This document shows positions 1-32,000 of a stretch of DNA of 32,000 nt, one piece after another. The translations under genes were made by a program, and so were the position numbers. How positions within the stretch are numbered: the stretch's first letter is position 1; the number at the start of each line of letters is the position of its first letter. Source of the stretch: Pseudodesulfovibrio mercurii (lineage in GTDB: Bacteria; Desulfobacterota; Desulfovibrionia; Desulfovibrionales; Desulfovibrionaceae); assembly GCF_000189295.2 (NCBI RefSeq), contig NC_016803.1, forward strand, positions 1,680,001-1,712,000, written 5' to 3'. Below the pieces are notes generated by a model, which was given only the letters and a program-made list of their open reading frames with translations, searched no databases and was not told where the DNA came from.

Positions 1-1017
1 CTGGTTTCCGGCATCGAGCCGTCGAGTTACCTGGAACAGCTGCTCTGGCTGCTGGTCAGCTGCGCGCTGCTGGCACTCGGGGTGTTCCTGGTGGTCAAGG
101 CGAACCTGACCTACATCCCGGGCGACGGCCTGATCGTGGTCATCGCCGATACCTTCAAGAAGGATTTCGGCAAAACGAAGATGTGCTTCGACAGCTCAAT
201 GGTCGTCATCGGCCTGTCGAGCTCCCTGCTCCTCTCGGGCAGAGTGGCCGGGATACGTGAGGGAACCATCATCGCGGCCCTGCTGGTCGGTTATCTCATA
301 CAGCTCTTGAACAGGCTTCTGCGGGCGGCGGCCGCCCGGATCGAAGCCCGCGGCCGGACCGAGTCCCCGGCCGAGGCCCCGGCGGGCGTCTACGGGACCT
401 TCCCGGTCATCACCATCTCCCGTGAATACGGGAGCGGCGGCCACGAGATCGGACAACAGATCGCCAAGAAACTGGGCTTCACCTTTTACGACAGGGAATT
501 GATCGACCTGACCGCCCAACAGAGCGGCTTCACCGAGGACTACATCAAGGACCGGGAGCAGAAGATCAGCAACTCCCTGCTCCACGAACTCTACGCCCAG
601 AACTACGCCTACGTGCAGGACAAGCTGCCGCCCACGGACCTGCTCTTCCTTATCCAGAGCAAGATCATCCGGGACGTCAGCGCCAAGCAGCCGTGCGTCA
701 TCGTCGGACGGTGCGCCAACTTCGTCCTCAAGGACAACCCCAGTTGCTTCAACATCTTCATCCACGCGAACGAGGCGTACCGCAAACGGAAGATCGTCGA
801 CGACTACAAGGCCCCCGCCTCCTATTCCTCCAAGGACCTGGAACAGATGGACCATGAACGGGCCAATTACTGCCTGAAATATACCGGCGGGAACTGGCGC
901 GACGTGACCGGCTATCACCTGACCCTGGACAGCTCGCTGTACACCACGGAACAGCTCGCGAAAAAGATCATCGAACTGTTCCGCACGGCCCAACCGCGTC
1001 TGCGGGCGGCGGCCTAG
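1..1017 (+). CDS. Fusion protein, 5'-truncated by the window edge: YczE/YitT-like polytopic membrane domain + cytidylate-kinase-like (Cytidylate_kin2) P-loop domain
   Basis: Frame 1 is open from nt 1 (LVSGIEPSSYLEQLLWLLVSCALLALG...), so the listed GTG at 82 is probably internal. The N-part is hydrophobic. It is followed by FPVITISREYGSGGHEIGQQIAKKLGFTFYDRELI, the N-terminal signature of the cytidylate-kinase-like family. Stop at 1015-1017. Confidence 0.7.
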   Translation: MVSGIEPSSYLEQLLWLLVSCALLALGVFLVVKANLTYIPGDGLIVVIADTFKKDFGKTKMCFDSSMVVIGLSSSLLLSGRVAGIREGTIIAALLVGYLIQLLNRLLRAAAARIEARGRTESPAEAPAGVYGTFPVITISREYGSGGHEIGQQIAKKLGFTFYDRELIDLTAQQSGFTEDYIKDREQKISNSLLHELYAQNYAYVQDKLPPTDLLFLIQSKIIRDVSAKQPCVIVGRCANFVLKDNPSCFNIFIHANEAYRKRKIVDDYKAPASYSSKDLEQMDHERANYCLKYTGGNWRDVTGYHLTLDSSLYTTEQLAKKIIELFRTAQPRLRAAA

Positions 1018-1133
1018 CCTCAGCCCTCCCCGTCGCGGGACATCGCCGGAGCGGTCGTTTCAGCCACGGCGAGTCGGCGCGCCGCGTCAACCGGGGCGGG
1101 AAATCGTCACGAAGGAAAACGGGGAGGGAGCGG

Positions 1134-2159
1134 TCAGCGGGTCCGGAGGATCATCAGGCCGACGAGCACGGCCAGGAGCGCGGTCCAGGCCAGGGCCGCC
1201 CGCAGGGTGGCCTTTTTGGCGCGTTCCTTGTCCCACCAGGACAGGGGGCGGATGCCCTGGGCCAGGAAGGTGCCGACCCCGGCCAGGTTGAGGCAGATGA
1301 TGTTCACGGCGAAGAGCAGGCCCGCCCCGCCCGCCTGGGCCAGGAAGCCCGCGCCCAGGAACAGGCCGCAGGCGATGAGCGGCGGGAGCAGGGACAGGGC
1401 GACCATGACCCCGACCAGGGAGGTGGGCACGCCCAGGGTGACGGTGATGATCCCGGCCGCGCCCGAGACCATGGCCAGGACGATGTCGGAATAGGCGGTC
1501 ACGCTACGGATGGCCAGTTCGTGGTTCGCCTCGGGCACGCCGAGGAGCAGCCCGGCCCCCACGGACAGGGCGAAGCACAGCCCCACGCCCACGGCCAGGG
1601 TCTTGAAGGCCTCGCGGGTCAGGCGGGCGTCGCCCAGGGTGGTGGCCAGGGCCAGGCCCACGTTGGGTCCGAGCAGCGGGGCCAGGACCATGGCTCCGAT
1701 GATGATGGCCACGTTGTCGCGCAGCAGCCCGATGATGCCGACCAGGGAGGCGAAGAGCACGAGCATGACGTAGTTCTTGGAGAGCAGGCTCGTGTCCAGG
1801 ACGTCGTCGTACAGTTCCTCGCGGCTGATGGACCCGCTGCCGCCCTTGTTCTCCTCGGGGAAGACGGCGTGCGCCTTCTCCTCTTCCTTGGCCAGCTTGT
1901 CCAGGCGCGGCAGGGTGGCCTCGGCGGGATAGACCACGATGCGGTACTTGGAGGTCCAGGCGAAGAGTTCCTCCAGCTCGTCCAGGACGTTGCCGGTCTC
2001 GGCCACGTCCAGGACCACGCGGAAGGACAGGAACTCGCCGTCGTCGAGCGGCGTGGCCCAGAACACGTAGCCCGCGTCGGGCTGGTGCTCCTCCAGTGAT
2101 TTCCTGACCTCGTCCTTGTCCGAACGGGGCGTGACGATTTCGATGACGCGCAATGCCAT
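1134..2159 (-). CDS. DUF389 / TIGR00341-family integral membrane protein (soluble N-domain + about 6 TM helices)
   Basis: I place the start at ATG 2159 (MALRVIEIVTPRS...) with GAGG about 9 nt upstream; the ORF-track extension to 2201 has no SD. The Gly/Ala/Leu-rich TM block (LRDNVAIIIGAMVLAPLLGPNVGLA...) is typical of DUF389. Confidence 0.75.
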   Translation of the reverse strand: MALRVIEIVTPRSDKDEVRKSLEEHQPDAGYVFWATPLDDGEFLSFRVVLDVAETGNVLDELEELFAWTSKYRIVVYPAEATLPRLDKLAKEEEKAHAVFPEENKGGSGSISREELYDDVLDTSLLSKNYVMLVLFASLVGIIGLLRDNVAIIIGAMVLAPLLGPNVGLALATTLGDARLTREAFKTLAVGVGLCFALSVGAGLLLGVPEANHELAIRSVTAYSDIVLAMVSGAAGIITVTLGVPTSLVGVMVALSLLPPLIACGLFLGAGFLAQAGGAGLLFAVNIICLNLAGVGTFLAQGIRPLSWWDKERAKKATLRAALAWTALLAVLVGLMILRTR

Positions 2160-2340
2160 GGTGTCCGACCTCGCAGGGTTCCTGTACCACAGGCATACCA
2201 CGGTCGGGCCGGGGAGTACATGCGCAAGCCCCCTCCCCTCGTCTCCTCACCCCACTCCACGCAAGACAGCCCGCCCCCCCCCGCGCCCGCACCCCGCGAA
2301 GCGGCCACAAAAAGTTTAGGAAGGGAGAGTGGATGGGGGT

Positions 2341-2401
2341 CCGGGGGAAGGGGAGAGGGAAAGCCCTTTTCTCAAAGGGTTTCCCTCTCCCCTTCCCCCG
2401 G
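2341..2401 (-). terminator. Very long GC/purine-rich hairpin (about 28 bp stem, one bulge, 4-nt loop) 25 nt downstream of the MCP stop; probable intrinsic terminator or insulator without a U-tract
   Basis: CCGGGGGAAGGGGAGAGGGAAAgCCCTTT tctc AAAGGGTTTCCCTCTCCCCTTCCCCCGG, paired by hand. It lies between the MCP 3' end (2426) and the start of the DUF389 gene (2159). Confidence 0.5.
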
Positions 2402-2425
2402 CCGCAGGAGGCCGCGCCCCCGCCG

Positions 2426-4936
2426 CTAGGCGGAGGCGAGTTCGCCGATGAGGGCGTCGAGTTCGCGGGCCACGGCGTTCAGTTCCCGGCAGGCCTGGGC
2501 GGACTGGCTCATGGCCTGGCTGGTGTTCTCGGAGATGCGGTGCATCTCCTCAGTGGCCCGAGTGATCTGTTCCGAGGTGGCGGACTGCTCCTCGGCCGCG
2601 GCGGCGATGCCCTGGACCTGGCGCACGGAGTCGCGCGAGAAATCCACGATCTCGGTCAGGGACTCGCCCGCCTCTTCGGCCAGGGAGGTGCAGGTCTCGA
2701 CCACGTGGGCGACCTTGTCGGTCTCGTTGACGTTGCGCTGGGCCATGGACTGGATGGCCCCGATGGCGCTGCCCACCTCGGTGGTGGCGACCATGGTCTT
2801 TTCGGCCAGCTTGCGGACCTCGTCCGCGACCACAGCGAAGCCGCGCCCGGCGTCGCCCGCGCGGGCGGCCTCGATGGCCGCGTTCAGGGCCAGCAGGTTG
2901 GTCTGGTCGGCGATGTCGTTGATGACGGTCATGACCCGGCCGATGTCGTCGGCCTGGCGGCCGAGTTCGCTCATGTTGTCCCGGAGCAGGGAGGCCAGTT
3001 CCTGGACCTCGTTGACCGAGCCGACCACCTTAACGACCACGTCGCGCCCGGCCTGGGCCTGGCCCTCGGCCTGCTCCGCGTTGCGCGCCGCCTCGTTGGC
3101 ATTGCGGGCCACTTCGAGCACGGTGGCGTTCATCTCCTCCATGGCCGTGGCCGTCTCGGTGGCGCGGGCGCTCTGCTCCTCTGCCCCGTCGCGGGACTCC
3201 TCCACGCGCTCGGAGAGCTGTTGCGACGCACCGGCCACGCGCTCGGAGAGCCTGCCGGCCCGGTCGGCCACATCCAGCATCTTGCGCTGGGAGTCGAGGA
3301 TGTCCGTCTGGTCCACGATGACTTCGAGGGCCCCGACCACCCTGCGTTCCGCGTCGTACAGGGGGCTGGCGTACCCCTTGATGTCCACCTCGCCCGCCTC
3401 GAGTTTGCCCCGGGTGGAACCCACGACGCGGTCCATGGAGCGCATGGCCTGGGTGCAGACGCAACTGTCGGTCTGGCAGATGTCGGTGTTGAAGACGCTG
3501 CTGCACGGCGTGCCCAGCAGTTCGGCGCCGTCGCGACCGGCGATCTCCTCGGCGTTCCTGTTGACGAAGAGCAGGTTGTGGTCGCGGTCCACGGTGAAGA
3601 TCGGGAAGGGGAAGGAGTCGAAGGTGGCGGTGTAGGTGTCGGCCACCCGGTTCATACTGTGGATGAGCTGGGCGTAGGCCCCCTCGTACCGGCCCGCGTC
3701 GCCGCGCGCCCGGACCACGCCCCGTGCGACCTCGCGGGCCGTGGCCTCGCAGTCGTCGATGAGCGCAGAGAGATTGACCGGGATGGAGCTGACCGAGCGG
3801 TGGATGGCCCCGATCTCGTCGCGGCCGGTCACGGGCTCGCCCTGGGTCAGGTTGCCGCGCGAGACCTGTTCGGCCAGGGCGCGGATGCGCTCCAGAGGCC
3901 GGAACACGGCGTAGCGCATGACCCCGAGCAGGGTCAGCAGGGGCACGAGCACGGCCAGCCCGAAGAGAATCAGGACCAGGGCCACCGCGCCGTCGATGAT
4001 CGCATTCTGGATCGAGATGTCGCGGGCCAGGGTGATCACGCCGATGGGTTTGCCCTGGTAGTCCTTCACCGGCAGGTAGGCCACGGCGTAGTTCCCGTCC
4101 ACGGTCACGTACCGGCCGTCAACGGCCTTGCGCAGCCGGTCCGCCGTGACGAGGCTGTCCAGTTCGGCGTTCTCCTTGCCCGCCACGCGGACAAAGGCCT
4201 TGCCGACCAGGGGATATTTCGCGGGGTCCTGGAGGTTGGTGGTGGTCGGGAGCAGGGAGGCGTCCATATACAATGTATAGAAGCTGCCCTCGTCGTCCCG
4301 GAAGAGCTTGAAGACGTCGCCGTAGCTCTTGAGTACCTCCACCGAGCCGAGCTGGCGGCCCTCCGCGTCCTTGACCGCGACCACGCCCCGGATGGCGAAG
4401 CCGCCGCGTCCGGGCTCAATGCCTCGGCGCGGCTTGCCGTCGCGGTTCACGTCCAGGACGGTCTTGCGGAAGCTGGAAATGTCGTCGGACACGTCCACCC
4501 ACTTGCCGTTGCGCTTGGCCTGCTTGTCGAGCCACATGCGCGCCAGGCTGCGCCCGTTGGGCAGATGGAAGTGGAGACGGAGCTTTTCGCCCATGGCCTC
4601 CCGGTACCCGGCCAGGACGGGCGCGAGTTCGGCGCGCAGGGCCTCGCGGGCATTCTGCACCACGGGATCGCTCTCATTGCCGAGATCGCCCTGGTGGGCC
4701 AGGGAAAAGGCCCGGATGACGCCGGGCATGCGGCTGAACAGAGAGGCCTCCTCCTCGGCCCGGACAGCGGCCTCCTCGGTGTTCTGCTCCAGGGTCCTGG
4801 CCGCGTTGCCCACCAGCATCCCGGCAAAGGAGGCCCGCAGTTCGCCGAACCGGCCGGTCAGCAGGAAGAACCCGATAACGCCGATCAGCAGAACCAGCGG
4901 GATGGTCGGCAACAGGACTTTGTACTTGATGCTCAT
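2426..4936 (-). CDS. Methyl-accepting chemotaxis protein: TM1, periplasmic Cache-like domain, TM2, HAMP, Cys-rich PAS, MCP signalling domain
   Basis: 836 aa. N-terminal TM ([19 protein letters not shown]) and second TM ([23 protein letters not shown]). HAMP-like segment, then the highly conserved MCP hairpin [42 protein letters not shown] before ATG 4936. Confidence 0.92.
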
Positions 4937-5319
4937 CGTCTATGCTCTCCGGATGATGGGACGGCTCTCTGGCGCGGCCGCCGACTCTTGATGAATGGGT
5001 ACCTGGGCGCAGGCACGGGCCATGACGCTCCACCCTAACACAAATTTATCCGCTGACAACCGCGGAGGCCGCATCATAGTAAGCATGTTCCTAATTTCAC
5101 ATTATTTTCGCCAATATCCCCGAACCGGGCCCGTGGAGCCGCCGCGCTTGTGAAAAATCGACATAAGCCCTGTCCCCGTGAGCGGGGACGCTCCCCCGGC
5201 GGGCCTCGGACGTGAAAAGGCTTGCCCTGCGGGACGATGTATGCCAAAAGGCCCGTTCCGCGAGCAGAACGGACCGACCGAACGGGCACGTCCCGGCCGA
5301 CACGGACTCCGCGCCCCGC

Positions 5320-5397
5320 GTCCCCATCGTCTAGCCTGGTCCAGGACGACGGCCTTTCACGCCGTTAACAGGGGTTCAAATCCCCTTGGGGACGCCA
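5320..5397 (+). tRNA. tRNA-Glu (anticodon UUC), CCA encoded
   Basis: Cloverleaf folded by hand. Acceptor GTCCCCA/TGGGGAC. Anticodon stem ACGGC/GCCGT with loop CTTTCAC. T-arm AGGGG-TTCAAAT-CCCCT. Discriminator G followed by CCA. Confidence 0.95.
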
Positions 5398-5406
5398 AGG
5401 AAACAC

Positions 5407-5443
5407 AAGGCCTTACGCAGATTGCGTAAGGCCTTTTCCTTTT
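5407..5443 (+). terminator. Rho-independent terminator of the tRNA-Glu transcript
   Basis: Perfect 13-bp stem AAGGCCTTACGCA / TGCGTAAGGCCTT, 3-nt loop, followed by TTTTCCTTTT. Confidence 0.8.
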
Positions 5444-5562
5444 CACGCGGCACCCGCGAGCGTCATTGCTCCTGGATCAGTTCCCGACCGCATCGGCCAG
5501 GGCCGCATCCGGGGCTTCCCGGCGGCAGGGAGGACACGCCTTGCGGCCCCGCTTCCGCGCAC

Positions 5563-6090
5563 TCAGAGCGAATACTGGTATTTGACCGTGATGGCGATGG
5601 TCCAGGACTGTCCCTGGAGGATGGCGGGACGCTTGACGTTGCCGCTGGCGGCTTGGATGGCCTTTCGGGCGGCGGCGTCGAGCCTGGGGTTGCCCGAGGA
5701 GTGGAGCATGACGATGCCGGAGAAGGTGTCGTCCGGGAGGATGCGGAACCGGTAGCGGGCATTGCCGATCAGGTCGTCCAGGTCGCTGCCCGGCGGACGC
5801 CTGTTGTGCTCAACGGCGCTGTGCACCTGGGCCAGGAATCGTTTCAGGGCCTGCTGCCGAAGGCGTCTGGCCGCGTCCTCATGGTCGGTCTTTTCCTGGT
5901 CGCCGGAGACCCCCTGCTCCAGGGAGAGGCCGATGGTCCCCGGCGTGGACACCGAGAGATCGAAGTTCGTCGGGACGACGATGGTCTCGCCGGAAGGGAC
6001 CGGGGTCCGATGCCAGTGCTGTTCCAGCAACAGCCAGTGCAGGAACAGGGAGATGACCAGGCAGGTCCAGATCGTCTGCCGGGAGGTCAC
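5563..6090 (-). CDS. tonB: Short TonB-family energy transducer (N-terminal TM anchor + TonB_C-like domain, no Pro-rich spacer)
   Basis: 175 aa. TM helix IWTCLVISLFLHWLLL carries the S-x3-H TonB signature. The C-terminal beta-rich domain ends ...WTIAITVKYQYSL. Its start overlaps the exbD stop by 4 nt (ATGA, 6087-6090). Confidence 0.6.
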   Translation of the reverse strand: MTSRQTIWTCLVISLFLHWLLLEQHWHRTPVPSGETIVVPTNFDLSVSTPGTIGLSLEQGVSGDQEKTDHEDAARRLRQQALKRFLAQVHSAVEHNRRPPGSDLDDLIGNARYRFRILPDDTFSGIVMLHSSGNPRLDAAARKAIQAASGNVKRPAILQGQSWTIAITVKYQYSL

Positions 6091-6521
6091 TGATCCGTGC
6101 CGCCTGTTTCGCTCTGACGGGTGTTGGTCGCGATGATCAGGTTGTTGAACCCGGTCTTGCGCACCATGTCGATGATCCGCACGAACCGCTCGACCCGCGC
6201 CCGGGGCGCGGATTTGAGCAGGATGTGGTCCGGTTGCAGGGAAACGGGCCGCTCAAAGGTGTTTTGCAGCAGGTGGGTCAGATCGTTCAGGGTGATCTGC
6301 GCGGTATCGCAGAGGATGTCGCCGTTTTCCCTGAGTTCGATTTCCATGGACCTGCCGGTCACGGCCCGGGCCGTCTCGGCATAGGGCAGTTCGATGTCCA
6401 CCCCCTTGGCCGTGAAGACCGCGGAGACCACGAAGAAGATGAGCAGGATGAACACCACGTCCAGCAGCGGGGTGATGTCCGGCGAGGCGGGCCTGGGGGC
6501 GTTGTGTTTGAAGTCGATCAT
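6087..6521 (-). CDS. exbD: Biopolymer transport protein ExbD/TolR
   Basis: 144 aa. DITPLLDVVFILLIFFVVS single TM with the conserved Asp, typical of ExbD/TolR. 4-nt overlap with exbB (6518-6521). Confidence 0.88.
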   Translation of the reverse strand: MIDFKHNAPRPASPDITPLLDVVFILLIFFVVSAVFTAKGVDIELPYAETARAVTGRSMEIELRENGDILCDTAQITLNDLTHLLQNTFERPVSLQPDHILLKSAPRARVERFVRIIDMVRKTGFNNLIIATNTRQSETGGTDQ

Positions 6522-7108
6522 GGCTCCGCATCCGGAACGGGGATCAGGCGCGCCGCGTGCTGCATGGCATGGGCGATCTTATCGTATTCACGACAGAACC
6601 AGCGATGGGCCAGCACGGCCGGGATGGCGATGCACAGCCCGGCGGCCGTGGTCAGCAGGGCCTGCCAGATGCCCCCCGCCAGCACGGTGATATCCACGTC
6701 CGCCGACGACGCCAGCCGGGAAAAGGCGTTGATCATGCCCAGCACCGTGCCCAGCAGTCCCATGAGCGGGGCCGTGGCCGCGGCCGTGGACAGAAAGTCG
6801 AGCCGGGCATTGAACCCGAACAGGACCTCGTCACCGGCGGCCTGGATGGCCGCCTCGCGGTGCGCCCTGTCCGGGGAGAAACAGGCCGCGAAAAAGGGGG
6901 CAAAGGTCGGGGCCGTTTCCTCCACGCCGTCCATGGCGGCCGCCCTGCCCTGCGTGCGGAAGGTTTCGAGCAGGGTGTCCAGCGCCTGGCCGGAGGGGAA
7001 ACGGCGGGTGGTGAAGACCACGAGGCGTTCCAGGATCACGGCCAGGGCCGCCACGGACAGGATGAGCAGCGGCCACATCATGAAGCCGCCCAGTTGCAGA
7101 AGACTCAT
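6518..7108 (-). CDS. exbB: MotA/TolQ/ExbB proton-channel protein
   Basis: 196 aa, three TM segments. Conserved C-terminal block APLMGLLGTVLGMINAF...GGIWQALLTTAAGLCIAIPA. Its ATG overlaps the TGA of the upstream GTPase gene (ATGA at 7105-7108). Confidence 0.9.
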   Translation of the reverse strand: MSLLQLGGFMMWPLLILSVAALAVILERLVVFTTRRFPSGQALDTLLETFRTQGRAAAMDGVEETAPTFAPFFAACFSPDRAHREAAIQAAGDEVLFGFNARLDFLSTAAATAPLMGLLGTVLGMINAFSRLASSADVDITVLAGGIWQALLTTAAGLCIAIPAVLAHRWFCREYDKIAHAMQHAARLIPVPDAEP

Positions 7109-8931
7109 GCGTCCGCTCCTTGCAGTCCTTCCAATTGGGGAAGGTTGACGAGGTTCTTGCCGATGGCCACCAGGAATCCCTCCTGGTCGAAGTCGTCGCC
7201 CAGGGAGGAGAGCTCGTGGCGGCCGCAGACATACTGGACCACCACGGGCTGCGGAGAGTCCGCGAGGTGGACTATCCCCTTGAGCCGAAACACGGATTCC
7301 GGCAGGCCGTCCAGGGCCTGCAGAAGCCGGCCCCGGTCAAGGGCGGCCGGATAGAGAAACCGCTGCGAGGTGAAGCCCTCGTGGGTGTGGTCGTGGCGGT
7401 GCGCGTGGGGCCTGGCGGGCAGGAGCTCCGGGCGCTGCTCGAACGGGTCCGTGTCGTAGAGGCGGCCGGGGTTGACGGCCCCGAATTCCGTTTCCACCAC
7501 CACGGCGCGGTGATTCAGTTGGCGAAGGGTCGTGCGCAGGGCCGCCAGTTCCTCCTTGTCCGCCAGGTCGCATTTGTTCAGCAGGATGATGTCCGCCGCC
7601 GCGACCTGGTCGCGGGCGATCTCGTTGTCGGCGAGCAGTTTCGGGGCGTTGGCCGCGTCCACCAGGGTGGTGATCGAGTCCAGGCGCACCAGGGGACGCA
7701 GCGTCTCCAGCTCGTTGAGAATATTGAATGGATTGGCCAGCCCGGTGGCCTCAAGCACGATGACCTTGGGGGAGAACCGGGCCTTGAGCTGTTCGATGCC
7801 CTTGGAGAGGTTGCCCGCCAGGGTGCAGCAGACGCACCCCTCGTCCAGCTCCACGATGGAATCGTCGCCTTCCAGCAGCCTGCCGTCCACGCCCGTCCGG
7901 CCGATCTCGTTCTGGATGATGGCGACCAGTTCATCGCGGGCCGCGTGGTATTCCAGCAGTTGATTGAGGAAGGTGGTTTTCCCGGAACCGAGGAAGCCGC
8001 TGAGCACGATCAGGCCGGGGCGGCTGTCAAAGGCCGGGGCATAGGCCTGGTCGAGGGAGAGGGCCCGCAGGTCGTGGGTCTTCCAGAACAGGGCGTCGTC
8101 CAGCGGGGGCGGCAGCGTGTCCCTGGATGCGGGCCCGGCGGCCGTTTCGCACCGGGCCGGGGCGAACGCGGCCATGGCGGCCGGTGTTTCCGGGTCGCCC
8201 CAGCAGAGCATGTCGGTGATCCGCTCGATGCCGTCGTCAAGGGGCGTCCGCCTGCCCGCGCCGTCGAAGACGATGCCGTGGTCCGCACTGCGGATGCGTC
8301 CGACCCGGCACGGCGGCTCTTCCAGGCTCCGGGTCACGGCCGCGCCCAGCAGCAAAAGAAAATCCAGGCTGATCGCATGGGCCGGGTAGTCCTCCTCGGC
8401 CTCGCCGGGGGAAATGACCCATTGGTTGTCCGGCGTCCGCACGCCGTCCCCGGCGATGCTCAGTTTCCGGTTCAACGCGCTGCATTGCAGGATCAGCCCC
8501 TTTTCCTCCGGGGTGAGCGAGGCCGACAGCCCGCCCATGCGGAAGGGGGCCATCCATTCGCCCATGGCCGTGAAGCGACGGACGGTCTCGAGATAGTCCG
8601 GCTGGACGGCGGCCATGTTCGCGGCCAGGGACATGGACTCCAGCAGCGATTCGTCGGCCGCCGGGAAATAGTACAGTCCGAGACGGGCGTGCTGTCCCTG
8701 ATCGTCCGCCCAGGCGCTTTCCGTGGCCAGCCCGAAGACGCCCGGCCGGGCGTGGATCTTCAACGTCCAGCCCTGGGGCGCCCTGGGGCACACGGCCATG
8801 CCCTTCCAGCCGACCAGCCGTTTGAACTCCCGGTACTGGCAGGCCGCCAGCAGGCAGTTGGTCAGCATTCCGGGCAGGTCGATCCGCCTGTTCGGGCTGT
8901 GTTGATTCGGCAGTACGGCTGTGAGTTGCAT
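7105..8931 (-). CDS. Two-part protein: uncharacterised N-terminal domain of about 300 aa fused to a G3E-family COG0523 (CobW/YjiA/ZigA-like) metallochaperone GTPase
   Basis: 608 aa. The C-half has P-loop GFLGSGKTTFLNQLL, metal motif GCVCCTL, NKCDL (G4), a His-rich linker PHAHRHDHTHEG and a CobW_C-like tail. I recognise no motif in the N-half. GAGG SD before ATG 8931. Confidence 0.85.
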   Translation of the reverse strand: MQLTAVLPNQHSPNRRIDLPGMLTNCLLAACQYREFKRLVGWKGMAVCPRAPQGWTLKIHARPGVFGLATESAWADDQGQHARLGLYYFPAADESLLESMSLAANMAAVQPDYLETVRRFTAMGEWMAPFRMGGLSASLTPEEKGLILQCSALNRKLSIAGDGVRTPDNQWVISPGEAEEDYPAHAISLDFLLLLGAAVTRSLEEPPCRVGRIRSADHGIVFDGAGRRTPLDDGIERITDMLCWGDPETPAAMAAFAPARCETAAGPASRDTLPPPLDDALFWKTHDLRALSLDQAYAPAFDSRPGLIVLSGFLGSGKTTFLNQLLEYHAARDELVAIIQNEIGRTGVDGRLLEGDDSIVELDEGCVCCTLAGNLSKGIEQLKARFSPKVIVLEATGLANPFNILNELETLRPLVRLDSITTLVDAANAPKLLADNEIARDQVAAADIILLNKCDLADKEELAALRTTLRQLNHRAVVVETEFGAVNPGRLYDTDPFEQRPELLPARPHAHRHDHTHEGFTSQRFLYPAALDRGRLLQALDGLPESVFRLKGIVHLADSPQPVVVQYVCGRHELSSLGDDFDQEGFLVAIGKNLVNLPQLEGLQGADA

Positions 8932-8950
8932 GGCGCGACCTCGTTGGGGC

Positions 8951-8981
8951 GGCCCGGCCCGCCGAGACGGCGGACCGGGCC
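8951..8981 (-). promoter_or_regulatory. GC-rich hairpin in the 5' leader of the COG0523-fusion gene (12 of 13 bp paired, 5-nt loop)
   Basis: GGCCCGGCCCGCC gagac GGCGGACCGGGCC. It lies 20-50 nt upstream of the start codon and has no U-tract, so it is not a classical terminator. Confidence 0.4.
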
Positions 8982-9123
8982 TGATGGGGTGGAGGTTAGA
9001 TACGGGTATTCCCAGGGTGTGGGCGAAGGGCGATCCGCCGCGAGGCCGCGTCGGCCTCGAACGGGTTTCGCGTCCGGCGGATCATTCTTTCGCACATCCT
9101 GTTGTCGCTTTCGTCCGTGCCGG

Positions 9124-10293
9124 TCAGCAGCCGAAGCTGATTTTGTCTCCGTTGCCGAGATAGTCCTTGGAGGCCGAGCGGAAACGGGCGGTCCCGCGCA
9201 CCACCGGATAACCGGCCTCGATGAACTTCTTGGCCGTCAGGTGGCCGGTGCAGTGGTTGCAGCCGATGCGCTCGAAGCCCCATTGGCCGAGGGAGATGAC
9301 CAGGTCGTCGTATTTGGGGTCCCAATCCTCGAAGGGAGAGATGTGGAGCCCGCCGTAGATGCCGTAGAACCGGTCGTTGTCGTACTTGAGGTTGGCGTGG
9401 GCGAAGTCCGCGAACTTGAGGATGCCCTGGTGGCAGCAGCCGGAGATGAGCAGCAGCCCCTTGTCCTTGATGTTGAAGGCCAGCGAGGTCTCGCCGAACA
9501 CGCGGTTGATGATGGGCACGTCGAACTTGAGCAGCGCCATGCCCGGGATGATCGGGGTGATGGGCTTGTCCGCGATGGTCATTTCGCCCTTGTAGCCGCA
9601 GTCCTTGATGTACTGGAGGCCTTCCTTGTAGAAGCCGTCGTGCACGTACAGGGGGATGCGGTTGTCGTACTTGACCGTGACCGGCAGGCCCCAGAAGTGA
9701 TCCCAGTGCTCATGGGAGATGAACAGGGCCTCGATCTGCTGCTCCTCGAGCATCTTGTCGATGCCCTCGCGCTTGAAGCTGTTTTCCATCCACTCGTAGG
9801 ACCAGCCGGTATCCAGCAGGTACTTGTGGATCGTGCCGTCCAGGTCCTCGACCTCCAGCAGGCAGGAATAGCCGCCCGGGTTCTCCGGGTGCAGGGCCAG
9901 CTTCTTCTGGAGATCCCAGGCCTTTTGCAGGTCGTTGGGCAGGAGTTCCTTGATGGAGGCGATACCCTCGTCGTAGGAGCCCTTGGCCGATCCCTTGCCG
10001 TTGGCGAACGGGGCCCAGTTCAGGGTGTACTGGTTGACCAGCAGGCCGCCGGCCTCGTGGATGTCGCCGATCAGGTGGGCGTTGTTGAACCAGCTCGTCT
10101 CGGAGATGTTGGTCACCCGGACGCTACGGCAGGCGCCGAAGTCCTGCATCTTTCTTTCGACCTTGGGCAGCCGGTTGTATGCCGAGGAGGTATAGGAGTA
10201 CATCCCCATGCTGGCGAACGCACCGGCGACCAGGCCGGTGGCGGCGCCCTTCACGAAGTCGCGTCTGCTGATGTTTTTCTTGTCGTTGCTCAT
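9124..10293 (-). CDS. Tat-exported MBL-fold (metallo-beta-lactamase superfamily, COG1237-like) metallo-hydrolase
   Basis: 389 aa. Twin-arginine signal MSNDKKNISRRDFVKGAATGLVAGAFASMG. HxHxDH metal motif FISHEHWDHFWG. AAGGAG SD before ATG 10293. Confidence 0.85.
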   Translation of the reverse strand: MSNDKKNISRRDFVKGAATGLVAGAFASMGMYSYTSSAYNRLPKVERKMQDFGACRSVRVTNISETSWFNNAHLIGDIHEAGGLLVNQYTLNWAPFANGKGSAKGSYDEGIASIKELLPNDLQKAWDLQKKLALHPENPGGYSCLLEVEDLDGTIHKYLLDTGWSYEWMENSFKREGIDKMLEEQQIEALFISHEHWDHFWGLPVTVKYDNRIPLYVHDGFYKEGLQYIKDCGYKGEMTIADKPITPIIPGMALLKFDVPIINRVFGETSLAFNIKDKGLLLISGCCHQGILKFADFAHANLKYDNDRFYGIYGGLHISPFEDWDPKYDDLVISLGQWGFERIGCNHCTGHLTAKKFIEAGYPVVRGTARFRSASKDYLGNGDKISFGC

Positions 10294-10314
10294 TATATTC
10301 TCCTTGTTCCCCGC

Positions 10315-11718
10315 TTAGTTGATGACGGTGAAGTTGGCACCGACCCAGGGCAGGGCGCTGATGATGACGAAGTAGAACAGCACCCCGGCGCACAACCCCA
10401 CGGCGAGCCCCTTGGCCAGGCCCGGCGTCCAAAAGACATCGTGGGCCACGACCTCTTCCTCGACCTCCTCGAGCTCGATTTCGGTCTTGGGCACGGCCTT
10501 CCAGCCCGGCCAGCCGTCCATGAACCAGACATTGATCAGGAAGATGTTGATCAGCCAGATCATCGGGATCATGGGGAACTGCTGGGGATGGGAGAATCCC
10601 TTCTGGGTTCCCAGGAACAGGTGGGAGGTCTTGTAGTAGATGATGTAGACAACGGCGGCCAGGGCGGCGCTCAACAGGGTGCGGATGCAGACGTTGACCG
10701 GGCGGCTGAACTTGGTCGGCCAGTTGTTGCAGTAGAAGGTCAGGTACAGGGAGGGCACGAGCCAGAAGATGGCCATTTCGCCGACGTGCAGCCAGCGCCA
10801 GTCCGGAGCCATCAGACGGCGGGTGCCGCGGATGGTCTCGCCCCAGACCAGATCCTGCGCGTAGTACAGGAAGAAGCACAGGCACACGGCGATGGCGATG
10901 ATGCCGAAGAAGGAGGCGATCCTGCGCAGGGCGTTGTTCTTGATCAGGTTGAAGGGATAGCGTTCCCATATGGTCTCGAAAAGCCAGACCACCACGGTGC
11001 AGCACATGATCCAGGCGATGTGGAAGTTGCCGGACACCGTGTTGGCGAATTTTTCCCAATAAGGCGGACAGATGGCCGTGAACTTCTGCCAGGGGTAGAA
11101 GAGGATGGCCATATGCGAATGCATGGTCAGGAAGTAGACGATCTTGCTCAGGAAGAAGGTGACCACCGCGATAGTGATGCCGCGGGCGGGCTGTTCCAGC
11201 TTCTGCCAGGGCGCGTTTTCGCAAGCCACCACCCAGCTCGGCGAGAGCCAGGAGGCGATGGCGGCGAACATCATGATCGCCTCGGCCGCGTATTCAATGG
11301 AATAGAAGTCGGTGATGCCCATGGCTTCGAGCCTGGCCGGGTTGAAGTAGGCGATGCCGAAGTTGCCGAGGATCTCGACGAAGAAGCCCTTGATGAGGAT
11401 GACCATGGCCGCCACGCTGACGAGCGTGAGCACCGCACCCTTGACCAGGGGATGCGTGTTTTTGAGCCAGGACCGCTTGAAGGGCCAGAAATCGAAAATG
11501 TAGGCGACCCAGATGAAGAGGATGAGGAGCCAGCGGCAGACCATGTAGCCCACATAGGGGGTATACATGCGCATGAGCCCGCGCGGATCCTGGAATATCC
11601 ACCAGGTGGCGTAGAAAAAGGCGAGGATGACGATCGTATTCACCAGCGCGGGGATAGGCCCGCTCCAACGTTTGACCAGCTTCCGACTCTCAAGGTAGCT
11701 GACACTACTGCTGTCCAT
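10315..11718 (-). CDS. Polytopic inner-membrane protein (about 11 TM helices, very Trp/Phe/Tyr-rich), family not recognised
   Basis: 467 aa with regularly spaced hydrophobic segments. AGGAG SD. It is 21 nt upstream of the MBL gene, so they are likely co-translated as one operon. Confidence 0.75.
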   Translation of the reverse strand: MDSSSVSYLESRKLVKRWSGPIPALVNTIVILAFFYATWWIFQDPRGLMRMYTPYVGYMVCRWLLILFIWVAYIFDFWPFKRSWLKNTHPLVKGAVLTLVSVAAMVILIKGFFVEILGNFGIAYFNPARLEAMGITDFYSIEYAAEAIMMFAAIASWLSPSWVVACENAPWQKLEQPARGITIAVVTFFLSKIVYFLTMHSHMAILFYPWQKFTAICPPYWEKFANTVSGNFHIAWIMCCTVVVWLFETIWERYPFNLIKNNALRRIASFFGIIAIAVCLCFFLYYAQDLVWGETIRGTRRLMAPDWRWLHVGEMAIFWLVPSLYLTFYCNNWPTKFSRPVNVCIRTLLSAALAAVVYIIYYKTSHLFLGTQKGFSHPQQFPMIPMIWLINIFLINVWFMDGWPGWKAVPKTEIELEEVEEEVVAHDVFWTPGLAKGLAVGLCAGVLFYFVIISALPWVGANFTVIN

Positions 11719-11781
11719 TTTACACTCCTACCCAAGTTGGCCGGTCGGGGGTGATCGGTCCCCGAGCCGTAACTCTGCTTG

Positions 11782-11997
11782 TTACAATGTTGTTGTGGGG
11801 GCAGATTTCGAAATCATGGTTTCCAATTGTTCAAGGGTAACGGTAGCCGGATCGATGCCCATGGCCATGGCGCGGAGGAACAGCTCCTTTTCCGTCAAGG
11901 GCGCGGTCGTTTCCGTTGATTGTGCAGTGCCCCGGAGTCGCTCCCCCGTCTGGCCACCGAACGGCATCAATCGGCTGAAAAATTCTCTTCGTTTCAT
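11782..11997 (-). CDS. Small (71 aa) protein with an N-terminal RR motif (MKRREFFSRL) but no hydrophobic h-region; hypothetical
   Basis: The ORF sits between the GntR gene and the membrane gene (gaps of 33 and 63 nt). It has a plausible helical C-part (ELFLRAMAMGIDPATVTLEQLETMI). SD is weak and third-position GC is lower than in neighbouring genes. Confidence 0.5.
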   Translation of the reverse strand: MKRREFFSRLMPFGGQTGERLRGTAQSTETTAPLTEKELFLRAMAMGIDPATVTLEQLETMISKSAPTTTL

Positions 11998-12030
11998 CGT
12001 GCAACCCGGTCCGTCGTTCGAGCGGGGAAA

Positions 12031-12711
12031 TCAGTATTCCGGCAGGACCAGCCGACGCAGGGCCTGCACGCACTCCTTGGCGAGCTGTTCGGCGCTGTCG
12101 GCCTGGCCGCCCTTGAGCGCGTTGAACAGCTCGACATGGTAGGCGAACAGGGAGTCCACCTGCACCTCGGCGAGCCCTCCCCCGCTGTTCGAAAGGGTGG
12201 CGGAAGCCATCCCCAGCTCCTTGAGGAACAGCGTGAGGTAGTCGTTGGACGCGATCTCGGCCAGGGCGAGATAGAAGTAGATGAAGCGGTGTCCGATGGT
12301 CGGCAGGTCCGAGTTGACGATGGTCTGGCCGATGTCGGACGTGGCCTGCTCCAGCCTGGCGATGTCCGGGGCGGAGAGCTTGCCCGCCTGGGAGCGCGCC
12401 AGGCCGGGCGCGATCATGCTCAGCGCCTCGATCACCTGACGGAACGCGGTCGCGTTCGTGCGGACGCGCAGGCTTTCCCAGTTCAGGCGACCCTCCAGGC
12501 TCTTCAGGTAGCAGCCGCTCTTCTCCCGAATCTCGAGATAGCCCATGGATTCGAGGTTGCAGAGGGCCTCGCGCACGGTGTTCCGGCTTGTATCGAACAT
12601 GGTCGCCAGCCGGCGTTCCCCGGGCAGCTTGTCGCCGATTGAAAAGGCCCCGCCGTTGAGCATGTCCACCATCTTGCGGCAAATAATGGGTCGTTGTGTT
12701 GTTGTCTGCAT
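12031..12711 (-). CDS. GntR-family transcriptional regulator, FadR subfamily (wHTH + FCD ligand-binding domain)
   Basis: 226 aa. wHTH signature GDKLPGERRLATMFDTSRNTVREALCNLESMGYLEIRE. All-helical C-terminal domain. No obvious SD upstream of ATG 12711, so the start is uncertain; the alternative is M14. Confidence 0.85.
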   Translation of the reverse strand: MQTTTQRPIICRKMVDMLNGGAFSIGDKLPGERRLATMFDTSRNTVREALCNLESMGYLEIREKSGCYLKSLEGRLNWESLRVRTNATAFRQVIEALSMIAPGLARSQAGKLSAPDIARLEQATSDIGQTIVNSDLPTIGHRFIYFYLALAEIASNDYLTLFLKELGMASATLSNSGGGLAEVQVDSLFAYHVELFNALKGGQADSAEQLAKECVQALRRLVLPEY

Positions 12712-12713
12712 AT

Positions 12714-12726
12714 CTGGCCCAACCAG
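12714..12726. promoter_or_regulatory. FadR/GntR-type operator-like half-palindrome CTGGCCCAACCAG, abutting the GntR start codon
   Basis: Matches the t.GT-N3-AC.a architecture used by the FadR subfamily, with one arm mismatch. It is part of a ~20-bp direct repeat with the site at 12820. Confidence 0.45.
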
Positions 12727-12750
12727 TTTGAGGTTACGACTTTCGACTCA

Positions 12751-12764
12751 CTGTTTTAAAACAG
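12751..12764. promoter_or_regulatory. Perfect 14-bp AT-rich palindrome CTGTTTTAAAACAG in the GntR upstream region
   Basis: Read directly from the sequence. It lies in a markedly AT-rich intergenic island (12712-12995). Confidence 0.35.
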
Positions 12765-12819
12765 CATTACGGCTTCAAAAATGTATATGGCAAGGGTAAA
12801 CGCAAAAAAATGTTTCAAA

Positions 12820-12832
12820 CTGGTCCAACCAG
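12820..12832. promoter_or_regulatory. FadR/GntR-type operator candidate CTGGTCCAACCAG (perfect TGGT-N3-ACCA palindrome)
   Basis: Perfect inverted arms CTGGT/ACCAG. The flanks (AAACTGGTCCAACCAGATTTGAG) repeat the sequence at 12712-12733. Confidence 0.5.
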
Positions 12833-12997
12833 ATTTGAGAACAAGAAATCGAAAAGCGGGACATTTTTCGTGAACCGCCTCAATTTTCTATGGAATTATG
12901 GGAAAAAACCGATTGTCCGTGGAGAACGCGAAAAAACGGCGTCCGCTCCGGTTACGGAACGGAAACAATCGGAGGGGCCGAGGTGGTTGGGCCAGAA

Positions 12998-14275
12998 TCA
13001 GCGCTTTCGGGCCAGGCAGCGTTCCAGGTTGACGAGGAATTCCTGGTGCAGTTCCTTCAGCGGGGCGTCGGAATCCGGATCATAGCTGTCGGGCTCGGTC
13101 GAGCAGAAGATCAGCACGTAGGCCAATTCGCCGTCGGTGAAAAACGGCTGTGCGTAATAGGAGCGGATGCCGTGGGGGATGAACAGGGCCCAGTCGATGG
13201 CCTTGATGCTCTTGGATGTCTCCGCCACCACATGGCAGGGCTGGTTGAAACGCAGGATGCTCTCCGCGATGGACCCCTCATAGGGATGCGCGAGTTCTTC
13301 GGGGTCCTTGTCGAACGGAGCGCCCACGCCGGTGACCGAGACGACGTTCCTGTTGATGAAGATGCGCGACAGGAGCAGGCCGTTGGTGGGGGAGCGCCTG
13401 GGGAGGGCCTTGAGCAGGGCCTTGAGCAGCGTTTTGACCGAGGCGCAGCGCCGCAGGGAGGCGACGGAAAATCCGGTGGACACGGTGTCGTTGCCCCTCA
13501 CGGGCAATCCCTTGCAGGCCGTGCAGTTGTTGTGATGGTACAGCGTCATCCAGAGGAGATTGTCCTCCTGCCGCGCGATGGCCTGGATGTGGGCGGTACA
13601 GAGATGGCTCTGGCCCAGCGCGTCGGTTATGAGCAACCCCCCGTTCCAGTGGTCCGAAAAGATGAGTTCCTCGTAAATCTGATACAGGGCGGTGTCCGGA
13701 TTGTCGCGCAGCAGGTCCTGGAGGGTCAGGCGCGACAAGGCCTGGTCGTCGTGCCCCAGGAATTGCCGGGCGGCCTGGTTGGCCAGATGGACGGTCCGGT
13801 CCACGAAACGGACCAGCAGGACGGGGTCGTCCACCAAGTCGATCCTGTCCGCCAGCTTGGGGCTCCCGGAGGCCTTGAGGATGGTTTCCGCATGGACGGA
13901 GATGTCCATGAGAATCCCCAGGGAGCAACGCGGGTAGGCCGGGTCGGGCATGCCCATCAGTTTGAACCATTTCATCTGCCCGGATTCCGTGCGCACCCGG
14001 AAGGAACAGGCCGTTCTCCTGCGGCTGAGGATCAGCTGATGGCAGGAGCGGAATTGCTGCCTGTCCTCGGGGAGGATGACCTCCTGGGGAATCTGCGGAT
14101 TCTGCAGCACGGCCCTGATCCGTTCCCCCTCGGGGGAGGCCGCGTATTTGTTCAGGAACGTGATCTCGTTGCTGACCACGTCGATTCGCCAGACAATCCC
14201 GGGAAGTTCTTCAAAGTAATTGGCCAGGATTTTTTCTTCGGGATGGCTGTCCGGTTTTACACTGAGATCCGGCAT
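12998..14275 (-). CDS. Stand-alone sensor protein: two PAS-like domains + C-terminal GAF-like domain, no recognisable output domain
   Basis: I place the start at ATG 14275 (MPDLSVKPDS...) with AAGGA SD; the ORF-track extension to 14674 is Arg/Pro-rich junk. PAS-like segments: ELPGIVWRIDVVSNEITFLNKYAA... and VLLVRFVDRTVHLANQAARQFLGH... No HisKA, HATPase, GGDEF or HTH motifs. Confidence 0.7.
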   Translation of the reverse strand: MPDLSVKPDSHPEEKILANYFEELPGIVWRIDVVSNEITFLNKYAASPEGERIRAVLQNPQIPQEVILPEDRQQFRSCHQLILSRRRTACSFRVRTESGQMKWFKLMGMPDPAYPRCSLGILMDISVHAETILKASGSPKLADRIDLVDDPVLLVRFVDRTVHLANQAARQFLGHDDQALSRLTLQDLLRDNPDTALYQIYEELIFSDHWNGGLLITDALGQSHLCTAHIQAIARQEDNLLWMTLYHHNNCTACKGLPVRGNDTVSTGFSVASLRRCASVKTLLKALLKALPRRSPTNGLLLSRIFINRNVVSVTGVGAPFDKDPEELAHPYEGSIAESILRFNQPCHVVAETSKSIKAIDWALFIPHGIRSYYAQPFFTDGELAYVLIFCSTEPDSYDPDSDAPLKELHQEFLVNLERCLARKR

Positions 14276-14601
14276 GAGTTTCCTTTGTCGTGATACGGGA
14301 ATGTTGATCGGCAGCCCGAGTCTTAACGCATTTTGAGAACGATTGGCAATCAGCGGCGGAGTTGGCCCCACCACTATGCGCAACTTACGGGAAAAGCGGG
14401 GAGAAATTGCGGGCGTCGGCGCTGCTTCGACAGCGTCACGGCGGGTAGTCCGGGACGGTATGGAGGGTATGGCGTCAGGATGGGCGTGGGGTACGATCGG
14501 CTTTTTCCTGTCCTTTATTTCATGGGAAGCACACGGCCCCGCGCGGCTCGCAGAGCCTTTTAGCCTGCCCGCCCCCCGGACGCGCGGCCTGGCCCTCCCT
14601 A

Positions 14602-14671
14602 ATTCCACACGAATATCGAAGCGCCCATGCCGCCCCGGCATTATGTCTATATTGACATAATTGTGTGGAAT
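14602..14671. promoter_or_regulatory. AT-rich island with nested inverted repeats; probable operator/promoter region between the PAS gene and fdhA
   Basis: Outer inverted repeat ATTCCACAC (14602-14610) / GTGTGGAAT (14663-14671). Inner palindrome TTATGTC-N6-GACATAA (14641-14660). Small hairpin ATGCCG-ccc-CGGCAT (14627-14641). Confidence 0.4.
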
Positions 14672-15365
14672 CATTGTATTGTTTTGTTCTGTTGCCCGGT
14701 TTTTTCCCGTTATCTAGGGTGAGAATGAACCAAAAGTCCACCCGTTCGGCCGGGCGGCGGCGACGCCGTCACGAACGGGTGCGGGATCGCCTTCCGGGGA
14801 AGGGCTCCGGGAGGCTGGCCCGTGTGGATCGGCCGCAATGCAGGGGAAGGTATGCTCGCAGTCCGACACGCGAAACACGTCCCACAGAACAAGCCCGCCG
14901 AGCCGGCGTTCCCGGCCCGGCGATGCTGAGGGGGAGCCCATGGGCACCAGGTCCGGTTCCCTTCGATCCCCGCTCCCGCAAGCGCCGCCTCGCCCCGCGC
15001 CGTCTCGCCCCGCGCCCGGTCGAAGGCCGGTGCGGCCGCGCGCTGACGCCTCCTCGTCCTCCCCGCCTGTCCCGAGAGCAACCCGCCATGGCGGGTTTCA
15101 CCATACCGTCGATGGAGGAATCCATGTCCGCATCCATCCGTAACAAGCCGTCATCCCTCCCGTCGGCCGCCTGTGTCCCGTTTTCGGGACTCGGGCACGC
15201 CATGGCGGCGGTGAAGGCCGTGGCCCGATACGCCCGCCCCGACCCGGAGACCGCCCCTGCCCTGCGGCCGGTCCCCGGACCCGCCGGGGCCCGTCGCCAC
15301 GACCTGCTGCGCCGTCTTTGCCGGGAACCACGGGCCGGATGACACACCAAACCAAAGGAGTGGGT

Positions 15366-18300
15366 ATGACCGTCAACAGAAGAAGCTTTCTCAAACTGGC
15401 CGCAGTGACCGCCGTTTCGTCGGCGTTCTGCGGGCTGGGATTCGGGTCCGAGGCCCTGGCCGTGGACCGGATCGCCATGCTCCAGCCCCAGTGGAGCAAA
15501 CAGACGACCTCGGTCTGCTGTTACTGCGCCGTGGGCTGCGGCCTGATCGTCAACACCGACCTCAAGACCAAGCGGGCCGTCAACGTCGAGGGCGACCCGG
15601 ACCATCCCATCAACGAGGGGGCCACCTGCGCCAAGGGCGCGTCCATCTGGCAGCTGGCCGAGAACGACCTGCGGCCGAAGCGCCCCATGTACCGCGCGCC
15701 CCATGCCACGGAATGGAAGGAGGTCTCCTGGGAGTGGGCCCTGGGTGAAATCGCCAAGCGGGTCAAGAAGACGCGCGACGCCAGCTTCACCGAAAAGAAC
15801 GCCAAGGGGCAGGTGGTCAACCGCTGCAACGGCCTGGCCTCGGTGGGCTCGGCGGCCATCGACAACGAGGAGTGCTGGACCTACCAGGCCATGCTCCGCG
15901 CCCTGGGCCTGGTCTGGATCGAGCACCAGGCGCGCATCTGCCACAGCTCCACGGTGGCGGCCCTGGCCGAGAGCTTCGGACGCGGGGCCATGACCAACCA
16001 CTGGAACGACATTGCCAACAGCGACTGCATCCTGATCATGGGCAGCAACGCGGCCGAGAACCACCCCATCTCCTTCAAGTGGGTGACCGAGGCCATGACC
16101 AGGGGGGCCAAGCTCATCCACATCGACCCGCGCTTCACCCGCACCTCGGCCAAGGCGGACCTCTACTGCCAAATCCGTGCGGGCTCGGACATCGCGGTCC
16201 TCGGCGGGCTGATCAAGTACATCCTGGACAACGACCTGATTCAGAAGGACTACGTGGTCAGCCACACCAACGCGACCTTCGTGGTCGGCGACAAGTACGA
16301 CTTCCATGACGGGCTGTTCAGCGGCTACCACAAGAACGGCGACGACGCGGACTACGCGGGGGCCTACGACAAGTCCCAGTGGGCCTACAAGACGGACGCC
16401 CAGGGGCTGCCGGTGCGGGACGAGACCCTGACCGACCCCCGGTGCGTGTACAACCTGCTCAAACGGCACTACGCCCGCTACACCGTGGACAAGGTCGTCA
16501 GCGCCTCGGGCATCGACCGCGACGGGCTGCTCGAATTCTACAAGAGCTTCGCGGCCACGGGCAAGCCGGACAGGGCCGGGACCATCATGTACGCCATGGG
16601 CTGGACCCAGCACACCGTGGGCACGCAGTACATCCGGACCATGTCCATGGTCCAGTTGCTGCTCGGCAACATCGGCGTGTCCGGCGGCGGGGTCAACGCC
16701 CTGCGCGGCGAGTCCAACGTCCAGGGGTCCACGGACCACTGTCTGCTGTGGCACATCCTGCCCGGCTACCTGGCCATGCCCAACGCCTCCCTCTCGACCT
16801 ACGAGGCATACGTCGCCGCCAAGGCCAAGCCGCACCTGCAAGGGGCCAAGGACCCCAAGAGCGCGGCCTGGTGGCAGTACTACCCGAAATACATGTCGAG
16901 CTTCCTCAAGGCCATGTACCCCGAGGCCACGGCCGACCAGGCCTACGCCTGGCTGCCCAAGGCCGAGGACGGCACGACCTACACCTGGCTCCAGCTCTTC
17001 GAGGCCATGGACAAAAAGGCCTTCACCGGCTTCTTCGCCTGGGGCATGAACCCGGCCTGCGGCGGGGCCAACGCGGGCAAGAACCGGCGGGCCATGGCCA
17101 ACCTGGACTGGATGGTCAACGTCAACATCTTCGACAACGAGACCGGCTCCTTCTGGCGCGGGCCCGGCGTGGACCCGAAGAAGGTCAAGACCGAGGTCTT
17201 CTTCCTGCCCTGCTGCGTGTCCATCGAGAAGGAGGGGTCCATCACCAACTCAGGCCGCTGGATGCAGTGGCGCTACCAGGGGCCCGACCCCAGGGGCGAG
17301 TCCAAGTCCGACGGCCACATCATGACCGAGCTGTTCGAGGCCGTCCGCGCCCTGTACGCCAAGGAGGGCGGCGCCTTCCCCGAGCCCATCAGTAATCTGG
17401 CCGTGGAGATGTGGAAGAAGGACGGGCAGTACGACTCCAACCAAGTGGCCAAGCTGATCAACGGCTACTTCCTCAGGGACGTGACCATCAAGGGCACGAC
17501 CTACAGGAAGGGCACGCTGGTGCCGAGCTTCACCCTGCTCCAGGACGACGGCTCCACCAGCTCGGGCAACTGGCTGTACTGCAACTCATACACCGAGCAG
17601 GGCAACATGGGCGCGCGCCGGAGCACCGCGCAGACCCCGGAGCAGGCCAGGATCGGGCTGTTCCCCAACTGGTCCTGGTGCTGGCCGCTGAACCGGCGGA
17701 TCATCTACAACCGCGCCTCCTGCGACAACACGGGCAAGCCCTACGCCCCGCAGAAGCCGGTGATCACCTGGAACGGCGAGAAGTGGGTCGGCGACGTGCC
17801 GGACGGCGGATGGGCCCCGGGCACCAAGTACGCCTTCATCATGCAGCCCCACGGCCACGGCCGCATCTTCGGCCCCGGCCGCCAGGACGGCCCCTTCCCC
17901 GAGCACTACGAGCCCATGGAGACCCTGTTCAAGACGCACGAGTTCTCGGCCCAATTGAACAACCCCACCGCCCTGCGCTTCGCCCACGAACCCATGGCCG
18001 TGGCCGATCCCAAGTATCCTTACGTGGTCACGACCTACCGCGTGACCGAGCACTGGCAGACCGGCCTGATGACCCGCCACACCCCGTGGCTGCTCGAAAC
18101 CATGCCGCAGATCTTCGTGGAGATGAGCGAGGAGCTGGCCAGGGAAAAGGGCATCGCCAACGGCGAGAAGGTCACGGTCGAGTCCATCCGGGGCAGCATC
18201 TGGGCCATCGCCATCGTGACCAAGCGGATGCACCCGCTGACGGTCATGGGCAGGACCGTGTACCAGATCGGCCTGCCCTGGTGCTTCGGCTGGCAGATGC

Positions 18301-18413
18301 CCCACGACGGCAGCGGCGGCGACTCCGCCAACCTGCTGTCCCCGGCCGTGGGCGACCCCAACACGGGCATCCCCGAAACCAAGGTCTTCGTGGCCAACGT
18401 CCGCAAGATGTAA
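15366..18413 (+). CDS. fdhA: Periplasmic formate dehydrogenase catalytic subunit (Mo/W-bis-PGD), Tat-exported, cysteine-type (no Sec codon)
   Basis: Start at ATG 15366 (AAAGGAG SD). Tat signal MTVNRRSFLKLAAVTAVSSAFCGLGFGSEALA. N-terminal 4Fe-4S motif CCYCAVGCG...C. Active-site stretch EHQARICHSSTV has TGC (15939-15941) where Sec-type enzymes carry TGA. The ORF is uninterrupted over 1015 aa. Confidence 0.93.
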   Translation: MTVNRRSFLKLAAVTAVSSAFCGLGFGSEALAVDRIAMLQPQWSKQTTSVCCYCAVGCGLIVNTDLKTKRAVNVEGDPDHPINEGATCAKGASIWQLAENDLRPKRPMYRAPHATEWKEVSWEWALGEIAKRVKKTRDASFTEKNAKGQVVNRCNGLASVGSAAIDNEECWTYQAMLRALGLVWIEHQARICHSSTVAALAESFGRGAMTNHWNDIANSDCILIMGSNAAENHPISFKWVTEAMTRGAKLIHIDPRFTRTSAKADLYCQIRAGSDIAVLGGLIKYILDNDLIQKDYVVSHTNATFVVGDKYDFHDGLFSGYHKNGDDADYAGAYDKSQWAYKTDAQGLPVRDETLTDPRCVYNLLKRHYARYTVDKVVSASGIDRDGLLEFYKSFAATGKPDRAGTIMYAMGWTQHTVGTQYIRTMSMVQLLLGNIGVSGGGVNALRGESNVQGSTDHCLLWHILPGYLAMPNASLSTYEAYVAAKAKPHLQGAKDPKSAAWWQYYPKYMSSFLKAMYPEATADQAYAWLPKAEDGTTYTWLQLFEAMDKKAFTGFFAWGMNPACGGANAGKNRRAMANLDWMVNVNIFDNETGSFWRGPGVDPKKVKTEVFFLPCCVSIEKEGSITNSGRWMQWRYQGPDPRGESKSDGHIMTELFEAVRALYAKEGGAFPEPISNLAVEMWKKDGQYDSNQVAKLINGYFLRDVTIKGTTYRKGTLVPSFTLLQDDGSTSSGNWLYCNSYTEQGNMGARRSTAQTPEQARIGLFPNWSWCWPLNRRIIYNRASCDNTGKPYAPQKPVITWNGEKWVGDVPDGGWAPGTKYAFIMQPHGHGRIFGPGRQDGPFPEHYEPMETLFKTHEFSAQLNNPTALRFAHEPMAVADPKYPYVVTTYRVTEHWQTGLMTRHTPWLLETMPQIFVEMSEELAREKGIANGEKVTVESIRGSIWAIAIVTKRMHPLTVMGRTVYQIGLPWCFGWQMPHDGSGGDSANLLSPAVGDPNTGIPETKVFVANVRKM

Positions 18414-18423
18414 GGAGAACGCA

Positions 18424-19149
18424 ATGAACGGTAAATCATTCCTGGTGGACCTGACCCGCTGCACCGCCTGCCGCGGCTGCCAGATCGCCTGCAAGCAATG
18501 GAAGAAGCTCCCGGCCGAGAAGACCACCAACTGGGGCTCGTACCAGAACCCCAAGGACCTGTCGTCCACGACCATCCGGCTGGTCCGCTTCGAGGAGGCC
18601 GTGGAGGACGGCAAGCTGTTCTGGCTGTTCTTCCCGGAGCAGTGCCGCCACTGCGTGGACGCCCCCTGCTCCACCGTGCCGGACAACCCCGAGGCCATCA
18701 TCCACGATCCCGAGACCGGGGCCGTGGTCTACACCGAACTGACGGCCAAGGAGGACGGCGAGTCCATCCGCATGGCCTGCCCCTATGACATCCCCCGGGT
18801 GGACCCGGTGACCAAGGTCGTGAACAAGTGCGACATGTGCATCGACCGGGTCCGGGCGGGCAAGCTCCCGGCCTGCGTCCAGGCCTGCCCCACCGGGACC
18901 ATGAACTTCGGCGACCGCGAGGACATGCTCAAGCTGGGCCAGGAGCGGCTCGCCGCGGCCAAGAAGAAGTATCCCAAGGCCATGCTGGTGGACCCGGACT
19001 CCACGCGGGTCATCTACCTGGCGGGCGTCTCGCCGGACAGCTACTCCAAGTACCTGGAGTCGGACGCCTCGGACGCCATGCCGGACAAGATGTCCCGGAA
19101 GCGGTTCCTGGCCGGGCTGGGCGCCCGCGCGCGGACCATGCGTTCCTGA
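18424..19149 (+). CDS. fdhB: Formate dehydrogenase iron-sulfur (beta) subunit, multiple 4Fe-4S ferredoxin-type clusters
   Basis: 241 aa. CTACRGCQIAC, CRHCVDAPC, CPYDIP, CDMCIDRVRAGKLPACVQACPTG. AAGGAG SD 6 nt before the ATG. 10 nt downstream of fdhA. Confidence 0.9.
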   Translation: MNGKSFLVDLTRCTACRGCQIACKQWKKLPAEKTTNWGSYQNPKDLSSTTIRLVRFEEAVEDGKLFWLFFPEQCRHCVDAPCSTVPDNPEAIIHDPETGAVVYTELTAKEDGESIRMACPYDIPRVDPVTKVVNKCDMCIDRVRAGKLPACVQACPTGTMNFGDREDMLKLGQERLAAAKKKYPKAMLVDPDSTRVIYLAGVSPDSYSKYLESDASDAMPDKMSRKRFLAGLGARARTMRS

Positions 19150-19193
19150 CGATTCGGCGCGTCCCCGCCGGGGGGCGCGTACACCTCCATACC

Positions 19194-19227
19194 GTCGGCC
19201 CGGCCCCTGCCGGGCCGACGCTTTTTT
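19194..19227 (+). terminator. Rho-independent terminator of fdhAB
   Basis: 11-bp stem GTCGGCCCGGC / GCCGGGCCGAC, loop CCCT, then GCTTTTTT. It is preceded by a second GC hairpin at about 19156-19181. Confidence 0.8.
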
Positions 19228-19255
19228 ACGGGAATTCGAGGCCCGGAGGGCCAGG

Positions 19256-21766
19256 TCAGCGCCCCCGGCACCAGCCGGAGTGCAGGGACTCGCGCACCCG
19301 GCACAGGAAGGTCCGGTTGCGCGCGGAGCCCTCGCCCGTGTGCCGGTAGATGTACACCTTGACGTAGTCGGTCAGGAAGGCCCAGACCAGGGAGTAGGCC
19401 CAGACCAGGCCGATGGCCCCCCAGTTGATGGGCGCGATGAGCCCGAAGCCCCAGGCCGCCAGGAAGGTCCCCAGGAGCTTGGTGCCCACGGCGGACCAGA
19501 CCATGACCGGCGCGGGATACGGCGGCTCCCAGAAGTGCCCCCGGCTGCGCGAGACGAACAGGGTCAGGTGCCCGGACACGGCCATCTTCAGGAAGATGTA
19601 GGTCTGGACCTCGCCGATGGACAGGTGCAGCCAGGTCAGCCCCAGGTAGAGCATCAGGAAGCTGCCGAACACCCCGGTCAACCCCATGGCCAGGGAGACC
19701 GACAGGACCCGGTGCATGTCCCAGCGGACCGGGTCGGGGTCCAGCCAGGTGCGGTCGTAGGCGATGGTGATGATCGGCACGTCGTTCAGGAAGGCCAGCA
19801 GGATGATCATGATGGCCGTGATGGGATAGAAGTTGAAGGCGATCATGGCCAGGACCACGAAGATCATGATCCGGATGGTCTCGGTGATGCGGTAGATGGC
19901 GTAGCTGTCCATGCGCTCGAAGATGCGCCGGGCCTCCTCCACCGCGTGGATGATGACCGAGATGCCCGGCGCGGTCAGGACCAGGTCGGCGGCCATGCGC
20001 GCCGCGTCCGTGGCCCCGCTCACGGCGATGCCCATGTCCGCCTGCTTCAGGGCGGGGGCGTCATTGACCCCGTCGCCGGTCATGCCCACGATGTGGTTGC
20101 GCGACTGCAACAGCTTGACGATGTTGTACTTGTGCTCCGGGAAGACCTGGGCGAAGCCGTCGGACTTCTCGACCTCCCCGGCGGCGTCCCGGAGGCTCGC
20201 CGGGTTGTCCGCGTCGGCCTGGAGCCACTTGCCCGCCACGGAGATGTTTTGGCCCAGGTTCAGCTGGCCGGAGATTTCCTTGGCGATGGCCAGGTTGTCG
20301 CCCGTGACCATCTTGACCTCGATGCCGTGCTTCCCGGCCTGCTCGATGGTCTCCCGCGAGTCCTCGCGCGGCGGGTCGAACAGGGGCAGGATGCCCAGGA
20401 AGCGCCACTGCCCGTCCTCGTCGCTGCGGGCCACGCCGATGGTCCGGTATCCCTTGACCGCGAAGCCCTGGGAGGCCTCCTCGGCCTTCGCCCGGATGGC
20501 CTCGTCCACCCAGGACAGGTCCAGAATGACCTGGAGCGCGCCCTTGCTGACCTTGAACTCCGCGCCGTCCGGCCCCTTGACCAGGGCCTCGGTGCGCTTG
20601 CTCACCGGGTCGAAGGGCACGAACTTCTCCTGGGCGTATTGCGACAGGACCCCCTTGTCCGCAAGCCCGTCCATGACCGCGATATCGATGGCGTCCTCGT
20701 TCTCGACCTTGGAGGCCAGGCTCCCGGCCAGGACGAGGTCGGCCTCGTCCGTGGCCGCGAAGACCACGGGCTCGCCGAGCCTGAGCTTGTTCTGGGTCAG
20801 GGTGCCGGTCTTGTCCGAGCAGAGGATGTCCATGCCCGCCATCTCCTCGATGGACTCCAACCGCGAGACGATGGCCTTCTCCCTGGACAGGGCCAGGGCC
20901 CCCACGGCCATGGTCACGGAGAGCACGGCGGGCATGGCCACCGGGATGGAGGCCACGGTCAGGATCAGGGCGAACTGGACCAGCTCCAGGAACGGGGTGC
21001 CCCGGAAGAGCTGGACCACGATGAGCACGGCCACCAGGGCCAGGCTGAGAAAGATCAGGTAGTCGCCGATGCGGATGACCGCCTTCTGGAAGTGCGAGAC
21101 CGCCTTGGCGTCGGACACCAGCCGGGCGGTCTTGCCGAAGAAGGTCTCCGCGCCCGTGGCCGTGACCACGGCCTCCATCTCGCCCTGGCGGGCCACGGCC
21201 CCGGAATAGGCCAGGTTGCCCACGCCCTTCTGCACGGGCAGGGACTCGCCGGTCAGGGCGGACTGGTCCACGCTGAGGAAGTCGCCGTCCACCAGGCGGC
21301 AATCGGCCGGGATGATGTCGCCCATGCGCAGCCGGATGACGTCGCCGGGCACCAGGTCGCGGGCCTCGACGCTCCGCCACTCGCCGTCGCGCAGGACCCG
21401 GCCCTTGAGGGCCAGCTTGCTCTTCAGGGCGTCCACGGCGTTGCCCGCCTGGTACTCCTGCCAGAACCCGACCACCGCGTTGAAGACCAGCAGGGCCAGG
21501 ATGATGGCGAAGTCCGCCCAGTGGCGCACGGCCAGGGAGAGGATGGCGGCCACCTCGATCATCCAGGGGATGGGCCCCCAGAAGTAGCCGAGGAACTGCA
21601 TCAATGGGCTGACCTTGTGCTCCTCCAGGGCGTTGGGCCCATACTGGGCCAGACGCCGGGCGGTCTCGGCCCCGTCCAGCCCCTGGGGGCCGGAGTGCTG
21701 GGCCGCGAAGACCTCTTCGGGGCTCTGGTAATCCTGTTCGTTGGCGTTCGTGGTGGGTGTGGCCAT
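19256..21766 (-). CDS. P-type ATPase, P3A subfamily (plasma-membrane proton-efflux ATPase-like)
   Basis: Start at ATG 21766 (GGAGGA SD); the ORF-track extension to 22057 is rejected. Motifs: TGES (ALTGESLPV), CSDKTGTLTQNKL, MVTGDNLAIAKE, GDGVNDAPALKQADMGIAV. The N-terminus GPNALEEHKVSPLMQFLGYFWGPIPWMIEVAAILS closely parallels plant AHA / fungal PMA1 N-termini. Confidence 0.88.
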   Translation of the reverse strand: MATPTTNANEQDYQSPEEVFAAQHSGPQGLDGAETARRLAQYGPNALEEHKVSPLMQFLGYFWGPIPWMIEVAAILSLAVRHWADFAIILALLVFNAVVGFWQEYQAGNAVDALKSKLALKGRVLRDGEWRSVEARDLVPGDVIRLRMGDIIPADCRLVDGDFLSVDQSALTGESLPVQKGVGNLAYSGAVARQGEMEAVVTATGAETFFGKTARLVSDAKAVSHFQKAVIRIGDYLIFLSLALVAVLIVVQLFRGTPFLELVQFALILTVASIPVAMPAVLSVTMAVGALALSREKAIVSRLESIEEMAGMDILCSDKTGTLTQNKLRLGEPVVFAATDEADLVLAGSLASKVENEDAIDIAVMDGLADKGVLSQYAQEKFVPFDPVSKRTEALVKGPDGAEFKVSKGALQVILDLSWVDEAIRAKAEEASQGFAVKGYRTIGVARSDEDGQWRFLGILPLFDPPREDSRETIEQAGKHGIEVKMVTGDNLAIAKEISGQLNLGQNISVAGKWLQADADNPASLRDAAGEVEKSDGFAQVFPEHKYNIVKLLQSRNHIVGMTGDGVNDAPALKQADMGIAVSGATDAARMAADLVLTAPGISVIIHAVEEARRIFERMDSYAIYRITETIRIMIFVVLAMIAFNFYPITAIMIILLAFLNDVPIITIAYDRTWLDPDPVRWDMHRVLSVSLAMGLTGVFGSFLMLYLGLTWLHLSIGEVQTYIFLKMAVSGHLTLFVSRSRGHFWEPPYPAPVMVWSAVGTKLLGTFLAAWGFGLIAPINWGAIGLVWAYSLVWAFLTDYVKVYIYRHTGEGSARNRTFLCRVRESLHSGWCRGR

Positions 21767-22094
21767 GGTCGTGTCCTCCGCTATGAAACGCCTGCCGCGC
21801 GGCAGGTTGCGTTGCGTGTTCATCGGCGGCGTGCGGCGATGGCGGGCCGACGGACCCGGCCGGGCCGGGTCGGCGTCCGTCCGCGACACGGCGGGCGGAA
21901 CGCAACCGATACCGGCAACCATAGCACACATGGCCTGTTTTGGAAAAGGGACGGGACCCGGCGGACGGCCTGTCGGGCGGGTCCGGCCGATGGGCGGCAA
22001 GGGGCTCGTTTCACAGGTGATCGGCCTGAGGCTCCGGGCGGCGGCGCAAACCGTCACCGAATCGTCACAGTACGGAGCGCGGGGCCGGAGCGGA

Positions 22095-23138
22095 TCAGGC
22101 CGGTTCCGGGAGCAGGCGCACGGCCACCCGCGCGCCCGGCGTCAGGCGCGGCCCGAAGGCCGGGCAGTGGGCCTCCACGGGCGGGAAGTCCGGGTCCCCG
22201 GCACGGCGCAGGAGGTAGCGCACATAGGGGCCCATGAACAGGGCCTCGGCCACCACAAAGGGGCCGTCCGCGTCCGGTTCCGGGCGGACCCGCTCCGGGC
22301 GCAGGACGACCAGGCCGCCGCGCGCATTTTCGTCGAGAGGGCCGAACAGGCGCTCCAGCCGGTCGGGCCACCCGTCCCCGGCAAAGCAGTTGGCGCTGCC
22401 CAGGAACCCGGCGGCAAAGGCCGAGGCCGGGCGGCGGTAGAGTTCCTCGGGCGGGCCCTGCTGCTCCAGCCGCCCGTCGCGCAGGAGCACGATGCGGTCG
22501 GCCAGGGCGAAGGCCTCCTCCTTGTCGTGGGTGACGAAGACCGTGGTGATGCCGAGCCGACGGCGCAGCTCGGCCAGTTCGCCGCGCATGGCCTCGCGCA
22601 GCCGGGCGTCCAGGTTGGAGAAGGGCTCGTCCAGGAGGAGCGCGTCCGGGCCGGTGACCAGGGCGCGGGCCAGGGCCACCCGCTGCTGTTCTCCGCCCGA
22701 GAGCTCGTGCACACGGCGGTCGGCGTAGCCGTCCAGGCGGACCATGGCCAGGGCGTCCAGGGCGGCCCGGCGGACCGCCGCCCCGTCCATGCCGCCCCGG
22801 CTGCGCAGCCCGTAGGCCACGTTGTCGAACACGTCCATGTGCGGGAACAGGGCGTAGTTCTGGAAGACGAAGCCGAGGTTGCGCCGCTGCGGGGGCAGGC
22901 CGCGCATGTCGCGCCCGTTGATGCGGATGGTCCCAGCGTCCGGCGCCTCCAGCCCGGCGATGAGCCGCAGGGTGGTGGACTTGCCGCACCCGGACGGGCC
23001 GAGCAGGCAGCACAGTTCGCCGGGCGCCAGGCGCACGGTCAGATCGGCCACGGCCGGGGTCCCGGCGTAGGCCTTGGTCACGCCGGCCAGTTCGATGTCA
23101 GCCCCGGCCGGGGAACGGGAGTCGGTCGTCGAGTTCAT
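22095..23138 (-). CDS. ABC transporter ATP-binding protein (FbpC/PotA-type importer ATPase with C-terminal regulatory/TOBE-like domain)
   Basis: Walker A GPSGCGKST, signature LSGGEQQRV, Walker B LLLDEPFS. The annotated start overlaps the permease 3' end by 41 nt. Confidence 0.88.
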   Translation of the reverse strand: MNSTTDSRSPAGADIELAGVTKAYAGTPAVADLTVRLAPGELCCLLGPSGCGKSTTLRLIAGLEAPDAGTIRINGRDMRGLPPQRRNLGFVFQNYALFPHMDVFDNVAYGLRSRGGMDGAAVRRAALDALAMVRLDGYADRRVHELSGGEQQRVALARALVTGPDALLLDEPFSNLDARLREAMRGELAELRRRLGITTVFVTHDKEEAFALADRIVLLRDGRLEQQGPPEELYRRPASAFAAGFLGSANCFAGDGWPDRLERLFGPLDENARGGLVVLRPERVRPEPDADGPFVVAEALFMGPYVRYLLRRAGDPDFPPVEAHCPAFGPRLTPGARVAVRLLPEPA

Positions 23139-24768
23139 TGCGCTTCCTGTTTCGGGTTGAGGCCAGGACGATGAGGGCCGCGCCCGCGCCCGCCATGGCC
23201 AGCATGATGGTGGAAAAGGCCGCTGCCTGGCCCACTTCGCCCCGGACCACGGCCTCGAACACGTCCACGGACAAGAGCCGCGTGCCCGGCGTGATGATGA
23301 AGATGATGGACCCCAGGGCCTGGACCGAGGTGACGAAGGCGTACAGCCCGCCCGCCAGCATGGCCGTGCGCACCGAGGGCAGGACCACGCGCAGGAAGGT
23401 CCGGGTGCGCGACGCGCCCAGGCAGAGGGAGGCCTCCTCCTGGGCCCGGTTCTGGCGGGCCAGGACCGAGGCCCCGGCGCGCAGCCCCATGGGCAGTTTG
23501 CGGACCACCAGGTTGAGGACCACGATGGCCCAGGTGCCGGTCAGGATGAGCGGCGGCCGGTTGAAGGCCAGGGCGTAGCCCACGCCGATGAAGGTGCCGG
23601 GCACGGCGAAGGGCAGGGTGGCCATGACGTCCAGCAGGCGCGCGCCGGGGATGCGCACCCGCTTGACCAGGTAGGCCAGGACCTGCCCGCCCAGGGCGGA
23701 CAGCGCGCCCACGGCCAGGGAGAAGACCAGGGTATTGCGGGTACTGGCGAAGCCGCGCGTGAACACGGTCTGGAAGTATTCCAGGGTGGGCGCGAACGAA
23801 TTCCCCGCGTTGCGCGTGAAGGCGGCCAGGAGCACGGCCCCGAGCAGGGCGAGCATGTACACGGAGAAGAGCAGACAGACGGCCCAGACCGCCCGGCCCG
23901 GCCAGCCCAGGTCCAGCCGGGCCACGGGCCGGGACTGATCCATGACCCGGTCGCGGCCGAAGCGCGACTCCAGCGCCCCGTAGCCCGAATAGGCCAGCAG
24001 GCAGAAGCCGAGCAGGATCACGTTCAGGGCCGAGGCCGAGGCCGCGTCGTAGCGCCCGATGAGCTGGGTGTAGGAGGCCGAGGCCAGGGTGTCGAAGGGC
24101 CCGCCGACCACCAGCGGGGTGCCGAAGTCGGACATGGAGTGCATGAAGTTGAGCAGGAAGGCGGCCGCGCCGAGCGGCGAGGCCAGGGCCAGGGTGATGG
24201 TCCGCAGCACGCGCCACGGCCCGGCCCCCAGGCTCCCGGCGGCCTCCTCCAGGGCGGGGTCGATGTGGCGCAGGGCGGCCAGGGACAGGAGAAAGGCCGT
24301 GGTGGTCTGGTCCAGGGCCTGGAGGACCAGCACGCTCTTCCAGCTGTACACGTCCCAGGAGATGTGCAGCCAGCGGTAGGTGATCAGCCCGTTGCGCCCG
24401 AAGAGAAAGATGTAGGCGATGGAGGTGACGAAGCCGGGCAGGATGATGGGCAGGAGCGCCGTGGCCCCCATGAGCCGTTTCAGGGGCGCGTCGGTCTTGG
24501 CCACGACCACGGCCAGGGCCCCGCCCATGAGCGAGGCGGCCAGGGACCCGGCCAGGGCCACGCCCAGGCTCGACCCGACCATGGCCCGCAGGCGCGGCCC
24601 CTCCCACAGCCGGGCGTAGGCGGCCAGCCCCCACTCCCCGCCGGGGCGCAGGCTCTCGACCAGTACGGTCAGGGCCGGATAGCCCACCAGCAGGAGGAGC
24701 ACGGCAAAGACCGCGCAGGAGATCGCATACCCCCTGTTGCGGGAAAGAACGGCGCTGGGCGCGGACAT
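23098..24768 (-). CDS. ABC transporter permease, duplicated (two-module) Fe(III)/thiamine-type permease (FbpB-like)
   Basis: 556 aa with about 12 TM helices in two homologous halves, each with an EAA-like loop (LEEAAGSLGAGPWRV and QEEASLCLGASRTRTF). GGAGGA SD before ATG 24768. Confidence 0.85.
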   Translation of the reverse strand: MSAPSAVLSRNRGYAISCAVFAVLLLLVGYPALTVLVESLRPGGEWGLAAYARLWEGPRLRAMVGSSLGVALAGSLAASLMGGALAVVVAKTDAPLKRLMGATALLPIILPGFVTSIAYIFLFGRNGLITYRWLHISWDVYSWKSVLVLQALDQTTTAFLLSLAALRHIDPALEEAAGSLGAGPWRVLRTITLALASPLGAAAFLLNFMHSMSDFGTPLVVGGPFDTLASASYTQLIGRYDAASASALNVILLGFCLLAYSGYGALESRFGRDRVMDQSRPVARLDLGWPGRAVWAVCLLFSVYMLALLGAVLLAAFTRNAGNSFAPTLEYFQTVFTRGFASTRNTLVFSLAVGALSALGGQVLAYLVKRVRIPGARLLDVMATLPFAVPGTFIGVGYALAFNRPPLILTGTWAIVVLNLVVRKLPMGLRAGASVLARQNRAQEEASLCLGASRTRTFLRVVLPSVRTAMLAGGLYAFVTSVQALGSIIFIITPGTRLLSVDVFEAVVRGEVGQAAAFSTIMLAMAGAGAALIVLASTRNRKRNELDDRLPFPGRG

Positions 24769-24837
24769 GTCCGGGTCAATCCTCCACGGCTGCGGAAACG
24801 GGCCTCCGTCCGCAGGACGGAGGCCCGCAAGGCCGGG

Positions 24838-25842
24838 CTATTGATACTTGGGGAAGCGCTTGTTGAACTCGGCGACCACCCGCTCGCGCTCGTTGCCCCA
24901 GTGCAGAATGTCGTAGGCCACGAGGTTGAGGTCGGACAGCCGGGGCACGCCGGGCAGGGGCTCCACGTCCGTGGTCGGCACGCGCGGCGAGGCCTGCATG
25001 AGGACCTTCTGGCCCTCGGGGCTCAGGCACCAGTCCACGAACTTCCCGGCGTTCTCCGGATGCCTGGCGCCCGCGACGATGGACACGGGCGAGGGCCAGG
25101 CCAGGACGCCGTCGGTCGGGTAGACCACGGCCAGGGGCGCGTCCGGGTTCTTGTTCGCCAGGATGTGCGGATCCGGGGCGATGCCCACGGCGAACTCGCC
25201 GGACAGGGCCATCTTGCCCGGGGCCGAACCGGACTTGGTCAGGAACGGGATGTTGGCGTAGAGCTTGTCCAGGAACGGCCAGCCCGCCTTCTCGCCCTTG
25301 ATCTGGAGGATGCCGGAGACCGTGGTGTAGGCCGTGCCCGAGGTGTTCAGGTTGGAGGCCGAGACCTCGTCGCGGTAGTCGGGCGAGGCCAGCTCGTCCC
25401 AGGTCATGGGGACTTCGAGGCCCTTGCCCGCCAGCCGGTCCTTGTTGGCCAGGAAGCCGACCACCACCAGGGACACGCCGGTCCAGTAGCCGTCCGGGTC
25501 CTTGAAGGCCTTGTCCACGCGGCTCGCGTTGGGGGCCTTGAAGGGCGCGGTCAGCCCCTCCTTCTTTGCCTGGATAAAGGCGTCGGACCCGCCGCCGAAC
25601 CAGACGTCCGCGCCGGGATTGGCCTTCTCGGCCCGCAGCCGGGTGAGCACCTCGCCCGACGACATGGTCAGAAATTCCACCTTGATGCCGGTGGCCGCCT
25701 CGAATTGCTGGGCGATGATCTCGGGCCCGCCGTAGGCAACGTACATGGTCAGTTTCTTTTCCTCGGCCCGGACCGCGCCCGCGCTCAGGCAGACCGCCGC
25801 GATCAGGGCGGCCGCCAGGGCCGCGAACTTGAATGTGCGCAT
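24838..25842 (-). CDS. Periplasmic substrate-binding protein of the ABC importer (Fe(III)-type / SBP_bac_6-8-like)
   Basis: Start at ATG 25842 (AAGGAG SD) gives signal peptide MRTFKFAALAAALIAAVCLSAGAVRA. The ORF-track extension to 25935 is rejected. Pattern: LTMYVAYGGPE...VWFGGGSDAF... Confidence 0.8.
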   Translation of the reverse strand: MRTFKFAALAAALIAAVCLSAGAVRAEEKKLTMYVAYGGPEIIAQQFEAATGIKVEFLTMSSGEVLTRLRAEKANPGADVWFGGGSDAFIQAKKEGLTAPFKAPNASRVDKAFKDPDGYWTGVSLVVVGFLANKDRLAGKGLEVPMTWDELASPDYRDEVSASNLNTSGTAYTTVSGILQIKGEKAGWPFLDKLYANIPFLTKSGSAPGKMALSGEFAVGIAPDPHILANKNPDAPLAVVYPTDGVLAWPSPVSIVAGARHPENAGKFVDWCLSPEGQKVLMQASPRVPTTDVEPLPGVPRLSDLNLVAYDILHWGNERERVVAEFNKRFPKYQ

Positions 25843-25988
25843 GGTCAACTCCAACTCCTTGAGGTTCATGCAGGACTTTTCCACCAATGCCCAGACCCTA
25901 TAGGAATCGGGAGGGGCCGAAAAATCGTTATCCACTATTCATCGCGGCCGACGTATAGACAAATGCTATGGACCACCCGGACACGGCC

Positions 25989-26282
25989 CTATCCGGCCGT
26001 CTCGACCGCCTCCCAGAGGGCGACCTCGGACGGACGGGCGGTCAGGTCCGCGGTGGCCGCATGCATGGCGGCCATGTGCGGGGTGCGGCCGTGGGCCTCA
26101 AGGTGGGCCGGACTCGCCCATATTTCATAGAAGAGGAAGACGCCGCCCGCGCGGTGCAGGTCGTAGCGCAGGCAGCCGGGTTCGGCACGGACCGCGTCCA
26201 CCACCTTGCGCAGTTCGCTTTCCAGGGCCGCCGCGCAGCCCTCCCTGGCCGTGATCACGGCCGTTACGTAGGTCTTTGCCAT
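25989..26282 (-). CDS. Small ABM (antibiotic-biosynthesis-monooxygenase-like, ferredoxin-fold) domain protein
   Basis: 97 aa from ATG 26282 (AAGGAG SD): MAKTYVTAVITAREGCAAALESELRKVVDAVRAEPGCLRYDLH...FLFYEIWASPAHLEAH. The upstream part of the 233-aa track ORF is Arg/Pro-rich and is rejected. Confidence 0.7.
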   Translation of the reverse strand: MAKTYVTAVITAREGCAAALESELRKVVDAVRAEPGCLRYDLHRAGGVFLFYEIWASPAHLEAHGRTPHMAAMHAATADLTARPSEVALWEAVETAG

Positions 26283-26709
26283 ATCTGAAACTCCTTGGTT
26301 GCGCCGGGGCCATTTCCCCGGCCGGGCCGGGTCAGGGTAGCCCACCGCCGCCGGGCGGGCAACCAACGGAACGCGATTTTCGGGGAGTGGGAAAAATCCG
26401 TGTAACCGCCGTCGGGCGAACCGCGATGTTACCACTGTGGGCGGTGCGTTTCCCGACCCACGGGTTTCCGGACGGACCGACGCCGGACGCGGCGCCCCCT
26501 CCCTCCGGCCGGAGACCCGGCTCTTTCGATCCGCCAATCCCTGCGGAACGGGACAACGTCTCCCGCTCCGTCCCGCAGGGGGATCGATCTCCCCCGGGGC
26601 CGCGCCCAGCGCGGCCCCGCAATGGAAACAGGGCGCGGTCCCGCTTGTGACATCGCGCCGCATGAGGCATGCTGCGGACATTGATGGCACCTCAACGATA
26701 AAGGGTCAA

Positions 26710-27309
26710 ATGCCCGTACACATGGACGACGAAGAGGTCATCGAGCGCATCCTCGATGGCGACCGGGACGCGTTTGCGCTCCTGCTCAGGCGGCACGAGA
26801 GCCACGTCTCCCGGCTGGTGGCCGCCCACGTCCCCCCGGACCAGGCGGCCGAGGTGGCGCACGAGGCGTTCATCCGCGCCTACCGGGGGTTGCCGGGGTA
26901 CCGGCCGATCAAGCCGTTCCGCAACTGGCTGACCACGGTGACCCTGCGCTGCTGCAAGGATTACTGGCGGCGGGAATACCGGAACAGGGAAGCTCCGGTG
27001 TGCGACCTGAGCGAGGACGGGCAGCGCTGGCTGGACACGGCCCTGGCCGCGAACTCGACCGAGGCCTTCGAGACCCTGGCCCGGCAACGCGAACTGGGCG
27101 AGGTCCTGGACGCGGTCCTGAACATGCTTTCACCCATGGACCGCATGGTCATGACCTTAAGCTATCTGGAGGAACGGCCGACCAGTGAGACGGCCGAGAT
27201 GCTCGGCATCAGCGTGCCCAACGTCAAGGTGCGCGCCTTCCGGGCCAAACGGAAACTCAAGGGCTTTCTCAAACGCTACGGCATCCAAGGAGAGGAGCAT
27301 GAAGCGTAG
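26710..27309 (+). CDS. ECF-type RNA polymerase sigma-70 family factor
   Basis: 199 aa from ATG 26710 (AAAGGG 5 nt upstream). Region 2: DAFALLLRRHESHVSRLVAAHV...AEVAHEAFIRAYRGL. Region 4 HTH: ERPTSETAEMLGISVPNVKVRAFRAKRKLK. Confidence 0.88.
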   Translation: MPVHMDDEEVIERILDGDRDAFALLLRRHESHVSRLVAAHVPPDQAAEVAHEAFIRAYRGLPGYRPIKPFRNWLTTVTLRCCKDYWRREYRNREAPVCDLSEDGQRWLDTALAANSTEAFETLARQRELGEVLDAVLNMLSPMDRMVMTLSYLEERPTSETAEMLGISVPNVKVRAFRAKRKLKGFLKRYGIQGEEHEA

Positions 27310-27604
27310 AATCATCACCGACACCTTTCACACCCTGCTCCGCCGCGCCCATGCGGCCCGCCCGGCCTGGCAACCGGACCGCTCCTGGCGCGACGCGGTC
27401 CTGCTCGATGCGGCCCGGCTGCACGCCTCGGCCATGAACCTGGACCTGGATCGGCTGGCCCCGCGCTTCACCGTGGCCGCCGCGGCCGTGTCCGGGGTGA
27501 GCCTGTTGACCGCCTTCTGGGTCCTCCGGGACCTGTCCGGCCAGATCCTGTCCGCCCTGACCAGCCAGGCCCTCCACTACGGCCTGCCCGGCCTGGGCAT
27601 TTGA
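27299..27604 (+). CDS. Putative membrane-anchored anti-sigma factor (single TM, no zinc motif); hypothetical
   Basis: 101 aa. Its ATG overlaps the last codons of the sigma gene (GGAGAGGAG SD). One TM (FTVAAAAVSGVSLLTAFWVL). The assignment rests on position only. Confidence 0.45.
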   Translation: MKRRIITDTFHTLLRRAHAARPAWQPDRSWRDAVLLDAARLHASAMNLDLDRLAPRFTVAAAAVSGVSLLTAFWVLRDLSGQILSALTSQALHYGLPGLGI

Positions 27605-27614
27605 GGAGCCGGCC

Positions 27615-28037
27615 ATGAAGAAATGGAAGATATGGACCGCTTTCCTGGCGGTGTTCCTGGCCGGTGCCCTGTCCGGCGTGGCCGGGACCGGCCTGTTCCT
27701 CCGGCTCCACTTCGCCCCGCCCAAAGACCGCGAGGCCTTCCGGGCGCAGGTCACCGAGCGGCTGACCGACACCCTGTCGCGCGAACTGGACCTGACCGAC
27801 GAGGCCGCCCTTGCCGTGCGCACCGAGGTGATCGCCACCCTGGACCGGATCGAGGGCGTGCACGCGGCGCTCCGCCCCAAGGCCGAGGCCATCATCGCCG
27901 ACGGCATCAAGCGGGTGAAGGGCCATCTGACCGAGACGCAGCAGGCCGAACTGGACGAGTTGATCAAGCGCAACCGGGAGAAGCCCTTCGGCATCTTCCG
28001 CCTGCCGCCCCCGCCACCGCCGCCCCCGTTCCCCTAA
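27615..28037 (+). CDS. Periplasmic LTXXQ-motif protein (CpxP/Spy/ZraP-like stress or metal sensor/chaperone) with a poly-proline C-terminus
   Basis: 140 aa. Signal anchor MKKWKIWTAFLAVFLAGALSGVAG. LTXXQ motif HLTETQQAELDEL. C-terminus RLPPPPPPPPFP. GAGGAG SD. Confidence 0.7.
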   Translation: MKKWKIWTAFLAVFLAGALSGVAGTGLFLRLHFAPPKDREAFRAQVTERLTDTLSRELDLTDEAALAVRTEVIATLDRIEGVHAALRPKAEAIIADGIKRVKGHLTETQQAELDELIKRNREKPFGIFRLPPPPPPPPFP

Positions 28038-28169
28038 CCCGGTGCAAAACCACGCCCAAACACAATCTCCTTGTCCCGCCGGAGCAAACTTGGTAGGGGT
28101 CTTCTTCCGGTAGGCAACCGTCTGTCCGGCCCGAGGACGGGGCGCAACCGCCCCCCTTCGGACCGACTG

Positions 28170-28495
28170 CGGAACTGAGCACTGCGGGACCGCCGCGTAT
28201 TCCCATACGCAAGGGTCCGCATCGCGCAAACGCCCCACTGGCGCACAAGAGCGAATTTTTCGCGTAGGTGCGCCGGATGCAAGGCGCAAGGAATCACAGG
28301 ACCGACGCGTATCTCAATACGCAAGGGTCTGCGATTCCCGCAGCAACGCCCCACTGGCGCACAAGAGCAAATTTTTGCGTAGGTGCGCCAGCTGCAAGGC
28401 GCAAGGAAATCACAGGGCCGCCGCGTATCTTAATACGCAAGGGTCTGCGATTTCCGCAGCAACGCAGCAGATGGCGTGCCTACGCAAAAATTTGC
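28170..28495 (+). repeat. Tandem array (about 2.6 copies, unit 112-116 bp) of a hairpin-rich intergenic repeat ending exactly at the 5' end of selC
   Basis: Unit starts (GCGTAT...ATACGC) at 28195, 28307 and 28423, with a partial leading copy from about 28170. Units A and B are about 85% identical by eye. Unit C is truncated and carries an inverted core (see findings). Confidence 0.85.
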
Positions 28496-28589
28496 GGAAG
28501 CGTTTCGGCACCGGTGTGTCGCTTGGTCTTCAAAACCAATGTGTGGCAGTGATGTCACGGGCAGGTTCGACTCCTGTACGCTTCCGCCA
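28496..28589 (+). tRNA. selC: tRNA-Sec (selenocysteine tRNA, anticodon UCA), CCA encoded
   Basis: 8-bp acceptor GGAAGCGT/ACGCTTCC. 6-bp D-stem with 4-nt loop. Anticodon loop CTTCAAA. Long variable arm GTGGCA-GTGA-TGTCAC. The 3' part GGGCAGGTTCGACTCCTGT matches E. coli selC almost base for base. Confidence 0.95.
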
Positions 28590-28601
28590 ACCGAACTCAA
28601 G

Positions 28602-28626
28602 GGCCTGCTCAATGCGGGCCTTTTTC
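28602..28626 (+). terminator. Rho-independent terminator of selC
   Basis: Stem GGCCTGC / GCGGGCC (one G-U pair), loop TCAAT, then TTTTTC. Confidence 0.65.
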
Positions 28627-29043
28627 ATTGATGCCGGGAAATCCCGACGCGGGGCGGGCCGCGTTGTTCCCGAACGGAGGTCGGACGGGACGCCGGGACA
28701 GCCGAATGGCGTTCCGCTCGCCGGAGGCCGGACGGGAGGGGGGCGGATGGAACGGGACGGGAGCGCCCCCGTCCGCACCACGGGCCGCATGTGCGAGAGG
28801 GAGGGTCGGCGGCGTGAACCGGCCGGTTCATGCTGTCCGACAAGAATGGCCAACCCCCTGTTCCGGACGGATTTTCCGGGTCCGGCCCCGTCCCGGTCAC
28901 GGTTCGCCCGCAGGCCGCGTCCAGGCATAGCGGCGATCATAACCTGTCGATAAATCTGACAACTTTCCCCAACCTGTAAAGCAAACCGACGGTTTTCTTC
29001 TTCTCGCGTCAACCAACATGCCGATTTCATTGAATCTTGTTCC

Positions 29044-29060
29044 CGGAATGCCGCTTGCAT
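29044..29060 (+). promoter_or_regulatory. Candidate sigma-54 (-24/-12) promoter upstream of the PEP-CTERM gene
   Basis: CGGAATG-CCGC-TTGCAT. GG (29045-46) and GC (29057-58) have the canonical 12-nt register and the -12 TTGCA is perfect, but the -24 element matches only 3 of 6. It lies about 40 nt upstream of ATG 29098. Confidence 0.3.
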
Positions 29061-29097
29061 GCGGTTTCGGGATCGTACACGAAACGCGGAGGCTGGA

Positions 29098-29835
29098 ATG
29101 AAACGGATTGCGGGAGTGTTGCTGGCGCTGGTGCTGACCCTGGGCCTGGCCGGAACCGGTCATGCCACGGTCATCAACCTGAACTCATGGTCGCAGGCGG
29201 GAGTCGCCGCCAATGGGGACTGGACCGTTTCGTCCGACGGCACCAGCGTGTACCAGAGCGTCAACAGCGACGCCACGTACTTCGTGAGCGGCATCGACTA
29301 CATCGACACCCTGTTCCAGGGGAGCTTCGGGGTGGAGACCACCGCCGACGACGACTACATCGGGTTCGTGTTCGGCTGGAACGGCCTGAACGACTACTAC
29401 CTGCTCGACTGGAAACAGACGACCCAGCTGTCCTCCTCCCTGGGGCTGGCCATTGAGGGATTCACCCTTTCGAAGATCTCGGGCAGCGACGTCAACCTGT
29501 GGTCCCACACCGGCAGCGGCATCGAGGTCCTGGCCACGGCCTACGGCGAGGACATGGGCTGGCTCGACAACGCGCTCAACACCATTGTCCTGGATTACTC
29601 CGCGAACAGCCTGACCGTCACGGTCAACGGCGATCTCATCTTTTCCCTGACCGGTTCCTTCGAGGCGGGCGAATTCGGCTTCTACAACTTCTCGCAGACC
29701 GCGGTGCGCTACAAGGACTTCACGGCGACGACCCGCAACACGGCCACGCCCGTGCCCGAACCCGCCACCTTCGCCCTGCTGGCCGCCGGGCTGCTGGGCC
29801 TGGCGGGCTGCGTCCGCCGCCGGAACAGGCGCTGA
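29098..29835 (+). CDS. Secreted PEP-CTERM-anchored protein with a thrombospondin C-terminal-like (TSP_C / L-lectin fold) domain
   Basis: Start at ATG 29098 (GGAGG SD). Signal peptide MKRIAGVLLALVLTLGLAGTGHA. DDDYIGFVFGW...YYLLDWKQ and GEFGFYNFSQ motifs. C-terminal VPEP + TM + RRRNRR sorting signal. Confidence 0.85.
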   Translation: MKRIAGVLLALVLTLGLAGTGHATVINLNSWSQAGVAANGDWTVSSDGTSVYQSVNSDATYFVSGIDYIDTLFQGSFGVETTADDDYIGFVFGWNGLNDYYLLDWKQTTQLSSSLGLAIEGFTLSKISGSDVNLWSHTGSGIEVLATAYGEDMGWLDNALNTIVLDYSANSLTVTVNGDLIFSLTGSFEAGEFGFYNFSQTAVRYKDFTATTRNTATPVPEPATFALLAAGLLGLAGCVRRRNRR

Positions 29836-29857
29836 CAAACCACGCCAACGCACGCAA

Positions 29858-29898
29858 GGGCGGCCGCCGGAACCAGGTTCCGGCGGCCGCCTTTTTTT
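29858..29898 (+). terminator. Rho-independent terminator after the PEP-CTERM gene
   Basis: GGCGGCCGCCGGAACC a GGTTCCGGCGGCCGCC followed by TTTTTTT. Confidence 0.85.
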
Positions 29899-29918
29899 CG
29901 GTGCGTTCCGAGCCGGGA

Positions 29919-30284
29919 TCAGGACCAGATCTTTTCGGGCATGTACGGGTGGGTGCCCTCGACGACCTCCAGGCCGGACTTGGCCTGAATCTTGGTGATC
30001 ACGTCGTCGGCGTGGGTGCAGTGGTCTGACAGACACGGGCCGATGTGGATCACGGTGGGCTGCTCCTGAAGGGGCACGTTCCAGAGCTTGACCTGGGCCA
30101 GCCGCTGAACGATGGACGCGCCCGGACAGCCGCCGCAGTTGAGGATGCCCAGGACCTCGGCCTCCTTGTCCTTGTAGCGCGCGAACTGCCCCTCGCGCCG
30201 GTTGAAGGCCACCAGGCAGCGGGAACAGCCGATGCAGACGTCGTCCATGGTATTCCGGCATCCGATGATGAGAATCTTTTCCAT
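29919..30284 (-). CDS. CGGC-domain protein (small Cys-rich, putative metal/redox protein)
   Basis: 121 aa from ATG 30284 (GGAGG SD): MEKILIIGCRNTMDDVCIGCSRCLVAF...LNCGGCPG... Confidence 0.75.
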   Translation of the reverse strand: MEKILIIGCRNTMDDVCIGCSRCLVAFNRREGQFARYKDKEAEVLGILNCGGCPGASIVQRLAQVKLWNVPLQEQPTVIHIGPCLSDHCTHADDVITKIQAKSGLEVVEGTHPYMPEKIWS

Positions 30285-30411
30285 GCGAACCTCCTGTGGG
30301 TAGTGGTCTCTCCTCATTGTTATATTTGAACGATTGAGTCAATATTCATACTTTATCGGGAATGAATACCCGGCGCCGACGGGGGGACAAGGGGATCGCC
30401 CTCGACCTCCA

Positions 30412-30428
30412 CGGATCGGGGTTTGCAT
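30412..30428 (+). promoter_or_regulatory. Candidate sigma-54 (-24/-12) promoter upstream of the 273-aa secreted protein gene
   Basis: CGGATCG-GGGT-TTGCAT. GG (30413-14) and GC (30425-26) are 12 nt apart, the same layout as the candidate at 29044. It lies about 85 nt upstream of ATG 30513. Confidence 0.3.
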
Positions 30429-30512
30429 TCACCAAACGCGAAAAACATGCTACCGGAAAGGCAAAGGGAGACGAAGGGGGGAGCAAACAGGCGGCAGACA
30501 AAGGGAGACGAC

Positions 30513-31334
30513 ATGACCACGAAAATCCATGCACGGGCGGCCGTCCTGACGGCCTGCCTGCTCTTGGCGCCGATCCTCGCCTTTGCCTACGGCGGAGGGG
30601 GCGACGTCGGCGGGCCGCCGCGCTCGGGGGGCGGGGCGACCATCGGCGCCACCTCGACCTACACGAATCAATGCGTCGGCGTCACGGAGCAGGCCCCGGC
30701 CCGGCCCATGCCCATGAGCGAGGCGGACCTGTTCGACATGGACCAGGTCAGCCCCAACGTGCAGCGGCTGAGCCTGATCCTGGACTGCATGGTGGCCGAA
30801 GGCGACCTGACCTACACGCAGGCCCGGCATGTCCTGCTCATCTACATGATCGGGGATTACCGGCGCAACCCGCAGACGTGGGGCGGTGAGGCCCCCGCCG
30901 CGGGGCACGACCAGGACGCGTCCTCGGCCCAGGACCCGGCGCGCTACACTCACAACCCGGACAACCGCCAGTCCCTGGCCGACGCCTTCGGCACCACGGC
31001 CCAGACTCCGGCGGCCCCGGCGCCGACCACGACCCCTGCCGGGTACGCCAACGCCATCAACAACCACGAGTCCGCCGTGGCGGCCCTCGCCGCCCACCTC
31101 CGGAGCCTGCCCCCCGAGGACCTGCCGGGGTCGGTGCTGATGCCCGAGGACGAGGTCCACGCCAGCCTGCTGGTCTCCACCTTCGCCTGGGACGAGACCC
31201 TGAACATGCCGACCTCCGTGCGCCAGATGGCCATTGTCCTGGAGGGCCAGATCACCAGCGGGACCATAACCCCGCGCAACGCCTATACCGTGCTCATGGT
31301 GCAGGTGGGCAGGACCGCGCGCGCGGCCCGGTAA
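30513..31334 (+). CDS. Secreted hypothetical protein with an internal duplicated module of about 30 aa and low-complexity Gly and Pro/Thr/Ala linkers
   Basis: Start at ATG 30513 (GGGAG SD). Signal peptide MTTKIHARAAVLTACLLLAPILAFA. Repeats: VQRLSLILDCMVAEGDLTYTQARHVLLIYM and VRQMAIVLEGQITSGTITPRNAYTVLMVQV. Confidence 0.6.
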   Translation: MTTKIHARAAVLTACLLLAPILAFAYGGGGDVGGPPRSGGGATIGATSTYTNQCVGVTEQAPARPMPMSEADLFDMDQVSPNVQRLSLILDCMVAEGDLTYTQARHVLLIYMIGDYRRNPQTWGGEAPAAGHDQDASSAQDPARYTHNPDNRQSLADAFGTTAQTPAAPAPTTTPAGYANAINNHESAVAALAAHLRSLPPEDLPGSVLMPEDEVHASLLVSTFAWDETLNMPTSVRQMAIVLEGQITSGTITPRNAYTVLMVQVGRTARAAR

Positions 31335-31343
31335 GGAGGCGAC

Positions 31344-32000
31344 CATGCGACAGACATCCATGCTTCTCGCGGGCGCCCTGCTCTGCCTGACCCTGGCCGC
31401 TGCCGGGTGCGTCACGGGCTCCGGATCGACCTCGGCCGCTTCCGCCTCTTCCTCTTCCGCATCTTCAGCCGCCAATGCCGACGGGCGGGAGAAGCGGATC
31501 TATCAACCCCGGCAGGTGGACCTGGATGGCCGGTCCCTGCTGGCCGCCGTGACCCTGGACCTGGCGCGCAACGGCATCCTGCCCTCGGGTCCGCTGGTGA
31601 CCATGGCCCCGGACGCCACGGTGGCCCTGGCCCCGGCCCCGGCCGGCTTCCGGGAGACGGACCGGGCCGTGACCGGCGCCGACCAGCTGGGCGACGGGCT
31701 CTATGCCCTGGAGGCCGCCCGGCGGTACGAGGACGGCCTGGGCCGACGGGCCGCCTTCCTCGACCTGGCGGTCTACACCCTGTTCGACCCCGAAAACAGC
31801 GAACTGAACCGCCGCGCGGAGGAACTGCGCTCCGCCTACGTGGCGGCCATGCGCAGCAACGACCCGGCCATGCGGCAGGCCATGGCCCGCTTCGTGACCG
31901 ATTTCCAAAACCAATACGGGCTGCGCGCGGACGGGGCCCTCACCCCGCAGACCGCCATGGCCATGGCCGCGGCCACGCCCGTCCAGACCTTCCAGATCCT
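31344..32000 (+). CDS. Lipoprotein, 3'-truncated by the window edge; C-terminal part resembles a peptidoglycan-binding (PG_binding_1-like) domain
   Basis: Not in the ORF track because no stop falls inside the window. ATG 31344 is preceded by AAGGAGG. Lipobox LTLAAAG-C. Ser/Ala-rich linker. ...FQNQYGLRADGALTPQT resembles the PG-binding repeat. The frame is open to nt 32000. Confidence 0.65.

Follow-up and report, generated by a model that had tools for sequence, protein, structure and literature searches.

Among the genes of Pseudodesulfovibrio mercurii ND132 is one for a 608-aa protein that joins about 300 residues of its own to a COG0523-type GTPase and stands directly ahead of the genes of a Ton-type motor. 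Which partner such a protein serves was addressed in a 32-kb stretch of the genome (the window; Table 1) and in related loci. A first-pass annotation had placed the unit at 5563-8981 and described four minus-strand genes chained by 4-nt ATGA overlaps. The chain is present and two of its links read ATGA (7105-7108 and 6518-6521), whereas the third (6087-6090) is GTGA, the start codon being GTG. The extent given at that time omits the upstream half of the unit (9124-12711), which encodes an MBL-fold protein, a membrane protein, a 71-aa ORF and a GntR regulator. The probable transcription unit is composed, from 5′ to 3′, of gntR, the 71-aa peptide, the 467-aa membrane protein, the TAT-signal MBL-fold protein, a hairpin, the N-domain-COG0523 protein, exbB, exbD and mini-tonB. 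Its transcription is most likely driven by a promoter that lies upstream of gntR and is under GntR control.

Table 1. Features of the locus in the 32-kb window (positions counted from its first nucleotide).
Feature	Position	Strand	Remarks
Terminator-like hairpin, bidirectional	5407..5435	.	Closes the unit; common to the convergent tRNA-Glu gene
Mini-TonB, 175 aa	5563..6090	-	GTG start, GTGA overlap, S-x3-H anchor, no Pro-rich spacer
ExbD/TolR-type subunit, 144 aa	6087..6521	-	Transmembrane Asp (LLDVVF); ATGA overlap with exbB
ExbB/TolQ-type proton-channel subunit, 196 aa	6518..7108	-	Start overlaps COG0523 stop (ATGA)
608-aa protein, N-domain-COG0523	7105..8931	-	N-domain, residues 1-304 (about nt 8020-8931); COG0523 G3E GTPase and CobW_C, residues 305-608
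GC-rich 14-bp hairpin	8951..8981	-	In the spacer between the MBL and 608-aa genes; no T-tract
MBL-fold protein, COG1237 type, 389 aa	9124..10293	-	Twin-arginine signal and HxHxDH; proposed client
Polytopic membrane protein, 467 aa	10315..11718	-	Invariant MHSHM; other invariant His, Cys, Trp
71-aa ORF	11782..11997	-	N-terminal KRREFF motif, C-terminal AMAMGIDP motif
GntR/FCD transcription regulator	12031..12711	-	Pfam GntR and FCD; first gene of the probable unit
Operator-like palindrome, GntR-type, CTGGTTGGGCCAG	12714..12726	.	Ends 3 nt before the start codon of gntR
Second palindrome, CTGGTTGGACCAG	12820..12832	.	Same pattern
PAS-domain protein, 558 aa	12998..14674	-	Pfam PAS; co-occurs with the cluster

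The C-terminal half of the 608-aa protein is, as first described, a canonical G3E/COG0523 module (residues ~305-608). Pfam cobW (PF02492) matches residues 308-479 (E = 2.3e-44; 151.6 bits for a cut-off of 20.7) and CobW_C (PF07683) residues 526-594 (E = 1.5e-11; 44.5 bits for a cut-off of 22), and the motifs GFLGSGKTT, GCVCC and HAHRHDHTH are all read in the translation. GCVCC occupies residues 365-369, between the Walker A and ExxG motifs, and 90% or more of 78 homologues keep its cysteines C366, C368 and C369. The CxCC, Walker A and NKxD motifs are retained throughout the N-domain-COG0523 family, in which the His-rich loops are often expanded. The features held in common with the COG0523 metallochaperones (YjiA, YeiR, ZigA, ZagA, CobW, Nha3 and eukaryotic ZNG1) are the Walker A sequence GFLGSGKTT, GCVCC, EATG (ETTG-like), NKCD, the His-rich linker and CobW_C. 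The NCBIfam equivalog cut-offs of the named subfamilies were not reached (CobW 125.4 for 332.1; ZigA 115.3 for 600; YjiA/PRK11537 107.5 for 361). The AF2 model of the complete protein has a pLDDT of 89.6 and a pTM of 0.85. Its top structural matches in Foldseek, all of them GTPases, are YjiA, HypB and UreG, with YjiA as the best fold match.

Canonical COG0523 proteins start with the G-domain (PMC11672702), while the 608-aa protein has an extra domain of ~300 aa ahead of it. Searches with this segment (residues 1-304), alone or as a 41-member family, gave no sequence match in Pfam, NCBIfam or PDB, and it stays as unrecognised as it was at first reading. Conservation in it falls on Gly, Pro and aromatic residues and on K58, R118, E94, E98 and E179; no conserved Cys or His was found among the homologues compared. 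From this pattern the N-domain looks like a scaffold. It is modelled as a mixed α/β fold, and the pTM given above suggests that it packs against the GTPase. The fusion is the rule within its family, which comprises at least 129 clusters at 50% identity: no fewer than 89 of 129 clusters of homologues carry it. By sequence, the 608-aa protein is a COG0523 metal-chaperone GTPase with a new front domain.

The genes that accompany this protein were compared in relatives. The system is distributed in Desulfovibrionales, in Rhodoplanes and Rhodobacterales MAGs and in many metagenomes, and an identical gene order recurs in independent assemblies. The MBL gene comes directly after the membrane gene in all 73 loci and the N-domain-COG0523 gene is found downstream in 47 out of 47. 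Small ORFs homologous to the 71-aa ORF adjoin the membrane gene on its upstream side in about 41 loci, and gntR is syntenic in most loci. The trio exbB-exbD-tonB is present in only 13 of the 37 loci with enough flanking sequence; the other 24 encode the N-domain protein with no trio nearby. Two loci (L035 and L063) carry the trio upstream of the regulator genes and away from the chaperone. As an accessory module of the system, the Ton-type motor is optional.

The motor subunits of the window score above the Pfam gathering cut-offs (MotA_ExbB, PF01618, 100 bits; ExbD, PF02472, 76.9 bits), as does the TonB-like protein with TonB_C (PF03544; 26.7 for 24.6) and TonB_2, the latter protein also matching TIGR01352 (34.8 for 27.1). 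The three Pfam families, the ExbD transmembrane Asp and the TonB S-x3-H anchor are shared with ExbB-ExbD-TonB and TolQ-TolR-TolA systems. NCBIfam scores slightly favour TolQ and TolR for the window subunits, at values far under every equivalog cut-off. Unlike in Ton systems, the window TonB is only 175 aa long and has no Pro-rich periplasmic spacer, a minimal form recognised from the start. The anchor reads SLFLH. S-x3-H is kept in the mini-TonB proteins of other loci, and in the 15 listed loci the spacer is likewise absent (Pro content 2-8%) and the length is 171-181 aa, with the exception of one call of 150 aa that is probably truncated. Neither tolB nor pal is found nearby. The initial remark that the window lacks a TonB-dependent receptor also holds for the ORFs scanned with Pfam (a receptor gene may lie in another part of the genome), and none was detected among 10 large flanking ORFs scanned in seven ExbBD-bearing loci.

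Where exbB follows the COG0523 gene, which it does in 13 distinct loci, the two overlap by 4 nt in nine cases. The fusion is conserved, as is its ATGA link to exbB, both being seen in Pseudodesulfovibrio, Maridesulfovibrio and several unrelated metagenomic lineages, and they are therefore not a chance adjacency. Such tight coupling hints at a closer relation between chaperone and motor than the term optional accessory conveys. Together with the conserved mini-TonB type and the lack of a receptor encoded nearby, it agrees with the earlier proposal of a cytoplasmic role for the N-domain, as partner or regulator of the ExbB-ExbD motor, which the GTPase would gate or assemble. However, the N-domain protein occurs without the trio nearby in most testable loci, the trio can stand apart from it, and its invariant neighbours are the MBL-fold and membrane proteins. 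A partnership with the motor appears highly improbable on these grounds.

The MBL-fold protein scores just above the Pfam cut-offs of PF12706 (Lactamase_B_2; 27.8 for 27) and PF00753 (Lactamase_B; 25.0 for 22.7), and its HxHxDH motif is SHEHWDH. Its best PDB sequence matches (7dck, 2p4z and TM1679/3h3e) are COG1237-type proteins (MJ0301-type annotation), whose HxHxDH and downstream His and Cys motifs align with it. It differs from them by a TAT leader, ~130 extra N-terminal residues and an obligate membrane partner. Note that its IMG name, 7,8-dihydropterin-6-yl-methyl-4-(beta-D-ribofuranosyl)aminobenzene 5'-phosphate synthase, is unlikely to be correct because the protein is predicted to be periplasmic. 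The TAT signal is recognised by NCBIfam TIGR01409 (22.5 for a cut-off of 16.7); the window protein has SRRDFVKGAATGLVAGAF, and a hydrophobic region follows its twin-arginine motif. A twin-arginine motif is found in 60 out of 63 distinct N-termini of MBL homologues, and the leader and a stretch MG.YSYSP are unusually conserved. The protein is thus a predicted TAT substrate. An N-terminus of the type RRxF(F/V) is found in two proteins of the unit, this one and the 71-aa peptide. The latter has no Pfam match and the 467-aa membrane protein has none in Pfam, NCBIfam or PDB. Homologues of the membrane protein form at least 500 clusters at 90% identity, and those of different loci are 63-93% identical. 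No model of this four-gene to five-gene envelope system exists in Pfam (models to 2025) or NCBIfam 2026. Over distant lineages the membrane and MBL-fold proteins are 60-96% identical, compared to 29-57% for the chaperone, a pattern closer to that expected of a core enzyme than of an uptake system.

G3E GTPases (UreG, HypB, CobW, Nha3, ZNG1) deliver metals to specific clients, and TAT substrates fold and acquire their cofactor in the cytoplasm. We propose, as an interpretation with about an even chance of being correct, that the MBL-fold protein receives its metal, before TAT export, from the 608-aa protein as a dedicated GTP-dependent insertase whose N-domain recognises the client. The 608-aa protein would be the assembly factor devoted to an envelope system made of the 71-aa peptide, the 467-aa membrane protein and the TAT-exported MBL-fold metalloprotein. 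The metal would be bound at the CxCC of the COG0523 half, with the help of the His-rich loop, and GTP hydrolysis would drive its insertion, still in the cytoplasm and ahead of export, into the already folded MBL-fold protein. Client specificity would come from the N-domain, which most likely binds the MBL precursor, possibly via its conserved twin-arginine leader. Once exported, the MBL-fold protein would join the membrane protein in acting at the periplasmic face. It is equally possible that the membrane protein or the small peptide is the client. The ExbB-ExbD-mini-TonB motor, which in this lineage would be translationally coupled to the chaperone, probably supplies proton-motive-force-driven outer-membrane transport of the substrate or metal of the system, a role that is a guess because no outer-membrane receptor is found near the loci examined.

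A fixed genomic partner, the TAT-signal MBL-fold protein, distinguishes the 608-aa protein from other COG0523 metallochaperones. Gene order suggests an analogy with client-specific G3E systems, where a GTPase and a client-recognition element are found beside the client (UreG with UreF/UreD and urease; HypB with HypA and hydrogenase; Nha3 and Fe-nitrile hydratase; the ZNG1 N-terminal motif and METAP1). The proposed adaptor would here be fused to the GTPase, and it has no detectable sequence relation to the adaptors of those systems. TAT proofreading chaperones (TorD, DmsD, NapD) are likewise cytoplasmic factors encoded beside a TAT substrate with a conserved leader. The N-domain has no sequence similarity to them, and TorD and DmsD are all-alpha, in contrast to its model.

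The RRxF(F/V) N-termini and an N-domain devoid of metal-ligand residues would also suit a GTP-dependent checkpoint of assembly or export operating without metal transfer. It could, for instance, hold the TAT leader or an RR-motif peptide until the complex is ready, with CxCC in a structural or sensor role. We find this distinctly improbable, as CxCC is kept across the family along with Walker A and NKxD, and both this motif and the expanded His-rich loops are typical of metal handling.

Regulation bears on a further alternative. In 39 of 43 loci gntR is preceded by a palindrome YTGGT-N3-RCCAR (Y = C/T, R = A/G), and the whole window has only two matches to this pattern (12714..12726 and 12820..12832). 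Sigma-54/PAS activators are used at other loci. No site matching the Zur and Fur consensus patterns tried was found near the operon, which for Zur is a weak test; the absence of a match to the Zur pattern is a further difference from the COG0523 metallochaperones. The unit having its own GntR/FCD regulator, these results speak against the dedicated metal-limitation module envisaged at first. More broadly, the system might serve metal acquisition: a metal chelate would be imported through the outer membrane with energy from ExbBD-TonB, its metal would be freed or bound by the MBL-fold protein in the periplasm, the 467-aa MHSHM protein would move it across the inner membrane, and the COG0523 protein, docked on this permease via its N-domain, would take it. 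Invariant His, Met and Cys residues in the membrane protein, the His-rich loop of the COG0523 half and the scattering of ExbBD-TonB over lineages, in a third of the loci, are consistent with such a route. A precedent is the Zur regulon of P. aeruginosa, where COG0523 genes share one operon with a TonB component (PMC11672702). However, control is by GntR/FCD with PAS, or sigma-54/PAS, proteins, two thirds of the loci have no motor, no receptor gene is near those examined, the membrane and MBL-fold proteins are conserved more in the manner of a core enzyme, and TAT export of the MBL-fold protein implies cofactor loading in the cytoplasm. Metal acquisition is for these reasons judged unlikely.

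The first-pass annotation had also reported a strong GC hairpin in the leader of the 608-aa gene. The structure is borne out (14 bp; dG -33.8 kcal/mol, z = -5.07 relative to shuffled sequences) but its position was misjudged: it lies downstream of the MBL gene, within the 192 nt that separate two co-oriented genes, and is therefore intercistronic. A hairpin of -22 kcal/mol or lower recurs at this position, right after the MBL stop codon, in 47 of 63 family loci as compared to 5 of 63 shuffled controls, with unrelated sequences. The absence of a T-tract, in the window and in 52 of the 63 loci, indicates that it is not a classical terminator. In the proposed insertase scheme it would lower or buffer expression of the accessory genes behind, separating them from the structural genes.

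A more comprehensive reading combines these elements in a new class of periplasm-facing membrane metalloenzyme, common in anoxic sediments and composed of the small RR-motif peptide, the His/Met-rich membrane subunit and the TAT-anchored MBL-fold subunit. The 608-aa protein would be a TAT-leader-binding proofreading chaperone fused to a G3E metal insertase, and the receptor-less ExbB-ExbD-mini-TonB the proton-motive-force-driven partner of the enzyme complex itself rather than of an outer-membrane transporter. Taken as a whole, we hold this scheme to be quite unlikely.

To our knowledge, the clients of COG0523 proteins and the source of their specificity are largely unknown, and the established pairs are few (nitrile hydratase; METAP1 with ZNG1; FolE with ZagA; CobW with cobalt chelatase). 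The built-in extra domain and the invariant gene neighbour of the 608-aa protein define a testable chaperone-client pair. If the proposed insertase function is correct, it would be the first COG0523 chaperone-client pair for a TAT-exported protein. The locus also draws attention to an unannotated, widespread envelope system to which a mini Ton motor with no receptor is added in a third of the loci. Many loci have a homologue of the PAS-domain protein next to the cluster, on one side or the other. In the window, a plus-strand ORF (12890-14293) is a shadow of the 558-aa PAS gene.

The 608-aa protein is encoded by the first of four consecutive minus-strand ORFs, the last three of which code for a Ton-type motor (ExbB, ExbD and a small TonB-like protein). 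The first-pass annotation described these genes as chained by ATGA start/stop overlaps. A 4-nt overlap is found at all three junctions, the third of which reads GTGA and not ATGA. Four same-strand genes found upstream of the 608-aa gene had been missed. They encode an MBL-fold protein with a twin-arginine (TAT) signal, a membrane protein, a 71-aa ORF and a GntR regulator. The intergenic gaps among the upstream genes measure 21-63 nt, with the exception of a 192-nt hairpin-bearing spacer between the MBL and 608-aa genes (see below). The NCBIfam families agree with the Pfam assignments, while all equivalog scores (CobW, ZigA, YjiA-type, TolQ, ExbB, TolR, ExbD) fall far under their cut-offs; the 608-aa, ExbB- and ExbD-type proteins are therefore distinct subfamilies. 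The source annotations read 'cobalamin synthesis protein P47K', 'MBL fold metallo-hydrolase' and 'hypothetical protein / AAT family amino acid transporter'. The transporter label is applied to the membrane protein, but no amino-acid permease model of Pfam matched it. Two plus-strand open frames were discarded: a 1544-aa frame (7120-11754) is a GC-rich shadow antisense to four real genes, and ORF 12890-14293, which first seemed conserved, is the antisense shadow of the PAS gene.

Features of the gene cluster and of its surroundings in the window
Feature	Position	Strand	Remarks
Methyl-accepting chemotaxis protein, 836 aa	2426-4936	-	dCache_3, HAMP, PAS; downstream of the tRNA
tRNA-Glu(UUC)	5320-5397	+	converges on operon end
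Bidirectional terminator-like hairpin	5407-5435		closes the unit; common to operon end and convergent tRNA-Glu
175-aa ORF	5563-6090	-	TonB_C/TonB_2 (Pfam, above gathering cut-offs); GTG start
144-aa ORF	6087-6521	-	ExbD (Pfam, above gathering cut-off)
196-aa ORF	6518-7108	-	MotA_ExbB (Pfam, above gathering cut-off)
608-aa ORF	7105-8931	-	cobW residues 308-479, CobW_C 526-594 (Pfam, above gathering cut-offs)
Spacer hairpin	8951-8981		14-bp stem; dG -33.8 kcal/mol, z = -5.07
Insertion, roughly 110 nt	about 9015-9120	-	after MBL stop codon
MBL-fold protein, 389 aa	9124-10293	-	twin-arginine signal
Membrane protein, 467 aa	10315-11718	-	no family
71-aa ORF	11782-11997	-
GntR/FCD regulator	12031-12711	-
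YTGGT-N3-RCCAR sites	12714-12726; 12820-12832
PAS protein, 558 aa	12998-14674	-	no recognisable output domain; precedes gntR
Molybdopterin oxidoreductase (1031 aa, Fe4S4 domain) and 4Fe-4S dicluster subunit	15318-19149	+	resembles formate dehydrogenase; no synteny with the cluster in other genomes
P-type cation ATPase (19256-22057), then ABC transporter	19256-25935	-	TOBE-domain ATPase, permease, SBP_bac_6 binding protein

Residues 1-304 of the 608-aa protein (the N-domain) gave no match in profile searches of Pfam, NCBIfam and PDB sequences, in agreement with the initial view of this ~300-aa segment as unrecognised. Its apparent rarity, suggested by a single word-index match, was ruled out when 1.84 billion representatives were searched exhaustively with HMMER: 129 clusters were identified at E <= 1e-3 (89 at E <= 1e-10). 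The N-domain-COG0523 fusion forms a family: in at least 89 of the 129 clusters the protein is about 510-780 aa long (mostly 560-665 aa) and its P-loop falls between residues 220 and 430 (for the most part at about 270-350); shorter members look like fragments or frameshifts. The sole word-index relative, locus L001 (GCA_002900445.1, LQAH01003153.1), belongs to a draft assembly and also has an MBL gene upstream. The stand-alone 231-aa N-domain protein seen there is an artefact, as the MBL and N-domain-COG0523 genes are broken by frameshifts.

Canonical COG0523 proteins begin with the G-domain (PMC11672702). The GTPase half (residues 305-608) is an ordinary COG0523, and the 608-aa protein differs from canonical members by the N-domain placed ahead of the G-domain. 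An AlphaFold2 model built with a 78-sequence alignment (pLDDT 89.6, pTM 0.85; the single-sequence model, pLDDT 39, was discarded) predicts a compact N-domain of mixed alpha/beta structure that packs on the GTPase. Foldseek of this model, queried at full length, returned only P-loop/GTPase matches from the PDB and viral libraries. Comparison by hhalign showed no relation between the two halves of the N-domain, nor of the N-domain to the G-domain or to CobW_C, of which it is not a diverged copy. Glycines, prolines and aromatic residues make up its conserved positions, together with K58, R118, E94, E98 and E179; conserved Cys and His are absent from the N-domain. This pattern fits a binding scaffold and not a metal or catalytic site.

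Gene neighbourhoods were tallied in 90 loci (L002-L091) from genomes, assembly look-ups and metagenomes. The metagenome scan, which used the membrane-protein alignment as query, gave >446 relatives and 80 loci. The MBL gene immediately follows the membrane gene in 73/73 loci and the N-domain-COG0523 gene lies downstream in 47/47, while exbB-exbD-tonB is found in 13 of 37. The motor is not an invariant partner of the N-domain-COG0523 protein; the TAT-exported MBL-fold protein and the membrane protein that goes with it are. This three-gene core is kept by distant family members, whereas the motor genes are absent from a Rhodoplanes MAG (L007) and from L008/L009, and present in L010. The whole block from the PAS gene to tonB is common to five genome loci (Desulfovibrio caledoniensis, P. 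karagichevae, Maridesulfovibrio MAGs). Identity across loci amounts to 57-96% for the membrane and MBL proteins vs 29-57% for the COG0523 protein.

Two paralogous units of the core are found about 14 kb apart in one organism (L014 and L039 on contig Ga0209692_10000261; L040), the motor genes accompanying one copy only. L086 carries beside its canonical copy a distant paralogous pair (5525-7834, minus strand) in the order MBL then membrane (35% and 29% identity, respectively); related two-gene modules may therefore exist. In a number of loci (L041, L047, L050, L054, L055, L059, L067, L076 and others) a further secreted protein is encoded between the MBL and N-domain-COG0523 genes. It measures about 131 aa, or about 225 aa where it is a tandem repeat, and has a conserved CYTVEG...VCW motif and no family.

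Within the tally, exbB lies straight downstream of the COG0523 gene in 10 loci and upstream of the membrane gene in three (L035, and L039/L040 beside a paralogous copy). In L063 the motor genes are likewise found upstream, ahead of the regulators, but its downstream flank is too short and the locus is outside the 37. The proposed coupling of the COG0523 gene to exbB is conserved, a 4-nt overlap being present in 9 of the 13 distinct loci where exbB follows. The N-domain had also been proposed as a partner or regulator of the motor. Such a motor regulator, which this coupling could accommodate, is very improbable given a motor found in 13/37 loci and partners that are invariably others. Of the 15 loci listed, 14 have a TonB-like protein of 171-181 aa, and the 150-aa call in L040 looks truncated. 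S-x3-H and a low Pro content are seen in all of them. A search with the TonB-like protein matched close relatives only. Taken with the motor, the cluster could be a metal-uptake chain, a possibility that we regard as unlikely. No TonB-dependent receptor was detected among the window ORFs scanned or among those large flanking ORFs that were scanned in seven motor-bearing loci, and the flanking genes code mostly for PAS kinases and GGDEF/EAL proteins.

The MBL protein keeps HxHxDH, and its twin-arginine leader is strikingly conserved (60/63 N-termini). Within residues 1-40 the TAT leader, the hydrophobic region and an 'MG.YSYSP' stretch are conserved far above usual signal peptides. An obvious AxA cleavage site is lacking. 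The leader may be retained as a membrane anchor or used as a chaperone-binding site. The membrane protein, 63-93% identical across loci, has invariant MHSHM, GNFH, WLHVGEM and HPQQFPMIP motifs. The 71-aa ORF (MKRREFFSRL...AMAMGIDPATV) has no Pfam family; its N-terminus is twin-arginine-like, without a clear hydrophobic region, and its C-terminal GIDP is conserved. In about 41 loci the membrane gene is immediately preceded by a homologous small ORF with an N-terminal (S/T)R(R/K)xFF and a C-terminal 'EAxRxGIDP'.

TAT substrates take up their cofactors in the cytoplasm, and specific clients receive their metals from G3E GTPases, often via adaptor proteins. Combined with the invariant MBL and membrane neighbours, this leads us to infer that the 608-aa protein may be a dedicated metal insertase whose N-domain would recognise the client. 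We give this proposal, which draws on gene order and motifs, an even chance. The 608-aa protein could instead be a metal-free assembly checkpoint, which is improbable in our view. No model for the N-domain, the membrane protein or the small peptide exists in Pfam (models to 2025) or NCBIfam (June 2026), and no description of this cluster was found in the literature. The N-domain-COG0523 architecture and its fixed gene context are new, the GTPase half being of an already known kind; with moderate probability, the system around it is itself novel.

Scans of the window with the Zur, Fur and sigma-54 patterns tried, a weak test in the case of Zur, gave no match near the operon and none commoner than chance. 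The metal-limitation module envisaged at first finds no counterpart in matches to these Zur or Fur patterns; what precedes gntR instead, in 39 of 43 loci, is the palindrome YTGGT-N3-RCCAR (Y = C/T, R = A/G), which has two sites only in the window. The PAS protein accompanies the cluster; its gene lies upstream or, as in L007 and L021-L026, on the downstream side. Certain loci have NifX-like proteins and sigma-54/PAS activators in place of GntR and PAS.

The strong hairpin attributed to the leader of the 608-aa gene exists, but its position is intercistronic, between the MBL and 608-aa genes. An Rfam scan of 5300-9400 yielded only tRNA-Glu and no riboswitch in the spacer. Most loci have a strong hairpin directly 3' of the MBL stop codon, unrelated in sequence from one locus to another, so that the window hairpin represents a conserved intercistronic element. 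The median dG is -26.9 kcal/mol vs -15.2 for shuffles; 47/63 loci reach -22 kcal/mol or lower vs 5/63 controls, and a T-rich tail follows in 11/63 only. The element would most plausibly act as a partial terminator or mRNA 3'-end stabiliser setting expression of the structural genes above that of the accessory ones. The insertion after the MBL stop codon in the window, absent in D. caledoniensis and P. karagichevae, folds as a second long GC hairpin (GATCCGCCGG...CCGCGGCGGATC).

Follow-up and report, generated by a model that had tools for sequence, protein, structure and literature searches.

A widely conserved, uncharacterised operon and the new membrane-bound metalloenzyme system that it probably encodes in anaerobic bacteria

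The operon and its regulation

The question raised by this locus of Pseudodesulfovibrio mercurii is what three adjacent genes, coding for a 71-aa protein with a twin-arginine motif (the small RR protein), a polytopic membrane protein (MEM) and a metallo-beta-lactamase-fold protein (MBL), do together. They lie in a window of 32,000 nucleotides, by which we mean the whole stretch of DNA that was analysed. An ORF check showed that the three genes are present as a sequence-only reading had described them, all on the minus strand, and the gaps of 33, 63 and 21 nt that it had given between gntR and the genes of the small RR protein, MEM and MBL were the same when re-measured. Its three-gene unit was correct in that all three ORFs are real and linked, but the core of the module comprises four parts or more. 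The gene order is gntR, small RR protein, MEM, MBL, N-domain-COG0523, exbB, exbD and tonB, in a single operon. This operon is real, widely conserved and uncharacterised, and anaerobic bacteria probably use it to make a new metalloenzyme system bound to the membrane. We compared it with 81 related loci from at least 10 phyla (clade A) and with a sister clade of 85 metagenomic loci, in which MEM is 26-36% identical. The features of the locus are the following:

12998..14275, minus strand: sensor-like protein of about 425 aa, with two PAS-like regions and a conserved C-terminal GAF-like domain
12942..12963, minus strand: terminator-like hairpin 3' of the sensor gene, which sets this gene apart from the gntR operon
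12714..12995, no strand: promoter/operator region with three copies of the palindrome CTGGTTGG(A/G)CCAG, a FadR-type TGGT-N3-ACCA operator
12031..12711, minus strand: gntR, 226 aa, first gene of the operon
11782..11997, minus strand: small RR protein, 71 aa, MKRREFFSRL...
10315..11718, minus strand: MEM, 467 aa
9124..10293, minus strand: MBL, 389 aa
7105..8931, minus strand: N-domain-COG0523 ORF, 608 aa
8032..8931, minus strand: N-domain half of the 608-aa ORF, its N-terminal 300 aa
7105..8031, minus strand: COG0523 GTPase half of the 608-aa ORF (Pfam PF02492, PF07683)
5563..7108, minus strand: exbB-exbD-tonB (exbB 6518-7108, exbD 6087-6521, tonB 5563-6090; Pfam)
5407..5435, no strand: bidirectional terminator-like hairpin with a 13-bp stem

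The start of exbB overlaps the stop of the COG0523 gene (ATGA). Hairpins were found only before gntR and after tonB, with no strong-stem terminator-like site inside the operon, and the hairpin at 5407..5435 is likely the operon end. A search for riboswitches found none, and the PADLOC anti-phage defence models gave no match except weak HTH matches for GntR. The block had also been described as less GC-biased at third codon positions than its neighbours, and hence as possibly acquired. The GC3 values of MBL (0.92), MEM (0.89), GntR (0.88) and the COG0523 gene (0.87) contradict the description, since those of the neighbours are 0.87-0.96, and the argument for a recent acquisition fails with it. 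The lower total GC of the block is due to codon positions 1 and 2, that is, to amino-acid composition.

The GntR protein has a GntR domain (PF00392, 1.1e-15) and an FCD domain (PF07729, 7.1e-12) in Pfam, which, together with an operator of the TGGT-N3-ACCA type, place it in the FadR/FCD subfamily of the GntR family. It reaches no NCBIfam equivalog, and its NCBIfam neighbours are LldR, NanR and UxuR. The operator copies are located at 12714-12726, 12820-12832 and 12983-12995, the last with one mismatch, and the three CTGGT-N3-ACCAG palindromes observed upstream of gntR compare with 0.14 expected. The palindrome is also present just 5' of gntR in loci L002, L003, L004, L007, L009, L011, L014 and L016, at a position shared by Desulfovibrionales and Alphaproteobacteria loci. 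The earlier suggestion that GntR controls the module is thus plausible, by way of the three conserved palindromes, and a GntR/FCD repressor would control expression of the operon here through these operators. The gntR gene is located 5' of MEM in only 51 of the 81 loci, and some of those that lack it carry a sigma-54 PAS activator instead.

The sensor-like protein gave weak PAS matches in Pfam, while its GAF-like domain was read from the sequence and gave no GAF family match; it has no output domain. Its ORF is open to 14674, and an AAGGA motif precedes the ATG at 14275, which was taken as the start because it agrees with the homologues and with the 425 aa of the gene called in M. salexigens. 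In 49 of the 81 loci tblastn detected homologues of 410-440 aa, and ORF clustering did so in 45; they usually lie just 5' of gntR, and the protein would probably act as a co-sensor. Inspection of the sequences alone also pointed to a Fur-family-like gene in four loci.

The exported protein and its membrane partner

The signal sequence of MBL is SRRDFVKGAATGLVAGAFA, followed by a cleavage site before S (SRRDFVKGAATGLVAGAFA / S). It has the features of a Tat signal: a twin-arginine motif of the S/T-R-R-x-F-L-K type, then an uncharged h-region and an AxA-type site. The textbook Tat signal attributed to MBL was borne out by the match to the TAT signal profile (TIGR01409, 22.5 bits versus a cut-off of 16.7), by the 23 uncharged residues that follow the RR pair (family median of 22) and by the retention of the motif in 81 of 81 orthologues, as RR in 75 and as RK in 6. 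The HEHWDH metal site is present at residues 194-199, as had been read, and two further motifs are found, GCCH at 285 and NHCTGH at 346. Conservation over both clades is 94% or more for residues H194, H196, D198, H199, C286, H288, H317, C345, H347 and C348, while the identity of MBL across the 81 loci is 53-96%.

Both Pfam matches of MBL were marginal, to PF12706 (Lactamase_B_2) with 27.8 bits versus a cut-off of 27 and to PF00753 (Lactamase_B) with 25.0 versus 22.7; the PDB matches were 7dck (5.7e-13), 2p4z (1.4e-7) and 3h3e (2.2e-5). By its motifs and profile matches, MBL is a member of the COG1237 subgroup of the metallo-beta-lactamase superfamily. It shares HxHxDH, GC.H.G, GG.H and HC.G with the COG1237 proteins, namely those three structures and the archaeal pterin-aminobenzene synthase MJ0301 (KEGG K06897), and the matches begin well inside MBL, past its signal peptide. 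These relatives have 248-284 aa, whereas MBL is about 100 aa longer, carries a Tat signal and is locked to a membrane partner. Homologues of MBL are labelled pterin-aminobenzene-phosphate synthase (EC 2.5.1.105, K06897) in JGI and NCBI, which is an enzyme of the cytoplasm that takes part in making methanopterin and is encoded with the other genes of that pathway. We rejected this label because of the Tat signal in 81 of 81 orthologues, which makes the predicted location of MBL periplasmic; the label is also contradicted by the bacterial hosts and by the absence of pterin/methanopterin genes from the neighbourhoods examined. In ComEC/Rec2 a membrane channel carries a fused MBL domain outside the cytoplasm, and the two cases have in common an MBL-fold domain that works on the outer side of a protein with many TM helices. 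However, no Pfam Competence or DUF4131 match was obtained here, the MBL subfamily is another one and the context is of a regulated, metabolic type.

MEM is as rich in aromatic residues as had been noted, with 18.2% W+F+Y and 26 Trp in its 467 aa, and the estimate of about 11 TM helices agrees with the AF2 model, which shows 11 (pLDDT 86.2, pTM 0.87). That it belongs to no known family also held: MEM had no Pfam, NCBIfam or PDB sequence match, and its distant relatives had none in Pfam or NCBIfam. Foldseek of the model against the PDB gave a best E of 0.1, with a TM of about 0.2 for the ten best-ranked matches and nowhere above 0.29. By sequence MEM forms a new family, and its model resembles no solved structure. 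It contains an internal repeat of two parallel 4-TM units, TM2-5 and TM6-9 (hhalign 92%, E 6e-7), and its identity is 62-93% across the 81 loci from many phyla. A conserved charged cluster (E142, H200, H202, R308, H311 and E314) is located close to the periplasmic face, TM5 has M-H-S-H-M at its periplasmic end, with an HxH part that is at least 80% conserved, and the conservation map showed conserved loops on both faces. An internal duplication and charged intramembrane residues are traits also typical of transporters, which speaks against the four-part model presented below.

Homologues of MEM are labelled AAT amino-acid transporters of the APC superfamily, and this label was rejected since MEM had no Pfam or NCBIfam match at E<=0.1. 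The APC fold was rejected as well, with Foldseek TM values of 0.11-0.12 to ApcT and AdiC and a repeat that is parallel and not 5+5 inverted. MEM was also compared with quinol-interacting membrane anchors of the NrfD/PsrC type, which have two 4-helix bundles. It does contain a two-fold 4-TM repeat, and no NrfD profile match was found in Pfam. The ACIII subunits ActC and ActF were the top Foldseek matches (E 0.2) for a low-confidence MEM model only and were absent with the good model. The earlier proposal of a periplasmic metallo-hydrolase with a novel membrane partner is supported in part, in that MBL is a predicted Tat substrate family-wide and never occurs in the 81 loci apart from MEM, for which neither a family nor a fold could be recognised.

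Conservation and the cytoplasmic proteins

In all 81 related loci MBL directly follows MEM on the same strand, at a distance of less than 90 nt, an arrangement far beyond chance, and the MEM and MBL identities across loci are correlated (r = 0.95). The phylogenetic co-occurrence check that had been proposed for the three genes was positive: the small RR protein accompanies the MEM-MBL pair in at least 64 of the 81 loci, a lower bound obtained with an HMM from 21 seeds that recognised it as the same-strand ORF immediately 5' of MEM. Comparison of the median identities showed a decrease from MEM (66%) and MBL (63%) to the COG0523 half (44%), the N-domain (30%) and GntR (29%), which points to the MEM-MBL pair as the constrained core. 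The exbB-exbD-tonB genes immediately follow the COG0523 gene in about 20 of the 81 loci, in Desulfovibrionales, Alphaproteobacteria and Leptospirales/Spirochaetota. ExbBD-TonB and a GntR/FCD regulator are commoner in nutrient uptake and catabolism, another observation that tells against the four-part model.

The deep sister clade keeps four parts, MEM in 85 loci, MBL in 76, a stand-alone N-domain in 77 and the small RR protein in at least 52, while the COG0523 and TonB genes are absent from its module. MBL, MEM, the small RR protein and the N-domain protein thus travel together in two deeply diverged clades. The gene order in the sister clade is MBL-MEM, and this reversal shows that the adjacency survives rearrangement. 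A gene for a small cytochrome c-like protein is present in 31 of the 85 sister-clade loci, usually directly 5' of MBL and often first in the operon; all 31 copies have CxxCH and only sub-threshold Pfam scores (3e-4 to 0.02). The clade A operon has no cytochrome gene. NifX-like proteins were found in 22 sister-clade and 7 clade A loci. No catabolic genes were consistently linked to the module in the neighbourhoods examined, and no TonB-dependent receptor gene was found in the cluster.

The small RR protein begins with MKRREFFSRL and lacks a hydrophobic h-region, as had been stated: its longest uncharged run after RR is 9 residues, and the median in its homologues is 5 versus 22 for the MBL signals. 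It gave no TAT_signal match, so that it differs from a Tat substrate while keeping a conserved RR-x-F-F. Of the two terms that had been offered for this motif, vestigial or non-canonical, only the second stands, because the motif is conserved across phyla. In its N-terminal part the protein carries M-x-RR-[DE]-F-F and in its C-terminal part a conserved helix motif (L..AM..GIDPAT / EA.RLGLDP), with a variable stretch between the two. Its pN/pS is 0.29-0.59, and no relative was found in Pfam, NCBIfam or the PDB. The sister-clade homologues have 90-96 aa (E 2e-8 to 2e-6); their genes are adjacent to that of the N-domain, in either order, and overlap it in the two loci read in detail. Neither the small RR protein nor the N-domain has a signal sequence, and both are predicted to be cytoplasmic.

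The N-domain and the GTPase form one ORF in 72 of 72 loci, and the N-domain is a stand-alone gene (homologues of about 300-345 aa in the sister clade) wherever the MBL-MEM pair occurs without the GTPase. The COG0523 gene had been linked to the system, and its N-domain proved to be a core component. The N-domain is a new family: no Pfam, NCBIfam or PDB relative was found, the PDB profile search giving nothing below E 0.39. Its invariant residues in the alignment are of structural type only (G, P, Y and W), with none that looks catalytic, which suggests an adaptor or chaperone role. The N-domain was rejected as a Tat signal-binding chaperone of the TorD, DmsD or NapD type since it has no Pfam or PDB profile similarity to them, and this lack of similarity counts against the four-part model; a functional analogy to such chaperones is possible.

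The GTPase half has a Walker A motif (GFLGSGKTT), a GCVCC metal motif and a His-rich stretch (HAHRHDHTHE), and it matches PF02492 (2.3e-44), PF07683 (1.5e-11) and, best in the PDB, YjiA (1nij, 3e-25). Its cobW, CxCC and CobW_C features identify it by sequence as a COG0523 G3E GTPase. The characterised subfamilies CobW, ZigA and YjiA-type PRK11537 were rejected, with 125, 115 and 107 bits versus NCBIfam cut-offs of 332, 600 and 361. Known COG0523 clients are few, those of CobW and Nha3 (PMC11672702, section 5.1.4.3). The protein has cobW, CobW_C, CxCC and a His-rich stretch in common with COG0523 proteins whose client is known (Nha3 for Fe-nitrile hydratase, CobW for CobNST; YjiA for structure) and, like Nha3, its gene adjoins that of a presumed metalloenzyme client (PMC11672702). 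It differs from them in the extra 300-aa N-domain, in a presumed client that is Tat-exported and in scoring below every NCBIfam equivalog cut-off.

A proposed system and its alternatives

On balance, we favour the view that the core of the operon encodes a periplasm-facing, membrane-bound metalloenzyme system of four core parts, here under GntR control. In this four-part model, apo-MBL would be folded and loaded with metal in the cytoplasm, the N-domain serving as a client-specific adaptor and the COG0523 GTPase as the metal insertase; the Tat pathway would then export the folded holo-MBL, which would dock on MEM in the periplasm. Substrate, protons or electrons would move between membrane and MBL metal site through a conserved pocket that MEM has in the periplasmic leaflet (E142, H200/H202, R308, H311 and E314). 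As a guess, the small RR protein may be a fourth subunit or a maturation or targeting cofactor, and it probably works with the N-domain, given the adjacency of their genes in the sister clade.

The weakest step of the four-part model is the tentative idea, which may well be wrong, that the MBL-MEM chemistry is redox-linked rather than a simple hydrolysis. The cytochrome-like gene that often opens the sister-clade operon and the recurrence of NifX-like proteins in both clades suggest it. The HxHxDH motif of MBL, of the ordinary hydrolase type, the absence of haem or Fe-S motifs from both MBL and MEM and the lack of a clade A cytochrome gene are observations against it.

In the CISM family, DmsABC with DmsD and PsrABC combine a periplasmic enzyme exported by Tat with an anchor in the membrane and a chaperone that binds the signal in the cytoplasm. 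The present operon resembles them in encoding together a Tat-exported, cofactor-bearing catalytic subunit, a polytopic membrane partner without cofactor and a dedicated cytoplasmic maturation protein, and MEM, like NrfD/PsrC, consists of two 4-helix repeats plus extra helices. It differs in that the enzyme has an MBL fold and not a molybdopterin fold, the Fe-S subunit is absent, MEM has no Pfam NrfD match and no significant Foldseek match to ActC/ActF or any other chain, and the N-domain is unrelated to DmsD/TorD and fused to a COG0523 GTPase. A bolder proposal, which we regard as rather doubtful, is that MBL and MEM make up the catalytic core of a hitherto unrecognised class of membrane metalloenzymes that face the periplasm and use a new membrane fold of two parallel 4-TM repeats, with metal installed before Tat export by a COG0523 protein that has a client-specific adaptor domain, and wired to c-type cytochromes or the quinone pool. 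If this were true, anaerobic sediment bacteria would have a new redox module, for respiration or detoxification, and the operon would hold the first COG0523 protein from bacteria with an exported client.

An unlikely alternative to the four-part model is a scavenging or catabolic module, in which a TonB-dependent receptor encoded elsewhere would bring a substrate through the outer membrane, periplasmic MBL would hydrolyse it, MEM would be a dedicated secondary transporter for the import of a product, the GntR/FCD protein would sense this product and the N-domain-COG0523 protein would only mature the hydrolase. The canonical HxHxDH of MBL is consistent with it, as are the translational coupling of exbB-exbD-tonB in about 20 loci, a type of regulator that typically governs carboxylate catabolism (LldR, NanR and UxuR being the NCBIfam neighbours) and a MEM duplication with conserved intramembrane E, R and H residues, as in many transporters. 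However, MEM matches no transporter fold (TM of 0.1-0.2 to ApcT, AdiC, MFS, MATE and others), its repeats are parallel 4+4 where those of APC transporters are 5+5 inverted, and its conservation, the best of the set (at least 62% across phyla), is unusual in a solute carrier. Such a module would also leave the cytochrome-like and NifX-like genes unexplained, lacks consistently linked catabolic genes and has no receptor gene in the cluster.

Metal acquisition or trafficking has a still smaller chance of being correct. A metal or chelate would arrive by the TonB route, be processed by MBL in the periplasm (where the sister clade would reduce it with its cytochrome), pass through the HxH and the E/R/H residues of MEM and be handed over, on the cytoplasmic side, to the N-domain-COG0523 protein, for which the conserved cytoplasmic loops of MEM could be a docking site. 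The GCVCC motif and His-rich stretch of the GTPase, the ExbBD-TonB linkage, the M-H-S-H-M sequence with its conserved HxH and the Fur-family-like gene seen by inspection in four loci argue for this route, whereas the sister clade, without COG0523 and TonB, retains all four core parts. Moreover, the regulators are GntR/FCD or sigma-54 PAS proteins and not Fur, Zur or NikR, no riboswitch was found, and simple ion uptake needs no such highly conserved Tat-exported enzyme. The layout is analogous to that of the EfeUOB iron uptake system, which has a Tat-exported EfeB peroxidase and an EfeU permease: in both, the genes of a periplasmic enzyme exported by Tat and of a polytopic protein of the inner membrane go together, and both are connected with the handling of metals. 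The present operon differs in having no sequence or fold similarity to EfeUOB, no EfeO-like protein and regulators that are not metal sensors.

NosZ is exported as an apo-protein, and by the same route MBL could be exported apo and receive its metal across the membrane from MEM, the N-domain-COG0523 protein and the small protein, with MEM as an assembly factor and not a working partner. This last reading is very improbable: the conserved surfaces on both faces of MEM, the cytoplasmic location predicted for the N-domain and the small protein and a GTPase that could energise the delivery would fit it, but COG0523 action through a membrane conduit has no precedent (review PMC11672702), the sister-clade module has no NTPase and MEM is better conserved than the enzyme that it would serve.

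Organization and regulation of the cluster

The genes of the cluster lie on the minus strand, with the sizes and the gaps (33, 63 and 21 nt between gntR and the genes of the small RR protein, the membrane protein MEM and the metallo-beta-lactamase-fold protein MBL) that the sequence-only reading had described.

Features of the cluster in the window
12714-12726, 12820-12832 and 12983-12995: copies of the palindrome CTGGTTGG(A/G)CCAG
12942-12963: terminator-like hairpin after the upstream PAS/GAF-like gene
12031-12711, minus: GntR regulator with GntR and FCD domains
11782-11997, minus: small RR protein, 71 aa, with an RR motif
10315-11718, minus: MEM, 467 aa, 11 TM helices in the confident model
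9124-10293, minus: MBL, 389 aa, passing the Pfam MBL thresholds marginally and matching the TIGR01409 Tat signal
7105-8931, minus: cobW-domain gene, 608 aa, 192 nt after the MBL gene
5563-7108, minus: exbB-exbD-tonB, following the cobW-domain gene
5407-5435: bidirectional hairpin with a 13-bp stem, after tonB

The terminator-like hairpins between those at 12942-12963 and 5407-5435 are all weaker. The stop codon of the cobW-domain gene is overlapped by the exbB start, and exbB-exbD-tonB are translationally coupled to this gene. The Shine-Dalgarno sequences are strong for MEM and MBL and weak for the small RR gene.

The palindrome, of the FadR type (TGGT-N3-ACCA), is present three times in an AT-rich region upstream of gntR, where 0.14 copies are expected by chance, and it is also found just 5' of gntR in eight homologous loci of Desulfovibrionales and Alphaproteobacteria (L002-L004, L007, L009, L011, L014 and L016). 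The triple palindrome is likely the operator of GntR and could define a regulon. Matches to a sigma-54 promoter in the window were not above chance and none was near the operon, and no riboswitch or other RNA element was detected in the window, where two tRNAs were the only RNA matches. One of them is a tRNA-Sec gene (28496-28585, plus strand, Rfam 79.6 bits). The plus strand also carries, at 15318-19149, a molybdopterin oxidoreductase (1031 aa, formate-dehydrogenase-like domains, ORF uninterrupted) and a 4Fe-4S dicluster subunit; the presence of both in one window may indicate a selenoprotein context. An ORF of 1544 aa antisense to the whole cluster (7120-11754, plus strand) was rejected as a gene, being a stop-free frame typical of high-GC DNA.

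The weaker GC bias at third positions that had been claimed for these genes was not found, GC3 being 0.87-0.92 here versus 0.87-0.96 in the neighbours; codon positions 1 and 2 account for the dip in their total GC. The acquisition proposed on that basis loses its ground: GC3 is like that of the neighbours, MEM is carried by no plasmid, and close Pseudodesulfovibrio relatives share the same cluster at 93-96% identity.

Conservation of the module in two clades

At least 162 species genomes and some 190 metagenomic contigs, from at least 10 phyla and mostly of anaerobes, carry the module. The MEM search matched 162 species genomes, of which the best 80 were fetched; the counts for clade A cover 81 loci. 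Their hosts are Desulfovibrionales, Desulfobacterales, Alphaproteobacteria, Bacteroidales, Leptospirales/Spirochaetota, Planctomycetota and Acidobacteria, as well as Deferribacterales, SAR324, Hydrogenedentota and others. The MBL gene is on the same strand as that of MEM and at most 90 nt downstream of it in 81/81 loci, and the small RR gene is present in 64/81; the arrangement of the triad, whose co-occurrence had been put forward as a check, is thus real and far from random.

Across clade A, identity among MEM homologues is 62-93%, and this minimum of 62% across phyla points to a tightly constrained function. MEM is also encoded by Maridesulfovibrio salexigens (genome CP001649, protein ACS78424.1). 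The identities of MEM and MBL are correlated (r = 0.95), and median identity falls from 66% for MEM and 63% for MBL to 44% for the COG0523 half of the cobW-domain protein, 31% for the PAS/GAF-like sensor, 30% for the N-terminal 300 aa of the cobW-domain protein (N-domain) and 29% for GntR. This steep fall identifies the MEM-MBL pair as the constrained core. The exbB-exbD-tonB genes occur in about 20 loci of three phyla, with no adjoining TonB-dependent receptor gene. No gene for such an outer-membrane receptor was seen near the tonB cluster of the window (5563-7108, minus strand) or of loci L082 and L084.

The small RR protein was detected in few loci by tblastn, while an HMM built from 21 seeds placed its gene on the same strand and directly upstream of that of MEM in the 64 loci. 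The protein keeps an N-terminal RR-[DE]-F-[FL] motif and a C-terminal helix motif on either side of a variable middle, and comparison with close relatives gives pN/pS values of 0.29-0.59. A chance ORF is ruled out by conservation across phyla, clade-B homologues included, and by sequence this is a real gene with a conserved RR motif. The h-region is indeed missing, as had been noted, no more than 9 uncharged residues following the RR motif, but the motif itself is conserved and does not deserve the term vestigial. The system thereby offers a conserved twin-arginine motif without the body of a signal peptide.

In an exhaustive search of representatives, MEM came out as a small, isolated family of 161 clusters at 50% identity, mostly fragments, with one tight cluster of 467 aa and about 15-20 divergent full-length ones (400-430 aa) in which the last TM helix is missing. 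Contexts of the divergent members and 80 metagenomic loci make up the sample of the sister clade (clade B), in which MEM (26-36% identical) is present in 85 loci, a Tat-MBL in 76, a stand-alone N-domain in 77 and the small RR protein in at least 52. The clade-B MBL is 34-45% identical to that of the window, and the clade-B small RR protein has 90-96 aa (HMM E 2e-8). The usual order is MBL-MEM, then the genes of the small RR protein and the N-domain, either of which may come first; these two overlap in L091 and L092, the two clade-B loci read in detail. No COG0523 gene was found in the clade-B loci. Judged by gene content, the four-part module is the older state, to which clade A has added the GTPase. 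The four proteins are inherited together in both of these deep clades, with an MBL universally predicted to be Tat-targeted.

The membrane protein and the exported MBL protein

MEM is aromatic-rich (18.2% W+F+Y) and, as had been proposed, belongs to no recognised family. Neither MEM nor its distant relatives gave a sequence match in Pfam, NCBIfam or the PDB, a PDB profile search of MEM included. The first AF2 model, made with close homologues only, had a pLDDT of 64 and its Foldseek matches were meaningless, while that made with distant relatives added reached a pLDDT of 86.2 and a pTM of 0.87. Comparison of this model with 350,542 PDB chains by Foldseek gave no match at E <= 0.001 (best E 0.1), with TM scores of about 0.2 among the ten best-ranked matches, never above 0.29, and of 0.11-0.12 for ApcT/AdiC. 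MEM is thus a candidate new membrane-protein fold. The label "AAT family amino acid transporter" (JGI, UniRef) was rejected, as there is no profile match, the APC fold is absent and the repeat type is wrong.

Alignment of the MEM halves with hhalign matched TM2-5 with TM6-9 (92% probability, E 6e-7), an internal duplication whose repeats are therefore parallel. The loops of the model hold 18 versus 9 K+R by hand count, and the positive-inside rule puts the N-terminus in the cytoplasm. With this topology, the periplasmic leaflet would contain the charged residues that are conserved best (E142 in TM4, H200 and H202 where TM5 ends, and R308, H311 and E314 in TM8), and the conserved WPF/YPF and NAPW/NNWP loops would face the cytoplasm. 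MEM would therefore have conserved surfaces on both faces, in keeping with a partner on either side: MBL on the outer one, the N-domain and the small protein on the inner one. Clade-A MEMs have an acidic linker and an extra 11th TM helix (window 10315-10470, residues ~412-467), both missing in all clade-B MEMs; this gain and the joining of N-domain and COG0523 in one protein coincide.

The Tat signal and HEHWDH site read from the MBL sequence were confirmed: SRRDFVK is followed by a 23-residue uncharged h-region, with a putative cleavage site AFA|S, HEHWDH is at 194-199, and the Tat motif is present in 81/81 orthologues (75 RR, 6 RK). The RK signals, otherwise intact (NRKDFLKGAA...), are those of L029, L036, L038, L056, L075 and L080 of Leptospirales/Spirochaetota. 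Across both clades, conservation is 94% or higher for H194, H196, D198, H199, C286, H288, H317, C345, H347 and C348. Among solved structures, those nearest to MBL are 7dck (5.7e-13), 2p4z and 3h3e, all COG1237-type proteins of unknown function. The label "dihydropterin...aminobenzene phosphate synthase" (K06897) was ruled out on location and context, because MBL is Tat-exported and bacterial and pterin genes are absent nearby. Two misleading database labels that propagate, for MEM and MBL, are thereby corrected.

The N-domain, accessory genes and possible functions

The cobW domain begins at residue 308 of the 608-aa ORF. The conserved N-domain preceding it is in one ORF with the GTPase in 72/72 loci, and Pfam and PDB profile searches gave no relative. 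A profile search found the family as cobW-fused proteins (560-608 aa) or stand-alone "hypothetical" ones (300-335 aa) and in no other form. Membership tests placed neither MEM nor the small RR protein nor the N-domain in a known family; three of the four core proteins are without a Pfam/NCBIfam family or solved relative. The cluster was not mentioned in the literature searched.

Because only G, P, Y and W residues are invariant in it, the N-domain may be a client adaptor, and the COG0523 GTPase would be the metal insertase. MBL would receive its metal in the cytoplasm, be exported in the folded state and dock on MEM at its periplasmic pocket, and the N-domain is the probable partner of the small RR protein. 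The earlier proposal that a periplasmic MBL acts with a novel membrane partner and is matured by COG0523 is supported and extended at the level of sequence. By analogy, this logic resembles that of DmsABC/DmsD, a Tat-dependent membrane-anchored enzyme with a dedicated chaperone, of EfeUOB and of the Nha3-nitrile hydratase pair; the design, in which an exported metalloenzyme is paired with a membrane partner and served by a chaperone, is a familiar one, built here for the most part of families never described before. Identification of COG0523 clients is largely open, the known bacterial ones being limited to the cases of CobW and Nha3 (2024 review, PMC11672702), and the system offers a genomically "locked", testable client for such a metallochaperone.

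A signal-peptide protein with an invariant CxxCH is encoded in 31/85 clade-B loci, in most cases immediately 5' of the MBL gene, and its matches to Pfam Cytochrome_CBB3 are sub-threshold only (3e-4 to 0.02). A NifX-like protein (PF02579, sub-threshold) is encoded in 22 clade-B and 7 clade-A loci. Since cytochrome-like and NifX-like genes recur, we lean towards a redox-linked chemistry. However, the ordinary HxHxDH site, features of MEM that resemble those of transporters, and the presence of a GntR regulator and TonB genes leave room for two alternatives, a hydrolase (MBL) acting with an importer and metal trafficking; in a fourth reading, MEM may serve in trans-membrane metallation. A defence system was rejected, as PADLOC gave no match beyond weak HTH ones for GntR.

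The CxxCH protein (KNC..CH.S[IV]ADPE), which is small and encoded in L090 (6501-6776), L091 (6977-7312) and 29 more clade-B loci, is usually the product of the first operon gene. A second CxxCH protein lies between MBL and MEM in L141, L142 and L158, with a COX1 fragment after the N-domain gene. Sigma-54 PAS activators take the place of GntR and the sensor in 42 clade-B loci (including L114, 901-2262, minus strand) and 16 of clade A. Their PAS domains carry a Cys-rich motif (C-x9-C-x3-C in clade B, C...C..C......C..C in clade A), and the activators could be redox- or metal-sensing.

A family of ~130-aa signal-peptide/lipobox proteins without a Pfam match is encoded between the MBL and cobW genes of 16 loci, among others singly in L027, L029, L038, L042, L044, L048, L056, L058, L067 and L079 and in tandem in L022, L034, L045, L037 and L067. 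The family, with the motif IPEMKE...C(D/E)M.KP...GITYYT.ES.VEKC...GWK.GKIVKF.WGGPKGGKVEY, is a putative lineage-specific periplasmic accessory of the system. In two Desulfobacterales loci, L042 (5840-6568) and L037 (5977-6708), a tandem DsrC-like protein (PF04358 twice, 1.5e-42) is encoded between the same genes, a possible hint of sulfur chemistry.
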